From: a virus
Taxonomy: Duplodnaviria > Caudoviricetes
IMG/VR virus record: IMGVR_UViG_3300048592_000721
Coordinates: 1-59,644 of that record
Length of the DNA: 59,644 bases
Strand: one strand, 5' to 3'
Numbering within the stretch: position 1 is the first letter of the stretch; the number at the start of each line of letters is the position of its first letter. Of the stretch, positions 1 to 59,644 are shown piece after piece. Below the pieces are notes generated by a model, which had not been told where the DNA came from, made no database searches, and worked only from the letters and a program-made list of their open reading frames with translations. Made by a program: the position numbers and the translations under genes.

Positions 1-128
1 CCAACGGTTTGCGTTACCCGCGCTGGGGCGGGCGGCGGAACGCCGTCCGACTGGGAAAATGCTGAGGCGTAGAAAAAGGCTTGGAATCGCGCCAGAATCC
101 CCAGCGTCGGGTGCACGCTTTGTTGGGT
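1..128 (-). repeat. attC: integron attC site (cassette 1); also the 127-bp terminal direct repeat
   Basis: Minus strand R'' ACCCAAC lies 11 nt after the stop of ORF 140-811 and R' is GTTGG(CA). The plus (bottom) strand folds GCGT-TACCCG-CGCTGGGG / CCCCAGCG-T-CGGGTG-C-ACGC with two extrahelical bases. Positions 1-127 are identical to 59518-59644. Confidence 0.88.
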
Positions 129-139
129 GCGGTTTTGGA

Positions 140-811
140 TTAATGAGTAAATGCAGAAACGATAAGCAATAGTAAGGGAATTGCTTTATCCGAAACTTCA
201 ACATCGTTTGAGTCGTCGCCTCTCTTGCCGCCGTGAAAAAGATTATTTCTTACAGAATATAAAACATTGACGATTTGTTTTGTTAGGGCAGAGATTTCAT
301 CCTTGCTAACCTCTTTGCCTCCAATATATCGCTCGTATATTTCGGTGTCAATCGGACTCCAGACAGGATTGTCACTTGAAACTGTACGGGCAACAACTAA
401 AACCCCATTCAATTTTTGCCCACGAACATCTTTCTCGATTGGATTACCACGCCATTTTGGAGTTCGATAAACAAAAAACTTTGTACTTTCATGTTTTATT
501 AGTTGTTCTCGTAATTCATCACTAAATTCATCAACGGCATTATCTATTTGCTCTCGCTCTGAAACCAAATCAACCTTCGGGATTAAGAATTTTCCTTCAT
601 GTTTAGTTTCTACCTTTCCGTCAGGTAAATATCGTAACCGAGCCGCTTTGCCGTTGTAGTCAGAAACAACTTGATAGATATTGTTGAAGGCTATCCAAAG
701 ATAGGAATATTTTTCAAATGGGTCGTATTCTTTTTGACTTGATTTAATATTTTTTGCTGATCGAAGCATTGAATATGCTACTTTTGTTTCAAAGGGGGAA
801 AATTGAATCAT
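140..811 (-). CDS. cassette-borne HEPN-like (RxxxxH) putative RNase
   Basis: C-terminal RNNLFH motif and N-terminal YLWIAFN helix. ATG at 811 has an AAAGGA RBS. AT-rich. Confidence 0.6.
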   Translation of the reverse strand: MIQFSPFETKVAYSMLRSAKNIKSSQKEYDPFEKYSYLWIAFNNIYQVVSDYNGKAARLRYLPDGKVETKHEGKFLIPKVDLVSEREQIDNAVDEFSDELREQLIKHESTKFFVYRTPKWRGNPIEKDVRGQKLNGVLVVARTVSSDNPVWSPIDTEIYERYIGGKEVSKDEISALTKQIVNVLYSVRNNLFHGGKRGDDSNDVEVSDKAIPLLLLIVSAFTH

Positions 812-840
812 ATTGATAATTCCTTTGCTTACTGGCGAAG

Positions 841-872
841 CACCCAACTATGTATTTGGACGCCATATAACC
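841..872 (-). other. attI: attI-like primary recombination site
   Basis: Minus strand GCGTCCAAATACATAG|TTGGGTGC resembles attI1 (CGCCCTAAAACAAAG|TT). GTTGGGTGC is complementary to the R'' GCACCCAAC at the other end of cassette 1. No attC hairpin lies upstream. Confidence 0.6.
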
Positions 873-945
873 GCCGAATGACTTATCTGTCTCTTGGATT
901 CTAATGCCTAAATTAATTTAGGATTTTAGGCGGCGATAGATTAAT

Positions 946-1082
946 ATAAAAACCGCCACACGATTTGCGCAGGCGGTAGGATTTGTGCTATGATACTCCC
1001 TATCCGTTACGCGCCCAAATCGCGTAATTCAATTCCAAGCCTCACAGGATTGCAGTCCTGCGGGGCTGATTTTTTTATTATA
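946..1082. ncRNA. bidirectional sRNA/attenuator-like element, copy A
   Basis: Homologous to 17391-17534. Plus strand: TTGCGC..TG-TATGAT promoter, two hairpins, T-tract. Minus strand: TATAAT (1077-1082) and terminator ACCGCC/GGCGGT-TTTT. Confidence 0.6.
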
Positions 1083-1230
1083 GCCGGGAGGAGGGGGATT
1101 CGGAATAGTGTGAGGAATCACGCTTAAAGCGAGAAGCCTTGCAAACTGCAAGGCTTCAATCGTCAGTGCGTGAACTCTGGCTTCACGCTGCCGCTCGCGC
1201 GTCACTTGCCGCGAGCAAAAAATTAGTATG

Positions 1231-1301
1231 AGCGGGGAGCAGGGATCGAACCTGCGCCTACTCGTTGGAAACGAGTCGTCCTACCACTGGACGACCCCCG
1301 C
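1231..1301 (-). tRNA. tRNA-Gly (TCC)
   Basis: Cloverleaf GCGGGGG/TCCCCGC, anticodon arm ACTCG-TTTCCAA-CGAGT, T-arm GGTTCGATCCC. CCA is not encoded. Confidence 0.93.
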
Positions 1302-1351
1302 ATAAATCAATTATAGCACGGCTGTTCTGTTTTGGGTTTATAATTCCATGC

Positions 1352-2734
1352 ATGTTTAGAGGTTCTTTACCGTCAGACGTTCAAGCGATTCTTTGTTCGG
1401 CGGCGTCCACCTGGGGCGGGCGCGACATATACGTCGGGTGCAGCGGCAATTTCACCGTGGAACGCGCCCTGGCTTCACGCGGGGATTACACCCTGCACGG
1501 CAATGATGTGACGATCTACTCGTCCATTGCCGGGGCTTTTCTTGCTGGAGAAAAAGCCAGGCTCGAAATCAAAGACGCGCGTTTCGATTGGCTTTCGCCA
1601 TTTATCGAGACGGGAGAAGGTAAAGCCGCCACCATCTTTCTCGCTTCGCGCCTGGTGGATGGGATGACCTCGACGGGGGAAGTGAAAAACAATGCCTATT
1701 ATGAGCGCATGACCAAAGCCTATAAAGCGCAGTTCCAAAGCCTGCACGAAAAGACCTGCCAGAAGATTGTCAGTCTCAAAATGCGCTTGCAGTCCTACTT
1801 CAATGGCGACGTGATGAAGTTCGTGGACATGGTTCCGCAGGATGCGGCTTTTGTCGTTTACCCGCCTTTCTATGCTGGCGACTATACCAATATGTTCGCA
1901 AAACTCAACCTGATTTTCGATTGGGATGCGCCGACCTTTGGAGAACTCGACGACTCTGTACTTGAAACTCTTTACGAGAAAGTCACGTCAAAAAGCCGAT
2001 GGCTATTCGGGACCGACACGCCACAAGAGAAGTACGCCGACTTCCTGATTGGGCTGGCACGGACAACGAATAGGGGCTTGCCGATGTATCTATATTCCAA
2101 CTCAGGTGAAAAGAAGATCGTCCAGCCCGCGCAGAAAATCGAAGCGGTAAACAATGCGCGGCTTGGCGAGGGAATGCAGATTGGCGAAAAGCTGACAATC
2201 TCAAAGTTGACCTATTCGCAGTTTCAGGCGTTGCGCTCGCAATACATGAATGCCTTTATTCGTCCGGGGCAGGCTTCCGAGGCATACGCCGCTCTGGTGG
2301 ATGGATATATGATCGGTGTATTCGCAATCTCCACGTCGCCGAATCCTGCCCAGGCTTATTTCCCCGACCATATTTATCTGTTATCTGATTTTCCTGTGTC
2401 ACCGACAAGTTACCCGAAGCTGAGTAAACTTGTGTTGTATGCCGCGCTGAGTAAAGAGGCTGTAAAACTCTTTGAGCGCGTGGCGAGAAAACGCATTCGG
2501 TATCTCTACACCACTGCTTTCAGCAACAACTATGAAAGCATGAAATACCGAGGGCTATTCAAGTTGCACAACCGTACTGAGGCGGGACCAAGTGCAACTG
2601 ACCCTTACCAGAAACGATTCAAAATCAACTATGAAGCCGAAGCGGGAAAATGGACGCTCGCAGACGGGCTGAAACTGTGGAAACAAAAACACGGAGAATA
2701 CAGCCAATATGCAAACCAGAGTTATCAGGATTGA
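1352..2734 (+). CDS. putative antirestriction adenine methyltransferase-like protein with C-terminal GNAT/Mom-like region
   Basis: Start MFRGSLP at 1352 (the longer ORF overlaps the tRNA). GCSGNF motif-I-like and YPPFY motif-IV-like segments. Coupled to a ParB-like gene. Confidence 0.55.
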   Translation: MFRGSLPSDVQAILCSAASTWGGRDIYVGCSGNFTVERALASRGDYTLHGNDVTIYSSIAGAFLAGEKARLEIKDARFDWLSPFIETGEGKAATIFLASRLVDGMTSTGEVKNNAYYERMTKAYKAQFQSLHEKTCQKIVSLKMRLQSYFNGDVMKFVDMVPQDAAFVVYPPFYAGDYTNMFAKLNLIFDWDAPTFGELDDSVLETLYEKVTSKSRWLFGTDTPQEKYADFLIGLARTTNRGLPMYLYSNSGEKKIVQPAQKIEAVNNARLGEGMQIGEKLTISKLTYSQFQALRSQYMNAFIRPGQASEAYAALVDGYMIGVFAISTSPNPAQAYFPDHIYLLSDFPVSPTSYPKLSKLVLYAALSKEAVKLFERVARKRIRYLYTTAFSNNYESMKYRGLFKLHNRTEAGPSATDPYQKRFKINYEAEAGKWTLADGLKLWKQKHGEYSQYANQSYQD

Positions 2735-3647
2735 CCCAAGAAAACTGAAACTGCTCGAAGTAAATGCCCATTTCATGAGGCATGAGGTATTCATGCGCCT
2801 GACCGAGAATGTGAAGGAAGACAAGGCGCTTACCTCCGTGCCGTTCTGCGCGATTTACAAATACTTCACCGCCGATGATCCTATTCAGCGACTGGAAGAC
2901 GGGAGTCCTCTGTATGAGGTGCTTTCGGGAAATCATCGCGTGAAAGGGGCGATTGCCGCCGACCTGCCAGAGATAGACGTGATGATCACAGATGACCCGC
3001 TGACGCCTGATAAACGTGCGGCGATTCAACTTTCACACAATGCGCTGATTGGCGAGGATGACCCCGCGACCTTGAAAATGATTTACGGGGGAATTCAAGA
3101 CCTGACCATGCGCCTGTATTCTGGACTCGATGACAAGCGGCTCGATATGCTGGAAAAGGTTTCGCCTGGTGCGCTCGGTGAAGCAAACCTGCAATTCCAG
3201 CCTGTGTCTTTTATGTTCCTGCCCGACGAACTCGAACAAGTCAAAGAGGTTTGGGAAATTGCCAAAAAAGAAGCGGGATCCGCGAAACTACTCTGGCTGG
3301 CGCGGATGACTGAATACGACGCCGTCATGGATGCGCTCGAGGCGACATCCTCGTCCTACGGGGTAAAGAACGTGACCACTGCCTTGATTGCGATTCTCGA
3401 AATATTCACACGTCACATCACTGACCTGAGCGATGGTTATATCACCCAGGACGGCGAGGCAATGAAGGCAATCGGCGCGGTGCCGATTGCCTCGGTGACT
3501 GGGGTGAATATCCCCGCCAAGACTGCTGCGCTGCTCAAAAGAACTCTTGAACGCACGCGCTCGACCATGCCGAAAGGGAAGACAAACATAGACGCTTTAC
3601 ACCAACTTCTTGAACAGTTTTCGGATGGACTGAACGTTAAGAGTTGA
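2709..3647 (+). CDS. ParB/sulfiredoxin N-terminal domain protein
   Basis: YEVLSGNHRV motif and SHNALIGEDD. Typical position upstream of terminase. Confidence 0.75.
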   Translation: MQTRVIRIDPRKLKLLEVNAHFMRHEVFMRLTENVKEDKALTSVPFCAIYKYFTADDPIQRLEDGSPLYEVLSGNHRVKGAIAADLPEIDVMITDDPLTPDKRAAIQLSHNALIGEDDPATLKMIYGGIQDLTMRLYSGLDDKRLDMLEKVSPGALGEANLQFQPVSFMFLPDELEQVKEVWEIAKKEAGSAKLLWLARMTEYDAVMDALEATSSSYGVKNVTTALIAILEIFTRHITDLSDGYITQDGEAMKAIGAVPIASVTGVNIPAKTAALLKRTLERTRSTMPKGKTNIDALHQLLEQFSDGLNVKS

Positions 3648-3652
3648 ACATC

Positions 3653-4213
3653 ATGGCTCGCGGACTAACCAAAGAACGTGAACTGGAGATAGAGAAGCGT
3701 CGCGCCATCGTCGCCGCCAATGTGCTGGCGGGGCTGAATTACCGCGATATGGCGTCGCAATTGAATGTGTCTCTCGGCACGATTGCCAACGATGTGAAGA
3801 TCGTAGCCAGGCGATACCGTGAGGAGCAAATCAGCGAGTATGCCGACATCGTACAGTTGGAAATCCGCAGAATCGACACCGCTCTCAACGGGATTTGGGA
3901 CGGCGTCAAGGCTGGCGACAGAGATGCGGTTACTCTGCTGGTGATGCTCCAAAATCAGCGGGCGAAGTACCTTGCTTTATTCGATCCAGAATTAGACAGG
4001 CTTGGTTTGTTATTCCCGAACTTGAACAACGACCCTGACAAACAAATATCGGTAGAGGAAATACGGCGCAAACGGTGGGAACAGGTTTACCCACAATTGC
4101 AGGAAGTTATAGACGCGGAGGCTAAAGATGTCACAACCCCAAGCGAATTATCAGACGACAACTCCACAGGTGGTGAACCTGCTGGCGGAGTACCCGCAAA
4201 TTCCGCCGGATGA
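3653..4213 (+). CDS. HTH protein, probable terminase small subunit
   Basis: HTH GLNYRDMASQLNVSLGTIAND followed by an RAKYL helix. Located upstream of TerL. Confidence 0.55.
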   Translation: MARGLTKERELEIEKRRAIVAANVLAGLNYRDMASQLNVSLGTIANDVKIVARRYREEQISEYADIVQLEIRRIDTALNGIWDGVKAGDRDAVTLLVMLQNQRAKYLALFDPELDRLGLLFPNLNNDPDKQISVEEIRRKRWEQVYPQLQEVIDAEAKDVTTPSELSDDNSTGGEPAGGVPANSAG

Positions 4214-4364
4214 CGTGCGGGAGATTTTGGACGCACTGATGGTGGTTCGTAACTCGACGGGATGGGGGCGGATCGAGTTTATTATCCTTGCCAGTAACAT
4301 CGAGGATACGAATATCCACATCACCAAGAAACGGCGACCCAAGAAGGCGGAAACTGTAAAATAG
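4128..4364 (+). CDS. small DUF2292/YezD-like protein
   Basis: ILDALM..GWGRIEFII..N pattern resembles YezD (AL..I.YGSVEIVI..G). Immediately precedes the late leader/terminator. Confidence 0.4.
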   Translation: MSQPQANYQTTTPQVVNLLAEYPQIPPDDVREILDALMVVRNSTGWGRIEFIILASNIEDTNIHITKKRRPKKAETVK

Positions 4365-4386
4365 AACGCACGTTTCAAAAATCATG

Positions 4387-4475
4387 TATAATGCGGTTAC
4401 AACCTAGTTAGCCCGACTGATGTCGTCGAACACGGGGCAGATTCCAGCAATGGAATTTGCCCCGTGTATTTTTTT
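4387..4475 (+). promoter_or_regulatory. late-operon leader: -10 TATAAT, GCCYGACTGA-N7-GAA motif, intrinsic terminator
   Basis: TATAAT at 4387-4392, motif at 4411-4430, hairpin 4431-4466 followed by a T-tract. Same architecture at 17574-17679. Confidence 0.6.
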
Positions 4476-4495
4476 AACTTGATAAGGAAAAAGTC

Positions 4496-5017
4496 ATGAA
4501 ACAAATAAAAAAGTTCCTCCCTGTCCTTCTGGCTGTGATCGTGTTGGCAGCCGTGTCTGTTGTTCCTGCATTTGCTCAGGAGCCGACCCCGCCCGTTGTC
4601 GAAGTTATCGAAGTCGTTGATGTCGCGCCGCCCGTCTTTGATTGGTCGAAGATTTCCAACGCACTCGAAGACCTACTGACTGCGTTTCTGCTTCCCACCG
4701 TCGGGTTTGCCGCACGCTGGATGTGGGCGAAGGGCAATGTGGAATATTCCAAACTGACCGACTCGCAGAAAGCCAAATTCAGGGCGTATCTGGAGTCCGC
4801 CGTCTATGCTGCCGAACAGATGAAGTTGAAAGACGAAATTACCGACAAATTCGGCTATGTCATGAAAAAGGCAGAAGGATGGCTGGCGGCGAATCGTCTC
4901 AAAATTGATTTGACCGATGTCGCGCTTGAAGTCAAAGCTATCGTCGCTCACGAGTTCAACATGGGCAAGATTCTCGCCCCGAAATTGCCGAAGACGAATC
5001 CGCCCATCAACGGATAA
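4496..5017 (+). CDS. phage holin, LL-H-like, with N-terminal signal peptide
   Basis: Signal peptide (AFA|Q), TM segment, and AVYAAEQ..KF.YV..AE motif of LL-H holins. Confidence 0.55.
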   Translation: MKQIKKFLPVLLAVIVLAAVSVVPAFAQEPTPPVVEVIEVVDVAPPVFDWSKISNALEDLLTAFLLPTVGFAARWMWAKGNVEYSKLTDSQKAKFRAYLESAVYAAEQMKLKDEITDKFGYVMKKAEGWLAANRLKIDLTDVALEVKAIVAHEFNMGKILAPKLPKTNPPING

Positions 5018-5091
5018 ATTCTCCCATGTGAAGAAGAAAGGATGAAGGGCTTTCGCCTTTCATCCTTATTTGCCACTTATTGGTTGCCGAT

Positions 5092-5517
5092 ATGAAACCA
5101 GAAATCATCATTGCTTTAGCAACTGGAATACCGTCATTGCTTGCCGCATTGATTGCGCTTTTTGTTGCCATACGAAAGACGCCGACAGAGGTCAAAAAAA
5201 ACAAAGCCGAGTCTCACAAGGCAGATGCGGAAGCCGACAACCTGCATGCTCAGGTGGCGGATCGTTGGGCTGAGCATGTGATTGAACTACAGACTCAGGT
5301 TCGAAACCTTGATTTAGACGTGTCGCAGGTAAGACGCGAGAATGAGATGTATCGCATTGAACTTGCTGAGCGGGACCAGGTGATTGCAGACCTGAAAAAC
5401 TGGGCAGAACGCCTGCTTCGCCAACTGCGGAAACATGCGCCGACTGTAAAGCCAGAGGCATATATCAGTCATCATGCCGACATCATCGATGACGGTAGCG
5501 GCATGGCAGGCTGTTGA
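5092..5517 (+). CDS. membrane-anchored coiled-coil protein (lysis accessory?)
   Basis: N-terminal TM helix followed by a coiled coil. Confidence 0.55.
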   Translation: MKPEIIIALATGIPSLLAALIALFVAIRKTPTEVKKNKAESHKADAEADNLHAQVADRWAEHVIELQTQVRNLDLDVSQVRRENEMYRIELAERDQVIADLKNWAERLLRQLRKHAPTVKPEAYISHHADIIDDGSGMAGC

Positions 5518-6982
5518 TGTGCAACCCAAACTTTCCGATAATCTTGTATTCCTTGTTGAGCATTTATCTCTCCCTGACGCTGTCGGCGATCCCGATGCGA
5601 ACTGGGAGAATTTTCAATTATCGCACCTTAACAACCCGTCGCTTTTAGCGATTGAATCAAAGAGCCGTCAGGTTGGCTGGTCATGGCTGGCGGCGGCTGA
5701 GAGTGTGGCAAGCGCGATCAATAACCCGCGTGTGCCGCATATCTTTGTCTCGATCAACCAGGACGAGGCAGGCGAGAAAATCCGCTATGCCAAGGCGGTC
5801 ATCGAGGCGTTGGATGCGGATGTCAGACCCAAACTAAAAACGGACAACCGCTTTGAGTTGGAATTCTCGAACGGTTCGCGCTTGATCTCTCATCCGTGCC
5901 GACCTGTGCGCGGTAAGGCAATAGCCGTCATCTACCTGGATGAATTCGCGCACTATCCGAATGACCGTGAGATTTATCAGTCTGCATTGCCTGCGATTTC
6001 AAAAGGCGGCAAGATGCGGATTGGTTCGTCACCGCTCGGCGCGCGCGGAGTATTTTGGGAGATTTTCACAGAGGCATTCCGAAAATACCCTGGCTATGTG
6101 CGTGGAATGGTTCCGTGGTGGCTCACATCCTCAATGTGCAAGGATGTCAAAATGGCGACTATGGTCGCGCCATCCTTGCCGACAGAGGACAGGGTTTATG
6201 CCTTTGGCACGCCGCGCCTGACTCAAATCTTCGAGAATATGGTACTCGATGATTTCCAGCAGGAATACGAATGCGCCTGGCTCGATGAAGCCGTTTCATG
6301 GATTGATTGGGACTTGATCAAGCGCAACCAATCTTTAGCGGCTGACGAAAAACTCTGGTATCGCAAGGTTCGCGGCGTGGACGCGGCATTGCAGGCTGTG
6401 AACGAAGTCGCTCGAATGTGCATTGAGGCGCGGATCGAGCCGACACTCGTTGGCGGCATGGACATTGGGCGCAAGCATGACACGACTGAAATTATCCTGC
6501 TTGGCAAGAATTCACACCTTTCCAGCCTCCCCTATCGTTTACATGTGTCCCTCGACCGTGTCGAGTTCGAGAAACAGGAGGCTGTGGTAGGAAAAATTCT
6601 CGATGTGCTTCCAGTGACCAATTTCCTAATAGATGATTCTGGACTTGGGACGCAACTGGCAGAAAATATTTCAGGAAAGTACCCACAGGCGCAGGGCGTG
6701 ACCTTCACCAATGATCGCAAGGAACTTTGGGCGGTGGAAGCCAAACTCCGCTGTCAGAAGGGCGAAGCGCAAATCCCTTTGGAGCGCGACCTTGCCTATC
6801 AAATCCACAGTATTCGCCGCAAAGTGACGGGAGCAAATTCGAGCACGTTCGACACAGAAGGCAACGAAAAACATCACGCGGATATGTTTTGGGCGTGGGC
6901 GCTGGCTCTGTGGGCTGGCAAGAGTGACGGCGGCGCGAAAGTCCGCGTAACACCGAACCCGCTGGCACGCAGGCGCGGGTAA
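5474..6982 (+). CDS. terL: terminase large subunit
   Basis: KSRQVGWSW Walker A variant, YLDEFAH Walker B, GMDIG RNase-H motif and HHADMFWA. Start codon uncertain. Confidence 0.92.
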   Translation: MPTSSMTVAAWQAVDVQPKLSDNLVFLVEHLSLPDAVGDPDANWENFQLSHLNNPSLLAIESKSRQVGWSWLAAAESVASAINNPRVPHIFVSINQDEAGEKIRYAKAVIEALDADVRPKLKTDNRFELEFSNGSRLISHPCRPVRGKAIAVIYLDEFAHYPNDREIYQSALPAISKGGKMRIGSSPLGARGVFWEIFTEAFRKYPGYVRGMVPWWLTSSMCKDVKMATMVAPSLPTEDRVYAFGTPRLTQIFENMVLDDFQQEYECAWLDEAVSWIDWDLIKRNQSLAADEKLWYRKVRGVDAALQAVNEVARMCIEARIEPTLVGGMDIGRKHDTTEIILLGKNSHLSSLPYRLHVSLDRVEFEKQEAVVGKILDVLPVTNFLIDDSGLGTQLAENISGKYPQAQGVTFTNDRKELWAVEAKLRCQKGEAQIPLERDLAYQIHSIRRKVTGANSSTFDTEGNEKHHADMFWAWALALWAGKSDGGAKVRVTPNPLARRRG

Positions 6983-7005
6983 CAGGAATACTAGCAGGAT
7001 CATCT

Positions 7006-8580
7006 ATGGCAGATACATTTTTCTCAAAACTTTGGAGAGCAACCATGAAAGGTTACAACGCTTTCCGCGCCTCTTATCTGGGCACGGATCAGGTCAACTT
7101 GCAAAACTTTGGCAACTTCGACGCGCGGAAGGTACGTTACTCATTGCTGTGGGCAATGTATGAAAACACGGCATACGATGAATTGCACAAGTGGTCAAAG
7201 TCGTACAAGGACAGCTACGGGCTTTATAACTTTATCCGCGCAATTTACAACCCGACCTACCGCATTGGCGAATTTTGGAAGAGTCACCTATGGGGCGGCT
7301 CACTCGATACTTTAGCGGGCGATGGAAAAACGATTCCCTCTGCGCTGCCAATCCTTACCGACAATGAAAGCCTGCGCCCGGCTATCGCGCAGATCTGGCA
7401 GTGGTCGAATTGGGAGATTCGCAAAGACATCTACTCGCTGTGGGGAACGGTCTTCGGGGATGGGTTTATCAAAGTCGTTGACGATCCAGATTTGAAAAAG
7501 GTGTACCTGTCCATCGTCCACCCTTCGCAGATCGCCGATTTGATTACAGACGCATGGGGCAACGTCAAGGGGTATGTGATCGAGTACGAGCGCGAAGATC
7601 CAAAAGAAAATCCGATGAAATTAACCGAGCAACCGAAGATGGTGACTTACCGCGAGGTCGCCTACCGTGATGGTCAAAGTGTGAGGTATGAAACGTATCT
7701 CAATAATGACCTGTACGCATGGAATGGCAAAGAAGCCGAGTGGGATGTGTCGCTGGGCTTTGTACCGCTGGTATTCATGAAGCACAATGATGTGGGGCTG
7801 GATTTTGGCTGGAGCGAGATCCACGCAGGGCTGCCGAAATTCCGTGAGGTGGATGATCAAGCCTCGAAACTCAATGACCAAATCCGCAAGGTGGTTGAAG
7901 GGGCGGGAATCATGGCGGGAGTCAATAAGCCGACGCCTGACGAACAAGAGCAAATGGAACTCGAAGCGCGAAAACTTGGCAGGGATGAAGCGCCGATGTA
8001 CTGGACAACAAACACGGATGCGAAGTACATCCCTTTGGTTGCGCCGTTGGATATTGCCCAGGTTGCCGCGAACATTCAGAACCTGCTCAAAGAACTGGAA
8101 CGCGATTACCCTGAATTGAACAGCGACATTCACAATATCACTGGCGATATATCGGGACGCGCCCTGCGCTTGAACCGCGCTCCCATCGAGGATAAGGTCA
8201 TGCAACGCCGACCCAACTACGATAATGCGTTGGTTCGCGCTCAAAAGATGGCGCTGTCCATCGGCGGGATGCGCGGCTACGATAACTTCAAGGGAATCAC
8301 TCTCGATAGTTTCCAAAAAGGCAATCTGGATCATTCCATTGGAGCGCGTCCAGTATTTGCCAAAGACCCGCTCGATGATCTCGAAGTCCAATCCGCGTTT
8401 TGGGCGGCTGCGGCTCAGGCAAAGAGCGCGGGGATGCCCTTGGAATCTTTTCTCGAAGAAAACGGTTGGACGAAGGATCGCATTTCCAAAGTGACCAAGA
8501 AAGTCGATGAGAACCGTAAGAAATTTGCCGCTGAAACGGACTTCTTCAACGACGACCAGAACAATCAAAATAACGAATAG
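7006..8580 (+). CDS. portal protein
   Basis: 524 aa directly after TerL. GTVFGDGFIK, GFVPLV and ISGRALR segments are typical of SPP1-like portals. Confidence 0.82.
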   Translation: MADTFFSKLWRATMKGYNAFRASYLGTDQVNLQNFGNFDARKVRYSLLWAMYENTAYDELHKWSKSYKDSYGLYNFIRAIYNPTYRIGEFWKSHLWGGSLDTLAGDGKTIPSALPILTDNESLRPAIAQIWQWSNWEIRKDIYSLWGTVFGDGFIKVVDDPDLKKVYLSIVHPSQIADLITDAWGNVKGYVIEYEREDPKENPMKLTEQPKMVTYREVAYRDGQSVRYETYLNNDLYAWNGKEAEWDVSLGFVPLVFMKHNDVGLDFGWSEIHAGLPKFREVDDQASKLNDQIRKVVEGAGIMAGVNKPTPDEQEQMELEARKLGRDEAPMYWTTNTDAKYIPLVAPLDIAQVAANIQNLLKELERDYPELNSDIHNITGDISGRALRLNRAPIEDKVMQRRPNYDNALVRAQKMALSIGGMRGYDNFKGITLDSFQKGNLDHSIGARPVFAKDPLDDLEVQSAFWAAAAQAKSAGMPLESFLEENGWTKDRISKVTKKVDENRKKFAAETDFFNDDQNNQNNE

Positions 8581-8588
8581 GCGGATTC

Positions 8589-9701
8589 ATGCTGCTGGCG
8601 GACGAACTCGACGCGCTGGTTGATCCCATCGTAGCGCTTTACGAGCAGTACACCCAATCGGTCATCAATGACATTGCCCGCCGACTGGCTGGCATGGATA
8701 TGACGGCGACGGCGGCATGGCAGATGCAGCGCCTGACGGAATCGGGACTGGTGTACGAAAATGCCCTCGATGAACTTGCCAGAATTACAGGCAGGTCAAA
8801 GAGGGTTTTACTCGAAGCCTTTGAAAAGGCGGGCGTGCAATCCCTGGCTTTCGATGATGCGATTTACACAGAAGCGGGGTTGAATCCGCTGCCGCTGAAT
8901 TTATCTCCCGCGATGGCGCGAGCTTTGGCGGCAGGGCTGAATAAGACTCAGGGCATTATCTCCAACTTGACCATGACCACAGCTTCGAGCGGACAACAGG
9001 CGTTTATCTCTGCGGCTGACCTGGCTTATATGCAGGTGGCAAACGGAGCGATGAGTTATGACCAGGCTATCCGCGCTGGAATCAGGCAGGTGGCGCGGGA
9101 TGGGCTTTCTGTGATTTCCTATCCCACTGGACGAGCCGACCAATTGGATGTCGCCATGCGCCGCACGGTTCTGACGGGCGTGTCTCAGACGACTGGCGTC
9201 ATGCAGATCGAGCGTATGAACGAGATGGGCGTTGACTTGGTGCAAACGTCGGCTCACATTGGCGCGAGACCAGCACACCAGTTATGGCAGGGACGGATTT
9301 TTTCGCGCTCAGGCAGGGATGGACGGTATCCCGATTTTGTTGCTGAGACAGGCTACGGGACGGGACCGGGGCTGATGGGGTGGAATTGCCGACATTCGTT
9401 TTATCCCTTCTTCGATGGGAGTTCAAAGAACGCCTACAAAAAGCGTGAGTTGGAATCGTTTTCCAATGCAGTAAAAACTTATCAGGATAAGGAAATAAGC
9501 GTGTACGACGCAACTCAAATCCAGCGCGGAATCGAACGAAAGATTCGCGCTTGGAAAAGACAGGCATATGCTTTTGAATCGGCGGGGTTGGATAATGCCC
9601 GTGAGATAGCCAAAATCAGGCTGTATCAGGCTGAGATGCGGGCTTTCATCAAGCAGACGGGTTTGAGTAGGCAGTATGTGAGGGAGAGCGTTTGTAACTA
9701 A
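8589..9701 (+). CDS. phage minor capsid protein (Phage_min_cap2-like)
   Basis: SAHIGARPAH..WQG and GWNCRHSFYPF motifs. The last codons are supplied by the MITE end. Confidence 0.85.
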   Translation: MLLADELDALVDPIVALYEQYTQSVINDIARRLAGMDMTATAAWQMQRLTESGLVYENALDELARITGRSKRVLLEAFEKAGVQSLAFDDAIYTEAGLNPLPLNLSPAMARALAAGLNKTQGIISNLTMTTASSGQQAFISAADLAYMQVANGAMSYDQAIRAGIRQVARDGLSVISYPTGRADQLDVAMRRTVLTGVSQTTGVMQIERMNEMGVDLVQTSAHIGARPAHQLWQGRIFSRSGRDGRYPDFVAETGYGTGPGLMGWNCRHSFYPFFDGSSKNAYKKRELESFSNAVKTYQDKEISVYDATQIQRGIERKIRAWKRQAYAFESAGLDNAREIAKIRLYQAEMRAFIKQTGLSRQYVRESVCN

Positions 9702-10014
9702 AAGGATAAAGTGGCCGCAATTTAAGCATAAAGTGGCCGCATTTTAGCCTGCTGACAATGTGCAATTGAAAAAAACTGGAATAGATTTAAAGGATAAAAT
9801 GACCGCAAATTATTTTTTGAAACCATAATGTGGCCGAGAGTTTAGATTGGATTTTCTTAGTAAAAGGTTGTTTTTCGTATTGAACGTAGATATTGGCGTA
9901 TTTCGGATTTCTTGTTGAATAAAACCATACCATGTTGGGCGTCGTGCCAGTTTTTATAACTATGCTTTTAAAGGATAAAGTGGACTAAGCGGCCACTTTA
10001 TCCTTTTAGTTACA
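9693..10014. mobile_element. non-autonomous 322-bp transposon (MITE) with TGT...ACA ends
   Basis: Perfect 26-bp TIRs (TGTAACTAAAAGGATAAAGTGGCCGC) at 9693-9718 and 9989-10014. 5-bp TSD GCGTT at 9688-9692 and 10015-10019. Internal GGATAAAGTGGCCGC-like repeats. Confidence 0.9.
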
Positions 10015-10098
10015 GCGTTGTGAGGGCTTAAATAAAAATGCCCAAGTAGGACGAGGGGGGCGTCCAACAAGGGCAAGACGAATTATAGCAGAATTGCT

Positions 10099-10338
10099 TT
10101 ACAAGTCAAATTTGTTTTTTGCGTGTTTGATGATTTTAGAAAAAACAGGGATACTCATCACAAACACCAATATCCAAGTACCAACCCAGAAAGCAAAATC
10201 CGTCTCGTCGGGGTACTTTATTGTGAACATCCATATTGCACCAGTCACAATTGCGTCCCACAATTGCTTTGCCAAGCCTTCGCCAATTTGCATATTTACC
10301 TCTCTATTCTTTACGAATATGAGGGCAATTTGTTTCAC
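10099..10338 (-). CDS. small membrane protein
   Basis: ORF with two hydrophobic segments. Start uncertain. Confidence 0.35.
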   Translation of the reverse strand: MKQIALIFVKNREVNMQIGEGLAKQLWDAIVTGAIWMFTIKYPDETDFAFWVGTWILVFVMSIPVFSKIIKHAKNKFDL

Positions 10339-10365
10339 TCAAACTACAACCTTGGTAATTGACCG

Positions 10366-10410
10366 ACCATCTCATCAATAGCGGACTCCGTCTCGGACAT
10401 ATCCGCCCGC
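10366..10410 (-). pseudogene. relic duplicate of the RM enzyme C-terminus
   Basis: 39/45 nt match to 10753-10797. Encodes ADMSETESAIDEMV versus ADTSKEESAIDELV. Confidence 0.65.
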
Positions 10411-10446
10411 TGATACTCTACCTTTACCTTCGCGAGCATATCTAGT

Positions 10447-10695
10447 TTATAAGTAATCATCTGGGACTTTCCCTTCTTCAACTACAACAAATGCACCCAA
10501 CTCTTTTGTGTCATCCCCAATTACCCAAGTCACTTGGATAACCTTACCTTCCATTGCTGTGCTAGCAGTCGATGAATCGTCCAAAATAACTACATGATCT
10601 CCCACTCTAGGAATAGGTATCTTTTTATAGTCAAACCTAAAAGATTTTGTTCCATTTGCGTTAATGATGTCAAAGGAAGTTGTTTTTTTTGTCAT
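10447..10695 (-). CDS. hypothetical protein
   Basis: 82-aa ORF coupled to the RM gene stop. Confidence 0.6.
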   Translation of the reverse strand: MTKKTTSFDIINANGTKSFRFDYKKIPIPRVGDHVVILDDSSTASTAMEGKVIQVTWVIGDDTKELGAFVVVEEGKVPDDYL

Positions 10696-13600
10696 TATTC
10701 TTTTCCTTCCACAATCTTGACTTCTTCCTCACTCAACCCATACAACTCATACACCAACTCATCAATAGCGGACTCCTCCTTGGACGTATCCGCCTGCGGA
10801 TTCCCTCTCTTCGCCGCCAATATTTGATCTACCAGTTTGACGAAAGGTTTTTGCTTCTCGTCAGAAATTCTCCGAACGGGAATCTCTGAAAGTGGCTTTT
10901 GGTATAGTTCGAGCATTTCCCCTTTTCTTTTACCCCGATTATAGAGCCAAAGAAAATAAAGCTTTGAATTCAACAATGCCAAAATATATTTAAGGGATAC
11001 AGACGTGTCTTTTTGTGTAATGAAATATACGTCTGCACTTGCATACCAAGGTATTTCGTTATATCCAAATGTGTTTGCATAACTTCTTTGTGGCGCAACG
11101 ATTTTTGGAGTAGTGAAATCAAACTCTTTTCTTGCAGATGAGAGAGCCCACCACTTTCCTAAATTCTTTGCTTTGCTCAACTCACCACTTTCGTAGTTTC
11201 TGGATTTTATGATCGACTCGAATCTTGACAGGTGTTTATAAACATTTTTATGCTTCGGGAGATCTGTGTCTGTGGTAACTTGAATAACCCATTTGGTGTT
11301 TCGGGTGCTCGTATAAAATTTTCCTATGTCAGAATTTTTGAACCAGGGTTTTATAATTACTTTGTCGTCAAGCCTTTTTGCGGTAGCGCTATCAATGACA
11401 TAAACACCCTCGCCGTTGGTTATCTGTAATTTTGGGTGCTTTTCAAAATGCTTTTTGGATATTTTATCTATGCCAGTAACTATACCTTGGCTTATGTGGC
11501 ACAAAATTCCGAGATCTCTATAATCAACTTGCATTTTCTGCAAAATATTTTGAGTGGTATTGCTGGCATCTACTCCATTTGAATTGCTTGTTCTTATATA
11601 GTTTTGCGTACCATCGTACAAGTCAGATTGCTTTACGCTTGAGTAATTAGTTTGGCTATCTGTTTTATTTAATATTGAGTGTAATTCATCGGGGGTTACA
11701 GTTCCTGTGCGATTAGTTGACACTATTTCGCAAAGACTATTTGCTTGTGGTTTTGTTAGCATTGTTATTAAGTTGTGTTGACCCGTTGCTGATTCGAATA
11801 CAGTTATTTCTCCTAAATTTACAAGTTTAGAAATAGAGACTCGACTCTTGAAGTCAGTTCTTAATTTCACAGCACTATCTGCAGTTGAATAGTAATTCGT
11901 TGTAATAAAAATAATTGTAGAATTTTTCCCACTCAAATCAATAGCCTTATGGAAAAAATAGTAAAAAAGATCCATTCTTTCATTGTTAAATCTTTTCCCT
12001 AAAGATGTTTCCTTCATTCTTCTAAAGAATTCTTTTTGCCCACCTTTATGACCAACATATGGCGGGTTTGCAATTAGTATGTCAAACCCATTTTTGTCAT
12101 GAAAGACTTCAGAGAAATAAATGTCAAAGTCGAATTGTGCATGTCCGTTTGTTATCTGTTCAATCAAACCATCAATCTTCTTTTTGTACTCCTGCTTTTT
12201 AGTAGGGTTAGTCACGTTGAAGTATAAAGGTTTCAAGGACTCAAGTTTGGCGAATAAATGTGCGTTGAACAAATTCTTTTCAACCCCAACTAATGAATTG
12301 CCACACACAACCTTATAGTCCAAGTTGGGCAAAGGCTTGATGTTTTGCGGGTCGTCTTCATCTACCACCAACGAGAGCCACAGGCGTAGTTTGGCAATTT
12401 CCACTGCGCCTGAGTCAATATCTACACCGTAGAGCGAGTTTTCAATACACTCGCGTTTGAAGTCATACACTGTCTTTTTGATTTTCGACCATGTTTTCAG
12501 CACATTCCGCGCACGTACGATCTCGCTCATCATGCCCACGGGGAACGCACCGCTGCCCACCGCAGGGTCACATACTTTGATGTTCGCCAGTTTTTCATCG
12601 ATCAATGCCGCGTTCTTGCGGATGGATTCAGCAATAATGGGGGAATAGGTTCCAGTTTCTTTGTTAGCGGCTTGGGCTTCGTGTTCGCGTAAATCTTCAC
12701 CGTGCTGAATCAGCAAAGCAATTGCTTCCTTTGTAGGCAACTCCGCTGGTTGAGTAGGACGAGTGCTCTTCTCGTCCGTATCGAAACCAGCAGTGGGGTT
12801 TAGCTCCGTGTGCAGGTAATTGATCAAGCTCTGCTGGCACATGTAATGCACGATCTCGCGCGGGGTGTAATACACGCCATACTGCTTGTTGAACTTGCTC
12901 TCTTCGCCCTTTTTGCCGCTCTCCAATGCCTTTAGGAATTCCCCATAATTGTCGGGGCGGATGGCGTTGAACTTTTCGTATGCCTTGCCGAGCAGTTCGG
13001 GGTCGATTGCCACTTCTTTTTCGAAAGGCTCATCTTCCTTCACCGTAAAGTTATAGCGGTCAAAGATGTCCAGAATGCCGTCGCCCGTATCGCCTTCATC
13101 GGTCTTATTTTTATTCGAGAACAACTCGTTGGAAAGCAGAATTTCCGTCTTGACCCAATCGTAATTATTCATGGGGTCGAACAGTCCGCCGTTCAGGAAG
13201 GGGATCTTGCAATCGAAGAGCCTGTAATAATGGTCATCGTGACTGCGATCCATGCGCAGGGCGTCATAAAACAGAGGTTCAAGGATGTCGTTGAAGAAGT
13301 TCTTGTAATCGCCGTGCTTCTTCTCGAACAGTTCGCGCAAAAAGTTCTTCGAGCCGTCGCCCCATGCCGCCTCGGTGGGTACGCCGAACCAGCCCTTCTT
13401 TTGCAGGTAATACAAAAAGACGATCTGCCCCAGCAGTTTCTTGGCAAGGTTCACCGTGTCGATGTCCTTACTCCTGAAATCGGCTTTTGTCTTCGCGTTT
13501 TTATCAATCGTCTTATCCAGTTCATCCTTTGTCCAAATGAACAACCCGCGATACTTCTCGAAGAACTCCTTCGTCACCTTCTCGATGTTGAAGGCTTCCT

Positions 13601-14159
13601 CCAATTGCGCCAGCGTCGGGTTCTTATCGGTATCTGCCATCATCGGCACGAACTGCTTCTGCGCCGTGTGACTCTTTTCATGACTCCCCACCAGGAATGA
13701 CCAGCGCCTCGCAGGTGTAAACTCATCTTTGACCTTGATCTGCCCCTCGTCATTCGCCTCCAGCTTAACCTCCAGCTTGACCAGCGAAAAACGCCAATCC
13801 TCCCCGTTGGGCGCTACAAAAGCCACCAGAGCGGCTTTCCTGTCTTTTCTGCTCAAATACTTCGCAATGAAATTTCTCTGCATGGTGCGGGCGCGGTCAA
13901 CCGACCCATCCCGCCTCAAATGGACGATCAACACATCGATCTCATCTTCGCCGTCCGAATACTTCGCCACCCGCTCGAACAGGCTCACATGCTTATCGAA
14001 GTCATCGAAAATCAAGTTACCCTTGTATGAAAAGGTCGCGGTCGCGCTAAAATCCGCCTCATTCAACAAAGACTTGATGAACTTGATATACCCAGCCTTA
14101 TCAAACTTCGACTGGAACGTATCCTTAATAAGATCGATTGCCCATTGATTTTTATTCAT
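10695..14159 (-). CDS. type IIG (Eco57I-like) restriction-modification enzyme with TaqI-C-like TRD
   Basis: LNGGLF, GVYYTP, DPAVGSGAF (motif I), ANPPY (motif IV) and C-terminal LALLNSKL/IDELVYELYGL. Confidence 0.88.
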   Translation of the reverse strand: MNKNQWAIDLIKDTFQSKFDKAGYIKFIKSLLNEADFSATATFSYKGNLIFDDFDKHVSLFERVAKYSDGEDEIDVLIVHLRRDGSVDRARTMQRNFIAKYLSRKDRKAALVAFVAPNGEDWRFSLVKLEVKLEANDEGQIKVKDEFTPARRWSFLVGSHEKSHTAQKQFVPMMADTDKNPTLAQLEEAFNIEKVTKEFFEKYRGLFIWTKDELDKTIDKNAKTKADFRSKDIDTVNLAKKLLGQIVFLYYLQKKGWFGVPTEAAWGDGSKNFLRELFEKKHGDYKNFFNDILEPLFYDALRMDRSHDDHYYRLFDCKIPFLNGGLFDPMNNYDWVKTEILLSNELFSNKNKTDEGDTGDGILDIFDRYNFTVKEDEPFEKEVAIDPELLGKAYEKFNAIRPDNYGEFLKALESGKKGEESKFNKQYGVYYTPREIVHYMCQQSLINYLHTELNPTAGFDTDEKSTRPTQPAELPTKEAIALLIQHGEDLREHEAQAANKETGTYSPIIAESIRKNAALIDEKLANIKVCDPAVGSGAFPVGMMSEIVRARNVLKTWSKIKKTVYDFKRECIENSLYGVDIDSGAVEIAKLRLWLSLVVDEDDPQNIKPLPNLDYKVVCGNSLVGVEKNLFNAHLFAKLESLKPLYFNVTNPTKKQEYKKKIDGLIEQITNGHAQFDFDIYFSEVFHDKNGFDILIANPPYVGHKGGQKEFFRRMKETSLGKRFNNERMDLFYYFFHKAIDLSGKNSTIIFITTNYYSTADSAVKLRTDFKSRVSISKLVNLGEITVFESATGQHNLITMLTKPQANSLCEIVSTNRTGTVTPDELHSILNKTDSQTNYSSVKQSDLYDGTQNYIRTSNSNGVDASNTTQNILQKMQVDYRDLGILCHISQGIVTGIDKISKKHFEKHPKLQITNGEGVYVIDSATAKRLDDKVIIKPWFKNSDIGKFYTSTRNTKWVIQVTTDTDLPKHKNVYKHLSRFESIIKSRNYESGELSKAKNLGKWWALSSARKEFDFTTPKIVAPQRSYANTFGYNEIPWYASADVYFITQKDTSVSLKYILALLNSKLYFLWLYNRGKRKGEMLELYQKPLSEIPVRRISDEKQKPFVKLVDQILAAKRGNPQADTSKEESAIDELVYELYGLSEEEVKIVEGKE

Positions 14160-14173
14160 AAAATTTTCCCTTG

Positions 14174-17100
14174 TTACTTCAAATACATACTCAAAATAAC
14201 TTCACGCTTCCCCGCTGACCTCGGGTTCTCGTCCACATAATGACTTCCCAACAGCCCTGCGGGGATCGTCATTCGCAGCAGTCCCAACACTTTCAGCGGA
14301 GATGTCCAATCTGAGTTATTGGCATTCAAAGCCTTAAGCGTGGCTTTAATGGTTTGTTTGGGTAAACCGCCCACTTTCAATTTCTCGATAATGGCTTGCA
14401 CAACGGCTTCCTGTTCCTCAGTTAATTGCTTGGTGTTTTTGAATACCGCCATAAGGATTCGCAAGACTTTCTCGTCACTGCCTCTGCCTTTGCGGGTTTG
14501 CAGTGTCATCGCTTCCTCGGTGGTCGCTGCAATGAAGGCATCCTTGTTCTTATCCAGCAGGTCGTAATACGCTTCCGAGACCTTTTCTCTCTTCTCGTCA
14601 GGCGTACACGCCAGCGTCTCCGCAGCTGCGATCAAATCAAGCTCCCATGCATCAAGATTATCGCCAGCGATAAAGAACTTCTGCACCTTCCCCTTGCGGA
14701 AATATGTAATTAGTGAATTTTGCAAGGATGGGTTGCTCTTGCCTGAACGCGCTTTTCTTGGCAGGTACTTAATCTTCTCGAACAAATCCTCATCGTTGTC
14801 GCGAATATCTTTAATGATTTTCAGGTACTTCAATTCGCTGGTTTCCGAACCATCTTCGCCAGTGATCGTTTTTTTGGAAATCAAACGGTCAAATAATTCA
14901 TGCGACCCAACAGGCTCTCCCTCGGTTAACAGCGCAGCGTCTCCGCCCAACAGCGAAAGGAAAGCGTTGATCTTTGCCTCTGCCGCTTCCTTGAGCCCGA
15001 TCTCGTTATTGGCTTGTGTAGTGGGAAAGAAGTTGAAGGTATAGATCGTGTCAAACTTCGTATCCACACGGTTGATACGTCCCACACGCTGCATCATGCG
15101 CGTCGGGTTCCACGGGATGTCGTAATTAATCACCACGTTGGAACGGTGCAGGTTCACGCCTTCCGAGAGAACTTCCGTGGCAACTAGAATGCGGTAATCA
15201 TTCCTCGGGTTCTTCGCCTTTGCATCGAAATTCTTGATGATGGTCTCGCGCACCCCTTCGCCTGACCCGCCCGAAAAACAAACTGCCTGATCTTTATGCG
15301 CCTTGTTGATATTCAGTGTCAGGTATTCCGCCGTCTCTTTTGATTCGGTGAACAGGATGATCTTGTTTTCCTTCAATAGCTTATTCTTTGAAAGCTGCTT
15401 CAACAGCGCCAATAGTTTGGGGTCGCGTTCCACGGTATCCCAAAGCTTTTTCACTTTCCTGAGAATGGCAAGGTCGCTCTTGAGGTAGGTCAGTAGTTCA
15501 GGGCGGAATTCACTGCTCTTGTACTTCTCCGCCTTGCCTTCTTCGATCAGGTGTTCCACTGCATCATCATTATCATTGTCGAGATATTCGAATATTTTAT
15601 AAGTATGCTTCTTGCTGGTGTAAACATTGCCCTTTTCAAACTCCCTGATGAATAGTTCATAAGAGTGAATGAACCTGCTAATGGAATTACGGAAGGCAAA
15701 GAAACTGCTTTCCAGCCGTTTGATGAGCAATATCTTCATGAACTTTCCCATGTTCCTTTGGGATTGTTCTTCCAGTTGGTCGAGCGGCTTTTTCAAATAC
15801 AGCAGGGGCGTGTAACGCGCATACTTGAATTCCTGTGAGAGCAATTCCATTGTCGCGTTGAAGACCTTGTCCTCTTCATCGTTCAATTCATAGTAAAGAG
15901 GCTCTGGCGCGGCAACATCTGGAAAGCGCAGTCCCTGTTTCTTCATGTCCTTGCCGAAGAAGTCAATAATCTCCGCGCGGGTACGGCGCACCATCAGGTA
16001 TTTCAAGACCTTTTCGCGAATTTCCTTTGAGTTTGAGCGTACCGTAGCGAGATAGTCTTCATAATCCGCCTGTCGATCCAGATCGGTCAGGTTCTTTGCC
16101 AGCCCCTTGAAGAAGTCTTCAATATCAGGCATATTGGGAATCGTGCTTTTCTTCGAGTTCTGGAAAAGCTTAATCTCGCTCAAAATGTCCCACGGTGAGT
16201 TGTTGTATGGTGTTGCAGTTACGAGAATAACGCGCTTGTTACGGCAAATTTCCGCCAGCATTTCATACGTGCGGTTGCCTTCATTGCGGAAGCGGTGCGC
16301 TTCATCAATGATGACGTTCTTGTATTTATCGGTGTCGCGTTCAAGCAAATCTTCCAGCTTACCGATGGATTCGAAATCCGCTGCAACTCTGAAATCAGAG
16401 AAAGCGTTCGGCCACGAACCAGGGTTATCTCTGTCCAAAAGCACAGGCGGCGCAATAACTAATGTCCTGCCATCCAACTGTCCAGCCAGCAACGTGGCAA
16501 TGTACGTCTTACCCAAACCTACCACATCAGAAATAAAGACACCGCCGTATTCTTCAACGATCTTCTTGGCGTTCAGAACTGCCTGTTCCTGATATTCAAG
16601 TCTCATGAAGTTTTCAGGCGTGTAATTGACAAATACCTCATCGGTCTGGTTTAGTTCGTCCTTGAAATATTCGTACAAGAGTTTCAAGTAAAGTTCGTAC
16701 GGGCTGATATCCTGACTAAGCCATGTTTTGGTTTCGATGGTTTCAATATATTTATCGCTGATGTCAACCGCGTCCAGCCATAGTTGCTCGAACTTATCAC
16801 GCGCGAATTTATGGTCTGCGGCATTCTTGAGTTCCACATTGAATTCAAGGTTTTCCACCAATCCAGATTGTGTCAGGTTGCTTGAACCAGTAATCACCCG
16901 CCCTGTATCTCTGTCACCTTCCTTGAAGGTCACAATATAAACCTTCGCGTGAATATTTTGCGAAGGATATACCTTTATTTCCAGTTTCCCGCTTTTGATC
17001 CATTCAATGAACTTTGCAACACCCAATTCAATGTTTTTGCTGTCCAGTGAATCTTCCAATTCCTTGGTCAGTTGATTAACAAATAAATCTTTGGCTTCCT

Positions 17101-17362
17101 TGCGGGATGGGTCAGCCAGTTCAAGCTGCTTTTCCACTTTTGCTGTTTGAAACAAATCAAAGGTACTTTTATCCGTGCTAATTCCCACCAGAATTCTGAT
17201 CTTCTCCGTGCCTTCAAGCGATTGATAAATGGCATAAAACCCGCTTGTGTAAAAATAACCCGACAATACATCGAAAAAACGGGCATCCCTGATAAGGACA
17301 TTGAATCTGTCCTTTAGGCTTTGTCCGTTCTCGTTCGTAATGAAAGTGAGATCTGTGGTCAT
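14174..17362 (-). CDS. PLD-domain nuclease fused to SNF2/DEAD-type helicase
   Basis: HAKVY...GSSN PLD motif, DVVGLGKT Walker A, DEAH, TATP and QRVGRINR. Confidence 0.88.
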   Translation of the reverse strand: MTTDLTFITNENGQSLKDRFNVLIRDARFFDVLSGYFYTSGFYAIYQSLEGTEKIRILVGISTDKSTFDLFQTAKVEKQLELADPSRKEAKDLFVNQLTKELEDSLDSKNIELGVAKFIEWIKSGKLEIKVYPSQNIHAKVYIVTFKEGDRDTGRVITGSSNLTQSGLVENLEFNVELKNAADHKFARDKFEQLWLDAVDISDKYIETIETKTWLSQDISPYELYLKLLYEYFKDELNQTDEVFVNYTPENFMRLEYQEQAVLNAKKIVEEYGGVFISDVVGLGKTYIATLLAGQLDGRTLVIAPPVLLDRDNPGSWPNAFSDFRVAADFESIGKLEDLLERDTDKYKNVIIDEAHRFRNEGNRTYEMLAEICRNKRVILVTATPYNNSPWDILSEIKLFQNSKKSTIPNMPDIEDFFKGLAKNLTDLDRQADYEDYLATVRSNSKEIREKVLKYLMVRRTRAEIIDFFGKDMKKQGLRFPDVAAPEPLYYELNDEEDKVFNATMELLSQEFKYARYTPLLYLKKPLDQLEEQSQRNMGKFMKILLIKRLESSFFAFRNSISRFIHSYELFIREFEKGNVYTSKKHTYKIFEYLDNDNDDAVEHLIEEGKAEKYKSSEFRPELLTYLKSDLAILRKVKKLWDTVERDPKLLALLKQLSKNKLLKENKIILFTESKETAEYLTLNINKAHKDQAVCFSGGSGEGVRETIIKNFDAKAKNPRNDYRILVATEVLSEGVNLHRSNVVINYDIPWNPTRMMQRVGRINRVDTKFDTIYTFNFFPTTQANNEIGLKEAAEAKINAFLSLLGGDAALLTEGEPVGSHELFDRLISKKTITGEDGSETSELKYLKIIKDIRDNDEDLFEKIKYLPRKARSGKSNPSLQNSLITYFRKGKVQKFFIAGDNLDAWELDLIAAAETLACTPDEKREKVSEAYYDLLDKNKDAFIAATTEEAMTLQTRKGRGSDEKVLRILMAVFKNTKQLTEEQEAVVQAIIEKLKVGGLPKQTIKATLKALNANNSDWTSPLKVLGLLRMTIPAGLLGSHYVDENPRSAGKREVILSMYLK

Positions 17363-17390
17363 TATCAACCTTTATTTTTTCTATAAACGC

Positions 17391-17534
17391 ATAAAAAAAC
17401 CGCCTGCACAATTTGCGGAGGCGGTAGGAATATGCTATCATCACCCTAACGACTGCGCGGCGGAATCGCGTAGTGCATTTCCAAGCCTTGTGAGATTGCC
17501 GTCTCATGAGGCTTTTTTATTTCGCGCAATTATA
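17391..17534. ncRNA. bidirectional sRNA/attenuator-like element, copy B
   Basis: Homologous to 946-1082 with compensatory stem changes. Directly upstream of the helicase-RM operon. Confidence 0.6.
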
Positions 17535-17573
17535 CGCCCAAACAGGTCGAAATCAAAAATAGAATAATTGTGC

Positions 17574-17679
17574 TATAATGCCGCTAATCGACATGGGCAG
17601 GTGAAAACCTATCCCACTCACGCCTGACTGAGTTCACAGAAACCGAGGCGCTCTTAATTGAGCGTCTCGGTTTTTTTTT
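17574..17679 (+). promoter_or_regulatory. head/tail operon leader: extended -10, GCCYGACTGA-N7-GAA motif, terminator
   Basis: TG-C-TATAAT, GCCTGACTGA at 17622, hairpin ACCGAGGCGCTC/GAGCGTCTCGGT followed by a T-tract. Confidence 0.6.
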
Positions 17680-17736
17680 GTTAATTCGGCGGGACATCTA
17701 CGACGCAATGCCAGCGGCAATGGCAGGAGACTCAAA

Positions 17737-18459
17737 ATGAACAACTTACTTCTTCGACCTCGTGTGTTTTATGACGCTAACTCCAGCGGTGGTGGTGGAG
17801 GATCAAACAACGGTTCCAATGGCGACGGAGGGAACGGTCAAGGTCAACAACTTGAAGATTTATTCAAGGTGCTTGAACGCTATCCCCAAGAAGCAAAGGA
17901 CAAGGTTTTTGGCGCACGAGCAACGCAGGCACGGAACAGCGCAATTACGGATTTGCTCAAGGAATTGGGCGTAGAAAGCGCCGAATCCCTGAAAGCCGTC
18001 ATCACGAAGGCAAAAGAAGCCGACGACGCGCAGAAATCCGAACTGCAAAAGGCGCTGGACAAGGCAACTACGGCAGAGAAGGTTCTCGCCGACCAGAAGA
18101 CTGCTCACGATACCGCCCTCGCGGAACTCGAAAAGCGGATTCAGGACAGCGAGATCAAGATCGCCGCCGGGCGCGAAGTCAAGGACAAGGACGGGAAGGT
18201 TATCCGCCCGAAATTCCGTGAAGACGCTCTCGATGTGGTTCTGACCACTCTCGACCGCAAAGCCATTGTCCTGAAAGACGGCGCGTACAACGGCATCGAA
18301 GAAGCCCTGACAGAGTTGGCGACGGCAAAGACCTTCCTGCTGGAAGCGGAGCCGACGACAACCACAAAAGGCTCTCCAACGGACAACAAATTCCGCAAGC
18401 CGAATAAACCAAAATCCAATACGGAGGATGACGAAAAGCCATTCTTCCAAACACTGTAG
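17737..18459 (+). CDS. capsid scaffolding protein
   Basis: Acidic coiled coil with KSELQK motif, upstream of decoration and MCP genes. Confidence 0.7.
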   Translation: MNNLLLRPRVFYDANSSGGGGGSNNGSNGDGGNGQGQQLEDLFKVLERYPQEAKDKVFGARATQARNSAITDLLKELGVESAESLKAVITKAKEADDAQKSELQKALDKATTAEKVLADQKTAHDTALAELEKRIQDSEIKIAAGREVKDKDGKVIRPKFREDALDVVLTTLDRKAIVLKDGAYNGIEEALTELATAKTFLLEAEPTTTTKGSPTDNKFRKPNKPKSNTEDDEKPFFQTL

Positions 18460-18468
18460 GAGATTCTC

Positions 18469-18906
18469 ATGACTGACATTGCACTCGATACCAGTCGCAA
18501 AGTAAACGTGGTCTTTGCTGAGGAAGCGGAGATCCGCGACTTCAAAGAAGCCGAAACCCTCTCTGTGGGCGACTCGGTTTACATCACCGCCGCAGGCAAG
18601 GCTTTGAAAACCAATGCCGACGGCGTAGCCCCCGCGAAAGCGCAGGGGCGTGGGATCGTCACCATGCGCACCGGCTCGACCGTAAGCGTGATGAAAAAGG
18701 GATACCTTGCGGGGTATGACCTTTCAGCGCTCGATTATGACGCGCAGTTGTTCCTCAGCGAGACAGCGGGAAAACTGGCGGACGCTGCCGGGACCATCCC
18801 TGTTCCGTGTGGGCGCGTTTCGTGCCTGACCAACGACAGCCAGACCAAAATTCTGTATGTCGAATTCGACTGGATCAACCAGTTTGCCGCTCCCGAAGGA
18901 GGCTAA
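18469..18906 (+). CDS. head decoration/cement protein
   Basis: AETLSVGDSVYI..G and FLSETAGKL beta-tulip-like pattern. Synteny. Confidence 0.65.
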   Translation: MTDIALDTSRKVNVVFAEEAEIRDFKEAETLSVGDSVYITAAGKALKTNADGVAPAKAQGRGIVTMRTGSTVSVMKKGYLAGYDLSALDYDAQLFLSETAGKLADAAGTIPVPCGRVSCLTNDSQTKILYVEFDWINQFAAPEGG

Positions 18907-18909
18907 CCC

Positions 18910-19989
18910 ATGCCTGCACCTACTACCATCGCCGGTATCCTCGATATTGCGGATTCCGAAAACACTTATGTAAACCAGGTTGGTCAAGTGAATGTGTACG
19001 ATGCCATTGGGGAGTACACAGCATTGCTCAACGCCAACCTCAACCTGATCACCGGTCTTTTTGTCGAGAAAACCACGACCAACGTCCAGTGGACATACCA
19101 CCTGCCCGGTAACCGCCAGTTGCAGCGTCAGGGTGGTATGGCTCGCGCTGGTGAACAGAAGTTCAAGGCTTCGTATGGCGTGGCGCTGCCCATCTTCCAA
19201 TTTGGCGACGCGCTCGGCGGAGATTGGATCAACATGGCGTATATGACCATCGCCGATGTTGACCGCCAGGTGGCTGAAATCAAACTCGGCGCACGGCGTT
19301 TGATGCGTAAGGAAATCCTCACAGCGTTATTCAACAATGCAGACCTATCCTACGATGATTTGAAATGGGATACGTTGACCATTCGCGGCTTGGCGAATGG
19401 CGACTCGGTCTACTACCCGCCTCTGCCTGGCGTGGATGATCTGGCGACTGCCAACCACTATGGCGAGACAAATTATGCAGTCAGCGCGATTGATGACGAC
19501 CACGATCCGATCAAGTGGCACGCGGACAAACTGCACGCCCGCTTCCCCGATGAAATGGACGGCTTGGTTTTCATCGCTGCAAATATGTCGCCTTATGTGA
19601 AAGAACTGACAGCGTTCCTCGAAGTTGGCGACCCGCGCATTGCGAAAGGCGGACTGGCTGACAGGCTGAACGGCTTGCCCGGTGGTTTGCCCGGACGTGT
19701 GATCGGGCGCGCGCATGAAGTTTGGGTCGTCGAGTGGGCGGACGTGCCGAGCAATTACTCGGTCAGCCTTGCGCCGTCCTACGAAAAGCCGCTGCAGAAG
19801 CGCATTGACATCCCCGAAGCGAACCTGCCGAGCGACCTGACTCTCGTCAAGGTCAGCGACAAGTTCCCGCTGGAGAAATCCGATTGGGTGTGGCGCTTCG
19901 GTCTCGGCGTGGTCAACCGTCTCAACGGCTTTGTGCTGGAATGCGGTACTGGTGGAACCTACACCGTGCCGACCAGCCTCGTTCGCTAA
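18910..19989 (+). CDS. major capsid protein
   Basis: 359 aa. Synteny and C-terminal RFGLGVVNR typical of HK97-fold MCPs. Confidence 0.72.
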   Translation: MPAPTTIAGILDIADSENTYVNQVGQVNVYDAIGEYTALLNANLNLITGLFVEKTTTNVQWTYHLPGNRQLQRQGGMARAGEQKFKASYGVALPIFQFGDALGGDWINMAYMTIADVDRQVAEIKLGARRLMRKEILTALFNNADLSYDDLKWDTLTIRGLANGDSVYYPPLPGVDDLATANHYGETNYAVSAIDDDHDPIKWHADKLHARFPDEMDGLVFIAANMSPYVKELTAFLEVGDPRIAKGGLADRLNGLPGGLPGRVIGRAHEVWVVEWADVPSNYSVSLAPSYEKPLQKRIDIPEANLPSDLTLVKVSDKFPLEKSDWVWRFGLGVVNRLNGFVLECGTGGTYTVPTSLVR

Positions 19990-19999
19990 CAGGTGACGC

Positions 20000-20239
20000 A
20001 TGGCTACCGAATTAGCAATGGCAATGCGCCGCTTGAAGGCGCAAGAAACACTGGTACGGCATGTGGCTGACCTCAATCGCAAGATGGATTTGGTCATGGC
20101 GAAACTCGGCATTGTGGAGGAAGTCCCTGGTGACTCCGTAGCGGTTGAAGCCACAGACGAAGCACCTGCCGCTGTGGTCGAACCCAAGGCGGATAAAGTC
20201 CCTGCCGTCGTGGTCGAACCGAAATCCAAGAAGAAGTAA
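20000..20239 (+). CDS. hypothetical protein with PA(A/V)VVEPK repeat
   Basis: ORF after MCP, followed by hairpin 20245-20273. Confidence 0.6.
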   Translation: MATELAMAMRRLKAQETLVRHVADLNRKMDLVMAKLGIVEEVPGDSVAVEATDEAPAAVVEPKADKVPAVVVEPKSKKK

Positions 20240-20295
20240 CCACGAGCGGGACGGGATGATCCCCGTCCCGCTTATTAAATTATCTGGATAAGAAA

Positions 20296-20727
20296 ATGGC
20301 ACTTACCCGCGCACAAATCGAATCCGTATTGGTCTCGCGCTGCAAGAAGCGCATGGAGTTTGTCGAGTTTGCGATTACGACAAACGGAAGCAATACTGAC
20401 CTGAATGACCCGATCTGCACTGCGTTGCAGATCATGGGTATCAACCCCGCGAATATCGCCATCATCACTGATAGCGACCTTGTAACCGTGACGGACGCCG
20501 CGAAACTCTGTGATCTGGCTGAGGTTAGGTTGCTGGAAAATATCCTGGGAAACTCGGATAAGGTCACGCTTCAAGCTGCCAGTGGGACCGAGCATTTTAG
20601 CAATTTCAATGATGCGCTGGAAAAGATGATTGCGCGAAAGCAAGCCGAAGTCCAGAAAAAATACGGCGTAGGCTTGGGAAGCCTGCAATCTGGCAAATTA
20701 AGCATGTCCTTCCAATCAAAGCCATGA
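20296..20727 (+). CDS. head-tail adaptor
   Basis: Synteny and size. Confidence 0.5.
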   Translation: MALTRAQIESVLVSRCKKRMEFVEFAITTNGSNTDLNDPICTALQIMGINPANIAIITDSDLVTVTDAAKLCDLAEVRLLENILGNSDKVTLQAASGTEHFSNFNDALEKMIARKQAEVQKKYGVGLGSLQSGKLSMSFQSKP

Positions 20728-21131
20728 TTACCAATACCCCAATGACCGTCTACAACAAGTATGTCGAGAGCCGCGCCGAAAAATACCAGCGCACGGTGAT
20801 CTCGGCTGTGCTGTGGGACTCATCCAGCGCGACGGTCAAACGAAAGTCTGCCGACGTGCAGGATAACAAGGCGGTCATTGCCATACCGTTCTCCGTGGGT
20901 GCGGCGTACAAAACTGCCAAAGCCTGGGCTGCGCTTGTAGCCAAGACTGCAAACTGGACGCTGCAAGAGGGCGACGTGGTCGTGCGCGGAAGCGTGACAG
21001 ATGAAATTTCCAGCTTGTTTACCATGTCGGCGTTGCGTGCCAAATATGACGATGTTCTTGAAATCGTCTCGGTCAGCCGCATGGATCAGGGTTCGCCGAA
21101 TACTCATCATTGGGAGATTCTCTGCAAATGA
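20724..21131 (+). CDS. head closure protein (DUF6751-like)
   Basis: WTLQEGDVVVRG and HHWEI motifs. Synteny. Confidence 0.6.
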   Translation: MITNTPMTVYNKYVESRAEKYQRTVISAVLWDSSSATVKRKSADVQDNKAVIAIPFSVGAAYKTAKAWAALVAKTANWTLQEGDVVVRGSVTDEISSLFTMSALRAKYDDVLEIVSVSRMDQGSPNTHHWEILCK

Positions 21132-21523
21132 CCCCTCCGAAAATTATTATCCCTCGCGGTGCCATCTTCCAAACCAAAAGCGGCAAGGCAAAGCTGGAAT
21201 GGAATACCACCTTTCAGCGGTGGCAGGGAAACTTCTCTGCTGCTCAGCGTTTCGTTGATAGCGAAGTGCTGAGATTATCAGAACCGTATATACCGCTCTT
21301 GACCTCGATGCTCATCAAGTCGGGCATTTTGGGAACGGACATTGGCTCTGGTTTGGTCGAATGGATTGCCCCTTACGCGAAGGCGCAGTATTTCAGCAAG
21401 CGCAAGCCTGGCAGTCAAACGGGACCGCTGCGGGGTCCGCTATGGTTCGAGCGTATGAAACCTGTCCACCGTAACAGAATTGTTGCTGGTGCGCGGCGGA
21501 TTGCAGGGAGCGGCGCAAGATGA
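21128..21523 (+). CDS. neck/minor capsid protein
   Basis: PYIPLLT, APYAKAQY and RGPLWFERMK motifs. Confidence 0.7.
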   Translation: MTPPKIIIPRGAIFQTKSGKAKLEWNTTFQRWQGNFSAAQRFVDSEVLRLSEPYIPLLTSMLIKSGILGTDIGSGLVEWIAPYAKAQYFSKRKPGSQTGPLRGPLWFERMKPVHRNRIVAGARRIAGSGAR

Positions 21524-21933
21524 GCATGATTACCGCTGTGCGTAATTTCCTGCTGAATTATCCGCCTATGGCTGACAGCCTGATCCATGTGGATGCGCTT
21601 GGAGAAAACCCAACCGAATACGCCGTGATTCCGCTGCCTGGTGATCGTAAGAAAAAGCAGTATCTGGATGGCGGCTCGGATCGTGAATATCCCTTCTTGA
21701 TTCAATCCGTGGAGTCCACAGCCGACGAATTGGAGCGCCTCGAAAACAGCGGCTTTTACGAGGTGCTTGCAGATTGGCTGGAGGATCAAACCGAAGCGGG
21801 CAACCTGCCAGCCCTGAGCGCAGGCAAGACCGCAGAATCCATTGAAGCCGTTTCGTGGGGCTTTGTCTACGAACAAGGCGCAAGCGACACGGGAATCTAT
21901 CAAATCACGTGCGTTTTGAAATATGAGCAATAA
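21520..21933 (+). CDS. tail terminator protein
   Basis: Synteny before tail tube. GNLPAL and YQITCVLKY. Confidence 0.6.
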   Translation: MSMITAVRNFLLNYPPMADSLIHVDALGENPTEYAVIPLPGDRKKKQYLDGGSDREYPFLIQSVESTADELERLENSGFYEVLADWLEDQTEAGNLPALSAGKTAESIEAVSWGFVYEQGASDTGIYQITCVLKYEQ

Positions 21934-21945
21934 CAGGAGTAAAGC

Positions 21946-22428
21946 ATGACTACGAAAATCAAAAGTTCACAGGTGAAAACCTTCCTCAATACCACGCCTT
22001 CCACCACAGCGACCTACAACCTAATTGGGGACGGCGTGCCCTCGCTGGAAACAGACTACAGCCCGAAGACCACCGAGGAAACCTACGTCCATCAGGACAA
22101 TGGCAGCATCAGTGTTGACAGTTACGCTCCCAAGATTTCCGTTGAACAGACTGCAAAACTTGGAGATGCCGCATTTGCCTTCATTGATGGTTTACGGCAA
22201 AGCCGCGCAGTGCAAGGCGACGCGGAAACGGATATTGTCGATGTCTGGCTCTATGAAACACCCGCAGAGGGAGCGTATCCTGCCGAGAAGCAGCCTGTCG
22301 CCATTCAAATCGACAGCATGACGCGCGAAGGCGGCGTGCCGATGAAGATTAAGTACACCATCAACTACGTCGGTGATCCCATTCTCGGCACTTTCAACCC
22401 GACCACTGGCGCGTTCACCGCTTCCTAA
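21946..22428 (+). CDS. tail tube (major tail) protein
   Basis: A118-like tail tube pattern (YSPKTTEETYV, GTFNPTTGAFT). Confidence 0.72.
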   Translation: MTTKIKSSQVKTFLNTTPSTTATYNLIGDGVPSLETDYSPKTTEETYVHQDNGSISVDSYAPKISVEQTAKLGDAAFAFIDGLRQSRAVQGDAETDIVDVWLYETPAEGAYPAEKQPVAIQIDSMTREGGVPMKIKYTINYVGDPILGTFNPTTGAFTAS

Positions 22429-22478
22429 CCAATAGCGATGAAGGATGAGTAATCATCCTTCATCTGCATGAGGATCAC

Positions 22479-22928
22479 ATGGAAAAAACCCTTCAAATCA
22501 ACACTGGAATAGTAGACCTGGCGATTGTCCGCGACGGGATCAGTGTTGGCACGCTTTCATTCAATCCGACTGATACCCTGTTTGCTGAGCGCTTTTATGC
22601 CTTGCTTGGCGAACTGCAAAAGAACCTCAAAGAATATAAAGAGCGCGGCATCGAACTAAGCAAAAATGGCAATGACAAAGACGGGGTGCCGGTAAACGTA
22701 GAAGCGCATATTGCCCTACAAATCGAGTTGTGTAACTACCTCCGCGAAAAGACAGACAAGATTTTCGGCGAAGGCACTGCTCAAAAACTTTTCGGCGAAG
22801 TCCGCAATCTCGAAGTTTATCAACAGTTCTTTGACGGGATTCTTCCGTTCTTCCAGCAGGCGCGCGCTGAGAAAGTTGCGAAGTACACCACGAATGCCAG
22901 CGTAAAGCGTAACAGGAGAAAACGATGA
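22479..22928 (+). CDS. tail assembly chaperone
   Basis: FNPTD..F and DKIFGEGTAQKLFG. Synteny. Confidence 0.7.
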   Translation: MEKTLQINTGIVDLAIVRDGISVGTLSFNPTDTLFAERFYALLGELQKNLKEYKERGIELSKNGNDKDGVPVNVEAHIALQIELCNYLREKTDKIFGEGTAQKLFGEVRNLEVYQQFFDGILPFFQQARAEKVAKYTTNASVKRNRRKR

Positions 22929-23239
22929 CAGAGTCGCCGAAATACCTTGTGACAGTTGTTTCAACGCGGGGCATGATCAGCCGTTCTGCGCCGACCCCTA
23001 CTGCGGGAAAGTCCAGAGACTTGCCTGTTGGGTCTGTTCATTTTTGTTACGAAATCACCTCTATGATGGACGGGGTTTTGTATGCGCGGCTTTCACCTGT
23101 TGGCGTAAAACCAGAATGGGCGCGGGTACAAGAGCGAGACGGCTCGATAGTCTACCTGACCTATGCGGCTTACGAAAGTGAAGCATCCCAAATTATCGCC
23201 GTGCTGAATCGGATCGCCATCGCGCTTGAAAAACAGTGA
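22925..23239 (+). CDS. hypothetical protein (SH3-like?)
   Basis: Overlaps both neighbouring genes (ATGA/GTGA coupling). Confidence 0.5.
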   Translation: MTESPKYLVTVVSTRGMISRSAPTPTAGKSRDLPVGSVHFCYEITSMMDGVLYARLSPVGVKPEWARVQERDGSIVYLTYAAYESEASQIIAVLNRIAIALEKQ

Positions 23240-23808
23240 ACATTCTCGTTGATAGTCTGCCTGAGACAGTCGAAATCGGCGGCAGGGTGTACCAACTCAA
23301 CACCGATTTCCGACCATGCCTAAGAACCATTATGGCGTGCGAGGATGCGAGTTTGACGGGGTACGAAAAAGCGCTGGTAATTCTTGCCAACCTTTTTCCA
23401 GAAATCCCCGACGACATCGACTCCGCGCTGGAGAAAGCCCAATGGTTTCTTGACGGCGGGGAACGCCAGCAAGAGACCGAAGAGCGACATCCACGAGTCT
23501 ATGCGTTTACGAAGGATGCGAACTTCATTTTCGCGGCGTTTCGCCAAACACACGGAATCGACCTGCAAATCGAGAACCTCCATTGGTGGAAGTTCATTGC
23601 GCTTTTTATGGATGTAGGAGGCGAAACAACCTTTAGTCAGCTTACCGCTCTCCGCAAGCGTGTAAAAACAGGCAAGGCGACAAAGGAAGAACGCGCCGCG
23701 GCGAAAGAACTGGGAGATGTCTTTGACATCGAAGACGCAGAGACTCGTACTCTGGAAGACCTCGAAGCCGAAGAAGAATTTATGAAGGCGTTGAATTTGC
23801 GCCAATAA
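23236..23808 (+). CDS. Gp15-family tail assembly protein
   Basis: LNTDFR and IFAAFRQTHGIDL...LHWWKF motifs. Confidence 0.85.
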   Translation: MNILVDSLPETVEIGGRVYQLNTDFRPCLRTIMACEDASLTGYEKALVILANLFPEIPDDIDSALEKAQWFLDGGERQQETEERHPRVYAFTKDANFIFAAFRQTHGIDLQIENLHWWKFIALFMDVGGETTFSQLTALRKRVKTGKATKEERAAAKELGDVFDIEDAETRTLEDLEAEEEFMKALNLRQ

Positions 23809-23819
23809 CAGGAAACATA

Positions 23820-26090
23820 ATGTCCGCAGGATACGACGGAAGTATCAGAATCGATACAAGCATCAACAGTAGCGGCTTTAACAAGGGCGTCAAAGGAATG
23901 ATGACCTCGTTGAAGTCTCTGGCTATTGCCATCGGAATCGCGTTCAGCATTGGCGCGGTGATCGCTTTTGGCAATGCGTCTGTTGCTGCGGCAAGCGAGA
24001 TTCAGTCTGCGTTCATCGGCTTGCAGTCCATCGTAGAAGGACAGGGTAAATCCTTCTCAGGCGCAAAAGATTACATCAACGAATATATTTCCGATGGTCT
24101 TGTTCCTGCGGCAAATGCCGTGACCGCCTACAAGAACCTGCTCATGCGCGGATATTCCACTGACCAGATCGAAACGGTCATGGGTGCGCTGAAAAACTCT
24201 GCCGCGTTTGGACGGCAGGCGTCGCTCACGATGGGTCAGGCTGTACAGAGCGCTACCGAAGGTCTCAAAAACGAAAACTCCATCCTTGTCGATAACGCGG
24301 GCGTGACCAAAAACGTCTCGATGATGTGGAAGGATTACGCCCTTTCCATCGGGACAACCGTCAACGCTCTGACCAAAGAACAGAAGATCGAAGCCGAGGT
24401 ACAGGGGATTTTGCAAGAGACCCGCTTCCAGATGGGCGATGCCGCGAAACTGGCGCAGACCTACGGCGGGCGCATGTCTGCGTTGGGCGTTTCGTTTACG
24501 AACCTCAAAGTCGCCATCGGCAATTCGATTATTCCTGTCATCAATCAGGTTGTGCCTTACATCAAAGCTGCCATTGATGCGCTGACCATCTTTTTCAATC
24601 AGGTCGCGTTGATCATGAACGCGCTATTCGGGTCGAATGTCTCGATGGCGTCTGTCGCGTCCGAAATGCAAACAGCCTCAGGAGGAATGACCGAGGTCGC
24701 CGACAGTACACAGAACGCTGCCGATGCTCAGGGCAACCTTGCCAAGAACACCGCAAAGGCGGGCAAAGCGGCAAAGGGCGCTTTGGCGGCTTTCGACCAG
24801 TTGAATGTCTTACAGCAGGATACCGAGTCATCTGGAGCGGGAGGCGGAGCAACCAATATCCCCACAACGCCCGCAGGCATTGGCGGAGGTTTGGATATCC
24901 CCGTCGGCATGGATGCTGGATTATCTGCCCTGCAGGAACGGGTCGCCGCGTTCAAAGCCAAGTTCATTACCTTTATCCAGCCTGTGAACGATGCTTTGGG
25001 ACGGCTAAAAGAGTCCCTGTTACCTCTCGGTATGACAATCTGGTCCGGGCTGAAATGGGCGTGGGATAACATTTTGGTTCCGCTCGGCGCGTGGGCAATC
25101 ACTGATTTGCTCCCTGCGTTTCTGGATCTGCTTGGTGGAGCCGCAGAATTACTCAATGGCATCCTGATTGCCTTACAGCCTATATGGATGTGGTTTTGGG
25201 AGAATGTCCTTCGCCCGCTGGCAGAATGGACAGGTGGTGCAATCGTAGACTTTATCCTGTGGCTTGCCTACGGGCTGAAAGTCCTTGGCGACTGGATCAC
25301 GCAAAACGGGACGAGTGTTTTTGCCATCGTAGGGGTAATAGCCGCGATTGTCGGAGTGCTTTGGTTGCTCAACGCTGTTGTCGGCGTGATAAATGCTGCC
25401 ATCGCAACCTATAACAGCGTCATGGCTGTTGCCGCTCTTGTAACTGGAGCGATTTCTTTGCCTATATTGGCTATCATCGCCCTAATTGTGGGCTTGGCGG
25501 TGGTCATCTATTTGCTTATCACCCGATGGGAAGAATTATCCACAACAGTAGAACAAATCGGTTTCCTCATTTCGTACTATGTCACACAGGCGGCAACGTC
25601 AATGCGTGATTCGTTCTTTGCCGCCATGGATTCAATCGAGGCGAAATTTGGAGTTTTCGGGAAAATACTAACCACAATTATCAAAGCAGTCGTAAACACC
25701 ATTATCGACCAAATCAACATAATGCTCAGCCTGTTAACCGCAGGGTTGAATCTGTTTGTTACAGGCGCGAACACACTTGGCGGCGTTGTACCTGGATTCG
25801 AAACGATTCCCGTTTTGACTGCTCCGAAAATCCCACGTCTGGCGACAGGAGCCGTCATCCCGCCCAATGCTGAATTTGCCGCGATTCTTGGAGATCAAAA
25901 ACGAGGGGTGAACATCGAAGCCCCTGCGGATCTAATCCGCCAGATCGTGCGTGAGGAAGTTGGAAGTTCAGGGACAAATATAAGCATATCTTTTGAGGGT
26001 ACGCTTGGCGCGTTGGTGCGCGAACTTCGCCCGCACATCGAAAAGGAAACCATTCGTTATGGCGGGTCGCTGGCGAAAGGGGTCTCATGA
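23820..26090 (+). CDS. tape measure protein
   Basis: YDGSIRIDT start, AAFDQLNVL, W-periodic repeats and IPRLATGAVIPPN. Confidence 0.9.
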   Translation: MSAGYDGSIRIDTSINSSGFNKGVKGMMTSLKSLAIAIGIAFSIGAVIAFGNASVAAASEIQSAFIGLQSIVEGQGKSFSGAKDYINEYISDGLVPAANAVTAYKNLLMRGYSTDQIETVMGALKNSAAFGRQASLTMGQAVQSATEGLKNENSILVDNAGVTKNVSMMWKDYALSIGTTVNALTKEQKIEAEVQGILQETRFQMGDAAKLAQTYGGRMSALGVSFTNLKVAIGNSIIPVINQVVPYIKAAIDALTIFFNQVALIMNALFGSNVSMASVASEMQTASGGMTEVADSTQNAADAQGNLAKNTAKAGKAAKGALAAFDQLNVLQQDTESSGAGGGATNIPTTPAGIGGGLDIPVGMDAGLSALQERVAAFKAKFITFIQPVNDALGRLKESLLPLGMTIWSGLKWAWDNILVPLGAWAITDLLPAFLDLLGGAAELLNGILIALQPIWMWFWENVLRPLAEWTGGAIVDFILWLAYGLKVLGDWITQNGTSVFAIVGVIAAIVGVLWLLNAVVGVINAAIATYNSVMAVAALVTGAISLPILAIIALIVGLAVVIYLLITRWEELSTTVEQIGFLISYYVTQAATSMRDSFFAAMDSIEAKFGVFGKILTTIIKAVVNTIIDQINIMLSLLTAGLNLFVTGANTLGGVVPGFETIPVLTAPKIPRLATGAVIPPNAEFAAILGDQKRGVNIEAPADLIRQIVREEVGSSGTNISISFEGTLGALVRELRPHIEKETIRYGGSLAKGVS

Positions 26091-26455
26091 TAACGATAGA
26101 TAGCATTACCTTCAATATTCCACTCAAAGTGATCAACCGCAAAGTTGAAATGCTTTACAAACGTGCGGAGCGCACGGAAAACGGCGTGCTGCGCTCCGAA
26201 CTAATTGGCGTTTACTTCAACTACGATTTAGAGGCAGGTATGTCTGCCAGAAACGTCAGTGACTATGCGGCGCTATGGCTGAAAATCACAGAACCTGTAG
26301 AGAACCATACCATCGTAATGCCAGATGTGGGCGGATCCAGAACTTTCGAAGCATATTTCGCAAATATTCGAGACGAAGTCGCCAAAACTGGCACCACAAA
26401 CTATTTTCGGAACCTGGCATTTTCCGTGATTGCAACTTCACCGGCAAGAACATGA
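26087..26455 (+). CDS. distal tail/hub protein
   Basis: AERTENG..ELIGVYFNY pattern. Follows TMP. Confidence 0.6.
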   Translation: MITIDSITFNIPLKVINRKVEMLYKRAERTENGVLRSELIGVYFNYDLEAGMSARNVSDYAALWLKITEPVENHTIVMPDVGGSRTFEAYFANIRDEVAKTGTTNYFRNLAFSVIATSPART

Positions 26456-28146
26456 AAACATCTTCAAAGGTTACTTTTGGTCTGTATGACCTCGAAATTC
26501 GGCAGGACGGGACGCCCGCTTACGAAGGCGACCTGCAACCGTTTGCCAAGGTCAATGACCTGGTGACAGGGAATATCGCCTCGTTGCCCTATGCCACATT
26601 CGAGCCTGACTTCTGGCTGCTGGACGGCAGATATAAATTCATGCCGCCGACTGCCTCGATGGTCCACGTTGGAATCATGAGCCTGCACCAAAGCGGCGCG
26701 GATGGGATGTTTGCCGTTCATCCTGTTTTGACTGTGACATTCAGCGAAGCCCACACCACTGACGGGTTGATTTTGCACTTCTCTCCGCTCACGAACGATT
26801 ATGCCAGTTCCATCGAAGTTACCTATTTCAACGAGGCGGACGACGCTATCTTCTACGGTGTGTACGCGCCCAACTCTGCCGACTACGAAATTGACTTTGA
26901 CGTGACCGACTTCACGCGGCTGGAAATCAAATTCAAAGCCACGAACAAGCCGTTCCGGTATTTGCGGCTGACAGGATTGGATTATGGACAGTTGATCGAG
27001 TTTACGAGCGACGATATCAAAGCGCTGAGCATAGTCGAAGAAATCGACCCCATTAGCCTGAGAGTCCCCATCAACACCGCCGAATTGCAACTTCACTCAA
27101 ATGACGACATGTTTTCCATCTTCAATGATGAAGGCTATTACTCGCGGCTCTCGAAACGCCAGCCGCTTTCGATGTACGGAATCATCGACGGTACGCAGGT
27201 ATTCATGGGACAGTATTATCTCGACGAGTGGAAAAATAGAGGCACGAAGCACACTGAATTCTACTGTGTCGATTTGGTCGGAATTTTGGAGCGTGCGCCC
27301 TATCGTGGTGGAATGTTCAACGGAGAACTGGCGGGCGATGTAATTGACGCCATGCTCGAAGCTGCGTCCATCCCTTACGATTTAGATGAAGACCTATATG
27401 ACCTGCCACTCAGAGGCTGGATACCCTACTCCTCCTGCCGCGAGGGGTTACAGCAGATCGCCTTCGTGATCGGCGCAACGGTGGATTGTAGTCGTTCTTA
27501 CGCGCTGAAAATCTATAAATCTACGTTGGCGTTAGAGCAGACGAACCCGGCAGAACTGACACGCGCAATGCAGATGATGAATGCAACAGTTGAGTTGAAG
27601 CCGTTGGTGACTGGCGTGGAACTGACAGCACACCAATATCTCGAAGGAAATGACACGCTCAATCTGTTTGATTCAACGCTGGAATACGGACTGCACGAGA
27701 TTCAATTCAACCAGCCAGCACACACGCTTTCAGTTACTGGTGCGACGCTAGTCACAAGCGGAGTTAATTATGCAGTCGTAAGTGTGGCGAGTTCTAGCGC
27801 GACGGTAATTCTCACGGGTAAAAATTATATAGACACCACGCGGTTGTTTAGTGTATCCACTCCGGGTCTGAATAGATATGTCACCCCGAATGTACTTAAG
27901 ATAGACGATGCCACCCTGGTAAGTCCATCGAATGGCATGGCTCTGTGCCAGCGAGTCCATAACTACACACAAATGCGATACTGGCAAAAGCTCAAACTCT
28001 ATGGAGCGTTCTTCGAGGCTGGTCAGACCGTGCTTTCAGACGCGACCGCTTCGAATCAGAAGGTCAAAGGCTGTGTTGAGAAGATGACTGTAAACCTAAC
28101 AGGCGGCTTTGCGTGCAATCTCGATATTGTAGGGGTGAAAGTATGA
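26452..28146 (+). CDS. baseplate hub/tail tip protein
   Basis: Start MKTSSK overlaps the previous stop. Synteny. Confidence 0.6.
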   Translation: MKTSSKVTFGLYDLEIRQDGTPAYEGDLQPFAKVNDLVTGNIASLPYATFEPDFWLLDGRYKFMPPTASMVHVGIMSLHQSGADGMFAVHPVLTVTFSEAHTTDGLILHFSPLTNDYASSIEVTYFNEADDAIFYGVYAPNSADYEIDFDVTDFTRLEIKFKATNKPFRYLRLTGLDYGQLIEFTSDDIKALSIVEEIDPISLRVPINTAELQLHSNDDMFSIFNDEGYYSRLSKRQPLSMYGIIDGTQVFMGQYYLDEWKNRGTKHTEFYCVDLVGILERAPYRGGMFNGELAGDVIDAMLEAASIPYDLDEDLYDLPLRGWIPYSSCREGLQQIAFVIGATVDCSRSYALKIYKSTLALEQTNPAELTRAMQMMNATVELKPLVTGVELTAHQYLEGNDTLNLFDSTLEYGLHEIQFNQPAHTLSVTGATLVTSGVNYAVVSVASSSATVILTGKNYIDTTRLFSVSTPGLNRYVTPNVLKIDDATLVSPSNGMALCQRVHNYTQMRYWQKLKLYGAFFEAGQTVLSDATASNQKVKGCVEKMTVNLTGGFACNLDIVGVKV

Positions 28147-28715
28147 AACTGGTGTCCCCGGTTACCGATAGAACGTTCGCAGATGTGACCAACCGCACGG
28201 CGAAGGGATTTATTAATGTGTCGGACTGGATTCGCATCTACGAAAATGCGCAATTGATGAGCCTGGTCACAGCGTTTTTGTTGAATACCGAAATTCAATT
28301 TGACCAACTGGCAGAGCCAACAGCGACATCTTTTCCGACTGTGGAAGACCTCAACACCCTACTGGCAAATATCCAGCGTGCGCGAGAGGCAAGCGGATTG
28401 CCCACCATCGAGGGGCTGGACGACATCAAAACGGATTGGACGGCAGGCGTATCGAGCGCATCCCCCAATTATGTAGATGCGAATACCTGGGAGCGTGTAA
28501 CGCAATTGGTACTCACATCTGTTGTCGCATCGCTGGAATACAAAATCTATACGGGCGTCGCCAACTGCGGACAGGAGCGGTTCTATCAATGCCGCTGGCG
28601 AGTATCTAATCAGTTCGTGCCGTCCGCAGAATCGCCAACCCGTAAAGTGCGGATGGGAAACGCGCAAACGGGAACGGGATTGACCCGTCAAAACTCGTAT
28701 CGGAGGTACTCATAA
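28143..28715 (+). CDS. baseplate-associated protein
   Basis: TDRT.ADV...KG.IN..D motif. Confidence 0.55.
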   Translation: MKLVSPVTDRTFADVTNRTAKGFINVSDWIRIYENAQLMSLVTAFLLNTEIQFDQLAEPTATSFPTVEDLNTLLANIQRAREASGLPTIEGLDDIKTDWTAGVSSASPNYVDANTWERVTQLVLTSVVASLEYKIYTGVANCGQERFYQCRWRVSNQFVPSAESPTRKVRMGNAQTGTGLTRQNSYRRYS

Positions 28716-28716
28716 T

Positions 28717-29328
28717 ATGCCGTATATCCCAACTGAATGGGAAGATGAAATCCTGGCGTCTGTTCCAGCGAAATATAGGATTGTCGCTGCCGATGGAACA
28801 ATCCTAAATGACGCAGTCATAGAATTGCTTACCGAAGTGACTCCAGGCACTTCGATGAACGCGGCGAACTTCAACAAGTTGGAGTCTGCTATCCAACAGG
28901 CGGTTGCCTTGGCAGAGCAAGCAGTTGCTAATACTCTGACGCCTGCGCAGGTCGTGGACGCAATCTGGAAAGTCGGCGATCTGTACACGTCTACCTCTCC
29001 AATTTCGCCCGCCATAAAATACGGTGTGGGGACATGGGAGGCATATGGAGCGGGAAGGGTCTTTGTTGGTATCGATCCAAACGACGAGGACTTCGACACC
29101 GTCGGAAAAGAAGGCGGCGAGAAGGCTCATCCTCTTACCGTCGACGAGAATGGTCCGCACACCCACTCCGAGAGTAAAGATACCGGAATCCAGCAGGTGG
29201 AAAGCGGCACGCAACCGTCGCGTTACCCATCCAACGGCACAGGAACCACCGGGTCGTCTGGACTCGGCACCCCCCACAACAACTTGCAACCCTTCACAGT
29301 CGTTTACGCTTGGAGGAGGATCGCATGA
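28717..29328 (+). CDS. baseplate/short fibre protein with Gp10-like C-terminus
   Basis: GRVFVG, GGEKAH.LT and HNNLQPF.VVYAWRR. Confidence 0.75.
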   Translation: MPYIPTEWEDEILASVPAKYRIVAADGTILNDAVIELLTEVTPGTSMNAANFNKLESAIQQAVALAEQAVANTLTPAQVVDAIWKVGDLYTSTSPISPAIKYGVGTWEAYGAGRVFVGIDPNDEDFDTVGKEGGEKAHPLTVDENGPHTHSESKDTGIQQVESGTQPSRYPSNGTGTTGSSGLGTPHNNLQPFTVVYAWRRIA

Positions 29329-30014
29329 GCTATATACCTCAGAACTGGCAGGACGAGATTCTAGTAGGTGAAGAAAAATACGTTATCAAAGACGGTGCAG
29401 GTGCGGTACTTTTGGATGACGTGAAGATTGAGATGAAAACAGAGGCGATCCAAGCTGGATCCGACGTGACCGCCGAGAGAATGAACCATCTCGAACAAGG
29501 GGTAGCGCAGGCGGGCGGAGCAGCATCGGAAACCTCTCCCGGCACAGTAGAGTTAGCGACAGCCACAGAAACTTCGGAAGGTAGCGACAATACTCGTGCT
29601 GTGACTCCTGACGGGTTGGCAGGCTCCGACTACGGGAAGCGGGTTGCCATCATCCCCGTAATAGGCAATTCGGAAGACCTGACCACGGGAGACGGAAAGC
29701 GAATAATCTCAATTCCGCAAGAGATCAACGGATGGAAACTGGTAGCGGCTCATGCGGTGGTTTACACAGTTTCTTCAAGCGGGACACCAACGGTGCAGGT
29801 CAGGAATTTGACCGACGGCGTGGATGTGCTATCGACTCGCATTACGATTGACGTTGCCCAGTACAACAGTTACGCAGCAGTGACCCAGCCTGTGATTGAT
29901 GCAACCTATAACGACGTTGCTACGGGAGATCGCATTGCCATCGACGTGGATGCGGCTGGCACAGGGACAAAGGGCTTGGATGTCATACTGACTTTTCAGA
30001 GGATCAACCCATGA
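29325..30014 (+). CDS. tail fibre-like protein
   Basis: ASETSPGTVELAT..E...G....RAVTP fibre repeat. N-terminus paralogous to 28717. Confidence 0.65.
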   Translation: MSYIPQNWQDEILVGEEKYVIKDGAGAVLLDDVKIEMKTEAIQAGSDVTAERMNHLEQGVAQAGGAASETSPGTVELATATETSEGSDNTRAVTPDGLAGSDYGKRVAIIPVIGNSEDLTTGDGKRIISIPQEINGWKLVAAHAVVYTVSSSGTPTVQVRNLTDGVDVLSTRITIDVAQYNSYAAVTQPVIDATYNDVATGDRIAIDVDAAGTGTKGLDVILTFQRINP

Positions 30015-30622
30015 TCTACAGCATAGTAGCAGACACGTCATCTACTATTTACGGGAACAACGCTACCTACTCCACTGCTAGGGCTACCGCATCGGCAATA
30101 TCAACGCCAGGACTCTCAATCGGACAACGGCGACATACAAACGGTGTCTATTATTGCTACGCGGGTTTTTTGCGCTTTAATACTTCAATAATCCCATTGG
30201 GAACACCAATCTCTAAAGTCAGCATAAGTTTAACTTTAGATGCCGACTTAAGTACTTATCAGGAGTTTGATGTTGAGATCGTCGAATGGGATTGGCGCGC
30301 CTACGATCCGCTTACAACAGGCAACCAAGACAGTGCGTATGACGGAAACAGGGGTTCTGCCGCTCCATTCATTATCAGGAACACTAGCGGAATAGCGATA
30401 AACACTCCTTACATAAGCCCCCTGCTGACTAAAACCTATCCCACTTTGGGTGGTTATACCTACTACGGACTCAGGTCTTCCCGTTGGTATGCAGGCGCAG
30501 CACCTGGCGCGGCAGGAACAAACGAGTACGTCGGCATCGCCACTCATCTTCACGTCACGGAAGCGTATCGCCCAACCCTGCTGATAGAAACAGTATCATC
30601 TTTGCCAGTGATCTGGCTATAA
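30011..30622 (+). CDS. virion accessory/receptor-binding beta-sandwich protein
   Basis: FLRFNTS.IP and RPTLLIE pattern (DNRLRE-like). Confidence 0.45.
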   Translation: MIYSIVADTSSTIYGNNATYSTARATASAISTPGLSIGQRRHTNGVYYCYAGFLRFNTSIIPLGTPISKVSISLTLDADLSTYQEFDVEIVEWDWRAYDPLTTGNQDSAYDGNRGSAAPFIIRNTSGIAINTPYISPLLTKTYPTLGGYTYYGLRSSRWYAGAAPGAAGTNEYVGIATHLHVTEAYRPTLLIETVSSLPVIWL

Positions 30623-30633
30623 GGAGAAACATA

Positions 30634-31014
30634 ATGGCTCTCGTAAAACAATATGTACAACCCAATGGCGTGACAGGCAATTACTGGCGCATAACTGACA
30701 TTGCGCAAAGCACAGTTCAGGACATTACGACTGTGCGACTTGCCTTATATCTCAACAAGGCAAAGCGGCAGGAATCAGGGCAATACACGCTACCTCATTC
30801 GGTTCTGTTTGAGTTTCGAGAAGGCGACCATCCGTTGTCGGAACTCACAACGCCAAACAATTTGCCCGACAACTCTAATGCCGCGCTCTTGAAGATGCTT
30901 TATAAACACATTCGGTCTGTCGTTGCGGCATCTAGGAACATTGAGGAAGCCAACCGTTCTCAAAACGAGCATAAAGCAATCTGGTTTGACGATGCAGATG
31001 ACGATGTTGAATAG
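30634..31014 (+). CDS. hypothetical tail-associated protein
   Basis: AAGGAG RBS. MALVKQ...GVTGNYWRI start. Confidence 0.6.
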   Translation: MALVKQYVQPNGVTGNYWRITDIAQSTVQDITTVRLALYLNKAKRQESGQYTLPHSVLFEFREGDHPLSELTTPNNLPDNSNAALLKMLYKHIRSVVAASRNIEEANRSQNEHKAIWFDDADDDVE

Positions 31015-31046
31015 CAATTTTCATTCCGCCTCTTGAACGGTGAAAC

Positions 31047-31083
31047 AAAAAGACCGCGCCTTCTTGGCGCGGTCTTTTTGTTT
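31047..31083. terminator. bidirectional intrinsic terminator between late and early arms
   Basis: AAAAAGACCGCGCC-TTCTT-GGCGCGGTCTTTTT. Confidence 0.85.
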
Positions 31084-31094
31084 GAGGTTGGGGG

Positions 31095-31316
31095 TTATTT
31101 GCCGACATGGACGTGGTCGTGGCTGTGCGCGTGACCGTGCCCGTGCTGGTGGACGTGCTTTTCGATTTTGACGGCTTTCGGGTCGCCAGATAGCATAGCG
31201 GCGAGTTCGGCAAGTTCGTTCAGGATAAGGGCTTCATCGGGATTCTGCGAGTTGTCGAAATTTATCGTACCGTCTGCGGAGATTTTCACTTTGATTACAC
31301 GTTTTTGCATTGCCAT
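31095..31316 (-). CDS. DUF2997-like protein with His-rich tail
   Basis: IKVKISADGTI beta start and HQHGHGHAHSHDHVH tail. Follows the DUF1257-like gene. Confidence 0.55.
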   Translation of the reverse strand: MAMQKRVIKVKISADGTINFDNSQNPDEALILNELAELAAMLSGDPKAVKIEKHVHQHGHGHAHSHDHVHVGK

Positions 31317-31323
31317 TTTGTCC

Positions 31324-31659
31324 TCACTGGATTTGGTATTTGACTAATTCATATTCTCCGGGATTCTTGCCAGCGGAGAATGTGTATCCGTATTTCTTTC
31401 CAAACGCCTTGACTGTGTTCTTGGCGTAGGACATGGTTAGGGAGTCCAGCAGTTCCTCGTAATCCCATGACGAGCGACTGGTCATCAGGCGGTAGCTCTC
31501 GCCTTCGCGGGAGCGTTCGAGCGCGAGCCGCTTATCGCCTTTTTCAATCACGATGTTGTTCGGGGACAACGCTGTGACTTTGGCTCCGATTTCCTTGATC
31601 GCTTGCTGGATAATGACCAGGTTAATCAATTTGGTTTGAATGACAGAATAACAGGGCAT
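31324..31659 (-). CDS. DUF1257/Ycf35-like protein
   Basis: YSVIQTKL start and SYAKNTVK...GY end. Context next to the Ycf46-like AAA gene. Confidence 0.55.
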   Translation of the reverse strand: MPCYSVIQTKLINLVIIQQAIKEIGAKVTALSPNNIVIEKGDKRLALERSREGESYRLMTSRSSWDYEELLDSLTMSYAKNTVKAFGKKYGYTFSAGKNPGEYELVKYQIQ

Positions 31660-31844
31660 TGGTTTTTCTCCTTCAAAGTATTTTTTTTCGGATAATGTAT
31701 TAAGTGTTCAGGGCTTGAAAAGTACCACGATGTGATGATGGGCAATCATCAGAACGGAGGCTTGTAGAGGCTTGGGACGCTTTTGACGGGCATTGTAGAA
31801 TGGAGAACAAACGGCGCGGGGTTGATTCCGCGCCGTCTTTATTT

Positions 31845-33404
31845 CTATACTTCCATCGTGCGACTGGCTGCCGACTTCGCTTTCGGCTCGGCTTCGAGCG
31901 GAGCGCCAGCGATGATCGCCTTGCCTTTTGCCCACTCGCGCAGGGCTTTGATATCCTCCTTCTTGGTTTCAGAGGTTGGGACAATTTGCTTCGCGGCTTC
32001 GAGCAGGTAGGTGACATCCAAAGGCTTCTCGTCGAAAAACGCGCGCTCAACTGCGAACTTTACAACCTTCTCGATCTCGCGTCCTGAAAAACCCCATGTG
32101 GCATTGACAACGCTAACCAGTTCTTTTGAATCTAATAAGTTCGCTTTGTCGCGTTTTATCAAATGGACGCCAATGATTTCTGCGCGGCTCTGCGCATCTG
32201 GCAGATCCACGAACATCACGTCATCGAAGCGACTGAGCAACTCAGGACGCAGGGCATTCACGCTGTTGGCAGTCGCGATCACATAGACGGGCGATGTAGT
32301 TTCTTGCATCCATGTCAGGAGGGAACCAATCACGCGCATCATTACGCCGCCATCGGATGCGCCGCCGTTGTCTGCCAGCGCCTTTTCGATTTCATCCAAC
32401 CACAGGACACAGGGAGCGGTAGCCTCGGCAACTTTCAACGCTGTGGAGATATTGTTCTCGGCGGCTCCCACGCGCCCGCTTCCCAAAATCTTGCTCATGT
32501 CGAAGCGGAGTAGCGGCAGGGTTCCACCTGCGATTGCCTTTGCGCTCAGGCTCTTACCTGTGCCTGGCACGCCGACTAGCAAAACGCCTTTGGGAGCATC
32601 CACGCCAGCGGCGCGGGCTTTAGGTGACATGGCGAGACGCTTCCGTGCGGCATACTGTTTGAGGTTGTCCAACCCGCCCACGTCGCTCATGCTGACATTT
32701 GCCTCGAAGTATTCCAGCACGCCGCTCTTGCGGATGATTTGTTTTTTCTCTGCGATGATATGGGAGATAACACCGTCGCCAAGTTCGCCACAGGCTACCA
32801 CGCCAGCGGTCAGGACGTTTTCGGCTTCTTCTTCGGTCAGTCCGCGCATCGCCTGAATGACCTGGTCACGGTTGCCATTCAGGGTGACGGGAGTCGTGCT
32901 TGGCAGGTTGGATTCGGCTTTGCTCAAAATGGCTTCGAGTTCTTTCACGTCTGGTAGTGACCAATCAATCACGGCAATCTGTTTTTCAAGGTCAGGGTGT
33001 ACGTTCAGCGACGGACTGAGCAAAATCAGGTTGTGTTTGCGGGTCTGAAAACGGGCGGAAATGTCGCGCAAAAATCTAACCACCCGCACGTCATTCTCAA
33101 TTAACTTGTGCAGGTCTTTGAAAACAAACAGCGTACTTGGCGCGTTCCCTTCCTCGTCGAAGTTTGCCACCCATCCAAGCGCGGCGTTGGGGTCGGTGTA
33201 TTCATCTGCGGCAAGGTCTTCCACGCCGACCAGTCCCTGCGTGATGGTCCACTCCACGACTTGGCGCGGGACTTTCTTCCCGCTGGTGAGTCGCATTTCC
33301 TTCGAGAGTTTCTCGATGGCTTGCATGACGCGGGACTCTTCATGAGAGACGACAGCAATCAATGCGTAGCGGGCTTTTATGTAGCGTTCAAGCGGTTCTT
33401 TCAT
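31845..33404 (-). CDS. Ycf46-like AAA+ ATPase
   Basis: Degenerate first domain (SHEESR, FKDLH), DVGGLDNLK, GVPGTGKS, WLDEIEK and RPELLSRFD. Confidence 0.88.
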   Translation of the reverse strand: MKEPLERYIKARYALIAVVSHEESRVMQAIEKLSKEMRLTSGKKVPRQVVEWTITQGLVGVEDLAADEYTDPNAALGWVANFDEEGNAPSTLFVFKDLHKLIENDVRVVRFLRDISARFQTRKHNLILLSPSLNVHPDLEKQIAVIDWSLPDVKELEAILSKAESNLPSTTPVTLNGNRDQVIQAMRGLTEEEAENVLTAGVVACGELGDGVISHIIAEKKQIIRKSGVLEYFEANVSMSDVGGLDNLKQYAARKRLAMSPKARAAGVDAPKGVLLVGVPGTGKSLSAKAIAGGTLPLLRFDMSKILGSGRVGAAENNISTALKVAEATAPCVLWLDEIEKALADNGGASDGGVMMRVIGSLLTWMQETTSPVYVIATANSVNALRPELLSRFDDVMFVDLPDAQSRAEIIGVHLIKRDKANLLDSKELVSVVNATWGFSGREIEKVVKFAVERAFFDEKPLDVTYLLEAAKQIVPTSETKKEDIKALREWAKGKAIIAGAPLEAEPKAKSAASRTMEV

Positions 33405-33417
33405 GGTGTTCTCCTTT

Positions 33418-33444
33418 GTATTTTCTTATCCAGTTAAGTGTTCA
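33418..33444 (-). promoter_or_regulatory. representative copy of TGAACACTTA-..-GGATAAGAAAATAC intergenic motif
   Basis: About 13 full or partial copies, always sense to the downstream gene (see findings). Confidence 0.7.
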
Positions 33445-33490
33445 GGTAAATAAAAATCCAGCCTTGTCAGGGCTGGATTTTTATGCTCGT

Positions 33491-33676
33491 TTATAAACTT
33501 GGTTTTTTCCCTGCATTTGGAGTGCTGCGAGACACAGCACCATTTTTTACCCAACGCCAATATTTACCATTGCGAAAATACATACCGACAGCGCCACACT
33601 TGCAAAACGCAATAATGATTATGTCCTCGTTGTACCGAGCGCGTTTGCGGCAAAATCTGCAATAGGCTTGTCTCAT
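33491..33676 (-). CDS. small CxxC zinc-ribbon protein
   Basis: CRFC...CKC. Confidence 0.45.
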   Translation of the reverse strand: MRQAYCRFCRKRARYNEDIIIIAFCKCGAVGMYFRNGKYWRWVKNGAVSRSTPNAGKKPSL

Positions 33677-33679
33677 CTG

Positions 33680-33949
33680 CTATACCTCGATTGCGGCGAA
33701 ACGATTCAGGGCTTTCTCGACTTTGGGCGTGATTGCCTTTGGCGTGAACGCTTGTATGACCTGGGATTTCATCGCCTCCGCAATATGCTTGCATGGTTTG
33801 CGCGGAGTGTGAAATATCCACGCGGGACAGGAGCATTGCCACTCGCCTTTGTCAGTTAGAACAACGGTATGCTCTTTGTCAGGATTGGAGTGGGAGGTCA
33901 CGCCGAAAACCTGCTTGTAGCGCTTGTAGGGTCCGTATCTGTTTATCAT
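33680..33949 (-). CDS. SWIM zinc-finger protein
   Basis: CSCPAW...CKH. Confidence 0.75.
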   Translation of the reverse strand: MINRYGPYKRYKQVFGVTSHSNPDKEHTVVLTDKGEWQCSCPAWIFHTPRKPCKHIAEAMKSQVIQAFTPKAITPKVEKALNRFAAIEV

Positions 33950-33962
33950 TTCAACCTTTTCC

Positions 33963-34151
33963 TCATATTATTTCAATGGCTTTTTCAAGTCCTGCGATGA
34001 TCTTGGTTAAGTCATCTTCATCTACAATTCGTCCGTTTATGAGTGTGCATGTGTTGCCAAGCACGATACAAAAATCATCTTCGGATTCCATGTCGCTTTC
34101 AGCAAGCATTGGATAGATAACGGTCTCATTCTCGTCTACAACTATTTTCAT
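33963..34151 (-). CDS. hypothetical protein
   Basis: GGAG RBS, coupled to the upstream gene. Confidence 0.45.
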   Translation of the reverse strand: MKIVVDENETVIYPMLAESDMESEDDFCIVLGNTCTLINGRIVDEDDLTKIIAGLEKAIEII

Positions 34152-34152
34152 G

Positions 34153-35373
34153 CTATATCTCCACTGCGGCGAACTTGCCACCACCATCCTCGATTTCACC
34201 TGCAACGGTGTCTGAGAGTTCGACGATTTCCTGCAACTTTTCGGTAATCGCGGTCACATCGCGGGCGTCGTCCTTTGTGCCATTCTCTCCCATGAGTTTC
34301 TGCAACTCGGTCAACTTATCCACCATGCGCTCGTCAGTCAGTTCGGGAATGAGCATCATGTTATAGAACTCCAACAGTCCGCGCCCTTTCTCGGCGATTT
34401 TGCCACGCACGACGCCGCCTTTCTTGATGGTGGTAAGTAGGTCTGAGGCGCGGTCAACGCACTCGCCAAGCGCGTTCTTGTAAACCTCGACGAATGGGCT
34501 GACGGTCTCTTTGATTTGCGCGCGCGCGTGTTCGAGTTCAGCCTGGCGCATCGCTTCGATTTTGACTTCACGCTCTGCGTGCTCGTCCTGATTCTTCAAT
34601 GTAACGGTGCGGAGTTGCTCCAGCAAGAGGCGGTTTTCAAGGTCTGCCTTCTCGTTTTCGGATTCAAGTTGTTTGCGGATTTTATCGACCTCAGCAGATT
34701 CTTTCGCCGCGTCAAACTCACTGTAGACCAGGGCGGTGATGTAATCGGCTTGCAGTTTTTCTTCGATGGCTTCCACGGACGGGACGGCAGTGATCGCCTT
34801 CTCGATTACGTATGAAACAAAATCTTCCATGTCCATTTCTTCGCCAGCGATGAAGACCTTGCCGCCATCCTGTGCCGACATGGATTTCCACGCGCTCATG
34901 GCAATGCGCTCGTATTCGGCGGAGATAGTGTCAACGTATTCGTTGCGTCGTTCAATGATGTCCGCTTTGATTGCGTAGAACTCGTCGCGGAGTTCCTTCC
35001 ACTTCTCGACGAAGGCAGGGTGCGCGGTGTACGGCATCCAATTGTATGGAGAGAATCCAGCAACCTTGCGGCTATGGGCTTCAAAGACCTGGCGCATTCG
35101 GATGACCACACTTTTGAGGGGCTTCACAGCGCTTTCGGGAATGAGGTACTTCGCACCGGGCTTGATCCAGCCGTACCGCGCGTCTTTTTCGGAGTCTTGT
35201 AGAAACCCGATTTCGTCGAAACTCGCGGTCTTGGTGAACATGCCTGAGCCTGTGATCGTGAGGTCAATGAGGATTCCGTTCTCGCGCAGGATGTCCAACT
35301 GGATACGGACGGGAATTGCCTTCTTGCCTGTCACATTTTCGGCTTTCTTCTTGCGGTTCGTGGTGTCTGTCAT
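34153..35373 (-). CDS. DUF3150-like helical/coiled-coil protein
   Basis: AAGGAG RBS. Helical content and co-occurrence with the AAA module. Confidence 0.45.
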   Translation of the reverse strand: MTDTTNRKKKAENVTGKKAIPVRIQLDILRENGILIDLTITGSGMFTKTASFDEIGFLQDSEKDARYGWIKPGAKYLIPESAVKPLKSVVIRMRQVFEAHSRKVAGFSPYNWMPYTAHPAFVEKWKELRDEFYAIKADIIERRNEYVDTISAEYERIAMSAWKSMSAQDGGKVFIAGEEMDMEDFVSYVIEKAITAVPSVEAIEEKLQADYITALVYSEFDAAKESAEVDKIRKQLESENEKADLENRLLLEQLRTVTLKNQDEHAEREVKIEAMRQAELEHARAQIKETVSPFVEVYKNALGECVDRASDLLTTIKKGGVVRGKIAEKGRGLLEFYNMMLIPELTDERMVDKLTELQKLMGENGTKDDARDVTAITEKLQEIVELSDTVAGEIEDGGGKFAAVEI

Positions 35374-35453
35374 GGACTTTCTCCTTATTGGAAACAGAGT
35401 ATTTTCTTATCCAGATAAGTGTTCAGAAAAAGAAAAATCCCGCCGAAGCGGGA

Positions 35454-35621
35454 TTAGTTTTTTTTCAGGGAATACCAGTCGTCTATAAACTTCGTGGTTT
35501 CGGGCAGGGTGACAAACTCGCTGCGTTCCGTGCCGAGGAATATCACGAAGCCGATTCCACCTTCGATGATCTGGACGCCTTTGTAGGTGGCGTGTGGGAC
35601 GAGGGTTTTCTTGTTACTCAT
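35454..35621 (-). CDS. small hypothetical protein (55 aa, below ORF track cutoff)
   Basis: MSNKKTLVPHATYKG...WYSLKKN, coupled to the upstream stop and ending at a terminator. Confidence 0.45.
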   Translation of the reverse strand: MSNKKTLVPHATYKGVQIIEGGIGFVIFLGTERSEFVTLPETTKFIDDWYSLKKN

Positions 35622-35932
35622 TACACATAAACCTTGTTATTAAGAGCATCCTCAATGGCTTGCATGGCGTTTGCGCCGACTTCTGCGCCTTTGGTGTCCT
35701 GACATTTTTTGAGGTGGATATAGGCGAGTTTACAGGCATGGCGAAGTTCTCCGTTTCGCATGGCGAGTCTGTTGTTGTGCCTGTTTACGCGCTTCCCAAA
35801 TTCTCGCAAGACAAGAACATCCTTGAAGATGTGTTCGCGCTTCTCTTTGGGCGAACAAGCCTCGAAATGGTTTTCTTCTTCTTTGAGGTAGTCAAGAACT
35901 CTGTGTAGTGATTGGACTTCGTCGTTTGTCAT
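35621..35932 (-). CDS. hypothetical protein
   Basis: AAGGAG RBS after a motif copy. Confidence 0.6.
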   Translation of the reverse strand: MTNDEVQSLHRVLDYLKEEENHFEACSPKEKREHIFKDVLVLREFGKRVNRHNNRLAMRNGELRHACKLAYIHLKKCQDTKGAEVGANAMQAIEDALNNKVYV

Positions 35933-35983
35933 TTGATTTCTCCTTGTATTTTCTTATCCTGTTAAGTGTTCATCAGCCTTGAT

Positions 35984-36886
35984 TTACAGCAAAGCGGGCT
36001 GTTTCCATGCACGAATTTCCTCGGTGATCTCAACCAACCGCTCAGGATCAGCCGACTGCGCTTCACGGTAGGCAGACTTATACGGGTCGGGAATCGCTCT
36101 CAATTCGACTTCGGAGACGGCAAGAGCGCACTTAATGGAAAAGCCATTCAAGCCGTGCAGGAGGATGTTTACCTTCGCCATGTTTACGCAGGTTTGGTCA
36201 ATGTCCATACCGTAGAAGCGGACGAAATTCCAATCCAGCATCCAAGGCGGGACCGTTGACGCGGCGGCGAGAAACATCACACCGGAACCGCATGCGGGGT
36301 CAAGGACAGTGACAGGCTCAATATCGACGGCGACGGTGGGCAGGACTCTGCTGAAAAACCAATCTTCGGCTTGGGCTGAATCTTTCATTCCAAGACTGGC
36401 TATTAACATTGCTTGCGCCAGCGGATTTTCACTGCACGCGGTCTTGATGCGCTCGTGAACCAGCGCGGGGATGTCATCCATTGTCATATCTGCCATCAAT
36501 TTGGCAATGTGAAACGGCGTGAAAAATTGCCCGCTGTGTTTGTTCGCAATCCCGAACTCCATGTACACGTCGCCGATGGTGTCGTTCCAGTCATCTTCCG
36601 CGCTGAGTATCAGGTAGCCTAATGCCTCGGCGAAGCGTTCAAAGTAGATGGGTTTGCGGTAACGCTCGCGCAGACGCTGGAATCGTTTTTGTACTTCTTC
36701 CGTGTCATCTGCTGGTTTGCCTGTAGTTGCAACTGCACGGACGTGGTCTGGCAGCCTTTCGAGGGAGTCCAGCGCGAGATTCAAGAAGTCGTCAAAGATG
36801 TCATACGGACTGACGCCACTTGATGTGATGCTTTCCAGCGTCTTGATGATCTGCTTTTTGTAATCGGGTGCGCCTCTTGGTTTCAT
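35984..36886 (-). CDS. HsdM-like N6 methylase fragment (motif I only)
   Basis: GQFFTP, DPACGSG and GMDID present. No NPPF/Y before the stop. Confidence 0.75.
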   Translation of the reverse strand: MKPRGAPDYKKQIIKTLESITSSGVSPYDIFDDFLNLALDSLERLPDHVRAVATTGKPADDTEEVQKRFQRLRERYRKPIYFERFAEALGYLILSAEDDWNDTIGDVYMEFGIANKHSGQFFTPFHIAKLMADMTMDDIPALVHERIKTACSENPLAQAMLIASLGMKDSAQAEDWFFSRVLPTVAVDIEPVTVLDPACGSGVMFLAAASTVPPWMLDWNFVRFYGMDIDQTCVNMAKVNILLHGLNGFSIKCALAVSEVELRAIPDPYKSAYREAQSADPERLVEITEEIRAWKQPALL

Positions 36887-36930
36887 ACTCGAACAAGTGT
36901 TCAGACACGCAAAAATCCCACGCACGAAAA

Positions 36931-37232
36931 ACGCTTGGGGCGACCTGTGAGGTGTCTTTCTCTTTGAGTCTGGGTGTTATGTGTCTGACGCTTGGAAAAT
37001 CGCTTGTAGAGCATGATCTGAAAAAAAACTCTTGGGACTTCCTTAGACGAAAAAAAACATGCAGACACTTCATTCAGTGTGCTGCATGTGCTAGTTTCGG
37101 GCTTATCGGGGCTTGTGACGCGATTTTGGAATCAGGCTTCTTGGGACGCACGGAAATCAGGAATTTGGGTAACGATATGCAGAGTTGCAGAACGGGGTCT
37201 TAGAATCGCTTGTGACGCGCTTCGTGAAATTT
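36931..37232. repeat. composite non-coding repeat (three ~90-bp units)
   Basis: 37043-37232 is homologous to 57400-57590. 36931-36985 is homologous to 50516-50570. Confidence 0.8.
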
Positions 37233-37252
37233 TGTTTTTCGCTATTTCATTC

Positions 37253-38188
37253 TCAAATTCTTGCTTGGTTTTCTATCAGCCACTCGCCACGCAAGCGGGA
37301 GGCTGTACTTTGCGGAAGGGATAATGCCTGTTCGACTTCCGAGAATGACGGGACACTTCCATTAGTTTTGAAATACTCATCCATCCATTGGAAAACTCTT
37401 TCCCTGTGGGTGGATTTCCTACCCATTGTTTTGGAATTAGTTCCACCAGTTTCAGAACCAGTTTTGGAAGTTCCAGAAGTCCTCAATCCACTTTCGGAAG
37501 TTTTGGAAGTCTGCGCCCTGGCTTTTTCGAGTTTCAGAACCCGACGGGCTTCGGCGTCGAGCCGTTTTTGTTCGAGATCAAAATCAGCCTGCTTGCGCTG
37601 CGATTCGAGGGTGAGTTCTTCCTGGCGGCGTTTTGTTTCCTGATCAGCAATTTCATTTTGCTCGACTTTGATTTCTGCGGCTTCGTATGCTGCAACGCGG
37701 CGGGCGTGTTGGGAGCGGAGAGCCAGGGTGACAACGGCGGGAAGCGATAGCATAGACAACATTAATTTTACAATCCAGTCATGCCAGCCGAGATCAAGAC
37801 CAACATTAACCATAATAACTATGACGAGGTAAAAAACAACTGTTCCCGCCGAAACATAAAGTTGGGTTGTGATCTTCTGGTCTTTGTTCCTGTCGTTCCA
37901 GTCCCACAATTCGAGCGCAGTCGTTACGACACTAATCCCAAGCCCTTCGATAGATGCTGAGATAATCACGCCAACGCCAGGCGGAAGATTCAACTTCAAT
38001 TCATCCGTCGAATTTTGGTATGCAAAAAATGCAGGAACCAACGGGGCGATCCACGGAATAGTGGACGCCAGATTTCCGACAAAGGTTTTTTCTGCGATAA
38101 CCGTGAGGGCACGCCATTCATCGAGGACGAATGCGACGTTTTTTACAAAGTCACTTTGAGGTTGGACGGGTTGTTCAAATTCTGCCAA
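37253..38188 (-). CDS. multi-TM, coiled-coil, C-terminal HTH protein (Spd-like)
   Basis: About 4 TM segments, coiled coil, and PSFSEVEQALSLPQSTASR HTH. Confidence 0.6.
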   Translation of the reverse strand: MAEFEQPVQPQSDFVKNVAFVLDEWRALTVIAEKTFVGNLASTIPWIAPLVPAFFAYQNSTDELKLNLPPGVGVIISASIEGLGISVVTTALELWDWNDRNKDQKITTQLYVSAGTVVFYLVIVIMVNVGLDLGWHDWIVKLMLSMLSLPAVVTLALRSQHARRVAAYEAAEIKVEQNEIADQETKRRQEELTLESQRKQADFDLEQKRLDAEARRVLKLEKARAQTSKTSESGLRTSGTSKTGSETGGTNSKTMGRKSTHRERVFQWMDEYFKTNGSVPSFSEVEQALSLPQSTASRLRGEWLIENQARI

Positions 38189-38217
38189 GATGCTCTCCTT
38201 TACTACGGACTACGCCA

Positions 38218-40365
38218 CTACGCGGCGAAAATGGGCTGAAAATCTTCGTTTTTGTGCGTAGTTGTGAACGTAGCACTACGCGTAGTGTCCCAACTAGCGA
38301 CCAGGCGGTCGATTTCTGCGTTTACGTCAGCCACATCAACACCCTGCAAACTGGCGACCACCCGCTTGATCTTGACCGAGCGAGCGCCGTTTTTGACCTC
38401 GCCGAAGACCGCCCGCTCCAGACCGTTCCAGCCAGACCACTTGTGCGCGTCGCGCATCGTCATCCATTCGGCGGCAATTTTTTCCTCGATGTCGGTTTCT
38501 TCGTCGCTGGATACCGACTGAGGCATCTGCGGTTTTTCTTCGGCGATGGTAGAGCCATCGACCCAACTCATTGGCTCTTGTGCTACGGCGGGACGGTCAA
38601 GCAGGAACGCTTGAATCTCGTCGTCGGTTGGGGCGAATGCTGCGCCGAGGGTGATATCGGCAGAGCCATCGCCAAAGGTGGAAAAAAAATGGCGAGAGGG
38701 CAGGTCGGTGGCGGAGGGGTCGCGCACGCCAAGTGCAATCTCGCTAGCCTTCGGTTCGCTCAACCTAAAAACCATGCGCCCCATATTTCTGCGGGCGCTG
38801 ATGTCTACGTTTGCGCCTGTGGCGTCCTGAACAACCTGAATGATGTTGATTCCGTATTTGCCGCCTTCTTGAATCAGGGCGGTGGCTATGCTGGAAACGG
38901 TATTGCCCATGCCAGTCTTGACAGCATTCAACTGGCGCACAGCGGAGGAAAATTCATCGAGAACGACATATAACTGCGGCTGCCCTGTCTGTTGCCAGAT
39001 GGACATGCGCTTATTGGTCAGGTAGTCGTCGCGTTCTTTCATCAGTCCAGCGACGCGGCGAAGGACTTCAAGGTACTTTTGCGGCTCGTTGAGTAAATCA
39101 ACGCCAACGATTTTGGCGTTAGCATGATTCTCAAACGGGTAAAAATCTACCCGCTTGCCGATGAATAAAACTTGGTATCCCATCGTCAATGCAGAGGCGG
39201 CGACGGTGCGCAGACCATAGCGGGATTTGCCTGTGCGCGTCCTGCCGACAATCAGCAAGTGTGGGTCTTCTGCTGGATCTGCTGTCAGCAACCCTCTTGA
39301 GCCGACTCCATACGGAAGTTTTTTCCCGTCCCAGTTGTTGGCGAGTGTTGACCATTCGGGTAGTGCCAATGCCGTGATGCGGTTTGACACAGGCAGGCTG
39401 ACGATAGTTTCTGCGGGCGTTTCGGGATTAGTGATTTTTATTCCGCTGGCAGACATGGCAGAATCTCTCATTTGCTTCGCCATGTCTGAAGTCAACTTTC
39501 CAGCCTGTGGCGCGAGGATACGGACGCCTTCGAGGTTGCGGGCTGACTGCACGTTGCGTAGTGCCTGTTCATCGTCGAGATCGTCTACTGTGGGGTCGAG
39601 CGCAGCGCGGTGCATGAGGTTGGGGTTCAGGAGTTTTTCGCCAGACATCAAAGAGCCTGACGTGATCAGTGGGTGGCGTCCGTTGGCATCGGGTTTCATG
39701 GCTTCGGCTTTTTGTTTGAGAATGACGGCTTTGCCGCGTTCCTCGCCCCACAAGATAAACTTATAAAGACCAAAAACAAGAACTCCAAGAAACACCAAGA
39801 AAACAAATGTCCCGCCAACGTTTGTCATCCAGACAGATACGCGCTTTGAATTCAGCGCGTCGGCTTCGACGATTTGGGTGGCTTTGATTACGGTAGCTGT
39901 AGCAGGCGCGGCGGTTTGCCAGGCTGCTTGATTTGTGCCAGCAGCTTGAGTTTGTGCTACCTGGGTTTGTGTAGCAAACTCTGTGCCGACAGCCAGGGTG
40001 ACGTCAACCCAAAACGCCTGGGTTCCGTGTGCGCTTTGGGTTTCTGCAATGGCATAGGCTGTGCTGGTTTTTGCTGATTCCGCCGTGCTGGTTGCTTTGT
40101 CTTTGGCGATGACTGCATACGCGGTGCCGACTTCATCCGTCGTGGGCGTGGTTGTGATGTATTGCGTAGGCAAGGACGACGGGCTGGTGGTCGGGAATTC
40201 TCTGCTCAGGGATGGCGTTGCAAGCGGCTCGTACATTGAGGCAGGAGCTAGATCAACACCTGCACGGTTACGGCGGGCAAGGAACACTGTCCCGGTAATC
40301 GCAAACGCGAACACGCAAAAAAGTAAGATCGTCGTGACAGGGGATTTCCTATTGTTCTTTTTCAT
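38218..40365 (-). CDS. FtsK/SpoIIIE(TraB)-like membrane ATPase
   Basis: Two TM segments with a Thr/Ala-rich loop, PHLLIVGRTRTGKS Walker A, VVLDEF Walker B and EGGKYGI..VQ. Confidence 0.8.
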   Translation of the reverse strand: MKKNNRKSPVTTILLFCVFAFAITGTVFLARRNRAGVDLAPASMYEPLATPSLSREFPTTSPSSLPTQYITTTPTTDEVGTAYAVIAKDKATSTAESAKTSTAYAIAETQSAHGTQAFWVDVTLAVGTEFATQTQVAQTQAAGTNQAAWQTAAPATATVIKATQIVEADALNSKRVSVWMTNVGGTFVFLVFLGVLVFGLYKFILWGEERGKAVILKQKAEAMKPDANGRHPLITSGSLMSGEKLLNPNLMHRAALDPTVDDLDDEQALRNVQSARNLEGVRILAPQAGKLTSDMAKQMRDSAMSASGIKITNPETPAETIVSLPVSNRITALALPEWSTLANNWDGKKLPYGVGSRGLLTADPAEDPHLLIVGRTRTGKSRYGLRTVAASALTMGYQVLFIGKRVDFYPFENHANAKIVGVDLLNEPQKYLEVLRRVAGLMKERDDYLTNKRMSIWQQTGQPQLYVVLDEFSSAVRQLNAVKTGMGNTVSSIATALIQEGGKYGINIIQVVQDATGANVDISARRNMGRMVFRLSEPKASEIALGVRDPSATDLPSRHFFSTFGDGSADITLGAAFAPTDDEIQAFLLDRPAVAQEPMSWVDGSTIAEEKPQMPQSVSSDEETDIEEKIAAEWMTMRDAHKWSGWNGLERAVFGEVKNGARSVKIKRVVASLQGVDVADVNAEIDRLVASWDTTRSATFTTTHKNEDFQPIFAA

Positions 40366-40886
40366 GGGATTATCTGGTAAATGACAAAACACACCGCGCC
40401 GACAATCATCAAGAAAACGGGAATGGATACCAATTTTCCTTTTTTATCAATTGCCGCTCCTACTGATGCGACTACCCAAAATGCAATCATTGTAAGCACA
40501 ACGTACATATAATATTTTCTGCCCTGCCACCACGCCGACCAGTCAGTGGTTATGGCTGCCATTGAAATTATCAAAACAAAAAACAAACCGATTCCAATGG
40601 AGAGCCACTTTGCCCACGACGGGTCTGGTTCGCTCATTGCTTTTCTTGAATCGCTCAAAGCATTCATGTATTCTTTGTCGGTCATGGGGGGAGGGGACGG
40701 TATTCTGTCCAGCAAGGAAAATATTCCCCTATCAATCAAGTCTTCCAGACCGCCAAACAGAAACCATTTCATGAACAATAAAAAGATGATGATTGTCACA
40801 GGAATTAGAAAGAACACCTGATAGGGTTCGTTCCAGCCTTCTTCTATGGGGAGCATAATATTGAGAAGTGCATAAATCTTTTCCAT
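40362..40886 (-). CDS. integral membrane protein
   Basis: Four hydrophobic segments. Confidence 0.65.
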   Translation of the reverse strand: MEKIYALLNIMLPIEEGWNEPYQVFFLIPVTIIIFLLFMKWFLFGGLEDLIDRGIFSLLDRIPSPPPMTDKEYMNALSDSRKAMSEPDPSWAKWLSIGIGLFFVLIISMAAITTDWSAWWQGRKYYMYVVLTMIAFWVVASVGAAIDKKGKLVSIPVFLMIVGAVCFVIYQIIP

Positions 40887-40904
40887 TGTTTTGTTTTCCC
40901 TTGA

Positions 40905-41218
40905 TTAGGTTCTTACTTCAACAATGTTGATTCCGTAAATCGCTTCGACAAGTTTTTTCTTGAGTCTAAACACAGGAGTTGCCATCCCCTTAACGTCCTC
41001 CACGACACGAGTCCCGTGCGGTCTGTGTACTGAAAGTCTGCGATATATTTGCCCACCTTCTTGCCGTTGACGATAAGCGGAAAAACTGGTTGTAGGGCTA
41101 GGTTGAAAATTTCTCCAGCCCTTTCAGCCAGGATAAGTTCAGAGTACCGATGTGCTTCTGCCTTGCTTTCGAAAACAAAGCCGTCAACTTCTGTTTTTTT
41201 TGCGCCGTATTTGGACAT
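40905..41218 (-). pseudogene. DUF1064 PD-(D/E)xK endonuclease, frameshifted
   Basis: SKYGAKKTEVDG..F.SK.EA.RY and YIADF. The VVEDVKG...FRLKKKL C-terminus continues in another frame from about 41015. Confidence 0.75.
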
Positions 41219-41224
41219 AGTATT

Positions 41225-41997
41225 TTTTTACTCTGATAAGCGGATATGTTCTCGACCTGAGCGGTTCACGAGCCGCCCAGGTCTTTGAGGAGGGAACACC
41301 ATGCGTACACCACATACGCAGTTTGTTCGGGAGGCTCCCGCGCCGCAGGACTTACGGCGCGGGGTGAATTTGCCTCCCAAGAGCAGATGACTGGACTTGA
41401 ACCAGTGACCTCCGAATTACGAGTTCGGTGCGCTGCCAACTGCGCCACATCCGCGTGATGCAGGATGAAGGGAGCCTATCCTGCATAGATCAAGCCTCTT
41501 AACAATAAAGTGGAGTCCGAGGCGTTGATTTCAAAAAAGTGAGTGATCCAGCCTTTGGCACTTTGCCACATCCCTGAACAATTTGCCGCTTTCGCGGAAG
41601 TCTGCATTTTTACTGTCAGGCACTCACTATTATTCGAAATTTGGAAGCCGCGCCGCTCTTATGGTTTGAGCGGAACCATTGCTCACCGCTCGCGACTTCC
41701 TGCAATTAGAGATTCGAGATAAAGGCTGGCGAAGTTCTGCGTGACAAGGCTTGCCTTGATGACACGCACCGGACTTTGTCTTTCACGGCTTCCGATTGTG
41801 CCGACCAGCATTTTTCCATCGAGCCTGTTACTCATTACCGTGGGTTCAGGCGCGCGCGAGTCTCTCTGCTCGATGGACTATGAAACGGGCGGCTGACTTG
41901 AACAGCACCTGCATCCATCCCATGAGTTCAGGACAAGACCATGACTCACTGGGCGACCCGTAACATTCGATTTTCAAGGTGATCCACGCCGCCCCAT
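41225..41997 (-). ncRNA. candidate large structured ncRNA containing tRNA-Thr
   Basis: No convincing ORF. Continuous series of long-stem domains. Begins right after a TGAACACTT motif copy. Confidence 0.5.
41382..41454 (-). tRNA. tRNA-Thr (CGT)
   Basis: GCGGATG/CATCTGC acceptor, CCGAA-CTCGTAA-TTCGG anticodon arm and GGTTCAAGTCC T-arm. Confidence 0.92.
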
Positions 41998-42034
41998 GTT
42001 TTCTTACCCAGATAAGTGTTCAAGAAACAAAAAA

Positions 42035-43396
42035 TCAACCTGTATATGCGGCATCCCTGAAAGTCGTGAATTTTTTTAGGTATTTCAGGTTTACGCTTCC
42101 GGTTGGACCGTCGCGGCGCTTGGCTACGATGCACTCGGTGTAATCCTTTTTGCCGTACTGATCGAGATATAGAAAGATGACTGTATTTGCATCCTGCTCG
42201 ATTCCGCTGGAATCTTTTAGGTCCGCAAGTGTTGGGCGTTTTTCTGTCCGTTGCTCCACGCTGCGATTAAGCTGAGCGGCAGAGATAACCGGGATGTCAA
42301 GTTCACGAGCAAGAAGTTTGTTCTGGCGTGATATGTGACCAACTTCCAATGCGCGGTTGGCGAAATTTCCACCACCGGACATCAATTGAAGGTAGTCTAC
42401 GATTACAAGGTCAAGACCATATTCACGCTGGATTTGCAAGCACTTTGCCCGAAGCGTGACTGGTGTAAGGTTGCTGATATCTGACAGGAATATTTGCCCT
42501 CTGTTTTCGTACAGTTCAATAGTTTCGTTAAAGCGGATCCACTCTTCACTGTCAAGACCGCCAGTCTTGATTTTTGTAGTTTCGATCATCGCTTCCTGAG
42601 AGATAAACCTTCTCACAACCTCTTCGCCGTTCATTTCCAGTGAGAAGATCGCGACATTTTTTCTTTGCTTCAAAACATTGTGCCTAGCAACGTCGAACAA
42701 AAACGAGGTTTTTCCTTGTCCAGGTGGTCCAGCAACGACAATATTTTCCTGGTTTTCCAATCCAAGAAGTAGCAGGTCAAGGTCGAGTAGCCCTGTCTTA
42801 ATTCCAGTGATAATTGATTCGCCTTTGGCGGTTCGCTCGGCATTGCTGGCGGCGCGGTCATATACTGCCGATATGCACGTTTTGAAAAAATCCTTGTCAT
42901 TACCTTTACTGGTCGAAATCGAAATAATCTCGCGGCTGGCTTCTTCTATCGCTTCCTCCGCTGAGAGCGTCGCTTTATAGGACAGGCTGGCTATCTTATT
43001 CGCTGCTGACAACAACTTGCGCCGAACCGAGTGACCTTCGACGATGCGCCCGTAGGATTCCGCATTCAGCGAAGACGGAACCTGGTTGATAAGCGAGGTC
43101 AGGTATGCCGACCCGCCAGCCTCCGCCAGTTGATTGACCCTTTCCATTTCCTCGGATACGGTCAGCAAATCAACGGACATCCGCTTTTCGTTGAGCCTGT
43201 CATAAGCCTGCCATACCCACTTATTGCGCTCGATGTAAAAATCATTGGCTGAAAGGAATTGCGCGATGTCGTAATAAACATCAGGGTTGATCAGCACTGC
43301 GCCGACTACTGCTTCTTCGGCTTCGCGGCTGTGCGGAACAGTCGTGCTCGTCATCTCTTCGACTTTTTCTTCTGGTGGGTAAAGTTCGTCGCTCAT
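42035..43396 (-). CDS. dnaB: replicative DNA helicase
   Basis: PHS.EAEEAVVG, GPPGQGKT, IVDYLQLM, AQLNR and IEQDA. Confidence 0.95.
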   Translation of the reverse strand: MSDELYPPEEKVEEMTSTTVPHSREAEEAVVGAVLINPDVYYDIAQFLSANDFYIERNKWVWQAYDRLNEKRMSVDLLTVSEEMERVNQLAEAGGSAYLTSLINQVPSSLNAESYGRIVEGHSVRRKLLSAANKIASLSYKATLSAEEAIEEASREIISISTSKGNDKDFFKTCISAVYDRAASNAERTAKGESIITGIKTGLLDLDLLLLGLENQENIVVAGPPGQGKTSFLFDVARHNVLKQRKNVAIFSLEMNGEEVVRRFISQEAMIETTKIKTGGLDSEEWIRFNETIELYENRGQIFLSDISNLTPVTLRAKCLQIQREYGLDLVIVDYLQLMSGGGNFANRALEVGHISRQNKLLARELDIPVISAAQLNRSVEQRTEKRPTLADLKDSSGIEQDANTVIFLYLDQYGKKDYTECIVAKRRDGPTGSVNLKYLKKFTTFRDAAYTG

Positions 43397-44319
43397 AGTC
43401 TGATGTGCCTTCTCCAGTCATCGGTAGGGATTGGCGTCGGAATGACTTGCGGCGGTTTCTGCGCTTCGGAGGCGCGAAGGCTGCCAGCGGTGCCGACAAC
43501 CGAAAACGGGTCCTTGATTGTCAGACCTTCGGCGAACATCTTGGCGCAAGCCCTGGTGACATTTTCGGGTGATAAGCCAGTCCGCGCTTTCTGGTCACGG
43601 AAGGCGCTGCACCACCCGGCAACATCCTGCTTAAGCGGGAAAATCCCTGTGGCAAGGACGAACGCACGGACAAAGTCCTTGTGTTCCTGCGGGAACATTT
43701 CGACAGCATTGGCGACCTTTGCCTCCTGCAGTTCTGCTTCGGTTGGCAGTTGCACTTCCTCGACACCTGCGGCGATTTGCCAGTCGATTCCCCAAGTGAC
43801 GGGCGGGGCGGCTTTGCCGCCGTCTTCTTGTGGTGTGCGCTCTTTTGGCGCGTTCGCGCCAAGATAGTCTTTGGTAGTCTCTGCTGTAGTCTCTGTTAAT
43901 TCATCTTTAACATCGGATAAATGTGATCTGTTGGATGGGGTCAACTTGCCATCATCTGATTGGATCAATTTGATCTCATGCAACGTACACAACTTATCGT
44001 AGTCAATGCGGTAGTATTTTCGCATATCTCGCTTTTTGGCTTTCAGTTGTTCAGAGACTACAATGCCGATTTCTTCCAACCGCAGGAAGGCGCGTTTAAT
44101 CGTTGGAACAGACCAGAACGGGAAATTTTCCCGCCATTCTTCATAGGTGTTGTAAATCCATTTGACGCCGTTTTCGTCAACCTCACCTGCGACTGCTTTA
44201 TTTTCCAGCCAATAATGTAGTTGTTGTGTGATGATGGCTTCGTTGAGTCCTATCGCTTGCGCAAGCGAAGGCAGGACTTGTAGCGGTGGTTCGTTGATGA
44301 GCAGATGCGATTTTTTCAT
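43393..44319 (-). CDS. phage replication initiator
   Basis: LLINEPPLQVLPSLA..IGLNEAI..QQLHYW wHTH. Upstream of dnaB. Confidence 0.82.
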   Translation of the reverse strand: MKKSHLLINEPPLQVLPSLAQAIGLNEAIITQQLHYWLENKAVAGEVDENGVKWIYNTYEEWRENFPFWSVPTIKRAFLRLEEIGIVVSEQLKAKKRDMRKYYRIDYDKLCTLHEIKLIQSDDGKLTPSNRSHLSDVKDELTETTAETTKDYLGANAPKERTPQEDGGKAAPPVTWGIDWQIAAGVEEVQLPTEAELQEAKVANAVEMFPQEHKDFVRAFVLATGIFPLKQDVAGWCSAFRDQKARTGLSPENVTRACAKMFAEGLTIKDPFSVVGTAGSLRASEAQKPPQVIPTPIPTDDWRRHIRL

Positions 44320-44322
44320 GGC

Positions 44323-44520
44323 TTATTTTTTCGACTTATGATCTAGCTCTTGCAAAGCGTCTTTAACTTCTTTCTTTGCAATTACGAGTTCTTTTTGAAG
44401 TTCTTCGATAAGGTCGCTACGAATCCCGGCAGATTTAATGCTTGAAATTGCATCTTCGATAAACCTTTGTTTATCCATTGCTTTTTCATATAGATACAAG
44501 CGTTCAATTTCTGATTTCAT
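44323..44520 (-). CDS. hypothetical protein
   Basis: GAGG RBS, in operon. Confidence 0.5.
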   Translation of the reverse strand: MKSEIERLYLYEKAMDKQRFIEDAISSIKSAGIRSDLIEELQKELVIAKKEVKDALQELDHKSKK

Positions 44521-44530
44521 GAGCGTGCCT

Positions 44531-44788
44531 CTATTCCTTTGTTTTGTCTTCTTCTTTTTTGTATTTCTCCGCCTGCTTGGTGATCTGCGGAAGGTTCTCG
44601 TGAATATCTTTTGCCAGTTGTGGCGTAATAATGACGTTGCCTTCTTCGGTGTGGATAACTACCGCATTGGGCAGGGCTATCAACTGAGCGCGGGTAGAGG
44701 GCTTACGTTTTATTCCAGCGAGCCGCTTTATAAAGTCCAAGGTATTTCTCCTAAGTGGAATGACGCCGGGCGCAATTGCGCCCAGCAA
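44531..44788 (-). CDS. hypothetical protein
   Basis: TTG start after a motif copy. Confidence 0.45.
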   Translation of the reverse strand: MLGAIAPGVIPLRRNTLDFIKRLAGIKRKPSTRAQLIALPNAVVIHTEEGNVIITPQLAKDIHENLPQITKQAEKYKKEEDKTKE

Positions 44789-44810
44789 TTTATCGTGTTA
44801 AGTGTTCAGG

Positions 44811-45701
44811 TTAGAAGGGAATGTCGTCTTCGGGCTGGAAGGGAGGTTCTTCAAACGGCACAAAATCTTCATGCGTGGAGGAATTGCCCGCCTGCGCCGC
44901 TTGTTGCATCTTCGAGAACACTTTTAACCATTCATCCGCCTGCTCGTGCAGGTCTGCCATAAATTCGGCGAGTGGTGCGCCGACGTACATGTTCTCGACC
45001 TTTTTCTCGTCCAATTCATCGGGAATGAAGGCGGTGATTGGTGTGACATATTTCTGAACGCCGCCGCGAGGCTGACCCGCTGGAACCTGTTTGCGTTCGC
45101 CGAAAGTGCCGATATACATCCAAAATAAATTCAGAACGGAATCGGAAAAGTCGGGAACGAGTTTCTTGACGTGTGGGGTGATAGCCTTCCTCCAAGTCTC
45201 AAACGACTTTTGGACATGATTGACCTGGTAGCCGCTTGCGGTAAGCATCACCGGCGACCATGCCTGTAGCTGTTTTTCTTGGTTCTTGTATCCGAGCATT
45301 CCGAGAACCTGCATACCAGGCTTTGCGCCCTTGGTGAACGGGGCGACGCGCCGCTCCACGCCGTTTACGTCCGCGACTGAGTACATGCGCATACCGATAG
45401 GCGCGAACGCAATTGAGCGAGCCGACTGGATGTAATATGGCTGCCCACTCCCGTCAGTTCGTTTGACCTCGTACAAGTTGGGGATTTTTTCCGGCACATC
45501 CCACTTCTCGGTGGCTTTCTTGATGTTTTCGTTACTGCACGCCCACCCTCCGAAATAGAGCGAGTTGTTCAGGGCTTCGAGGTCAGGATTGCCATTGATG
45601 ATGTAAAAGGCGGGCGCAGGGAATGGAAGTTCGACTGCTGAACGAGTTCTCATTGAGCCGTCGAACGCATTTTGAGCCTTTCCAGGAATTTGGATTGTCA
45701 T
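44811..45701 (-). CDS. SSB-like/recombination protein
   Basis: Acidic EDDIPF C-terminal tail. AAGGAG RBS before MTIQIP. Confidence 0.55.
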   Translation of the reverse strand: MTIQIPGKAQNAFDGSMRTRSAVELPFPAPAFYIINGNPDLEALNNSLYFGGWACSNENIKKATEKWDVPEKIPNLYEVKRTDGSGQPYYIQSARSIAFAPIGMRMYSVADVNGVERRVAPFTKGAKPGMQVLGMLGYKNQEKQLQAWSPVMLTASGYQVNHVQKSFETWRKAITPHVKKLVPDFSDSVLNLFWMYIGTFGERKQVPAGQPRGGVQKYVTPITAFIPDELDEKKVENMYVGAPLAEFMADLHEQADEWLKVFSKMQQAAQAGNSSTHEDFVPFEEPPFQPEDDIPF

Positions 45702-45769
45702 GATTTTTTCTCCTTGTTGAAAATAAGAAACGATGAAGGTCTTGATTTTGTTTTGTCTATTTGCCTCCT

Positions 45770-46306
45770 TCAAAAGTCGTAGGCGAAGTCTGCGAAACGC
45801 TGTTCAGGAGTTGCGTTTGCCCGAAGTCTGCGCATTTCTTCTCTTGTGCGAACGGGCATGAGTTTGTTCTTCCATGCCCGTGAATGACCTTTGTTTTCGC
45901 GGACGATCCACCCGTGTTTGCGGCACCACACTATTGCCTGCTTGATCTCGTCCTCTGTTTTGATTTCATCGGACATTGGGTGGGTTGTGGCTCTCCATCC
46001 CTGCGGGTATTTTTTGATATGCCACCCATCCACCTGTTTGACAAAGTCAACGCGAGTCACTTCTCCGCGCAGGGCGCGGGCTTTGTTGGATCCACTCATG
46101 GTGATGGAAAATCCCTGGGCTTTCACTGCGGCGCAGAGTTGCGCCATGGATTCTTCTCCGCCGTTCAGCAATTCCTCGAAGTCTGGAGCGCCGGCGTCGT
46201 CAGGGTTGAATCCTTTTTTCCAGACACGGATGAAGATCGTCGTAAAGCCTGCTCGCTCGATGTCCATGCGGGCAATGACTTTGGGAAGGTTTTTCAAGTC
46301 AATCAT
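45770..46306 (-). CDS. hypothetical protein
   Basis: AGGTGA RBS after a motif copy. Confidence 0.6.
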   Translation of the reverse strand: MIDLKNLPKVIARMDIERAGFTTIFIRVWKKGFNPDDAGAPDFEELLNGGEESMAQLCAAVKAQGFSITMSGSNKARALRGEVTRVDFVKQVDGWHIKKYPQGWRATTHPMSDEIKTEDEIKQAIVWCRKHGWIVRENKGHSRAWKNKLMPVRTREEMRRLRANATPEQRFADFAYDF

Positions 46307-46547
46307 GCTGTTTTCACCTACCCTGATAAGTGTTCATAAAGCGGAATTTCCGAACCAATAACCGATTGCGGAAGTACCTTTAGGATTGCCGTAGGCGTGA
46401 ATAAGGCAAGCGTAAAGCCGCGTTTGACGCGGCTCTGATGTTTAGGGTGGATTTTTGGGGAAGGGGTCTTGTAGGGCTGGAAAAATAAAAACTTATTCAG
46501 ATAAAAAAATACCCGTCCATTTGGACGGGTATTTTTTCGTGTGTCGC

Positions 46548-47120
46548 TTAAATTCTGCTCAGCAGTTCTTCTTTCTTTTGGGTGAATTCTGTCTCTGTCA
46601 AAATCCCTTGGTCTCGCAACTCCCCTAATTTCTTTATCGCGTCAATTGCACTTTGGGGTTGGCTATTCTGCATTTGCGGTGCTTTGGCTTGTTCAATTGC
46701 CTCGGAGATCGTCCTGGATAATGTCTCCAGTTCTTTCTTGGGTAGGTCAATTTCCATCACGTTTGTTATAGATTGAATCCGAAGAACAGAGAATATCAGC
46801 CCACCTTTCGACTCAACGTTGTTGATTTTTTCCAGCGCAATTTGTTCGACCTTTGTATTGAATAATATCTTTTGACAATGCAATACCCTTTTGCTCGTGG
46901 CTAAAAATATGCCGGATGTTTTGTTCTTAATGTCAAACGGCTTAATCGTGATTGCCTCGCCAGCGGTTACTATTCCAACATTGAAAGTGCCTAGATACAA
47001 GACCTGCTCATTACCTAGTAGTTGCTTTTCCGCAAATTCATACATACCTTTTCCGACTAAGGGATTCAGCCCGCCCTTTTGTTTCGCCTCACTGTATGCT
47101 TTCTCCAAATCGTCGCGCAT
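46548..47120 (-). CDS. bacterial PH (YokE-like) plus SHOCT domain protein
   Basis: LATSKRVL PH motif and IKKLGELRDQGILTETEFTQKKEELL SHOCT. Flanked by terminators. Confidence 0.8.
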   Translation of the reverse strand: MRDDLEKAYSEAKQKGGLNPLVGKGMYEFAEKQLLGNEQVLYLGTFNVGIVTAGEAITIKPFDIKNKTSGIFLATSKRVLHCQKILFNTKVEQIALEKINNVESKGGLIFSVLRIQSITNVMEIDLPKKELETLSRTISEAIEQAKAPQMQNSQPQSAIDAIKKLGELRDQGILTETEFTQKKEELLSRI

Positions 47121-47207
47121 ATTACCTCCTTGATCTTTGTTAGATTTTTGGCATTATAAGACAAAAACCTGCCGCATTCCTGCGGCAGGTTTTATTGGTT
47201 TTGTTCT

Positions 47208-47900
47208 TTAGGTAAACGACGGGGAGAGTCCAAGCGTGGTTAACTGCTTTGCGATATTCTTGATTGCCGAGGAAACTGCCTGGTCGGATTTCTGCAACTT
47301 GTGAGCAATCTCGCGCTGGTTATGACCGAACGAAAGCATGGAGATAATCATCTGATATTCTTTGGGGAGAGCCGACAACTTCTGCATGATTTCGGCGACC
47401 TGCTCGCGGTGTATAAACTCTTCTTCGGCTGAGGACGACGGATAGGCGGTCATTTCAAATTCTTCGTTTTCCGCATCATGGATTTTTGTAAGCATGGCGG
47501 ATTCGTCTTCCATCATCATCGAATAGGCTCGGTACTTACGCACACAGGCTTTTGCCGCCCACATTGCGCGTGTGAGGATTCGAGAGTCTGAATCATCTGG
47601 CTTACATTTTGTCAGGATTTCTTCGACCATTGCCGCGTAAATATCGTCAGACTCAAGCGGGTCGTTGGCGTATGACCGCGCTTTGACTTGCAGTTTATTT
47701 TCAAGGTCGGCAATGCGTTTCGCGAGTTCAGGGTAGAGCGATGGAGGATTAATGACAATAATTCGTTTCCCGCCGCTTGGCACATGTGCTTTGCGGCATT
47801 CTTTACAGATACGTTGGTGTCCTGGTCCGCGTCGGTGATACTCGGTCAGCGATTTCTCGACTTTGCACTTCTTGCATTTTTGTGTGGTGTTTTCGGTCAT
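47208..47900 (-). CDS. sigma-70-family factor with N-terminal zinc finger
   Basis: CKKC...CKEC, region-2-like ARSY..D..SDD, and region-4 LPKEYQ...NQREIAHKL HTH. Confidence 0.75.
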   Translation of the reverse strand: MTENTTQKCKKCKVEKSLTEYHRRGPGHQRICKECRKAHVPSGGKRIIVINPPSLYPELAKRIADLENKLQVKARSYANDPLESDDIYAAMVEEILTKCKPDDSDSRILTRAMWAAKACVRKYRAYSMMMEDESAMLTKIHDAENEEFEMTAYPSSSAEEEFIHREQVAEIMQKLSALPKEYQMIISMLSFGHNQREIAHKLQKSDQAVSSAIKNIAKQLTTLGLSPSFT

Positions 47901-47940
47901 GGTGTCACTCCTTTTAGTTTTTTTCGGAAGTTGCATTCCG

Positions 47941-47977
47941 ACACTGTCATCATAAATGATGACAGTGTAGTTGTCAA
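47941..47977 (-). promoter_or_regulatory. sigma70 promoter with overlapping perfect palindromic operator
   Basis: TTGACA(47977-47972)-17 bp-TATGAT(47954-47949). Inverted repeat ACACTGTCATCAT-AA-ATGATGACAGTGT. Confidence 0.8.
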
Positions 47978-48019
47978 GGGTGTAATCTTGCGCGTGAACA
48001 CTTATGTTATAATCAAATT

Positions 48020-48241
48020 ATGAAGCAAAAGACAAAAATCACTTTCAGGCTGGACGAAATCCTAAAAGAAAAGGGGAGAGGCGTCCGCGAGGTTGCGCGG
48101 TCAACGGGATTGGGCTTGGCTACTGTGTCGCGTATTGTCAACAACAAAACGCGCGGGGTCTCGTTTGATGTGGTTGAACGTTTGTGCGACGAGTTGGATA
48201 TTGAACCCCATGAGTTTTACAAGATAATAAAAATAAAATAA
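48020..48241 (+). CDS. XRE/Cro-CI HTH repressor
   Basis: VREVARSTGLGLATVSRI HTH. Extended -10 TG-T-TATAAT ends 6 nt before the ATG (likely leaderless). Terminator at 48240-48270. Confidence 0.85.
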   Translation: MKQKTKITFRLDEILKEKGRGVREVARSTGLGLATVSRIVNNKTRGVSFDVVERLCDELDIEPHEFYKIIKIK

Positions 48242-48418
48242 CGGCGGATGTGCAACCATCCGCCGTTTTTACGACTTGCGCGTCAGTCCTGGGGAGTAAC
48301 ACCACTTTGCCAGGGACTGGCGATTAGGTCGGCGGCTGAGCGGGTCCGACAACCGCGCACAACCTAACTCTGACGCCCGTTTGCCTACGGAGAACCGACA
48401 GGCGAACGGGCGGAAGTT

Positions 48419-48730
48419 TTATTCAAAAGCCTTCAAAAACTCAGACAATCTTGCTTCCAGCGACTTTAATTCTTCAAGATACAATTTTGAATTTACAACT
48501 TGTTCGGTATCGATTCTTATTGCGCGTTCTCCAAACAAAAGCGGAGTTTCATTTTTGGCGCTAATACGAGCGGCAAATGGAAGAACAAGACCGACGAGTT
48601 TATCGTTTGCTTCGCGGAATGTATTTGATATGCTTTTCGGGCGTTTTGCGCTGAATGCGGTTGCTGTGATTTTTGTCTTGCCTTTTGCTACAAATATCAT
48701 ACCGAAGACATTGAAGTTTTCAAGTGCCAC
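48419..48730 (-). CDS. hypothetical protein
   Basis: GGAGG RBS before the GTG start. Confidence 0.45.
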   Translation of the reverse strand: MALENFNVFGMIFVAKGKTKITATAFSAKRPKSISNTFREANDKLVGLVLPFAARISAKNETPLLFGERAIRIDTEQVVNSKLYLEELKSLEARLSEFLKAFE

Positions 48731-48753
48731 TGGCGACCTCCAAAATTTTGAAA

Positions 48754-48792
48754 GGTGCCCCAGCCAGGAGTCGAACCCGGAACCTACTGTTA
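48754..48792 (-). other. attP: attP core: 3' half of a tRNA gene
   Basis: Minus strand ...ACAGT-AGGTT-CCGGG-TTCGACT-CCTGG-CTGGGGC-A-CC, overlapping the integrase stop codon. Confidence 0.8.
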
Positions 48793-49653
48793 TGGGTTCA
48801 GCTTTTCAGTTTTTGGTAGGTTTGCTATGGGTAAATATTGCCGAATCGCGTCTTCGGTGATGTTTCGGGTGTAACGATCCACCATTTCCAGATTTGACCA
48901 ACGCCCTGCCACCATAAGAGTTTTAGACGGTGCGCCGAGCAAAGTAGAGATCGTGGCAAACGTGCGTCTGGCATCGTGTGGAGAGAATTCAAAGCCGACC
49001 TTCCTGCTCCATTTGCGGAATATCATTTTGATTCCGTGTCCAGTGAGAGGTTGTCCGTTGTTCCTGTTGTTTAGAAGATTCACAAAAAGAGTATCGACAC
49101 CTTTGGCAGGTTTGCGAAATTCCAACCACGATGCTATATAAAAAGCGGTCTGTTGTGAGTATGCTCCAGTCCCCCATTGCCCTCCCTTTACAACTACTTG
49201 AAGGTTAAGTTTTTCGAGGTTCACGTCATCGAGCTTAAGCCTTGCCAGTTCTGCGCGACGGAGTCCTGTGTCTATGGCTATGGCGAGAATTGCAAGGTCA
49301 CGTGATCCAATCGCAGTGGAAGTATCAAATGATGCAAGCAACTCGACCAGTTGATCCATAGTCAGGGCGCGCTGCTTTTTAGGGTGAACGCGCTTGATCC
49401 GAGCCGACAGCGCTGGATGGACTTGACCATATCTCCAAGAAATAAATGAGCGACAAGCGCAGAGGGCAACATATTGTTGCGTGTTCTGCTGAGGATTCCC
49501 TTTGATATTTGCTTTTACAAATGACAGTAGGTCGGATGCTGTCCAAGATGGAAGGTCTTCGACTACTAGTTTTTCCAAGGTGCGGCGATACGAAACCTTT
49601 GTGGATTCGCTGTATTCTCCCGATGCAAGAAAGTCTTCTACGAGTGTTCCCAT
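48790..49653 (-). CDS. int: tyrosine integrase
   Basis: TGLRRAEL (R), VKGG (K), HDARR (HxxR), GRW and RYT (Y). GAGGA RBS before MGTLV. Confidence 0.9.
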   Translation of the reverse strand: MGTLVEDFLASGEYSESTKVSYRRTLEKLVVEDLPSWTASDLLSFVKANIKGNPQQNTQQYVALCACRSFISWRYGQVHPALSARIKRVHPKKQRALTMDQLVELLASFDTSTAIGSRDLAILAIAIDTGLRRAELARLKLDDVNLEKLNLQVVVKGGQWGTGAYSQQTAFYIASWLEFRKPAKGVDTLFVNLLNNRNNGQPLTGHGIKMIFRKWSRKVGFEFSPHDARRTFATISTLLGAPSKTLMVAGRWSNLEMVDRYTRNITEDAIRQYLPIANLPKTEKLNP

Positions 49654-49666
49654 TTTGTCCTCTATG

Positions 49667-50482
49667 TTAGTGGTGTTGTTGTGTTCGCAGGGGATTTTCG
49701 TAGCCGACAGGCAGGTATTTTTGTAGGTCTTTCTTGACGTAATGCCTGACACCGAGAGATTGACATAGGTCAATCATCCTCAATGTGTAATCGCGCCAGT
49801 CCGTCGTTCTGGTGATGTCGAGATAATTCACGCGACCTATTTTATACAGGTCAACGAATTCGTGTGTAGATTTGACAATTTCCAAGCTGGCTTCAACGTT
49901 GATTGTCGGTTCGAGGGATACCCAAGTGAAAATCCCGTGCTCGTGGAACTTTTTCAGAGCGGCAATTCTATCACCTGGGAGCGCTGCTCCACGTTCCCAT
50001 TTTCGGGAGAAGTCGTCATCGAGACTGGTCAGCGTCGAGGCAAAGGCGTCGCGGTCGGGACGGAATAAATCAATATCGCGCAAGGCGCGGGTTCCGCCTT
50101 TGGTAAGGGTGCATACGCCAAGTCCATTTTCCTGCAGGACCTCAATTGCCCAACGCGTAAGAGAATTGTCGCCGGGGTGATACGGGTCCGTGGTAAACGA
50201 CAACATCACTTGTTCGGTGATTCCAGCCCGCTTGTATTTCAAAGCATCGAGAATCAATTTGCCAATAAAACCTTTGCGTGGGACAGCGCCAGCGTCGAAT
50301 TCTTTCCGCGTCATTGTTCCATGGAAAACACGCGGAACATAGCAGTATGCACACTTGTGCCCACAGCCTCTATATGGGTTTGCGGCGAGCGGAGCGTATT
50401 CGCCAGCCTGTCCTTGGGGGGCGTAAATATACTTACAGCCCTTGATTGAAATGCCATCGGGATTTACGGTAATTTTATCCAT
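49667..50482 (-). CDS. radical SAM protein (SPL-like)
   Basis: NPYRGCGHKCAYCY (CxxxCxxC), TTDPY and WVSLEP. Confidence 0.85.
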   Translation of the reverse strand: MDKITVNPDGISIKGCKYIYAPQGQAGEYAPLAANPYRGCGHKCAYCYVPRVFHGTMTRKEFDAGAVPRKGFIGKLILDALKYKRAGITEQVMLSFTTDPYHPGDNSLTRWAIEVLQENGLGVCTLTKGGTRALRDIDLFRPDRDAFASTLTSLDDDFSRKWERGAALPGDRIAALKKFHEHGIFTWVSLEPTINVEASLEIVKSTHEFVDLYKIGRVNYLDITRTTDWRDYTLRMIDLCQSLGVRHYVKKDLQKYLPVGYENPLRTQQHH

Positions 50483-50804
50483 AAAGCGTTAAAGTGTTCA
50501 CAAATAAACTTTTCACGCTTGGGACGACCTTAGAGGGGTCTTTCTCTTTGAGTCTGGATGTTATGTGTCAGGGAGATTTTGAATCCATTGGTGGGGCAGG
50601 TGACGCGGTTTTGAATAAAAAATCCGCCGTGTTACTGGCGGACTTTAGAATGGGATGCAATTATTGTGATTGCCAATGAAGAACCGCTTTCCGCAATCAG
50701 GACAGACTCCAAAGTGGTAGTGAAGCCACCAGTAAAGCGTGCGAAACGGTTTTAGTGCGGCATAGATCATGCCGCGATTGTATCACCGTCCTAGAAAGAA
50801 AAGG

Positions 50805-51500
50805 TCAGTTGTCTGCGTGCAGTTCGCGTTCATTTACCAACATGCCGTTCTCGAAGACTGCTTTAACTGTTTTCTCAGAGCCAGACTTGGCAACATCTAC
50901 GCCGATCTCGAATAGCGACAACTGGGGGTTATTCTTGACTTTGATGGATTCCAGTAACGTTCGCGCATCCTGTCTGCTGATCGGGGATGTGGCGAGTCCG
51001 TACCGCCGCTTGTACTCCTCGGCGACGTAGAGGCGGTGGCACTCGCTGCGCTTCCAGCAGGCGCAAATGAGGATGACGGGCTTCATTGCAAGTAAGCCAT
51101 TTAATATCATCATGCCAGATTCCACGTTTTCGAGTTCGATGCCGCCAGTTCCTTTATAGTTTGCGTTACCCAAATCGCCGACGTGAACGTAGTTTTCGCC
51201 CAGGATTTCCCTCAGGTGCTTTTGTGAAAATTCAGGGTTGCGAGTATGAGGCATGAAGCGGATGTCGGCGACAATTGCGCCGAGGGCTTCTGCGATCTGC
51301 GCGAGTTCCTCTGCCTTTTTGAGGTCGTTGTATCCGAGATCGTAGAGCGGGTGTTTTCGCGTTGTTACAATTTTATGACCGCTATGCTCTTTGAGCCATT
51401 CATCCAGGCATTCAAGCGTTGGGTTCTGCAAAGTGACTGTGCAATCCTCACACGTGTAATACACAAGTGTTTGAATTATTGAAAATTCGTTTTTATCCAT
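50805..51500 (-). CDS. DUF488-like protein
   Basis: DLGY, ADIRFMP, LGN and CACW...CHR. Confidence 0.7.
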   Translation of the reverse strand: MDKNEFSIIQTLVYYTCEDCTVTLQNPTLECLDEWLKEHSGHKIVTTRKHPLYDLGYNDLKKAEELAQIAEALGAIVADIRFMPHTRNPEFSQKHLREILGENYVHVGDLGNANYKGTGGIELENVESGMMILNGLLAMKPVILICACWKRSECHRLYVAEEYKRRYGLATSPISRQDARTLLESIKVKNNPQLSLFEIGVDVAKSGSEKTVKAVFENGMLVNERELHADN

Positions 51501-53139
51501 TTGAGTCTCCTAAAAGATGCTTGCAAAGTGAATATGATAATTTTACCGGGACAGCATTCCCGATCTGCTTGACGATTTGCTCCCGCGTTCCCTGAAACTT
51601 GTACGACTTCGGGAACGACATGGCGCGGGCGAGTTCGTGAGGTTGCAACATGCGGAATCGGATATCAAGTTGGTAGACCTTGCCGTCTTGATCGCGGAGG
51701 ATGATCGGAGAAACGAGACCAAAGCGGTCTTTCCCTGTTTGAGTCTTTAGCGGTTCATCAAGCGAATATGCGCTGCCTGTGCCGTAGTATTCGACAAGGA
51801 ACGGCTCGACGAGTCCAATTGTGTCCTGACCAATAATTGTTGGGGCGGGGTCATCGAGAGAACGCGCCTGGCTGCGATTGGTGGCTGTCCAGTTGGTGGT
51901 TAGCAAAAAAGGCTGCACAAGTGCCCATGAGTCCGCGCTGGTGATGGTCGCCATAGGTTTATTTATGTCTCGAAGTGCGCCGCCCTGATCCATTTGGATG
52001 ATGAATGGCTCAGCAAGACCGAAACGCGCTTCGGCTGTTATCGTCTGCATTGGTTCTTCGATTGATCTGACCTGCTTTCCATTTGCACTGGCATGTTCGA
52101 GCGCGACAATAAAAGGCTGAGCCAGCCCAAAGCGGTTGGAGGTGTCGAGTGTAGGGAGCGGAGAGTCTACAGAGCGCGTGCGGTTCTGGGAGTTTTTGCC
52201 GTTGTGATATTCGACGATGTACGGCTCGACAAATTGTATCTTGCCTGCCCCGGTGATGGTCGAGACTGGCTTATCCACTCCGCGAGGCGCTCCGCCTGAC
52301 TGTTGGGAGAGCATGAATGATTTGCCGCCGTACTTTTGAAGCCCGGCAAAGATACGTCTCAGTGTGTTATCTGCCAGGGGTTTTTTGCGGTTGAAGATGG
52401 ATTCACCCTTGATCTTCCAGTCTATGATGTCGCGTGCCGGCTTCCAGCGCGCGGATTTACCAAACATATTTCCGCCGTTCTGGTGGTGACTTGGTTCTGG
52501 AAAATCTGCCTGCCGACCTTTGCGGCAAATGATAAACAGGCGCTTGCGAGTGGTCGGGTCCCCGTAGTCGGCGGCGACGAGCCTGCGCCATTTGACATTG
52601 TATCCAAGTTTCTCCATCTTACGGACGAAGCGATAGAAGTATTCGCCTTTGCGGTTTTGGATCGGGAGTCCATATTTGCAAGGTTTTTTGTGCTTTACTT
52701 TGATGCTCTCTCCCGCTCCGCAGGTGCATTTTCTGTGGAGTGGTCCCCAATCTTCGAACTCAGGGACGTTCTCGATCAAGACGTCCTGCACGTCAAGAGC
52801 CGACACCCACCGGATGACGTATTTGACACTGGCGCGGGATTGCTTAGACATAGGAGCGCCACCGCGAGCGTTGCTGAAATGTGTACATTCAGGCGATGCC
52901 AGGAGAAGGCGCAATTTACCAGATGGCACGACTTGGCGCGGGTCAATGTCTTTGAGGTCAGAATTGTAGTGCGCGACCTTTGGGTGGTTCTTGCTGTGTG
53001 TGGCGATGGCGATATCCCAATGGTTTACTGCGACCAGGTTTACATCCAATCCCAACTCGCGGGCGGCTTGGAGTGCTCCGGTGCTGGTGCCGCCTGCACC
53101 ACAGAATAGGTCGGCGAGGTCTTGAGTTGGTTTATTCAT
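51493..53139 (-). CDS. DNA cytosine-5 methyltransferase
   Basis: DLFCGAGG, SPEC, ENV, RKR and QIGNAVP. Repeated P..TIT internal modules. Confidence 0.92.
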   Translation of the reverse strand: MNKPTQDLADLFCGAGGTSTGALQAARELGLDVNLVAVNHWDIAIATHSKNHPKVAHYNSDLKDIDPRQVVPSGKLRLLLASPECTHFSNARGGAPMSKQSRASVKYVIRWVSALDVQDVLIENVPEFEDWGPLHRKCTCGAGESIKVKHKKPCKYGLPIQNRKGEYFYRFVRKMEKLGYNVKWRRLVAADYGDPTTRKRLFIICRKGRQADFPEPSHHQNGGNMFGKSARWKPARDIIDWKIKGESIFNRKKPLADNTLRRIFAGLQKYGGKSFMLSQQSGGAPRGVDKPVSTITGAGKIQFVEPYIVEYHNGKNSQNRTRSVDSPLPTLDTSNRFGLAQPFIVALEHASANGKQVRSIEEPMQTITAEARFGLAEPFIIQMDQGGALRDINKPMATITSADSWALVQPFLLTTNWTATNRSQARSLDDPAPTIIGQDTIGLVEPFLVEYYGTGSAYSLDEPLKTQTGKDRFGLVSPIILRDQDGKVYQLDIRFRMLQPHELARAMSFPKSYKFQGTREQIVKQIGNAVPVKLSYSLCKHLLGDSNG

Positions 53140-53695
53140 GCAGTTCACCATCGGCATACATGACAAAAGGATATCCAAATGTGTGTTTTATGGTCGTGCG
53201 ATGCCAGATATGCCAAACGTAATTGTGAATCGGCTCGGCTTTGCGTTCTTCCGACCAGTACGGACGGAACAGCATTTTGATCTGACCGTAGTATAAAATT
53301 TCTTCCCTGAATAAATGCTGGCGGCTTTTGGCAAAATCGAAGTTTGCGCGTAAGAGACAGGCAAAGCCGGTCACTTTGTTATAGCGCACACGTTCAATTT
53401 GTCTCTCGATGATCAGATCAACCAGTTTTCGGTCGTAAGGCGGGTTGGTGACGATCCAGTCTGCGAAAACATTTTCCTCAAACGCATCCGGTTTGCAGAA
53501 CGAATTTTCATACCCAGTCTTTTTGAGCGTTTCAATGATTCCGCTGCCCTGCGGAGCGCACACATCAAAGATGATTTCCTTCTTGCCAATCCTGCCGTGA
53601 TGTAAAAGCGCATACACACAGCGCTCATCGATGGTCGGATAGTAGTCGCCGGGGACTCGCGGATAATTGCTTTTGACGAAGGGAGGTTGAGGCAT
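53132..53695 (-). CDS. small amino (N6/N4) DNA methyltransferase
   Basis: DYYPT and VTNPPY. Confidence 0.78.
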   Translation of the reverse strand: MPQPPFVKSNYPRVPGDYYPTIDERCVYALLHHGRIGKKEIIFDVCAPQGSGIIETLKKTGYENSFCKPDAFEENVFADWIVTNPPYDRKLVDLIIERQIERVRYNKVTGFACLLRANFDFAKSRQHLFREEILYYGQIKMLFRPYWSEERKAEPIHNYVWHIWHRTTIKHTFGYPFVMYADGELHE

Positions 53696-54021
53696 TAGTT
53701 CACCCCTGCAAGTTGTTTTATTTCGCCAATCGTGATGTCAAGCGGAAGTTTCCCGGCGTCGAACGCAGATTCCAGGCATTCAGCGAAACCAAGGATTTTC
53801 GGGTATGTCTTTTGAATGGCGGCGATTAACTCTATGTTGGCTTTGGCTTCGAGTTTGCAGATGCTCTTTGAGCGCTCTTTGCCGTTTTCATAGACGTAGG
53901 TCACGGTACGCAGGTCGAAGGCGCTGGCGTAACTGGCGGGCTGCCAGTACACGATACCAGTGTTGCCGAAAGCGTCTGAAATTTTTGCGCGGAGGGATTT
54001 ACTGATTTTGATTTCTTTCAT
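53695..54021 (-). CDS. hypothetical protein
   Basis: AGGAG RBS after a motif copy. Confidence 0.6.
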   Translation of the reverse strand: MKEIKISKSLRAKISDAFGNTGIVYWQPASYASAFDLRTVTYVYENGKERSKSICKLEAKANIELIAAIQKTYPKILGFAECLESAFDAGKLPLDITIGEIKQLAGVN

Positions 54022-54228
54022 GGGTATTCTCCTATCCTTTTAAGTGTTCAAGAGTGTTTTTTTACTTGGATAAGTTTTTGTTTTGGTAAAATCCATTCAT
54101 GGATGCAATGGAAGAAGCCGCGCGTGAGATTATTGGGTTGTTCGTTGTTCTTTCCCTTTGGGTGATAGGGTGGTCTTTGCTTGGTGCAATCGTTTTTGCG
54201 TTTTTTTTCGTCCTCACAAACATTGTCT

Positions 54229-55107
54229 CTATGTTTTGATTACCGCCCGTGTCGGGAGGTAGGTATAGCGGTACTTGCACAGGAACGCGAGTAGCCGACC
54301 TATGGCGGCGGCTTCGCGGTGATGCCCCTGCGCTTGGAGTTCGAGGACGTAAGCCAGCGTGATTGCGCCCGTATGGTGTTCAGGTGTGATGAACGGATCG
54401 GGAAGGTCGGCGGCAATCGGGTAGGTATCCTTGGTGGTTTCAATGCTGACTTTGGGGGATTCCAAAGCACCACCGAACAGGGCAAGATCGAATAAACTCT
54501 CCTGGCTTTGCTGAGCAAAGAGGGCGTCCACGATCTCGCGGAACTGGCGAAAGTTGACCGCCTTTCCCTCGATGATGGGACGGGCGGCGATCATCTGGCG
54601 GTTATGATCCAGCACGGACAGCGTTTCTGCGTGCCCGATGGGGAATGCTCCACGGCGAACGTGGTAAAGGATATCCTCACGAACGTTGCCGAGCATGAGT
54701 CGCTTTTCCACGAGCTTTTTCGAGACGCCGCATTTCTTGGAAATTTTTTCAATGCTCCATCCCATAGCGAGACGCTTTTTATACGCAAGCATTTCATCAA
54801 CGGGGTCGAGATCGCGCCGCCCCACGTTCTCGGCAAGCATGATGGCGCTGGCTTCCTCGTCAGTCAGTTCGCGCACAATGCAATCAATTGTTTCAAGTTT
54901 GAGAACCTGCGAGACTGCTCGGAATCGGCGTTCGCCTGCGACGATTTGGTATCTTTCCGCAAACGGGCGGACGGTGATCGGCTGAGCGAGTCCGTGCTCG
55001 CCAATAGATGCCGCGAGTTCCTCCAGACCGTCATTGTCAAAGACGGTGCGGTCATTGTCGCCAGCGGTAATAAGGTGGCATGGGATTTGCTGAATCGCTT
55101 GTGTCAT
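54229..55107 (-). CDS. parB: ParB/Spo0J family protein
   Basis: QPITVR, VAGERRFRA and ENVGRRDL. Confidence 0.88.
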   Translation of the reverse strand: MTQAIQQIPCHLITAGDNDRTVFDNDGLEELAASIGEHGLAQPITVRPFAERYQIVAGERRFRAVSQVLKLETIDCIVRELTDEEASAIMLAENVGRRDLDPVDEMLAYKKRLAMGWSIEKISKKCGVSKKLVEKRLMLGNVREDILYHVRRGAFPIGHAETLSVLDHNRQMIAARPIIEGKAVNFRQFREIVDALFAQQSQESLFDLALFGGALESPKVSIETTKDTYPIAADLPDPFITPEHHTGAITLAYVLELQAQGHHREAAAIGRLLAFLCKYRYTYLPTRAVIKT

Positions 55108-55556
55108 GCCTTTTTCTCCATCAGTAGTAGTTTGATTTGCTTTTGAATGGGACGAGGCTTATAACTCTCTGTAGCCACCTTGACGGGGCTATTTGAAAAT
55201 AATGGCAGATCTTCGCCTGACTGAAACATATTTGCCTGGGTCGGCTTTTGCTTTGGTTCCATCGGTTCAAGTGATAATGCCTGTTTGATTTCCTCCTCGT
55301 GTTTTTCGTAAATCTTTCGTAGTCCGTGTGGCAATCCCGCCCATGTGCCATCATGCGTGTTGTATTTTGGGTGTTCGGTTTCTTTGCGCCATTCCGCAGT
55401 GTCACGTCTCCATAGGTAACGAGTAAAACGCGCGGCTCCTATTTCCCACACGTCAGGGGATGGATGCGTCAGTGCGTCATCCTTCTCGAACACAATCAAC
55501 ATCCATTCCGTGTTCCCGATTCTGTAGGCAGGAGTTTCGTAGATCAAAGTTTCCAT
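55104..55556 (-). CDS. hypothetical protein
   Basis: GGAG RBS, coupled to parB. Confidence 0.6.
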   Translation of the reverse strand: METLIYETPAYRIGNTEWMLIVFEKDDALTHPSPDVWEIGAARFTRYLWRRDTAEWRKETEHPKYNTHDGTWAGLPHGLRKIYEKHEEEIKQALSLEPMEPKQKPTQANMFQSGEDLPLFSNSPVKVATESYKPRPIQKQIKLLLMEKKA

Positions 55557-55557
55557 C

Positions 55558-55962
55558 CTATATCTCCACCAGCGCGAGACGCTTCGCAAAATTCGGATTG
55601 ACTTCGGTCACGAATGGCGCTTCGGCTGGAATTGGCTCTTGCTCTGCTTGCGGCGCGTTCAGTTCCTTGACCTGGCACCGGCAGAAAACATACACGCGGG
55701 TTGGGGTTGTGATTTCTTTCTTCGAGCCATCTCCTTTCTGCTTATCATCCACTATGCGCTTTTGAAACGACATCAGGCGAACGCCATGTTCCCCTTTCTT
55801 CACGCACTTGCCTTGCGCGATCCAGCGGTCGAAGGTAAACCAGTCTACATAGGGCTGGCAATTGCACCCGCGCTCGCGGGTGGCGGCTTCGAGGATTTGC
55901 GCTGAGGTTTCTGAGGTCTGCTCAAACTGTACGGCTTGCTGTGGTGTCATCTTTTGTTTCAT
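55558..55962 (-). CDS. ArdC-like ssDNA-binding antirestriction domain protein
   Basis: WFTFDRW...G..VKKGEHG and VFCRCQV. Confidence 0.75.
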   Translation of the reverse strand: MKQKMTPQQAVQFEQTSETSAQILEAATRERGCNCQPYVDWFTFDRWIAQGKCVKKGEHGVRLMSFQKRIVDDKQKGDGSKKEITTPTRVYVFCRCQVKELNAPQAEQEPIPAEAPFVTEVNPNFAKRLALVEI

Positions 55963-56187
55963 GGTTTGCTCCTTCTATTTTCTTATCCTGTTAAGTGTTT
56001 ACTCAAAAAGAAATCCCGCCTCTGCTTTCGCTTCGGCGGGATTTGCGCGGTGGGTGACTTCTCGGTATTCATACCATGCTGTCGGGGGGAGATTCCGCGC
56101 TTGATTGCGACGCTGATCATGATGTCGGATAACTCGCTTGATGCTCATGGTAACGACCTGCAAGGATTTCACGCGCACACCAACGGG

Positions 56188-56853
56188 TTAGAAGCCTAAC
56201 CCGCGTTCTTTCAACGAAACCCATCTGGCTTGACCAATCACGATATGGTCCAAAATTTCCACGTCCATGAGTTTGCCAGCTTGGACAATGGCGCGGGTGA
56301 CTGCCACGTCATCCGGTGATGGGGTCGGGTCGCCCGATGGGTGGTTGTGACAGATAACAATGGCTGAGGCTTGTTCGCGCAGGGCGTCTTTGAAAAGTTC
56401 GCCGACACGGACTTGCGAGGATGAAACGCTTCCCTTGTAAACCATCACGATTTTGATAACTTCATTGCGACGGTTTAGCAGGATGACGCGCAATTGTTCA
56501 TGGTCAAGCGACTGCATCTCATATTGCACCAGCGCGGCGGCATCTGCAGGGGAGTTGACGTGTGCCTTCTCGCGTGGATTTGCCATTGCCTGGCGGCGTG
56601 CGATTTCTGCGATTGCCAGTATCATGTCGGCTGTTTTGTCGCCGACGCGGTTGATTTCTTTCACGCGGTCACGCGGGATTTTGACCAGTAGGTTATCGTA
56701 CTCATTCAGCAACTGGCTCAATTGGACTGCGGAGTCTGTGTCGGGGAGCATCAGCGCGACGCTGAGCAACTCGGTGGTATTGAGGGCGGGAGCTCCAAGT
56801 TCGCGGAGTCTGTGCGCGGGTTGTTCGGATTGGGGAAGTTCGGCATATTTCAT
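56188..56853 (-). CDS. radC: RadC/JAB domain protein
   Basis: HNHPSGDPTPSPDD and LDHIVIG. Confidence 0.92.
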   Translation of the reverse strand: MKYAELPQSEQPAHRLRELGAPALNTTELLSVALMLPDTDSAVQLSQLLNEYDNLLVKIPRDRVKEINRVGDKTADMILAIAEIARRQAMANPREKAHVNSPADAAALVQYEMQSLDHEQLRVILLNRRNEVIKIVMVYKGSVSSSQVRVGELFKDALREQASAIVICHNHPSGDPTPSPDDVAVTRAIVQAGKLMDVEILDHIVIGQARWVSLKERGLGF

Positions 56854-56866
56854 GACATCCTCCTGT

Positions 56867-57250
56867 TTAAAAGTCAAAGGCGAAGGTCTTTTTACCTTCG
56901 CCTTTGAACTCGGTGCGGAACCTTTGTTCCACCAGTTCGATGTTTGTGATTGTTGCTGGCTTTTTCCTTCTGTCGCAGAAAATGCGGAGCACTTCATCAA
57001 AATCCGCCTCTCCATTTTGTTCGTATCCAATCTCAACAATATCGGCGACATAGTCGGAGAGGTCAATAACTTCCTCTGCCTCGTATATCTTGAGGCTCAT
57101 TGTGTAGGTTCCGAGTGGCGCATGGAGTCTTTCGACCTCAACATCCTTGCCCTGGCTTTCTGCTTCGATCAAAACCTTTTCCATCCATTCAGGAACGATT
57201 GTTTGCAGGTCACGTACTTCCTGGGGCTTCATTACTTGCGTGGTGTTCAT
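56867..57250 (-). CDS. hypothetical early protein
   Basis: AGGAG RBS. First gene after a strong promoter. Confidence 0.65.
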   Translation of the reverse strand: MNTTQVMKPQEVRDLQTIVPEWMEKVLIEAESQGKDVEVERLHAPLGTYTMSLKIYEAEEVIDLSDYVADIVEIGYEQNGEADFDEVLRIFCDRRKKPATITNIELVEQRFRTEFKGEGKKTFAFDF

Positions 57251-57299
57251 AGTGTTCTCCTGTTTTTTGATTTGGTGTAATGTCGGTTACACAAAACAA

Positions 57300-57328
57300 A
57301 TCCTACATTCTGAACTTTTGACCGTCAA
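57300..57328 (-). promoter_or_regulatory. sigma70 early promoter
   Basis: TTGACG-17 bp-TAGGAT with TG extension. Confidence 0.7.
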
Positions 57329-57399
57329 GGGAAAATTCCAAGAAAAAACTTTTATAAACTTTTTTGCAATGAATTTGCAATGCGTCTCTTGGGGCGACT

Positions 57400-57590
57400 T
57401 TAGACGAAAAAAAACATGCAGCCACTTCATTTGTGGTGCTGCATGTGCTAGTTTTGGGCTTATCGGGGCTTGTGACGTTTTTTTGGAATCGTGATTCTTA
57501 GGACGCACGGAAATCAGGAATCTGAGTAACGATATGCTAAGTCACAGAACGGGGTCTTAGAATGGCTGGTGACGCGCTTTGTGAAATTTG
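57400..57590. repeat. second copy of ~190-bp non-coding repeat
   Basis: Clear homology to 37043-37232. Confidence 0.85.
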
Positions 57591-57593
57591 AAA

Positions 57594-57692
57594 CGGGCGT
57601 GGATTCTGCTTGGGAGCAGGAAAAATCCGAAGCCAGAAAAATGCTTGAAAATGCCGCCGAATCCCCAGCGTCGGATGCACGCTTTATTAGGC
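57594..57692 (-). repeat. attC: truncated/degenerate attC (cassette 3)
   Basis: R'' mutated to GCCTAAT. CCCCAGCG-T-CGGATG-C-ACGC arm present. Partner arm and R' missing. Confidence 0.7.
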
Positions 57693-57723
57693 GCGGTTTT
57701 ATGAAACTTTGACTCCATGCTTG

Positions 57724-58263
57724 TTAAAGTTTTACTTCTGATAAGTCATCCAACAATTTCTTTACTCGTACTCTTAATGATGGTTCAGGGTCATTATCTC
57801 TATAGGTGTCATTGAGCGTACAAATAGCCTTTATTTCGCCCAACCACACACCAAAACGATTAGGCGTTAACGGGTTAGTTGAAACGGCTGCTATATATTC
57901 AGCAATGAGACTATTAAGATAAACAGTTTGCTGTAAGTAATCATGCAGTTTTGATTGTATTTCTGGTTTAATAGAAAGTGATGATGTCGTCTCAAATAAA
58001 TGCCGTTCTACATTTGCTGTGCCAATGGGCGTTAAAGCCTTGTTTGGCAATTCCTTGCTGTCAATTCTGTCATGATTGTATCCGATGAGCCAAAGAGCAT
58101 GGAGGAGTTCTTGTTTTAATGCGTTTATCTGAGTCGTTTTCTCCCGCTTCTTATCGTTTTCTGCTTTTTGCCAATTCATGACTGAATTGAAAATAGCCGC
58201 TGAGAGACCGCCCGTAAGCGCACCCAACAACCACGGAAACCAAACAGGAAATGATTCAGGCAT
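57724..58263 (-). CDS. cassette 3 protein, N-terminal TM, unknown function
   Basis: ORF between attC sites with a GGAG RBS. Confidence 0.7.
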   Translation of the reverse strand: MPESFPVWFPWLLGALTGGLSAAIFNSVMNWQKAENDKKREKTTQINALKQELLHALWLIGYNHDRIDSKELPNKALTPIGTANVERHLFETTSSLSIKPEIQSKLHDYLQQTVYLNSLIAEYIAAVSTNPLTPNRFGVWLGEIKAICTLNDTYRDNDPEPSLRVRVKKLLDDLSEVKL

Positions 58264-58308
58264 AATTTTCTCCAGTCTAAAGGTTCAAAGTAATTTTTAT
58301 TTGAAAGC

Positions 58309-58438
58309 GCCTAACAGTTTGCGTTACCCGCGCTGGGGCGGACGGCGGAACGCCATCCAACTGGAAAAATGCTGAGGCGTAGAAAAAGGCTTGGAATCAC
58401 GCCAGAATCCCCAGCGTCGGGTGCACGCTTTGTTGGCA
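58309..58438 (-). repeat. attC: attC site (cassette 2)
   Basis: R'' TGCCAAC and R' GTTAGGC. Near-identical to 1-128. Confidence 0.9.
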
Positions 58439-58448
58439 CGCTCTAAGT

Positions 58449-58982
58449 TTACGGAGAACAACCTTTTGTATTGAAAAAACACAATATGTTTGGTTCTGAA
58501 TAAATTAAGCCAAGAGGAATTGACACAATTAATAAAAAGGTAATTAGACCAATTAGCCAATGAGATATTTTTATTGCCTTTTCTTTTACGATTGAACTTT
58601 TTTGTATTTCTTTAATGAATATTGAATGGTCTAGTATTGCTTGCATAAGAGCAAAGTTTTCAGAAGTATCATAATATTGTCTCTTGATTTCATCAAGGCT
58701 TGCACTAATTGGAAGTGAAAATTCACTGGGGGATAATCCTCTCAAGATTACTATAAAATTGATTATATAAAGAACTAGAACAATAGCAACAACTCCCCAA
58801 AAAATCATTCCTACCTTATCATATAAAGAAGATGCCATTACAGTTAAAGCGATTGAGATTATAATGCTTGAGTAATTCAATAAATTTTGTAGTTTCTCAT
58901 CACATAGGTTTGTAGCGTCATAAACCTTGTCAAATGCGAGGCGAAGACTTTCTAAAGCAATTTTTTTACTATTCTTTGTCAT
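58449..58982 (-). CDS. cassette 2 three-TM membrane protein
   Basis: Helix-TM-TM...TM topology loosely like Pycsar/SLATT-type effectors. AT-rich. Confidence 0.6.
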   Translation of the reverse strand: MTKNSKKIALESLRLAFDKVYDATNLCDEKLQNLLNYSSIIISIALTVMASSLYDKVGMIFWGVVAIVLVLYIINFIVILRGLSPSEFSLPISASLDEIKRQYYDTSENFALMQAILDHSIFIKEIQKSSIVKEKAIKISHWLIGLITFLLIVSIPLGLIYSEPNILCFFNTKGCSP

Positions 58983-59009
58983 ATATAAAAGTCCTTTGGA
59001 GGTAATAAA

Positions 59010-59174
59010 ATGTCAGATGAAGATAAAAAGAAAAGCGAAACCAAGAAAATAGAAGAAACAAAGAAAATAGATTTTTCAGTTCCGCCAGAAAAGCCAATAA
59101 TAAGAAGTAAAGACCCAGAACCAAAGCCAACAGAAACCCCAATAAAAGTTCATAAAAAAGATGATAGTGGGTAA
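59010..59174 (+). CDS. small Lys/Glu/Pro-rich protein in cassette 2
   Basis: GGAGGT RBS. MSDEDKKKSE...KKDDSG (54 aa). Confidence 0.45.
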   Translation: MSDEDKKKSETKKIEETKKIDFSVPPEKPIIRSKDPEPKPTETPIKVHKKDDSG

Positions 59175-59197
59175 ACAATAAAACAAGGAGAAATAAA

Positions 59198-59410
59198 ATG
59201 ACCGAATTAGATGAGTTTTTAGAAAAAAGCAAGAATGGTGGAATTGGAGTATACATCATGACTCCTTCAGGGCTTTTTAGCGGAAACGTAAAAGTCCATA
59301 ATACGGAAGTCTTGAGATTAGAACCTGCTTTTTTTCATACAAACAACGGAAACTCGAAAATAGAATTCCTAATCATATCTAAAGAAAGTGTTGTTGGATA
59401 TGGAAAATAA
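59198..59410 (+). CDS. small hypothetical protein in cassette 2
   Basis: AAGGAG RBS, followed by terminator 59459-59494. Confidence 0.55.
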   Translation: MTELDEFLEKSKNGGIGVYIMTPSGLFSGNVKVHNTEVLRLEPAFFHTNNGNSKIEFLIISKESVVGYGK

Positions 59411-59515
59411 GTATTTATCCTAAAATAAATTCTTGCTAAATAATTACTATGCTTTCCCAAAAGACAATCTGTTTTGGATTGTCTTTTTCTTTTTACGCTA
59501 ATTCTGCAAGGGGCG

Positions 59516-59644
59516 TGCCAACGGTTTGCGTTACCCGCGCTGGGGCGGGCGGCGGAACGCCGTCCGACTGGGAAAATGCTGAGGCGTAGAAAAAGGCTTG
59601 GAATCGCGCCAGAATCCCCAGCGTCGGGTGCACGCTTTGTTGGG
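59516..59644 (-). repeat. attC: attC copy at contig end (terminal overlap)
   Basis: 59518-59644 is identical to 1-127. R' GTTGGCA matches the R'' of cassette 2. Confidence 0.85.

Follow-up and report, generated by a model that had tools for sequence, protein, structure and literature searches.

An orphan attI-type site of an Anaerolineales integron family heads a cassette array in a phage genome and was probably captured en bloc with it

Introduction

How does an integron attachment site come to lie in a phage genome, and did the gene cassettes beside it enter there one at a time or arrive together with it? The question is raised by a locus near the left end of the window, that is, the whole 59,644-nt viral contig analysed here. 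An earlier note on this DNA had proposed that an attI site resembling attI1 was retained upstream of the first cassette, and had seen in it an active landing pad, as opposed to an attC cluster that was captured passively. To our knowledge, attI sites have rarely been identified beyond a handful of model integrons, for want of a general detector. Integrase-less cassette arrays are known as CALINs, a term that is said to stem from Cury et al. in 2016 (IntegronFinder), and preprints from 2024 reportedly describe defence genes in integron cassettes. The shuttling of cassettes between host integrons by phages has been proposed in the literature, and we know of no demonstration of it for Chloroflexota.

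The phage genome

The two ends of the contig share an exact terminal overlap of 127 nt (1-127 = 59518-59644), which points to a circular or terminally redundant sequence of ~59.5 kb; the contig being circular, the array that reaches its left end resumes at the right-hand side of the window (57594-59644). Pfam annotation (41 ORFs) identified large terminase, minor capsid and scaffold proteins, together with DnaB, ParB, RadC and several methylases. The sole tyrosine recombinase gene adjoins a probable attP (Table 1), and this attP stretch is duplicated at both ends of a related prophage integrated in the Chloroflexi MAG G406 (C67:26863-26941 and C67:79428-79518), from which it follows that the phage is temperate. 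Rfam models matched two tRNAs in the whole window and nothing else, and a search of GenBank phages with 849-2800 returned a single match, in an Erythrobacter phage, which spans 74 nt at the tRNA-Gly gene.

Two large genes, spanning 10695-17368 on the minus strand and thus opposite to the structural module, encode by Pfam an Eco57I/MmeI-type methyltransferase, the specificity domain of which is TaqI_C, and a PLD-nuclease/SNF2-type helicase; they look like a phage-borne restriction or defence-like pair. A ~205-nt element is also present twice, at 57383-57587 and 37026-37230, with no Rfam match. Its conservation in the phage relatives L161 and L189, described below, is 90-94% and exceeds that of the flanking genes; it terminates exactly at GTGAAAT, the insertion point of the block discussed below, and is a candidate phage non-coding RNA.

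Table 1. Coordinates of the features of the locus and of selected phage genes in the window.
Feature	Position	Strand	Remarks
attI-type site (simple site plus accessory region), no adjacent intI	849..946	minus	homology; no hairpin
R box / crossover, G|TTGGGT, cut 848/847	842..848	minus	first bases of cassette 1
Putative L box GGCGTCCAAAT, RYYYAA-like, inverted vs R box	853..863	minus	conservation
RYYYAA-like box CCGCCGAATGA	870..880	+	conserved as G(T)CC.AAT in 7/9 other heads
Perfect palindrome CCTAAATTAATTTAGG	907..922		core of the family's most conserved block, 901-931
Promoter-like site TTTATA, 16 nt, TAAAAT, facing cassettes	923..950	minus	consensus scan alone
Small-RNA-like element, host-type, in block	963..1095	+	Anaerolineales homologues
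Right block junction	1105..1126		backbone similarity resumes ~1112 (GAGGAATCACG...)
Cassette 1 ORF	140..811	minus	223 aa from ATG 811; hypothetical
attC1	1..130 (= 59518-59644 plus 128-130)	minus	profile E 2.7e-39
Cassette 2 body	58442..59517	minus	bounded by attC1 and attC2
Cassette 2 ORFs	58449-58982, 59010-59174, 59198-59410	-, +, +	
attC2, complete	58306..58441	minus	profile E 3e-41; R' crossover between 58315 and 58314
Cassette 3 ORF	57724..58263	minus	179 aa; hypothetical, no family
attC3, truncated	57594..57700	minus	R'', L'' and centre kept; ~24-nt L'-R' arm missing
Left block junction, TTGAAA	57588..57593		between backbone end GTGAAAT (57587) and attC3
tRNA-Gly(TCC)	1230-1301	minus	phage backbone, outside block; also in relative L161
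DAM-like phage methylase/GNAT gene	1349-2734		Pfam
Large terminase	5474-6982		Pfam
Minor capsid protein	8589-9701		Pfam; scaffold protein also present
Probable attP	~48,700-48,790		adjoins phage integrase 48790-49773
Tyrosine recombinase, sole one in window	48790-49773		beside phage attP

A three-cassette array

Read along the minus strand, the locus runs from the G|TT through cassette 1, attC1, cassette 2, attC2 and cassette 3 to attC3. A profile built from 19 attCs detected these three sites in the whole window and no others. Each cassette begins with a sequence complementary to the R'' box of its own attC (TTGGGTGC with GCACCCAA, TTGGCACGC with GCGTGCCAA, and TTAGGCGC with GCGCCTAA for cassettes 1, 2 and 3, respectively), which is the signature of real cassettes. 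With at least two attCs in the array, and no integron integrase in the 59.5-kb circular contig, the array falls within the definition of a CALIN.

The first two attCs are complete. In attC1, the R' crossover lies between 5 and 4 (= 59522/59521), and the site is 95% identical to attC2 and aligns with 15 attCs of an integron in the genome G003. For the bottom strand of attC2, an end-to-end fold is predicted (-30.2 kcal/mol, z -2.34), and the whole extent of cassette 2 on the minus strand is 59521..58315. The third site is partial: it matched the profile at positions 5-90 alone (E 3.9e-15) and has no end-to-end fold (z -0.29). Compared with the full-length sites of L182, L178 and L181, its similarity stops at ...CACGCCCG, and after this break the full-length relatives continue CCCCAGCGC.GGTAACGCAAACCG|TT.

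No Pfam, NCBIfam or convincing PADLOC family was found for the cassette proteins. That of cassette 1, likewise without a Pfam or NCBIfam family, has an RNNLFH (Rx4H) motif near its C-terminus, and HEPN is a weak lead for the protein. Its homologues (33-48% identity) occur in nine of 401 Anaerolineales genomes, and in the eight loci examined none stands beside attCs of the window's family, so that no donor array was found.

Among the 24 sequencing runs listed, the best contains 14% of the sampled words. Contigs from four runs cover attC1 (1-130), parts of cassette 1 (~394-784) and, thinly, 851-1000, and none of them bridges 848. Short wetland and soil metagenome contigs from three studies match parts of cassette 1 (394-784) with 0-2 differences at low depth, which indicates that this cassette circulates beyond the contig of the window.

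The site belongs to a family of Anaerolineales attI sites

When the 401 Anaerolineales genomes were searched at the DNA level with 849-1111, 12 of them showed matches, which split between two separate stretches of the query. Those to the first part, 849-948, all start right after an RYYYAAC cassette boundary. The conserved core of this part, CTAATGCCTA..TTAATTTRGG..TTTAGRC, was found at 11 loci in genome_contigs and in one further viral contig. With duplicates removed (L163=L182, L167=L184, L174=L178), nine array heads have the same orientation as the window (L175, L179, L181-L186 and L188), and four further heads (L177, L178, L180 and L187) have the same layout with the near-palindromic core on the other strand.

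Over 96 nt, 849-946 is 67-84% identical to the nine heads, with 84% for L179 and 67-79% for the other eight; in a BLAST comparison with L179, identity was 86.7% over 105 nt (E 1e-28). The window agrees with 48 of the 51 columns that are invariant in the nine other heads, its private changes at otherwise invariant positions being at 853, 867 and 890. All nine abut RYYYAAC at the same crossover, and the sequence on the cassette side differs from head to head, as expected of a cassette entry point. The attCs of the window's family follow five of the nine, and in two more the contig ends within ~140 nt.

The identity of these sites is anchored by four heads (L179, L184, L185 and L186), in which a divergent integron integrase gene lies 80-110 nt beyond the core pattern, its product scoring 439-453 bits with TIGR02249 (cut-off 265). 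These four are canonical attI sites. In the window, 849-946 borders directly on cassette 1 at the G|TT of a GTTRRRY core and is followed by three co-oriented cassettes, and homology and position together identify it as a true attI of an Anaerolineales (Chloroflexota) integron type. The proposal that an attI was retained here is thus upheld, and the site aligns with attI sites of Anaerolineales integrons, the earlier note having suggested an alignment with the attI region of the cognate host integron. Where the adjacent divergent intI would be expected, a tRNA-Gly(TCC) gene and a methylase/GNAT gene are found, as that note had seen, which makes the site an orphan attI.

Heads without an integrase are common in Anaerolineales, where integrase-less arrays often keep an attI. 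L181, L182 and L183 are orphan attI heads that adjoin housekeeping genes, with no intI within 2.5 kb, and the five orphan heads in the family carry different first cassettes at the same crossover. Not every integron of these bacteria has an attI of this family: the integrons of G003 and G002 (L128, L129) have a different attI with TATACAGC palindromes, and resemble the window in the first few post-crossover bases alone. A limited literature search on attI and integrons in Chloroflexi, and on CALINs and prophage integrons, turned up no description of this Anaerolineales attI family.

A second viral contig (L188, IMGVR_UViG_3300048565_000112:13486-25516), with an unrelated backbone, also carries an orphan attI of the family, 81% identical to that of the window over 109 nt, which heads a 938-aa STAND/NB-ARC-TPR ORF; neither an attC of the window's family nor an IntI was found within 6 kb of it.

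Anatomy of the site

The crossover reads ACCCAAC at 842-848 on the plus strand, or G(848)|T(847)T(846)GGGT on the minus strand, and confirms the cassette boundary proposed at 848/847. This is the sole RYYYAAC within 1-1500 on its strand, and it complements the R'' box of attC1, GCACCCAA. The 15 minus-strand bases upstream of the cut, rc(848..862), are CGTCCAAATACATAG, followed by |TTGGGTGC. We take the layout CGTCCAAATACATAG|TT to resemble the simple site of attI1; at the level of sequence, no homology to attI1 is recognisable. The resemblance drawn by the earlier note is thus a loose one of layout, and it is the Anaerolineales homologues that establish the attI identity.

That no attC hairpin precedes the first GTT proved correct. 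In 849-960 no hairpin beyond chance was found, with fold z-scores of -0.71 and -0.69 for the two strands against shuffles, compared with -2.34 for the end-to-end fold of attC2, a test that speaks to the absence of a hairpin and not to the mode of recombination. The attC profile likewise found no match in 849-1111.

Family alignment places conserved RYYYAA-like boxes at 855-861 (minus), 872-878 (plus) and 927-933 (minus), in addition to the R box. The block next to the crossover, GT.T.GGACG, is conserved in ten same-orientation heads (the window and nine others), and differs in three opposite-strand heads; the L box within it is a putative IntI binding site. Position 853, at which the window deviates from all nine other heads, lies 5 nt from the crossover, and the site could be impaired in consequence. 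The box at 870..880 makes an inverted pair with 926-935, and may also serve as an integrase site. The arrangement as a whole recalls, by analogy, the L/R pair and accessory integrase sites of attI1.

The perfect palindrome that had been pointed out at 907-922 is present. By itself it is not beyond chance: the window contains three perfect 16-nt palindromes against a mean of 0.86 in block shuffles, 59% of which have at least one. It gains meaning through its conservation in related sites. The palindromic block stands 52 nt from the crossover, a distance constant in the ten same-orientation heads including the window, and in three opposite-strand heads its place in the alignment is the same. For the promoter-like site that faces the cassettes, a consensus scan found one match against a mean of 1.7 in shuffles, which is not significant, and its -10 is not conserved in every member of the family; as the match is not above chance, we make no claim of a promoter.

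Integrase genes in the window and in potential hosts

With Anaerolineales IntI as query, tblastn found no match in the window at E 1e-3, and no remnant of an intI was found beside the attI. The tyrosine recombinase of the phage gives no TIGR02249 match, its best being XerA with 93.5 bits against a cut-off of 220. Lacking an intI, the locus is not a complete integron.

Outside the window, a scan of viral_contigs with an attC pattern gave 0 matches, and the attC core pattern occurs in 119 stretches of genome_contigs; among the 80 stretches listed, most belong to Anaerolineales or other Chloroflexota MAGs, with a few binned under other names. Integron integrases above the TIGR02249 cut-off were found in four of five attC-bearing genomes, and IntI in 72 of 201 sampled Anaerolineales genomes. 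The complete integron of G003 has 15 attCs that belong to the window's family and are oriented as in the window, followed by the attI region and a divergent intI. G406, the Chloroflexi MAG that hosts the related prophage L161, has both an IntI and an attC that is 95% identical to attC1.

Cassette-free relatives delimit an acquired block

A scan of viral_contigs with the methylase of the window found no relative. Two were found elsewhere: the prophage L161 in G406, with a methylase 91% identical to that of the window, and L189, a 4.7-kb metagenome contig whose methylase is 93% identical over the part present. L161 matches 57158-57587 and then 1225-4849, with ~115 nt between, and in L189 the matching stretches are 57248-57587 and 1126-2076, separated by 14 nt. 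To the left and right of the array, both relatives are collinear with the window, and they join ...GTGAAAT directly to GAGTAATTAAC...GAAGCCTTG, so that everything from 57587 to ~1112 is missing from both. From this gap we conclude that the window carries a block of ~3.04 kb, comprising 57588-59517 and 1-~1111, the attI included. It is situated in an intergenic region, between a conserved non-coding element and the terminator adjoining the phage tRNA-Gly.

At its left end, the block breaks attC3 ~24 nt before that site's own integrase crossover (R' box), and at its right end it extends ~165 nt past the attI into host-type DNA, with a possible GTGA microhomology at 1110-1113. Neither end is an IntI-type junction. 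Aberrant excision, of the kind by which specialised transduction captures host genes, was rejected as the source, the attP at ~48,700-48,790 being roughly 9 kb from the block.

The host-type DNA beyond the attI contains a small-RNA-like element at 963..1095, with a hairpin (956-972), an extended -10 (TGCTATGAT), two further hairpins and a T run. Four Anaerolineales genomes contain homologues of it (L162, L164, L165 and L166; 74-80%), and compensatory changes affect five of its 21 predicted pairs; no Rfam match was found in 800-1320. The attI and this element were never seen at one locus among the 401 Anaerolineales genomes, and no donor chromosome was found.

Origin of the array

We consider it probable, at roughly 0.7, that an orphan attI-headed CALIN was captured en bloc from a host chromosome by illegitimate recombination. 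It is the ends of the block, a cut attC3 on one side and host-type DNA past the attI on the other, that point to en bloc capture. The donor would be a chromosome already carrying an orphan attI-headed array, from which the attI, the three cassettes, the truncated attC3 and the small-RNA-like element would have been taken up in one piece. Parsimony and composition favour a gain over a loss as the direction of the event; with two relatives known, loss of the block from both L161 and L189 is a possible alternative. It is also possible, and compatible with en bloc capture, that the attI, once in the phage, received cassettes 1 and 2 at a later time.

If a host supplied the cognate IntI in trans, the captured site could still take in cassettes at its G|TT (848/847). 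Cassettes 1 and 2 would then be excisable or swappable, and cassette 3 would be locked in because attC3 is truncated. The cassettes would presumably be transcribed from within 849-955, since a terminator-like hairpin (972-956) would shield them from transcription arriving from upstream.

The strongest competing explanation, unlikely as we judge it, is that of the earlier note: an active landing pad on which the phage itself built the array, the cassettes being inserted singly at 848/847 by a host IntI acting in trans. The nearly intact attI (48 of 51 invariant columns), the complete and foldable attC1 and attC2, and the different first cassettes that family heads, five orphans among them, carry at the same crossover would all suit such a site. 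So would the supply of integrase, with IntI frequent among genomes of the host order (72 of 201) and G406 having an IntI alongside its attC 95% identical to attC1. The integron of G406, however, has a different attI, with no match to 849-946 at E 0.001. Moreover, no variant of this phage with other cassettes at 848/847 was found, and both relatives are without the attI itself. The attC of the oldest cassette is truncated exactly at the edge of the block, which implies that events not involving the integrase brought in, or trimmed, at least the attI, cassette 3 and the host DNA next to them. A hybrid history, in which the attI and cassette 3 were captured first and cassettes 1 and 2 followed, fits all the data. 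As a choice between landing pad and passive capture, the earlier preference is nonetheless not borne out, given that the relatives lack attI and cassettes together and that the block ends are not those of an integrase.

An assembly artefact, in which reads of a host integron were mis-joined to the phage through repeats, appears quite improbable. The contig does end in attC1, a member of a repeat family that is plentiful in metagenomes (in other samples its summed depths reach the hundreds), and the left junction of the block abuts the 205-nt element that the phage has twice. Both phage/block junctions are internal to the contig, however, and the halves of the block flank a single point of the backbone that is contiguous in both relatives, so that two independent mis-joins would be needed there. 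The 127-nt overlap is an exact match and can be told apart from attC2, despite 95% identity, and the second viral contig, L188, also has an orphan attI of the same family. Closure of the contig through attC1 means that additional cassettes lying between identical attCs could have been collapsed.

IntI can use GWT-type secondary sites and the palindrome alone is within chance, but insertion at a chance GTT in phage DNA, with a coincidental likeness to attI, can practically be set aside, as 849-~1111 is not phage backbone, 849-946 is homologous to an IntI-linked attI (E 1e-28 to L179), and such an insertion would be expected to end, on the distal side, in a hybrid attC that is complete, where attC3 is without its whole L'-R' arm.

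Relation to known integron systems

The site shares several features with attI1 and Shewanella-type attI sites. It heads the array and meets the first cassette at the G|TT of GTTRRRY; it would be a double-stranded site without an attC-type hairpin; and it has an inverted RYYYAA-like box at the crossover, with further similar boxes beyond. Those sites lie directly upstream of a divergent intI, as the IntI-linked homologues of the window's site do. The window differs from attI1 in having no recognisable sequence homology, belonging to its own Anaerolineales/Chloroflexota family, and in the palindromic block, 31 nt long and conserved, that stands 52 nt from the crossover, and from the attI of chromosomal and mobile integrons in that there is no intI anywhere in the 59.5-kb genome. 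Chromosomal arrays of the L181-L183 kind share its attI family, its attC family and the lack of an intI, whereas they adjoin housekeeping genes and the window's copy is phage-borne and joined to the small-RNA-like element. Secondary-site insertions also place cassettes outside a complete integron; in the window, unlike in these, a homologous attI stands beside the crossover, and the distal attC is truncated and not hybrid.

Phage-borne integrase-less arrays, one with its own attI, have already been published: in that study, 17 CALINs are described in phages, and the CALIN of the Shewanella prophage M16-3 begins with its own attI, in a prophage that also has a complete integron with intI (PMC9892861, Front Microbiol 2023). 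The present array is likewise an integrase-less cassette array inside a phage genome. The window differs in its host phylum (Chloroflexota) and attI family, in that the phage is without any intI, unlike M16-3, and in that cassette-free relatives bound the block to within a few bases, with non-integrase ends (PMC9892861).

The locus is a well-documented yet ordinary case of a phage-borne attI-headed array. It offers a clean example of a temperate phage with both an integron cassette array and its docking site, and its analysis defines an attI family for Anaerolineales integrons. If orphan sites work with IntI in trans, phages could move cassettes from the integron of one host to that of another.

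A further and more speculative idea, to which we give rather little credence, is that attI heads of the family spread as portable units of ~100 nt, seeding satellite docking sites, in phages included. We leave it open because an orphan head (L183:2444-2545) and an IntI-linked one (L186:51-152) are 97% identical over 102 nt with unrelated flanks, and because the likeness of the examined orphan heads to IntI-linked sites stops within a few bases of the same GATTAA. Were it true, a phage could harvest cassettes, possibly including defence genes, from the integron of each host that it lysogenises, through that host's IntI in trans, and pass them on.

In L175 (G049:C1:2741428-2744478), an attI-like head of the family, the position of the first cassette holds a tyrosine recombinase gene in cassette orientation, the product of which is 32% identical to IntI.

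Follow-up and report, generated by a model that had tools for sequence, protein, structure and literature searches.

A portable module of predicted cis-antisense RNA and transcription attenuator in front of defence cargo of a tailed phage and one Chloroflexi family

Transcription attenuation driven by a counter-transcript is known from the rep genes of plasmids, as exemplified by RNAI/II of pT181, RNAIII of pIP501 and the system of pAMbeta1. The C4 RNA of phage P1 and the CI RNA of P4 arise by processing of the sense transcript, and their targets are complementary sites within that transcript or a related one. For anti-phage defence, the known regulators are mostly proteins, such as C proteins and WYL/BrxR-type repressors. 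RnaG of Shigella flexneri reportedly is about 450 nt long and represents a single-locus case. It is described as a cis-encoded antisense sRNA that regulates icsA by transcriptional attenuation (PMC5394118). According to the cited account of the EcoRI restriction-modification (RM) system, this system is regulated by antisense RNAs, the promoters of which are situated inside the restriction gene (PMC3141266).

Here, a repeated element was analyzed in the genome of a tailed phage (Caudoviricetes; IMG/VR record IMGVR_UViG_3300048592_000721), the whole stretch of 59,644 nt being referred to as the window. The element probably represents a portable and self-contained module, in which a cis-antisense sRNA and a transcription attenuator are convergently transcribed and the leader of the cargo mRNA would switch between a terminator, T, situated upstream of the cargo, and a competing helix, P3. 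As in the plasmid rep attenuators, the small antisense RNA is encoded inside the leader (constitutive in plasmids, predicted here), the target region is separated from the start codon by an intrinsic terminator, and alternative leader folds are proposed to decide on termination. Judged by sequence only, the antisense promoter is located inside the leader and converges with the mRNA promoter, and the intrinsic terminator follows beyond the antisense target and before the start codon. However, the module would control defence and accessory cargo rather than a replication initiator, it occurs in up to eight diverged copies per chromosome and additionally in a phage, it shares no sequence similarity with the plasmid systems and belongs to no Rfam family, and its mechanism is a predicted one. 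With RnaG the module has in common that a cis-encoded antisense sRNA is predicted to attenuate the leader of a gene (PMC5394118), but the module sRNA is only about 75 nt long and is part of a multi-copy family with swappable cargo. Antisense transcription is linked to RM regulation also in the EcoRI system as described in the cited work; unlike the promoters inside its restriction gene, the module is a dedicated, terminator-bearing leader that is conserved and portable across unrelated defence systems. Similar to P1 c4 and P4 CI, a small phage-encoded RNA is predicted to restrain a potentially harmful gene, but it would originate from a convergent promoter, i.e. as a counter-transcript. Both analogies had been drawn in the original prediction. 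The plasmid-type attenuator is supported, whereas the kinship with P1 C4/P4 CI is not, because the Rfam search for C4-type motifs suggested there yielded no such match in the region 850-1250, even at E <= 10.

The two module copies in the phage comprise about 160 bp each (copy A 946-1105, copy B 17393-17556) and display a common architecture (Table 1). They are 78% identical over 210 nt and 85% identical over the core, and found each other in the within-genome BLAST with E = 1.5e-14. The shared blocks reported before, AAAAACCGCC, TTTGCG, AGGCGGTAGGA and TGCTAT.AT, are present in both copies, as are the TTCCAAGCC linker, the GATTGC(A/C)GTC apex and the arms of hairpin 1 (GTTACGCG/CGCGTAAT in copy A, ACTGCGCGG/TCGCGTAGT in copy B). 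The compensatory changes claimed for hairpin 2 could be reproduced, with three pairs altered on both sides between the copies in the alignment read by eye. Likewise, the postulated plus-strand promoter, sRNA and terminator and the minus-strand TATAAT, leader and terminator were all found in the sequence. The element is situated where it had been placed, though it is slightly longer than claimed, given the minus-strand -35 boxes at 1100-1105 and 17551-17556. A consensus scan revealed plus-strand terminator-like sites ending at 1068 (copy A) and 17514 (copy B), a minus-strand terminator at 972-956 in copy A and a minus-strand promoter TTGATT-16-TATAAT at 17556-17529 in copy B, while the minus-strand TATAAT of copy A (1082-1077) and the minus-strand terminator of copy B (17425-17393) were read from sequence or folds. 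Plus-strand stretches of about 80 nt fold into two hairpins with -27.9 kcal/mol (z = -4.3) for copy A and -31.8 kcal/mol (z = -4.65) for copy B, a stability reached by none of 200 shuffles, and the covariance-model scores amount to 137 bits for sRNA-A and 130 bits for sRNA-B. The 5' end of sRNA-A was deduced from the position of the -10 box. In copy A, the sRNA promoter is found inside the loop of the leader's terminator and the P3 loop, the latter containing its -10 box. The leader promoter of copy B straddles a boundary, having its -35 box in backbone DNA common to relatives and its -10 box in the island.

Table 1. Positions of the module features and of the adjacent cargo genes in the window
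Feature	Position	Strand	Characteristics
Leader terminator T, copy A	946..977	-	ACCGCC..GGCGGU stem followed by U-run, before first cassette gene; scan match 972-956
sRNA promoter, copy A	965..994	+	-35-like TTGCGC 965-970, TG 986-987, -10 TATGAT 989-994
P3 candidate antiterminator, copy A	973..1008	-	CGG(A)UAGG (complement 1000-1008) with CCUACCG (complement 973-981); MFE folds
Predicted sRNA-A, ~75 nt	1002..1076	+	5' tail, hairpin 1 1006-1028, linker, hairpin 2 terminator 1038-1067, U-tract 1070-1076
Leader promoter, copy A	1077..1105	-	-10 TATAAT 1082-1077, -35-like TTCCGA 1105-1100, spacer 17 nt
First gene downstream of copy A	140..811	-	No Pfam match; RNNLFH (HEPN-like Rx4H) motif; attC-like repeat next
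Leader terminator T, copy B	17393..17425	-	ACCGCCUCCGC..GUGCAGGCGG then U7; fold
sRNA promoter, copy B	17413..17441	+	TTGCGG 17413-17418, TG 17433-17434, TATCAT 17436-17441
Predicted sRNA-B, ~72 nt	17448..17519	+	Hairpin 1 17452-17474, hairpin 2 terminator 17483-17514 (scan match), U-tract
Leader promoter, copy B	17529..17556	-	TTGATT-16-TATAAT
Copy B cargo	10695..17368	-	PLD + SNF2 helicase 14174-17368; Eco57I/MmeI-type methyltransferase protein 10695-14159 (Pfam)

The covariance model R1, which was built from the two window copies only, gave three strong matches in one metagenome-assembled genome (MAG) that also carries a relative of the phage. The same module was found in Chloroflexi-labelled MAGs, some of which also harbor phage relatives. 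Within the genus, 18 of 95 genomes matched at E <= 1e-4, with up to eight copies per genome; the family scan identified 27 of 151 genomes at E <= 0.01 and 19 of 151 at E <= 1e-6; and in a phylum-wide sample the three matching genomes out of 151 all belong to the same family, copy numbers and taxon counts being approximate for such MAGs. Within this one Chloroflexi family, to which the module is native, many defence operons are preceded by it. All 65 matches with at least 35 bits in the loci examined were taken as the family for comparative analysis. The alignment A10, made with MAFFT and not fitted to any structure, includes 55 of them; it omits L242_2053 and the nine of the 65 copies in which hairpin 2 is absent (L239, L225, L240, L226, L181, L173, L228, L218 and L241).

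At the gathering threshold, Rfam recognized just two tRNAs in the whole window and no family covering the module. In E-value mode, the region 850-1250 and six host loci gave sub-threshold matches at chance level (RAGATH-27, the trpB motif, 5.8S). The leader-strand matches to the trpB ncRNA motif RF04312, which span hairpin 1' through T and thus the same order of a hairpin and a terminator, scored 16.9 and 30.5 bits against a gathering score of 59 and reflect a generic resemblance without membership. BLASTN with both copies found no match in the phage collection. Three exact-pattern scans of the viral contigs, from which the window's own record was possibly excluded, hit 35, at least 119 and three stretches; all are regarded as chance, because nothing past the pattern aligned and the stretches from the third scan contained no covariance-model match. 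A description of the module was not found in the open-access papers searched.

The comparison among homologs supports a structured RNA on the plus strand. In the covariance-model-based alignment A8, 95.8% of 1200 cells are paired and 15 of 21 pairs are altered on both sides; none of 500 shuffles reached any of the five measures, and slid controls were paired to 34-50%. The covariation to be expected from the original prediction was thus detected in hairpin 2 among the homologs. Hairpin 2 is more stable as plus strand in 55 of 61 copies (mean 5.6 kcal/mol, Wilcoxon p = 2e-10). Wobble pairs that are compatible with one strand only point in the same direction, since A10 contains 104 plus-only vs. 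10 leader-only cells for hairpin 2 and 16 vs. 2 for hairpin 1, which shows that the predicted hairpins 1 and 2 are structures of the plus-strand RNA. At the -10 position of the sRNA the motif TGnTAnnnT occurs in 43/65 copies, and at least five T within nine positions follow hairpin 2 in 51/65. Hairpin 1 itself barely covaries, with one of its eight pairs invariant and only three showing any both-side change in A8; a conserved protein-binding site would also fit this observation. A YUNR U-turn motif in the hairpin 1 loop, present in 35/65 copies on the leader strand and in 21/65 on the plus strand, is not decisive.

The opposite strand bears signatures of its own. T is paired to 92.4% among the 55 copies of A10, and its strand-specific wobble cells (73 leader-only vs. 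16 plus-only) show the predicted upstream terminator to be a leader-strand structure. Together, the asymmetry of the wobble pairs shows two predicted RNAs from opposite strands. In line with the original proposal, each strand is equipped with its own conserved promoter and terminator across the 65 homologous copies. The leader -10 box agrees in at least four of six positions in 56 copies, and the -35 box, which is often weak, does so at a spacing of 16-18 nt in 31; copy A matches at three of six -35 positions. The longest downstream ORF begins not more than 90 nt from the T loop in 47/63 copies, so there is little room for a separate promoter. Visual inspection of the leader revealed no conserved small ORF.

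The position of the module upstream of defence-type genes, stated before for the phage, holds for 33 of 61 first downstream proteins, whose Pfam domains indicate RM, helicase-nuclease, BREX, CRISPR-associated or toxin-antitoxin functions. Clearly non-defence first genes are found in four cases (three nitroreductases and one CheB-CheR fusion), 19 have no Pfam match and five are ambiguous. PADLOC agrees with Pfam, its matches including the Type I REase and MTase, DrmD and BrxH models. The underlying protein set A9 contains 61 entries for the 65 copies: the flanks of L208 and L240 are too short for an ORF, the tandem copies of L205 share one gene, and a 65-aa ORF between the copies of L242 was omitted; for L177 and L179, a shorter ORF nearer to the terminator replaced the longest one.

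Based on these data, the following working model can be drawn; that the RNAs are made, where they end and which way they regulate is inferred. A sigma-70-type promoter on the minus strand would start the cargo mRNA, the first approximately 125 nt of which would form a leader that ends in the intrinsic terminator T, usually a few tens of nucleotides before the start codon. Within the leader region, an extended -10 promoter on the plus strand would produce the sRNA of about 75 nt, consisting of a short 5' tail, the nearly invariant hairpin 1, a linker and the variable hairpin 2 as its own terminator; the first 70 nt or so of the leader would be perfectly complementary to it. In the nascent leader, GCGG-A-UAGGG just 3' of hairpin 1 may pair with UCCUACCGC, a segment that contains the 5' half of T. 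The resulting helix, P3, would delay or prevent formation of T and permit RNA polymerase to read into the cargo. An sRNA bound to the leader would cover hairpins 2 and 1 as well as the GCGGAU start of P3; with P3 blocked, CCGCC would be free to form T and transcription would stop. The model thus predicts a burst of cargo expression upon arrival of the module in a new cell or upon a drop in the sRNA level, and low expression at other times. Such a module might time the expression of toxic cargo, as was originally suggested.

The predicted helix P3 would compete with the leader terminator, and its 5' strand is overlapped by the predicted start of the sRNA. On A10 it is paired to 85.4%, compared to 18-54% in slid controls, and four of its eight pairs are altered on both sides (23 cells vs. 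11.0 +/- 2.7 in shuffles, reached by 0/500), while two of the five covariation measures do not exceed the shuffles (reached by 141 and 153 of 500). Its wobble pairs show little asymmetry between the strands (40 leader-only vs. 29 plus-only cells), and the comparison of fold energies between the strands is neutral (33 vs. 32). Collectively, the covariation provides moderate support for the predicted P3. In the folding model, when the nascent leader is cut in the T loop, CCGCC pairs with its P3 partner in 44/65 copies; in the full-length leader, T belongs to the minimum free energy (MFE) fold in 39/65 copies, and in 56/65 once the part covered by the sRNA is blocked. The presence of T in the free-leader fold of 39 copies implies that termination could be the default and that the sRNA effect could have the opposite sign. 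An additional antiterminator, formed by the 5' strand of hairpin 1' with the loop and 3' half of T, appears in some MFE folds, e.g. of copy A and L208; it was left aside, because it is not conserved by eye in the L182-L185/L191 subfamily and hairpin 1 is too invariant for covariation analysis. The antisense-controlled attenuation of the original prediction has gained comparative evidence from promoters and terminators, covariation, wobble strands and defence context, as well as moderately from P3, while its C4/CI analogy is not supported; architecture, conservation, covariation, the strand of each structure and the gene context are direct results of this comparison.

Other explanations deserve consideration. 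It is rather unlikely, though conceivable, that the cis-antisense pair is real while control is exerted by interference of the convergent promoters over about 100 bp (collision or occlusion) or by double-strand-specific RNase cutting of the duplex, with T merely stopping a constant share of the transcripts and thereby keeping the basal level low. The two promoters do face each other and each terminator overlaps the promoter of the other RNA, which suits such interference, as do the 39 free-leader folds with T and the moderate degree of P3 covariation. However, the pairing of P3 far above the slid controls and its both-side changes speak against it, as does the rise of predicted T formation from 39 to 56 copies upon blocking of the sRNA-covered part; moreover, the P3 sequences are conserved despite lying in a promoter spacer, where conservation is otherwise unexpected. 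The nearly invariant hairpin 1 leads to another alternative, which we regard as very unlikely, namely a protein- or ligand-controlled attenuator, in which hairpin 1 (CUACGCG-N7-CGCGUAG) binds a common host factor as RNA or as DNA operator and coordinates all modules of a genome, the sRNA being secondary. The contrast between this hairpin and the freely variable hairpin 2 among the 65 copies, the number of up to eight modules per genome and the location of some modules before small wHTH or WYL-like regulators (L200, L237; by eye) are in agreement with such a factor. Nevertheless, the variation in hairpin 1 is of the G-U type and restricted to the plus strand (16 vs. 2 cells), which favors an RNA stem over a symmetric DNA operator, promoter and terminator of the sRNA are themselves conserved, and no common regulator gene is found nearby, the sole recurrent upstream neighbor being an integrase.

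This integrase, a tyrosine recombinase encoded just upstream on the leader strand of 6/65 host copies, would in turn fit a chiefly DNA-level role as mobile promoter cassette or recombination hot-spot for cargo exchange by integrative elements and phages, with the RNA structures as incidental terminators. Both window copies are located exactly at island boundaries and copy A adjoins an attC-like cassette array. We nevertheless consider this explanation extremely unlikely, because the opposite strand-specific wobble pairs in hairpin 2 and T together with the covariation show selection on RNA rather than DNA; in addition, neither terminal inverted repeats nor target duplications were seen by eye. 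The integrase beside the host modules shares only 26% identity with the phage's own integrase.

If the attenuator model is true, a conserved RNA device is common to unrelated defence systems of one bacterial lineage, and a phage carries it as well, alongside defence cargo. The systems headed by the module comprise type I RM, BREX, PLD-SNF2 and other helicase-nuclease proteins, NERD proteins, CRISPR-associated genes and PIN toxins. With approximately 160 bp, it would offer a compact part to study the silencing and release of toxic defence genes, and its presence flags defence and accessory cargo in the poorly studied genomes of Chloroflexi. It also raises the question whether phages can tap into a network of such modules. 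A farther-reaching idea, to which we assign a low probability, sees the module as a portable 'governor' of horizontally moving defence cargo, the copies of which form a cross-pairing network and infection sensor, with phage sRNAs silencing host defence. On this view, the sRNAs of different modules, including the two of the phage, could pair with each other's leaders, given how little the 5' tail and hairpin 1 vary. A naive cell would then experience a burst of cargo expression; a phage that shuts off host transcription would cause decay of the sRNA and firing of the cargo, i.e. an RNA-based infection sensor; and phage-borne module sRNAs could silence host defence operons in trans.

Regarding the origin of the two phage copies, relatives of the phage were collected via the minor capsid protein (nine viral loci and three genome loci), and the module is absent from all stretches of them that were compared. 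Both copies reside in accessory islands absent from the relatives L039 and L166, the similarity of the backbone resuming at 1225/1228 on the side of copy A and at 17542/17551 on the side of copy B. Copy A is 83% identical to host copy L207 and copy B 83% to host copy L206, compared to less than 80% between A and B. Each copy is thus closer to a host copy than to its sister. Apparently, the phage picked up the two copies separately, each along with its cargo.

As had been stated, copy A precedes the cassette array. On the minus strand, it is followed by three small genes, between which a repeat of about 127 nt occurs that resembles integron attC. The module takes the promoter position before the first cassette, as also claimed before, with the leader promoter 1077-1105 facing the gene 811-140; the attC identity was judged by eye. 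No integron integrase is encoded beside the array, the only PF00589 match of the phage (48862-49368) being roughly 8 kb away. The TTCCAAGCC 9-mer occurs also in the attC-like repeats in opposite orientation, which is compatible with chance according to a rough estimate. Copy B precedes the helicase-RM operon, as described earlier, consisting of a PLD-SNF2 helicase and an Eco57I-type methyltransferase, and the best PADLOC match of this cargo is 'HKD+Snf2' (3.6e-50). A search of sequencing runs revealed no RNA run that contains the sequence. Contigs from three DNA and one metatranscriptome contig sets that align to 9500-18500 represent only diverged relatives of the RM/helicase genes, mostly with less than 95% identity.

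The two diverged module copies and the architecture claimed for them in the original prediction are present in the phage genome. In an alignment, copies A and B are 78% identical across 210 nt and 85% identical within a 114-nt core, and they match each other in a within-genome BLAST with E = 1.5e-14. Both carry an extended -10 box on the plus strand (TGCTATGAT or TGCTATCAT), followed after ~7 nt by a ~75-nt stretch folding as two hairpins (z = -4.3 in A and -4.65 in B; 0/200 shuffles fold equally well) and then by a T-run, the second hairpin being called as a terminator by a consensus scan. Just past this T-run, a minus-strand TATAAT box precedes a ~100-nt leader, a hairpin with U-run (ACCGCC..GGCGGUUUUU; terminator T) and the gene. 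The ends of the plus-strand sRNA and of the leader are predictions from promoter and terminator motifs.

A covariance model built only from copies A and B was searched against genomes with phage relatives and gave matches of 93, 56 and 43 bits on other contigs of one genome. At E <= 1e-4, copies were found in 18/95 genomes of a genus sample that contains the three MAGs holding phage relatives (a single genome had as many as 8 copies), in 6/151 of an order sample (3 of them already in the family sample) and in 3/151 of a phylum sample, all of the one family; the family sample had 27/151 at E <= 0.01 and 19/151 at E <= 1e-6. Among the genomes searched, all host genomes being MAGs, the module is concentrated in one family. 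Counting every match in the examined loci that scored 35 bits or more, it comprises at least 65 copies. The phage collection contained no true homologue, and exact-pattern scans of viral contigs gave none among the matches listed. Across the whole window, Rfam at the gathering threshold found two tRNAs and nothing else, and its E-value mode, applied to 850-1250 and six host loci, gave nothing beyond chance-level matches. No C4-type or other family was reached and the module lies outside every curated RNA family; a description of such a module was also not found in the open-access full texts searched.

Covariation among homologues, on which the original prediction depended, was observed. In the model-based alignment of 65 copies in plus orientation, hairpins 1 and 2 were paired in 95.8% of cells, compared with 34-50% in slid controls, and 15/21 of their pairs had changed on both sides, values matched by 0/500 shuffles. 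Because this alignment is fitted to the model, the counts were repeated on 55 leader-oriented copies aligned with MAFFT (A10), in which leader-strand pairing reached 92.4% for T, 94.2% for hairpin 1 and only 80.4% for hairpin 2. The strand of each helix was assessed from cells in which one strand allows a G-U pair whereas its complement has an A-C mismatch. Such cells were plus-only in 104 and leader-only in 10 cases for hairpin 2, 16 and 2 for hairpin 1, and 16 and 73 for T. Furthermore, hairpin 2 folds more stably on the plus strand in 55/61 copies (p = 2e-10). The strand-specific wobbles and fold energies argue that selection has acted on two opposite RNAs within the same ~160 bp, a plus-strand RNA with hairpins 1 and 2 and a minus-strand RNA with T. 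Either a common protein partner or cross-talk among the modules might explain the invariance of hairpin 1.

The promoter and terminator signals recur among the 65 copies. TGnTAnnnT occupies the sRNA -10 position in 43, and in 51 the 9 positions that follow hairpin 2 include 5 or more T. A leader -10 box matching at 4/6 or more positions exists in 56, accompanied in 31 by a -35 box of at least 4/6 at 16-18 nt spacing, often TCGACA or TTGACA, a 17-nt spacer and TATACT. In 47/63 copies, no more than 90 nt separate the T loop from the start of the longest downstream ORF, hence transcription of the gene must pass T. A candidate switch is formed by leader GCGG-A-UAGGG, just 3' of hairpin 1 on that strand, which is complementary to UCCUACCGC spanning the 5' half of T. 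This alternative helix, P3, was paired in 85.4% of cells on A10 vs 18-54% in slid controls, and 4/8 of its pairs changed on both sides (23 cells vs 11.0 +/- 2.7 in shuffles); as 2/5 covariation measures were not above shuffles, covariation support is moderate. By eye, its strands vary in step between subfamilies (UAGGG/UCCUA, UGAGGG/CCCUUUCA, AAAACGGA/UCCAUUUU). In minimum free energy structures predicted for the nascent leader, CCGCC is paired with the P3 partner in 44/65 copies, and the full-leader fold contains T in 39/65, rising to 56/65 once the sRNA-covered part is blocked. The sRNA -10 box sits within the P3 loop, and the P3 start GCGGAU finds its complement in AUCCGC..., the predicted 5' end of the sRNA.

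This predicted layout matches that of counter-transcript-driven attenuators; the direction of effect is inferred. The plasmid-type analogy of the original prediction was supported, whereas that with P1 C4/P4 CI RNAs failed on the Rfam test and on the mode of synthesis. Of the readings considered, antisense attenuation has the best support and seems reasonably probable. Antisense-RNA attenuators are known from pT181 and pIP501, and the predicted module can be likened to them in its mode of working. The same likeness extends to RnaG/icsA (PMC5394118). Compared with the EcoRI antisense RNAs (PMC3141266), the module differs in its dedicated terminator-bearing leader and in being common to unrelated systems. 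The regulatory principle is already known; this variant of it and the setting are new.

Regarding the cargo, the proposed enrichment ahead of defence genes was examined with the model from both copies, and 33/61 first downstream proteins had defence-type domains: HsdR-type (7), HsdM/N6_Mtase (5), D12 methylase (1), PLD + SNF2 (4, the window's protein included), other SNF2/DEAD/ResIII helicases (6), NERD (3), BrxA (2), Cas_NE0113 (2), PIN (2) and Schlafen AlbA_2 (1). Five were ambiguous (a STAND-like ATPase, an RNA_pol_A_CTD/HARE-HTH protein, a 5'-nucleotidase before a methylase, DUF4007 and DUF5655), four clearly non-defence (three nitroreductases and one CheB-CheR fusion) and 19 without Pfam match. 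PADLOC models, including Type I REase and MTase, DrmD and BrxH, matched many downstream proteins. The 16-kb host stretch L231 has two modules inside one defence island with a PIN toxin, a Schlafen-type protein, a Gabija-like OLD-ATPase + UvrD pair and HsdR, and the 11-kb contig L230 has three co-oriented modules, one of which is followed by a hydrolase gene and by ABC transporter genes. The modules thus stand ahead of accessory operons, and their association with defence is strong without being exclusive.

Tandem modules of different subfamilies on the same strand, i.e. two predicted attenuators in series, are kept in two genomes, ahead of a DUF4007 gene (L205) and a DUF5655 gene (L242). A tyrosine recombinase gene lies ~80-940 nt off the promoter side of 6/65 copies, on the leader strand in five loci (L232, L212, L214, L217, L238); L177 has it on the opposite strand. 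The L232 enzyme (PF00589, 9.5e-22) shares only 26% identity with the integrase of the phage itself.

In the phage, the expected placement was confirmed. Copy A precedes three small genes, each followed by a ~127-nt repeat whose ends resemble, as judged by eye, integron attC core sites (…AAC / GTT…); this array has no adjoining integrase, the window's only PF00589 match being elsewhere. Copy B precedes a PLD-SNF2 helicase and an Eco57I/MmeI-type methyltransferase protein. The record is complete (59,644 bp, direct terminal repeats of 127 nt) and encodes terminase, minor capsid protein, scaffold protein and others; its nearest relatives beyond the viral collection are found on contigs from MAGs that carry a Chloroflexi or Anaerolinea label. 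The backbone is 76-90% identical in viral contig L039 and MAG contig L166, which lack both islands, and similarity resumes immediately beyond the modules. Both copies are accessory; L039 lacks the module at the site of copy B, where the same backbone -35 box drives other minus-strand cargo. The closest host copies are L207 for A and L206 for B (83% each), compared with <80% between A and B in the same alignment, and PLD-SNF2 helicases also follow host modules in L211, L227 and L181. The simplest reading would be two separate acquisitions of module and cargo from host-type DNA and not a duplication within the phage.

Coordinates of the modules and associated features
Feature	Sequence	Coordinates	Strand
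Copy A	window	946-1105	
Copy B	window	17393-17556	
First gene after copy A (223-aa ORF), starting the array	window	811-140	minus
Array of three small genes	window	57590-59644 and 1-140	minus
~127-nt repeat	window	1-127, 58311-437, 59518-644; shorter copy 57635-700	
PF00589 match	window	48862-49368	
Similarity to L039/L166 resumes	window	1225/1228 and 17542/17551	
204-nt direct repeat	window	37029-37232 and 57386-57589	
tRNA-Gly(TCC)	window	1230-1301	
tRNA-Thr(CGT)	window	41381-41454	
Motif GTATTTTCTTATCC.G.TAAGTGTTCA	window	33418-33459, 35399-35440, 35946-35987, 36877-36918, 41996-42037, 46310-46351, 55975-56016	plus
Scaffold-gene promoter and leader	window	17560-17680	plus
Scaffold-gene promoter and leader	L039	13330-13450	
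Tandem modules	L205	1267-1377 and 1501-1609	same
Tandem modules	L242	1723-1833 and 2053-2153	same
Tyrosine recombinase	L232	2399-3457	

The second copy of the 204-nt repeat (87% identity) has its end exactly on the left edge of island 1, the right boundary of which is marked by the phage-encoded tRNA-Gly; in L166 and L039 the repeat sequence lies ~80-120 nt upstream of tRNA-Gly. A ~27-42-nt motif, which occurs seven times, directly ahead of genes on the minus strand, may be a promoter or operator specific to the phage. Finally, the scaffold gene is preceded by an extended -10 box (TGCTATAAT), then by ~95 nt of leader with a strong terminator, an arrangement kept in L039 that looks like a late-gene antitermination leader, and its promoter is divergent to the leader promoter of copy B.

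What the first reader, a model, noticed from the sequence alone, without database searches (positions are those of the whole stretch)
41225..41997. ~770-nt ornate non-coding region with embedded tRNA (GOLLD/ROOL-like candidate)
Seen: consecutive domains closed by stems, including GACCTG/CAGGTC, GGGAGGC..CCCGCGCCG/CGGCGCGGG..GCCTCCC, tRNA-Thr, ATGCAGGAT/ATCCTGCAT and AGTGAGTG/CACTCACT. Further stems are GGAAG/CTTCC with alternative CCGCTC/GAGCGG and ATGGTT/AACCAT pairings (pseudoknot or switch), GCTGG/CCAGC and TCCATCGAGC/GCTCGATGGA. There is no credible ORF in an otherwise gene-dense arm. Established: GOLLD and ROOL are large phage ncRNAs associated with tRNAs. Inference: a divergent member or a new class of large RNA.
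Basis: partly seen in the sequence, partly recalled or inferred. Interest (0 to 1): 0.8.

Follow-up and report, generated by a model that had tools for sequence, protein, structure and literature searches.

The report
Structured RNA modules flanking a phage tRNA
The largest gene-free stretch of this phage genome holds a threonine tRNA gene flanked on both sides by conserved RNA hairpin modules; it is a real, apparently undescribed structured RNA region, but it is not a member of the giant GOLLD or ROOL RNA families.

Summary
The 816-nt gap (41219-42034) is the largest ORF-free stretch of a complete 59.6-kb phage genome. Everything here is on the minus strand: dnaB, the gap, tRNA-Thr(CGU) at 41381-41454, then a DUF1064 gene.

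Rfam 15 finds only the tRNA, with no GOLLD, ROOL or other family even at E<=10.

One IMG/VR relative (L003, DnaB 65% identical) has the same dnaB / tRNA-Thr / DUF1064 layout and 77% identity over 41280-41702. The hairpins are kept through compensatory changes: 13 double changes against 0-5 in slid controls. Wobble pairs fit only the minus strand.

Contigs from four public runs hold closer relatives, and their similarity ends at about 41809-41814. One lacks domain B exactly, another replaces it, and L003 lacks domain Z.

The 5' third (41815-41995) is not conserved, and the wider 41703-42034 stretch folds no better than shuffles (z -1.2). No long-range helix is conserved.

A recurrent promoter/operator-like motif sits just upstream and, unlike most of its other copies, has no ORF behind it.

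Best reading: a co-transcribed pre-tRNA with modular structured leader and trailer, a new variant of phage tRNA-linked ncRNA of unknown function. Interest is moderate.

The parts
42035..43396 (-). dnaB replicative helicase gene, upstream neighbour
   Evidence: Pfam DnaB_C at E 1.2e-79 and DnaB at E 1.7e-27. The closest named homologues are Chloroflexota/Anaerolineae MAG proteins.
41998..42022 (-). Copy of a recurrent promoter/operator-like motif (TGAACACTTA + n3-5 + GGATAAGAAAATA-like), placed just after the dnaB stop codon
   Evidence: There are 12 copies with at most 1 mismatch to the 10-mer, 11 of them on the minus strand. Sixteen matches at up to 2 mismatches compare with 4.8 expected, and 0 of 100 shuffles reach that. 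By my reading, 8 of the 11 minus copies have an ORF start 29-51 nt downstream. This copy has only a 7-codon frame behind it. The same motif follows dnaB in L003.
41815..41997 (-). Variable, window-specific spacer, including the 10-bp inverted repeat hairpin at 41815-41877
   Evidence: It is absent from L003. The relatives in the runs diverge at 41809-41814. Fold z is -0.66 for 41881-41995 and -2.99 for 41815-41880. There is no significant Pfam or PHROG match.
41725..41809 (-). Module Z: GCUGG/CCAGC stem enclosing two hairpins
   Evidence: Contigs of runs X1, X2 and X20 cover it at about 88-93% likeness. It is absent from L003. Fold z is only -1.39. Its structure is not tested by covariation.
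41643..41700 (-). Module A: a 10-bp stem (GGAAGUCGCG/CGCGGCUUCC) enclosing two overlapping 6-bp helices, AUGGUU/AACCAU and CCGCUC/GAGCGG (pseudoknot or switch)
   Evidence: Fold z is -3.30. Against L003, each of the three helices has one double compensatory change, and the outer stem has 2 wobble-compatible single changes. Run variants 41695 A>G and 41692 G>A keep the pairs.
41538..41629 (-). Module B: an 8-bp closing stem (AGUGAGUG/CACUCACU) with a branched interior. This module is optional.
   Evidence: Inverted repeat I5. The inner stem CCUGA/UCAGG becomes CACGG/CCGUG in L003, which is 3 double changes. It is deleted in the X2 contig (skips 41535-39, with 1 nt between) and replaced by 133 other letters in the X1 contig.
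41489..41529 (-). Module C: a hairpin with a roughly 20-nt loop that is nearly invariant between the window and L003
   Evidence: GCCUC/GAGGC becomes GCCAC/GUGGC in L003. The loop is conserved. Fold z for C+D is -3.92.
41458..41486 (-). Module D: a 9-bp hairpin ending 3 nt before the tRNA 5' end
   Evidence: Inverted repeat I9 is 100% complementary. One A-U to G-C double change against L003. The loop varies in the runs.
41381..41454 (-). tRNA-Thr, anticodon CGU
   Evidence: ARAGORN. Rfam RF00005 at 68.8 bits, E 6e-13. The same tRNA sits at the same place in L003.
41329..41378 (-). Module E: a two-tier hairpin (7 bp, internal loop, 11 bp) starting 3 nt after the tRNA, with the invariant loop UAAGUCCUG
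   Evidence: Fold z is -6.49. There are 4 double compensatory changes against L003 while the loop is unchanged. X1 variant 41329 G>A gives a G-U pair in the minus sense.
41302..41320 (-). Module F: a 6-bp hairpin with the conserved loop (U)GUGGUG
   Evidence: The stem is entirely different in L003 (CCAGA/UCUGG) with the same loop. The X2 and X3 contigs carry 41304 C>A together with 41318 G>T, which is compensatory.
41284..41301 (-). Conserved single-stranded stretch GUGUUCCCYCYUSAAA between F and G
   Evidence: Alignment A5.
41254..41283 (-). Module G: an 11-bp GC-rich hairpin with no U-tract after it
   Evidence: L003 has a 13-bp hairpin of different sequence at the same place. X1 variant 41260 A>G turns a minus-sense G-U pair into G-C. 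No minus-strand terminator-like site was called in 40800-42200.
41216..41239 (-). 24 nt identical in the window and L003, ending in the DUF1064 start codon. It resembles the 3' half of the promoter/operator-like motif, and there is no Shine-Dalgarno sequence.
   Evidence: Model R1 aligns it to the motif copy at 35395-35414. Runs X1 and X3 differ at 41232 and 41233.
40913..41218 (-). DUF1064 gene, downstream neighbour. It looks frameshifted in the window.
   Evidence: Pfam DUF1064 at E 4.6e-16 covers residues 1-66 only. The C-terminal part matching L003's 108-aa protein lies in another frame, ORF 40905-41003.

Best explanation
The gap is a minus-strand transcription unit or intercistronic stretch of the phage's replication and early-gene arm. 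In it, a functional tRNA-Thr(CGU) is embedded between a modular, structured leader (modules Z, A, B, C, D) and a structured trailer (E, F, G).

**Shown here**
- The region is non-coding.
- The hairpin modules are conserved as structures through compensatory changes.
- The pairing fits the transcribed (minus) strand.
- Modules B and Z can be lost whole.
- No canonical terminator separates dnaB, the tRNA and the DUF1064 gene.
- A recurrent promoter/operator-like motif, which elsewhere precedes genes, sits at the 5' end of the region.

**Inferred**
- The stretch is transcribed from or through that motif.
- RNase P and 3'-end nucleases cut out the tRNA.
- Hairpins D (3 nt before the tRNA) and E (3 nt after it) cap the new RNA ends. 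This would stabilise the released leader and the downstream mRNA.
- The released leader (about 230-360 nt) and trailer (about 130 nt) persist as stable RNAs or cis-elements. Their sequence-conserved loops (the C loop, UAAGUCCUG in E, GUGGUG in F) would be recognition sites for a protein or RNA partner that is still unknown.

It works like a phage tRNA-linked non-coding RNA. It is not a member of GOLLD or ROOL.
For: **Context**
- The window is a complete phage genome with direct terminal repeats.
- The gap is its largest ORF-free stretch.
- All neighbouring genes and the tRNA are on the minus strand.

**Conservation**
- L003 has the same order: replication organiser, dnaB, gap with tRNA-Thr(CGU), DUF1064, FtsK-like gene.
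- L003 is 77% identical over 41280-41702.

**Structure**
- Independent MFE folds of the two sequences give the same series of modules.
- In my hand-curated helices, 76 aligned pairs in 12 helices split as 61 unchanged, 2 one-sided compatible, 13 double compensatory and 0 broken. Hairpins F and G are re-made from different sequence (curated, so biased towards pairing).
- With the window's own MFE as the only structure, on a structure-blind MAFFT alignment, 13 pairs changed on both sides against 0-5 in six slid controls. None of 500 shuffles reached 13 (mean 6.5).

**Strand**
- Six G-U cells and no A-C cells occur in the curated minus-sense helices.
- Run variants 41329 G>A, 41692 G>A and 41260 A>G make or resolve G-U pairs only in the minus sense.
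- Whole-gap z is -6.36 on the minus strand against -4.05 on the plus strand.

**Modularity**
- B is deleted in X2 and replaced in X1.
- Z is absent in L003.

**Promoter/operator-like motif**
-.
- The phage encodes a protein with a sigma-70 region 4 domain.

**Terminators**
- No minus-strand terminator-like site lies in 40800-42200. Other intergenic regions of this phage show a hairpin followed by a U-tract.

**Weak hint of RNA**
- A 305-nt contig of a metatranscriptome run covers 41533-41808 of a relative. The tool warns that DNA can be present in such libraries.
Against: - There is no direct evidence of a transcript, of its ends, or of processing. Contigs cannot show these.
- Only two full-length sequences exist, so the covariation counts are not a proper statistic. 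The tool itself warns that related sequences can beat every shuffle.
- The run variant tables were truncated: 52 substitution rows and 10 indel rows were not shown.
- Per-module fold z-scores do not clearly favour the minus strand. Z, B and F+G score better on the plus strand.
- Module Z has no covariation test, and its z is -1.39.
- The promoter reading of the motif is inferred. The motif could instead be an operator or a transcription-blocking site.
- Sequence-conserved loops and the overlapping covarying helices in module A hint at more than simple end-capping.
Confidence: 0.55

Rival explanations
1. A new class of large, trans-acting, possibly self-assembling phage RNA. It would be analogous to GOLLD, where tRNAs can sit in a disordered linker between a variable 5' region and a conserved 3' region. 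The modules would fold together, for example through a kiss between GGACU in the C loop and AGUCC in the E loop, clamped around the tRNA.
For: - The phage context, the embedded tRNA, the variable 5' part and the conserved 3' part parallel what passages of PMC12286853 say of GOLLD.
- Loop sequences are conserved while stems covary.
- Module A has two overlapping helices that each covary.
- The C and E loops are complementary over 5 nt in both sequences.
Against: - No Rfam GOLLD or ROOL hit even at E<=10.
- No conserved long-range helix (helices 1, 5 and 13).
- Whole modules are dispensable.
- The 3' part is three simple hairpins of about 130 nt in all. It is not a roughly 400-nt multi-junction domain.
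- The 5-nt loop complementarity is invariant, so it is untested, and it is expected by chance fairly often.
Confidence: 0.15
2. An ordinary intergenic regulatory region: a tRNA gene plus terminator, attenuator and promoter hairpins that act only in cis on transcription of the downstream genes. No RNA product of its own would be made.
For: - Hairpin G followed by a motif-like 24-mer and the start codon follows the 'hairpin, motif, start' pattern of other intergenic regions.
- There is no terminator, so read-through into DUF1064 is likely.
Against: - None of E, F or G has a U-tract, although this phage's other terminators do.
- About 250-360 nt of conserved, covarying leader modules upstream of the tRNA are not explained by termination.
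- The loops are conserved in sequence.
Confidence: 0.15
3. The phage replication origin or a single-strand initiation (primosome) site. The hairpins would form in DNA next to the replication genes.
For: - It lies directly downstream of the replication-organiser-like gene and dnaB.
- It is the largest non-coding stretch.
- It has many inverted repeats.
- Fold z is also negative on the plus strand.
Against: - No iterons or tandem repeats in the gap.
- It is not AT-rich: GC is 0.516 for 41001-42000.
- The cumulative GC skew shows no turn there.
- Wobble pairs and run variants fit only the transcribed strand.
- More distant phages with related DnaB or organiser genes mostly lack such a gap after these genes. 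Of 26 loci checked, L003 has it and 7 others have gaps of 350 nt or more somewhere in the locus.
Confidence: 0.1
4. Decayed remnants of genes or of a former tRNA array, with no present function.
For: - The 5' third is unconserved, and 41881-41995 folds like shuffled sequence.
- A more distant phage (L006) has a 1.36-kb ORF-poor stretch with two tRNAs and a T-arm-like fragment.
Against: - Compensatory changes keep at least 10 hairpins.
- ARAGORN and the Rfam tRNA model find only one tRNA in the gap.
- There are no protein-family matches.
- The 5-nt indel inside module B and the substitution pattern are not codon-like.
Confidence: 0.05

Closest known systems
GOLLD RNA (Rfam family; passages of PMC12286853 and PMC5737381 read)
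   Same: - It is encoded in phages and prophages, often next to tRNAs.
- tRNAs are sometimes present inside the RNA, in its linker.
- The 5' part is less conserved and the 3' part is conserved.
- Its function is unknown.
   Different: - GOLLD members often exceed 800 nt and have a large multi-junction 3' domain.
- Here the conserved non-tRNA part is about 500 nt of local hairpin modules.
- The Rfam GOLLD model does not match even at E<=10.
ROOL RNA (Rfam family; PMC5737381 passages)
   Same: It is a phage or prophage RNA near tRNAs, thought to be possibly co-transcribed with them.
   Different: [quoted passage not shown]
- Here no conserved long-range helix was found, and there is at most one candidate pseudoknot, in module A.
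- There is no Rfam match.
Small stable RNAs co-transcribed with the tRNA cluster of phage T4 (recalled; not checked in a paper here, and the search did not surface one)
   Same: These are phage non-coding RNAs of unknown function. They are made from the same precursor as tRNAs and released by tRNA-processing nucleases.
   Different: Different phage group, different host and different sequences. Processing is not shown here.
tRNA-mRNA co-transcripts and tRNA punctuation (E. coli tufB operon, mitochondrial transcripts; recalled)
   Same: The tRNA lies inside a longer transcript, so cutting it out would separate the upstream and downstream RNAs.
   Different: The long, conserved, covarying leader and trailer modules are not a feature of those systems.
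Mycobacteriophage L5 stoperators and phage-specific early promoters (recalled). This comparison applies to the TGAACACTTA motif only.
   Same: It is a short asymmetric motif repeated in many short intergenic regions, in one orientation relative to transcription.
   Different: The sequence and the host phylum differ. Which protein binds it is unknown.

Membership tests
GOLLD RNA (Rfam) | Match to the family covariance model (conserved 3' domain) | tested here: not met
   There is no GOLLD hit at gathering score on the whole window. There is none at E<=10 on 40900-42300, on 41455-41830 or on L003 6150-6800.
GOLLD RNA (Rfam) | Phage or prophage location near or around tRNAs | tested here: met
   The window is a complete phage genome and the tRNA-Thr is embedded in the region. 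This feature is contextual and does not define the family on its own.
GOLLD RNA (Rfam) | Size of about 800 nt with large multi-junction domains; homo-oligomeric cage | tested here: not met
   The conserved part is about 600 nt including the tRNA and is made of local modules. Oligomerisation cannot be tested with these tools.
ROOL RNA (Rfam) | Match to the family covariance model | tested here: not met
   No ROOL hit.
ROOL RNA (Rfam) | [quoted passage not shown] | tested here: not met
   The modules are hairpins or small junctions. The long-range helices of the single-sequence fold are not conserved.
tRNA (RF00005) | Cloverleaf covariance model and anticodon | tested here: met
   68.8 bits against a gathering score of 29. 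ARAGORN calls Thr with anticodon CGU. This applies to 41381-41454 only. No second tRNA or tRNA-like hit lies in the gap.
Conserved structured RNA (generic criterion) | Helices kept by compensatory substitutions in homologues | tested here: met
   13 double changes against 0-5 in slid controls, and 0 of 500 shuffles reach 13. Only 2 full sequences are available, so this is not a formal significance test. Extra compensatory or wobble variants appear in run contigs.
Intrinsic terminator | GC-rich hairpin followed by a U-tract on the transcribed strand | tested here: not met
   No minus-strand site lies in 40800-42200.
Replication origin | Iterons or direct repeats, an AT-rich unwinding element, a skew turn | tested here: not met
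   Searches show no repeat families beyond 2-copy short matches. GC is 0.516 and there is no skew turn. Function cannot be tested here.
Protein-coding gene or pseudogene | An open frame conserved in relatives, or a family match | tested here: not met
   The indels and the substitution pattern against L003 are not codon-like.

The most novel reading that the evidence does not exclude
This could be a previously undescribed class of modular phage RNA, about 0.5-0.6 kb long, that carries a tRNA in its middle and is found in phages of Chloroflexota-like hosts. Its conserved loops would tie leader and trailer together around the tRNA, or bind a host factor. Possible roles include delivering the tRNA, shielding it, or timing its release. 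That would make it a functional analogue of the tRNA-in-linker arrangement of GOLLD that arose independently.
Probability: 0.15. Interest if true: 0.75.

Novelty: new variant of a known kind. Interest (0 to 1): 0.5.

Why it matters
Phage tRNA-linked non-coding RNAs such as GOLLD and ROOL are among the largest bacterial RNAs of unknown function. Why they travel with tRNAs is an open question.

This locus offers a smaller, modular example from a barely studied phage and host group. Whole modules are gained and lost between relatives, and the tRNA is tightly bracketed by covarying hairpins with invariant loops.

If the flanks prove to be stable, functional RNAs, they would give a tractable system for asking what structured RNA does next to phage tRNAs. 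If they are only processing and stability elements, the finding is a neat but ordinary case of operon architecture.

Tried and rejected
**Search for more homologues**
- blastn against 50,697 GenBank phage records matched only the tRNA part.
- A single-protein DnaB scan of IMG/VR found nothing.
- The DnaB-profile scan of IMG/VR gave L003 as the only locus whose gap matches.
Its best locus was only 52% identical in DnaB, so it missed the 76-81% identical JGI proteins seen.
- Four motif scans of IMG/VR returned only L003's contig plus chance matches (checked by blastn).
- The organiser-protein scan gave only distant phages.
- Among 401 genomes sampled from the class of a Chloroflexota MAG, 111 matched at E<=0.001. 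All but two listed places lie inside the tRNA part (query positions 244-341). The other two are matches of 23 and 32 nt. The remaining 290 had no match.
- No public run holds more than 12% of the sampled words.

**L006 as a third member**
- By eye, its spacer and trailer around tRNA-Thr(UGU) show a similar order of elements.
- MAFFT aligned only the tRNA.
- Model R1 did not hit it at E<=10.
- blastn gave only the tRNA plus matches at E of about 0.02-7.
- I kept it as a weak lead only.

**Other readings tested and dropped**
- Coding or pseudogene readings.
- Iterons.
- Long-range inverted repeats I1 and I11. They are not conserved in L003, and about 1-2 such 9-mers are expected by chance by my estimate.
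- ACG codon usage is unremarkable: 160 of 669 Thr codons in 23 long ORFs.

**Run data that carry no weight**
- The parts of the stretch without cover in the runs, and the small word shares, are not used as evidence of absence or of habitat.

- Paper supplements were not opened. The supplement of PMC5737381 lists 224 motifs that I could not inspect. I relied on Rfam 15 to cover them.

**Literature**
- One search listed 7 papers (titles and abstract starts seen). None concerns tRNA-linked RNAs of Chloroflexota phages.
- One search listed 10 of 121 papers and did not surface a T4 stable-RNA paper. That comparison is recalled.
Full report
**What the window is.** The window is a complete IMG/VR phage genome of 59,644 bp with direct terminal repeats.
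- It carries a terminase and a minor capsid protein.
- It carries a tyrosine integrase, a protein with a sigma-70 region 4 domain, ParB, RadC and methylases.
- It has two tRNAs: Gly-UCC at 1230-1301 and Thr-CGU at 41381-41454, both on the minus strand.
- The closest named DnaB homologues are from Chloroflexota/Anaerolineae MAGs, so the host is probably in that phylum.

Between dnaB (42035-43396, minus) and a DUF1064 gene (40913-41218, minus) lies an 816-nt stretch with no ORF of 80 aa or more. It is the largest such stretch in the genome.
- Stop-to-stop frames have no significant Pfam or PHROG match.
- The substitution and indel pattern against a relative is not codon-like.
- The gap folds far better than shuffles: z -6.36 on the minus strand and -4.05 on the plus strand.
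- That signal comes from 41455-41702 (z -4.6) and 41219-41380 (z -6.1).
- The 5' third, 41703-42034, has z -1.24, with 13 of 100 shuffles folding as well.

**It is not GOLLD or ROOL.** Rfam 15 (4227 families) reports only the two tRNAs at gathering score. With permissive filters and E<=10, only sub-threshold chance-level hits to unrelated families appear. This was run on 40900-42300, on 41455-41830, and on the relative's region. Passages of Kretsch et al. 2025 and Weinberg et al. 2017 give the family descriptions:

| Family | Size | Architecture |
|---|---|---|
| GOLLD | often over 800 nt | universally conserved 3' region; tRNAs sometimes in its linker |

The context resembles these families. 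The anatomy and the models do not.

**Relatives.** Only one IMG/VR contig is a clear relative: L003/L169/L278, with DnaB 65% identical.
- It has the same order: organiser-like gene, dnaB, gap, DUF1064, FtsK-like gene. The same tRNA-Thr(CGU) sits in a 537-nt gap.
- It shows 77% identity to window 41280-41702 and a 21-nt exact match before the DUF1064 start.
- Its gap folds with z -6.0.
- It lacks window 41703-41995.

Contigs from four public runs of four studies hold closer relatives at about 88-94% likeness.
- X1 covers 41107-41536 and 41641-41814. It has 133 other letters in place of 41537-41640.
- X2 covers 41248-41534 and 41640-41809. It skips 41535-41639 with a single letter between.
- X3 covers 41216-41501 and 41548-41700.
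- X20 is a metatranscriptome run. It has a 305-nt contig over 41533-41808 and a 237-nt contig over 41153-41246.
- Likeness ends at 41808-41814, which is the 5' edge of the GCUGG stem.

No other search added a member.

**Anatomy, in RNA sense (minus strand, 5' to 3').**
1. Promoter/operator-like motif, 42022-41998.
2. Variable spacer, 41997-41815.
3. Module Z, 41809-41725.
4. Module A, 41700-41643: a 10-bp stem around two overlapping 6-bp helices.
5. Module B, 41629-41538: an 8-bp closing stem with a branched interior.
6. Hairpin C, 41529-41489: a nearly invariant loop of about 20 nt.
7. Hairpin D, 41486-41458.
8. tRNA-Thr, 41454-41381.
9. Two-tier hairpin E, 41378-41329: invariant loop UAAGUCCUG.
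10. Hairpin F, 41320-41302: loop GUGGUG.
11. A conserved single strand.
12. Hairpin G, 41283-41254.
13. A 24-nt block identical in the window and L003 that ends in the DUF1064 start codon.

Independent MFE folds of the window and of L003 give the same series of modules.

**Covariation.** In hand-curated helices (tRNA excluded), 76 aligned pairs in 12 helices break down as follows:

| Category | Pairs |
|---|---|
| Unchanged | 61 |
| One-sided compatible | 2 |
| Double compensatory | 13 |
| Broken | 0 |

F and G are hairpins of different sequence at the same place. Because that set was chosen by eye, I also used the window's own MFE as the only structure, on a structure-blind MAFFT alignment.
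- 13 pairs changed on both sides, against 0, 1, 2, 2, 3 and 5 in the six slid controls.
- None of 500 shuffles reached 13 (mean 6.5).
- The tool warns that two related sequences can beat shuffles without structure, so this is support and not proof.
- The run contigs add a compensatory pair in F (41304 C>A with 41318 G>T, in X2 and X3).
- They also add wobble-type changes in A, E and G. Its tables were cut: 52 and 10 rows were not shown.
- The long-range helices of the single-sequence fold are not kept (helices 5 and 13: 75% and 67% paired). What is conserved is a chain of local modules.

**Strand.**
- The curated helices contain six G-U cells and no A-C cells in the minus sense.
- Three run variants create or resolve G-U pairs in the minus sense only.
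- The whole-gap z favours the minus strand.
- Per-module z-scores are mixed.
- Together with the tRNA and the gene orientation, the RNA (or single strand) that folds is the transcribed one.

**Transcription context.** The 10-mer TGAACACTTA, followed by a GGATAAGAAAATA-like stretch, occurs 12 times with at most 1 mismatch. Eleven copies are on the minus strand, and the motif is enriched over shuffles.
- By my reading, eight minus-strand copies sit 29-51 nt before an ORF start. They usually follow a hairpin with a U-tract and precede a GGAG-type ribosome site.
- The copy at 42022 follows the dnaB stop and has no ORF behind it.
- L003 has the motif at the same place, about 25 nt before module A.
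- No minus-strand terminator-like site lies between dnaB and DUF1064.
- I infer that the region is transcribed with the early and replication genes, perhaps from its own start. This is not shown.

**Mechanism proposed.** The tRNA is excised by RNase P and 3' nucleases. D and E lie 3 nt from the tRNA ends and would cap the released RNAs. The leader and trailer would persist as stable RNAs or cis-elements, with their invariant loops as recognition sites.
- Module A may be a pseudoknot or a switch. Each overlapping helix has one compensatory change. By my reasoning, loop lengths of 0, 1 and 2 nt make full simultaneous pairing sterically doubtful.
- A 5-nt complementarity between the C and E loops is noted but untested.

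Rivals and their weights are given in the Rival explanations section. The origin reading is weakened by the lack of iterons, of AT-richness and of a skew turn, and by the strand-specific wobble pairs.

**Verdict.** The region is a real, conserved, modular structured RNA around a phage tRNA. It belongs to no Rfam family, has few accessible members, and its function is unknown. Interest is moderate.

Noticed in passing
window 31710, 33444, 35425, 35972, 36903, 42022, 44808, 46336, 50500, 54050, 56001 (minus strand) and 47995 (plus strand): A recurrent intergenic motif, TGAACACTTA + n3-5 + GGATAAGAAAATA. It mostly lies between a terminator-like hairpin and a ribosome site. The single plus-strand copy abuts a TATAAT box 7 nt before an ATG, which could be a leaderless regulator gene at a divergent switch region. 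The phage also has a protein with a sigma-70 region 4 domain (47208-47936). The motif may be a phage-specific promoter or a stoperator-like operator.
   Followed up: partly
window 40905-41218 (minus strand): The DUF1064 gene looks frameshifted. Residues after about 66 do not match the family, and the conserved C-terminus (VEDVKG...) continues in another frame (ORF 40905-41003), unlike L003's intact 108-aa gene. This could be a real frameshift or an assembly error.
   Followed up: partly
L006 7086-8452: A more distant phage (DnaB 41% identical) has a 1.36-kb ORF-poor stretch after dnaB plus one gene. It holds tRNA-Met, tRNA-Thr(UGU), a copy of the TGAACAC..GGATAAGAA motif and a T-arm-like fragment. 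Fold z is -4.67 for 7086-7908 and -2.44 for 7982-8274. By eye its layout recalls the window's, but neither the CM nor blastn confirms homology.
   Followed up: partly
window 10695-17368 (minus strand): A low-GC island (GC 0.35-0.47) holds a 1154-aa Eco57I/MmeI-like methyltransferase and a 1064-aa PLD-nuclease plus SNF2/DEAD helicase fusion. This looks like a restriction or defence-type cassette carried by the phage.
   Followed up: no
window 1265-2734 (plus strand) and 1230-1301 (minus strand): A phage DAM-like plus GNAT-like fusion protein. The start of its listed ORF overlaps tRNA-Gly(UCC) on the other strand, so the true start is probably further downstream.
   Followed up: no
window 41998-42022 and 35402-35437; L169 440-475: A 35-nt near-repeat (89% identical) of the motif region occurs at two places about 6.6-7.6 kb apart, in both the window and its relative.
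   Followed up: yes
window 48790-50482 (minus strand): A tyrosine integrase lies next to a radical-SAM protein, about 7 kb from the tRNA-Thr. No evidence was found that the tRNA is the attachment site. The sampled host-class genomes match the tRNA at no more than 80% identity over 60-80 nt.
   Followed up: partly

What the first reader, a model, noticed from the sequence alone, without database searches (positions are those of the whole stretch)
57594..59644. Phage-borne integron cassette array without its own intI (continues through 1-872)
Seen: reading the minus strand across the junction gives an attI-like site (848), cassette 1 (5-847), attC, cassette 2 (58315-59521), attC, cassette 3 (ending 58314) and a broken attC. 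Each cassette's start is complementary to its own R'' (GTTGGGTGC/GCACCCAAC, GTTGGCACG/CGTGCCAAC, GTTAGGCGC/GCGCCTAAT). This is the signature of cassettes that existed as circles and were inserted by IntI. The bottom strand has two extrahelical bases. Established: integrons are mostly chromosomal, plasmid- or transposon-borne and rarely described in phages. Inference: the phage keeps a cassette-capture platform served in trans by the host IntI, sampling host cassettes as exchangeable defence morons.
Basis: partly seen in the sequence, partly recalled or inferred. Interest (0 to 1): 0.92.

Follow-up and report, generated by a model that had tools for sequence, protein, structure and literature searches.

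The report
Integron cassette array inside a phage
A tailed phage that probably infects Anaerolineales bacteria carries three genuine integron gene cassettes but no integron integrase; this arrangement has been described in other phages, and here relatives of the phage show it to be a recent insertion.

Summary
The minus strand carries an attI-like junction (G848|TT), cassette 1, a complete attC, cassette 2, a complete attC, cassette 3 and a truncated attC that does not fold. All three cassette starts are perfect complements of their own R''.

The attC belongs to a very conserved roughly 127-nt family. In Anaerolineales MAGs it forms arrays beside true integron integrases (4 of 5 genomes tested).

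The window is a phage: it has terminase, head and tape-measure genes. It encodes a Xer-like integrase but no IntI.

One caveat was resolved. The record's 127-bp terminal repeat is the attC itself, so the circular assembly alone proves nothing. A close relative (L217) runs without a break from the homologue of 57587 to that of 1126, with no attC there. The array plus 274 nt upstream is therefore a 3.05-kb insertion in the phage backbone.

A second relative (G001) has its own 5-cassette array at another locus.

Seventy-two IMG/VR contigs carry attC-like sites matching a family-derived pattern. All 5 tested for IntI encode a true one.

First-cassette junctions in 13 phage arrays share an attI-like motif.

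Phage CALINs are already published (Qi et al. 2023), so this is a new member of a known kind. Active capture in trans and a defence role are plausible but not shown.

The parts
849..1122 (-). Upstream part of the inserted module. It holds a leader with a terminator-like hairpin (1042->944) that is a paralogue of 17488->17391, which lies upstream of the helicase gene.
   Evidence: It is absent from the empty site of L217. The duplication was aligned. A terminator-like site lies at 972->956 and a weak promoter-like site at 950->923, neither above chance.
841..880 (-). attI-like entry junction: ...AATACATA G848|TTGGGTGC. Non-attC sequence runs right up to the crossover G|TT.
   Evidence: Read. 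Of 13 first-cassette junctions in phage arrays, 9 read ATA|GTT and 7 read CATA|GTT. The host attI junctions read GTA|, CTA| and ATA|GTT.
5..847 (-). Cassette 1. Its ORF runs 811->140 (223 aa) and encodes a HEPN-like protein.
   Evidence: The start GTTGGGTGC is the complement of its own R'' GCACCCAAC. The RNNLFH motif is conserved in 39 homologues. The AlphaFold model has pLDDT 94. The top fold matches are HEPN proteins, Z 7.3.
1..130 (-). attC A, complete. Positions 1-127 are the same sequence as 59518-59644 (the terminal repeat).
   Evidence: Exact 127-bp repeat. Covariance model score 153 bits.
59518..59644 (-). attC B. In the circular reading this is attC A seen a second time at the other contig end.
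   Evidence: Bottom-strand hairpin -35.8 kcal/mol, z -3.6.
58315..59521 (-). Cassette 2 (1207 nt). It has one ORF on the minus strand (58982->58449, 177 aa, membrane-like). It also has two small ORFs on the plus strand (59010-59174 and 59198-59410) with a terminator-like hairpin at 59459-59487.
   Evidence: The start GTTGGCACG is the complement of R'' CGTGCCAAC. ORFs. Terminator. The cassette is found at about 96% identity in 4 public runs of 3 studies without its neighbours.
58307..58440 (-). attC C, complete.
   Evidence: Covariance model score 152 bits. Fold z -2.7 on the bottom strand.
57695..58314 (-). Cassette 3. Its ORF runs 58263->57724 (179 aa) and has no family match.
   Evidence: The start GTTAGGCGC is the complement of R'' GCGCCTAA(T). 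No match in Pfam, NCBIfam, PADLOC or PHROGs.
57594..57694 (-). Truncated attC D. It keeps R'', L'' and the variable part but lacks L' and R', and it does not fold.
   Evidence: Covariance model score 55 bits. nhmmer aligns model positions 3-103 only. Fold z -0.5.
57386..57589 (+). Phage backbone element that abuts the insertion. It is a paralogue of 37029-37232.
   Evidence: Aligned. In L217 and G001 it lies next to the hairpin and tRNA-Gly.
1123..1301 (-). Phage backbone on the other side of the insertion: a hairpin (1123-1157) and tRNA-Gly(UCC) (1230-1301).
   Evidence: tRNA. Homology to L217 and G001.
48790..49773 (-). The phage's own tyrosine recombinase. It is Xer-like or a phage integrase, not IntI.
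   Evidence: PF00589 87 bits. phrog_1 integrase. NCBIfam lists Xer-type models only, all below their cut-offs. TIGR02249 gives 0 matches at E<=10.

Best explanation
The window is a temperate tailed phage genome of about 59.5 kb. Its host is probably an Anaerolineales (Chloroflexota) bacterium.

Between a backbone element (ending at 57589) and the hairpin and tRNA-Gly (from 1123), the phage carries a 3.05-kb accessory module on the minus strand. The module holds:
- a phage-type leader/terminator region
- an attI-like junction
- three integron cassettes separated by two complete attC sites
- a decayed terminal attC

It is a CALIN (cluster of attC sites lacking an integrase) that keeps an attI-like entry site.

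Each cassette was made by IntI-type recombination: its first bases after G|TT complement its own R'', which is the mark of a circular intermediate. The phage has no IntI. The enzyme must therefore come in trans, from the host's chromosomal integron or from a co-resident integron-bearing phage. Loading most likely took place at the attI-like site (attI x attC).

The module's outer edges are not IntI products. The module as a unit therefore arrived, or was trimmed, by ordinary phage mosaic recombination or by hairpin-driven deletion.

Shown: the anatomy, the attC family membership, IntI in hosts, phage carriage, and the empty site in relatives.
Inferred: loading in trans, present activity, and any benefit of the cargo.
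For: - Anatomy and repeat statistics.
- attC-type hairpin on the bottom strand.
- The family model matches the window copies. Its stem is 98.7% paired, with 5 compensated pairs and 0 of 500 shuffles as good.
- The same family was found in at least 120 genome loci. Of the 80 rows listed, 55 carry Chloroflexota-type names.
- IntI over the TIGR02249 cut-off in 4 of 5 such genomes. In G002 the order is intI, attI, then an array of this family.
- Cassette-circle signature: 9 of 9 in the host and 45 of 80 in viral loci, against 3.8% at random.
- Phage genes.
- No IntI in the window.
- Empty site: L217 position 3776 matches window 57587 and L217 position 3791 matches window 1126. The two are 14 nt apart, with no attC. 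G001 agrees.
- G001 has its own internal 5-cassette array at another locus.
- The attI-like junction motif is shared by 13 phage arrays and resembles the host attIs.
- Part of the region upstream of the junction is a paralogue of a phage leader.
- Cassette 2 circulates alone in 4 runs of 3 studies.
Against: - The 127-bp terminal repeat equals the attC. It also equals a common assembler k-mer size (recalled, not from a call). The link from cassette 1 through attC to cassette 2 therefore rests on a repeat. Extra cassettes could be hidden there.
- No read-level test was possible: no public run holds the phage. The best run held 0.14 of the sampled words, and when four runs were laid those words lay on the attC sites and cassette 2.
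- Neither outer edge of the insertion is an IntI junction. D is cut inside the attC, and the other edge lies 274 nt upstream of the attI-like site. This fits en-bloc arrival as well as it fits loading in the phage.
- The attI-like motif is short. Its binding by an IntI is untested.
- Promoter-like and terminator-like sites near the array are not above chance.
- None of the window's three cassettes was found in the fetched host loci or in the viral loci.
Confidence: 0.62

Rival explanations
1. Static fossil. A ready-made piece of a host or phage cassette array, with its upstream region, was picked up once by illegitimate or homologous recombination, as any moron would be. It is now inert cargo. 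The phage does not act as a capture platform, and no cassette has been exchanged since.
For: - Both edges of the 3.05-kb insertion are non-IntI junctions.
- The terminal attC is truncated and does not fold. G001's last attC is truncated in the same way.
- No variant of this array with other cassettes was found.
Against: - The proximal junction is exactly at G|TT, with non-attC sequence upstream.
- That junction shares a motif with 12 other phage arrays sitting at different loci.
- Part of the upstream region is phage-type, not host-type.
- Two attC sites are intact and fold well.
- Related phages differ in cassette content and in array position.
Confidence: 0.28
2. Assembly artefact or host origin. 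The contig is a repeat-bounded path through an assembly graph. The cassettes belong to a bacterial chromosomal array flanking an integrated prophage, or were joined to the phage chimerically.
For: - The terminal repeat is exactly the conserved attC core.
- Near-identical attC copies abound in metagenomes, with summed depth in the thousands.
- There is a published precedent: a Vibrio prophage bounded by attC direct repeats inside a chromosomal integron (Qi et al. 2023, section 3.1).
Against: - L217 joins the two phage flanks directly, and G001 agrees. The cassettes therefore interrupt one point of the phage backbone from both sides, in one orientation, in the canonical order: attI, cassettes, decayed end.
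- The phage's own integrase lies 9 kb away, and the contig is continuous across it.
- G001 carries an array that is internal to its contig.
Confidence: 0.07
3. The repeats are not integron attC sites. They belong to another family of structured intergenic repeats (REP- or MITE-like) that only looks like attC.
For: The IntegronFinder model could not be run. The family is unusually uniform in sequence.
Against: - R''/R' core sites, L boxes and bulges are present.
- The complementarity is specific to each cassette.
- The unit size is one small ORF per repeat.
- The arrays start at the attI next to a true IntI.
Confidence: 0.02

Closest known systems
CALINs (clusters of attC sites lacking an integron integrase) in phage genomes; Qi et al. 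2023, Front Microbiol, PMC9892861. I read the abstract and sections 3, 3.1 and 3.4.
   Same: Co-oriented cassettes and attC sites inside phage genomes without intI. The cargo is mostly of unknown function. The paper proposes that phages both gain cassettes and spread them. One prophage CALIN there has its own attI.
   Different: - The host phylum here is Chloroflexota, by inference from the attC family.
- The attC sites here are near-identical to a very uniform chromosomal family.
- Empty-site relatives here define the insertion to within a few bases.
- Their attC sites were tested with IntI1; these were not.
- I could not see their supplementary tables, so I cannot say whether any of their 17 phages is related to this one.
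Chromosomal integrons and dispersed CALINs of Anaerolineales MAGs (for example G002: intI, attI and an array with at least 10 attC sites).
   Same: The same attC family at 91-95% identity. The same cassette-circle signature. A similar attI junction (TA|GTT).
   Different: They lie in bacterial chromosomes. In 4 of 5 genomes IntI is present, and in G002 it lies beside the array. The window's array is short, lacks IntI and sits in a phage.
Vibrio anguillarum prophage Va_90-11-286_p16 (Qi et al. 2023, section 3.1).
   Same: Phage and integron sequence are interleaved, with attC direct repeats at the ends of the 'phage' record.
   Different: There the prophage sits inside a chromosomal integron and carries intIA. 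Here relatives show that the array is an insertion within the phage, and there is no IntI.
Off-site cassette insertion at attG sites (Loot et al., bioRxiv 10.1101/2022.09.11.507474). I read the search listing of the abstract and found passages.
   Same: IntI can place cassettes outside integrons at G|WT sites. The authors note that inserted cassettes can lose their attC by replication slippage ('domestication').
   Different: attG sites share only GWT. The phage junctions here share a longer, attI-like motif. No experiment was done here.
Phage morons and accessory-gene hotspots.
   Same: Low-GC cargo (31-39% against 50% for the backbone) on the strand opposite to its neighbours. It has its own leader and is present or absent between close relatives.
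   Different: The cargo is modular, bounded by attC sites, and so could in principle be exchanged by a site-specific recombinase.

Membership tests
Integron attC recombination site | Inverse core sites: R'' (RYYYAAC) at the 5' end and R' (GTTRRRY) at the 3' end of the top strand. | tested here: met
   Copies A/B and C have them. 158 of 161 full-length family hits have AAC and GTT in register. D has AAT and no R'.
Integron attC recombination site | The bottom strand folds into a hairpin with an R box, an unpaired spacer, an L box, extrahelical bases and a variable terminal part. | tested here: met
   Predicted ssDNA folds give z -2.7 and -3.6 on the bottom strand, with a bulged T and a 1x2 loop on the 3' arm. 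The stem is 98.7% paired in 72 sequences, with 5 compensated pairs. This is prediction only.
Integron attC recombination site | Cassette signature: the bases after G|TT at a cassette's start complement the R'' of its own attC, not that of the attC upstream. | tested here: met
   Window 3 of 3. Host 9 of 9. Viral loci 45 of 80. Random pairs 189 of 5000. Same-site pairs are no better than random (means 3.14 and 3.16 of 6).
Integron attC recombination site | A match to IntegronFinder's attC covariance model. | not testable with these tools
   That model is not on hand. A model built here from the family matches, but that shows family membership only.
Integron attC recombination site | Recombined by an integron integrase. 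| not testable with these tools
   Indirect only: the family lies next to IntI in G002 and in 5 of 5 IMG/VR records tested.
Complete integron | An intI gene (TIGR02249-type) beside the array. | tested here: not met
   0 matches at E<=10 in the whole record. The only tyrosine recombinase is Xer-like and lies 9 kb away. tblastn with a host IntI gives noise only.
Complete integron | An attI site at the head of the array. | tested here: inconclusive
   The junction is at G|TT with non-attC sequence upstream. Its motif is shared with other phage arrays and with host attIs. No binding or recombination data exist.
CALIN (Cury et al. 2016 definition as used by Qi et al. 2023) | Two or more attC sites with no integron integrase nearby. 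| tested here: met
   There are two distinct complete attC sites (A=B, and C) plus a truncated one. No IntI lies anywhere in 59.6 kb.
Tailed phage genome | Hallmark genes: terminase, head and tail. | tested here: met
   Terminase large subunit, minor head protein, major head protein and tape measure protein are present, plus an integrase.
HEPN domain (cassette 1 protein) | A conserved Rx4-6H motif in a helical HEPN fold. | tested here: inconclusive
   The motif shows R188 in at least 90% of sequences and an invariant H193. The top structural matches are mostly HEPN proteins, but only at Z 7.3. Foldseek found nothing at E<=0.001. The protein itself has no Pfam hit. One homologue is named 'Apea-li...' by UniRef.

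The most novel reading that the evidence does not exclude
A whole group of phages, probably of Chloroflexota hosts, keeps attI-type docking sites (...TAAAYCATA|GTT) under phage leaders at several moron hotspots. These sites are served by an integron integrase encoded by the host or by a phage. Integron cassettes would then be a routine, exchangeable accessory genome of these phages, and the phages would be a main vehicle moving cassettes between Anaerolineales.
Probability: 0.33. Interest if true: 0.8.

Novelty: new member of a known kind. Interest (0 to 1): 0.55.

Why it matters
Integron cassettes need a way to travel between cells. Phages were added to the list of vehicles only recently, from a handful of isolate genomes. 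This case gives a clean natural example:
- a filled site and an empty site in close relatives
- a second array elsewhere in a cousin phage
- the same attC family beside true integrases in the likely hosts

It also hints that the link is common in one uncultured phage group: 72 IMG/VR contigs carry attC-like sites matching a family-derived pattern, and all 5 tested for IntI encode a true one.

There is a practical warning as well. A 'direct terminal repeat' in a viral catalogue can be an attC copy, so completeness calls based on it need a second line of evidence.

Tried and rejected
- Exact 27-mer of the attC in viral contigs: 0 hits. The window's own record may be left out, and relatives have diverged copies. 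A looser pattern then found 72 contigs.
- Read-level closure test: no public run holds the phage. The best run held 0.14 of the sampled words. I laid four runs. They cover the attC sites and cassette 2 only. The lack of cover on the backbone and on cassette 3 proves nothing about absence. The 'joints' listed between attC copies come from many organisms' attC sites, and I did not read them as cassette excision.
- Rfam: tRNAs only.
- Pfam, NCBIfam, PHROGs and PADLOC on the cassette proteins: nothing above weak hints. These were DzbB at E 0.0025, a 4TM effector at 0.012, PycTM at 0.07 and phrog_19013 at 0.0033. I do not call the cargo 'defence' on this basis.
- A profile of the cassette 1 family against PDB sequences: nothing.
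- Foldseek against PDB: nothing at E<=0.001.
- ESM Atlas: unnamed clusters only.
- Pfam over 39 homologues of cassette 1: MauJ in 9 and HEPN_RiboL-PSP in 1, all weak.
- Cassette proteins against the host loci fetched (no later loci): no hits. Against the viral loci: none.
- Similarity of 848-1235 to host integron upstream regions: only two short matches, in L139 and L097. I did not follow these up.
- Promoter and terminator scans: counts not above the shuffles.
- nhmmer was less sensitive than the covariance model (180 against 287 hits). Some 'imperfect' cassette pairs probably skip an undetected attC.
- Arrays dropped from the junction survey (16 arrays other than the window): L169 and L157, where no start was found and little upstream DNA was available; L213 and L206, where the first junction found was attC-type, so the array goes on upstream.
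- Literature searches found no paper on integron cassettes in Chloroflexota phages and no survey of attC in viral metagenome catalogues within the held library. Subscription papers and the supplements of Qi et al. were not visible.
Full report
**What is there**

I read the minus strand across the contig ends. The sequence runs as follows:
- non-attC DNA ending ...CATA, then G848|TT
- cassette 1 (847->5)
- a complete attC (130->1)
- cassette 2 (59521->58315)
- a complete attC (58440->58307)
- cassette 3 (58314->about 57695)
- a partial attC, D (57694->57594)

The first 127 bases of the window are identical to the last 127, and that repeat is the attC core itself. A 27-mer from the repeat occurs four times in the window, against none in 100 shuffles. 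Cargo GC is 31-39%, the repeats are 60-64% and the rest of the window is 50%.

For all three cassettes, the six bases after GTT are the exact complement of the six bases before AAC (AAT in D) of that cassette's own attC.

The complete copies fold on the plus (bottom) strand into the expected hairpin. It has an R box, an asymmetric unpaired spacer, an L box, a 1x2 internal loop and a bulged T on the 3' arm, with z -2.7 and -3.6. D does not fold (z -0.5).

**Are these really integron sites?**

Of the 80 rows listed, 55 carry Chloroflexota-type names: Anaerolineales, Anaerolineae, Chloroflexi, Villigracilis, Caldilinea and Litorilinea. Placing the last three in that phylum is from memory. A few rows are chance hits in unrelated GC-rich genomes.

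The copies are strikingly uniform, and many stand in arrays spaced by one small gene.

Five such genomes were searched with the integron-integrase model TIGR02249. Four have a match over the curated cut-off, at 353-452 bits against 265. None of 14 control genomes does.

In G002 the order is intI, a short attI region ending ...GCGTA|GTTGGGCTGC, then an array of this attC family with at least 10 sites out to the contig end. All five genomes also have many dispersed copies. G005, a complete chromosome, has arrays but no IntI over the cut-off.

A covariance model built from 72 family members (68 host copies, 2 from G002 and 2 from the phage G001; none from the window) scores the window copies at 153/153, 152 and 55 bits. 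Its stem is paired in 98.7% of cells, five pairs show compensated changes, and 0 of 500 shuffles do as well.

The cassette-circle signature was tested with nhmmer hits. It compares the start of a cassette with the R'' of the next attC downstream. It is perfect in 9 of 9 cassettes of G002 and in 45 of 80 pairs in viral loci, against 189 of 5000 random pairs. The R'' and R' of one and the same site match no better than random. This is the behaviour of integron cassettes and of nothing else I know.

**Is it in a phage?**

The window encodes a large terminase, a minor head protein, a major head protein, a tape measure, helicases, ParB and RadC-like proteins, and a phage-type tyrosine integrase at 48790-49773. 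That integrase matches only Xer-type models, all below their cut-offs, and not TIGR02249. A host IntI used as a tblastn query gives only noise in the window. So there is no IntI in the 59.6 kb.

**The closure problem and its answer**

IMG/VR calls the record complete because of its direct terminal repeat. That repeat is exactly the conserved attC core, 127 bp long, which is also a usual top k-mer size of metagenome assemblers (recalled). Near-identical attC copies are extremely abundant in metagenomes. A repeat-bounded path through an assembly graph would look just like this. Qi et al. also describe a Vibrio prophage bounded by attC repeats inside a chromosomal integron.

Reads could not settle the matter.

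Relatives did settle it. A metagenome contig, L217, is 79-93% identical at the nucleotide level. It is continuous from the ParB and RadC region, through the homologue of window 57248-57587, into the homologue of window 1126-2076 (hairpin, tRNA-Gly, methylase-like gene). Only 14 nt lie between the two flanks, and there is no attC hit.

The IMG/VR relative G001 is about 76% identical and syntenic over window 1228-48789. It begins with the same element, followed by a hairpin and tRNA-Gly.

So the two ends of the window are neighbours in this phage lineage. The window carries a 3,052-nt insertion there, running from 57588 through the array to 1122, with the repeat counted once. What remains open is only whether more cassettes hide between cassette 1 and cassette 2.

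**What the insertion looks like**

Its distal edge is inside an attC. D follows a known variant of the family up to ...CACGCCCG and then runs into the phage element.

Its proximal edge lies 274 nt upstream of the attI-like junction. Within those 274 nt, 1042->944 is a paralogue of 17488->17391.

So the DNA in front of the array is partly phage-type, not integron-type. Neither outer edge was made by IntI. The inner junctions (848 and the two attC sites) are IntI-type.

**Relatives with other arrays**

G001 has its own array of five small cassettes on the minus strand at about 9650-11650. It is internal to the contig, between the minor-head gene and the homologue of window 17551. This is the very hotspot that in the window holds the two large genes. 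Four of its attC sites match the model, though two of them were in the training set. Its last attC is cut after L'', like D.

A gapped pattern for the family found 72 IMG/VR contigs. About three chance hits would be expected by my rough estimate. The model gives 287 matches over the window, G001 and these loci. Thirty-eight of the 72 loci have two or more nhmmer hits.

Nineteen of the 72 loci have tblastn matches (E<=1e-5) to one or more of 55 window proteins. These include minor-head, portal-like and tail proteins, and the arrays sit at different places.

A host IntI finds full-length homologues (44-53% identity) in six loci, and partial or weak ones in five more. Five records were tested with TIGR02249, and all five pass the cut-off at 396-428 bits. 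CheckV estimates them 94-100% complete, and two have terminal repeats. I did not check whether those repeats are attC copies.

**The entry site**

For 16 arrays other than the window I searched upstream of the first detected attC for GTT plus the complement of its R''. Twelve gave a start preceded by non-attC sequence. Two gave an attC-type junction, so those arrays continue upstream. Two gave nothing.

With the window, that makes 13 junctions. Nine read ATA|GTT (seven of them CATA|GTT, the window included), two read TGA|GTT, one reads GTA|GTT and one reads ATT|GTT. Several share ...CCGTATAAA(Y)CATA|GTT, with an inverted partner a few bases upstream.

Three host attI junctions read GTA|, CTA| and ATA|GTT. 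The G004 site (...GCTGTATAAACCCTA|GTT) resembles the phage motif. Internal attC junctions read CC|GTT.

This is more than the bare GWT of attG sites, and it points to an attI-type docking site. The first cassettes behind it are unrelated to each other.

**Cargo**

The cassette 1 protein (223 aa) belongs to a wide family of proteins of about 222 aa, most of them on short contigs. One homologue is named 'Apea-li...' by UniRef. R188 (in at least 90% of sequences) and the invariant H193 form an Rx4H motif.

The model is confident (pLDDT 94.4). Most of its best structural matches are HEPN proteins, toxins and Csm6, but at a modest Z of 7.3.

Cassette 2 holds a membrane-like ORF of 177 aa. It also holds two small ORFs on the opposite strand with their own terminator-like hairpin. 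Cassette 3 encodes a protein of 179 aa with no match.

Cassette 2, bounded by attC pieces, is present at about 96% identity in four public runs of three studies (wastewater, activated sludge, digester). Neither cassette 3 nor the phage backbone accompanies it there. It therefore travels as a unit.

**Reading**

The best account is a phage-borne CALIN with a retained attI-like entry site. It was built by IntI recombination supplied in trans, sits under a phage leader, and has a decayed distal attC (0.62).

The main rival is a one-off en-bloc pickup that is now inert (0.28). Host origin or chimera (0.07) and 'not attC' (0.02) are unlikely.

**Novelty**

Qi et al. 2023 (abstract and sections 3, 3.1 and 3.4 read) screened 10,705 phage genomes. 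They found 3 complete integrons, one In0 and 17 CALINs, and showed that IntI1 recombines five of six phage attC sites. The kind is therefore known, and the window is a new member.

What may be new is the scale and regularity of the link in one uncultured phage group, together with the shared docking motif. My four searches found nothing on this in the held library. The supplements were closed.

Noticed in passing
L131 (G001) 9650-11650, minus strand: The related phage G001 carries its own 5-cassette array with diverged attC sites and a truncated last attC. It sits at a different hotspot, between the minor-head gene and the homologue of window 17551. Its entry junction is ...CAGTA|GTTAGGCGTGC.
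   Followed up: partly
L145-L216 (72 IMG/VR contigs): attC-like sites matching a family-derived pattern occur in 72 viral-catalogue contigs, and 38 of them have two or more nhmmer hits. Five records were tested (G007-G011, 94-100% complete by CheckV) and all five encode an IntI over the TIGR02249 cut-off. In L179 and L200 the intI gene is co-oriented with the array, and in L179 its 3' end lies just before the attI.
   Followed up: partly
window 1-127 and 59518-59644: The 'direct terminal repeat' on which the record's completeness call rests is an attC copy of exactly 127 bp. Terminal repeats of other catalogue records that carry arrays may be the same kind of repeat.
   Followed up: partly
window 57386-57589 and 37029-37232: A duplicated intergenic element of about 204 nt (about 88% identical), containing a terminator-like hairpin. 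Copies also occur in G001 (1-68 and 32538-32741) and in L217 (3417-3776, with part repeated at 1776-1913).
   Followed up: partly
window 944-1042 and 17391-17488, minus strand: A duplicated leader with a terminator-like hairpin stands in front of both accessory loci: the cassette array, and the helicase plus 1154-aa gene pair. It may act as a shared attenuator.
   Followed up: partly
window 58416-59535: Cassette 2 occurs at about 96% identity in four public metagenome runs of three studies (wastewater, activated sludge, anaerobic digester), without cassette 3 or the phage backbone.
   Followed up: partly
G005 (complete chromosome behind L023 and L033): This genome has several arrays of this attC family (for example 401-412 kb) but no IntI over the cut-off. 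It has only two Xer-like genes near 2.06 Mb, and a short match to window 949-1030 lies near them (L139).
   Followed up: no
window 10695-17368, minus strand: Two very large genes (1154 aa, and a 1064-aa helicase-like protein, phrog_26785) fill the hotspot that holds the cassette array in G001. They may form a defence or counter-defence module.
   Followed up: no
L217 2830-3417 against window 56905-57248: Between the RadC region and the element, the close relative L217 has about 590 nt unrelated to the window. This is another small variable spot next to the insertion site.
   Followed up: no
listing: The same attC family appears in MAGs labelled Chlorobiaceae, Ignavibacterium, Gammaproteobacteria, Desulfobulbus, Draconibacterium and others. 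This could reflect binning errors on short array contigs or real spread across phyla.
   Followed up: no
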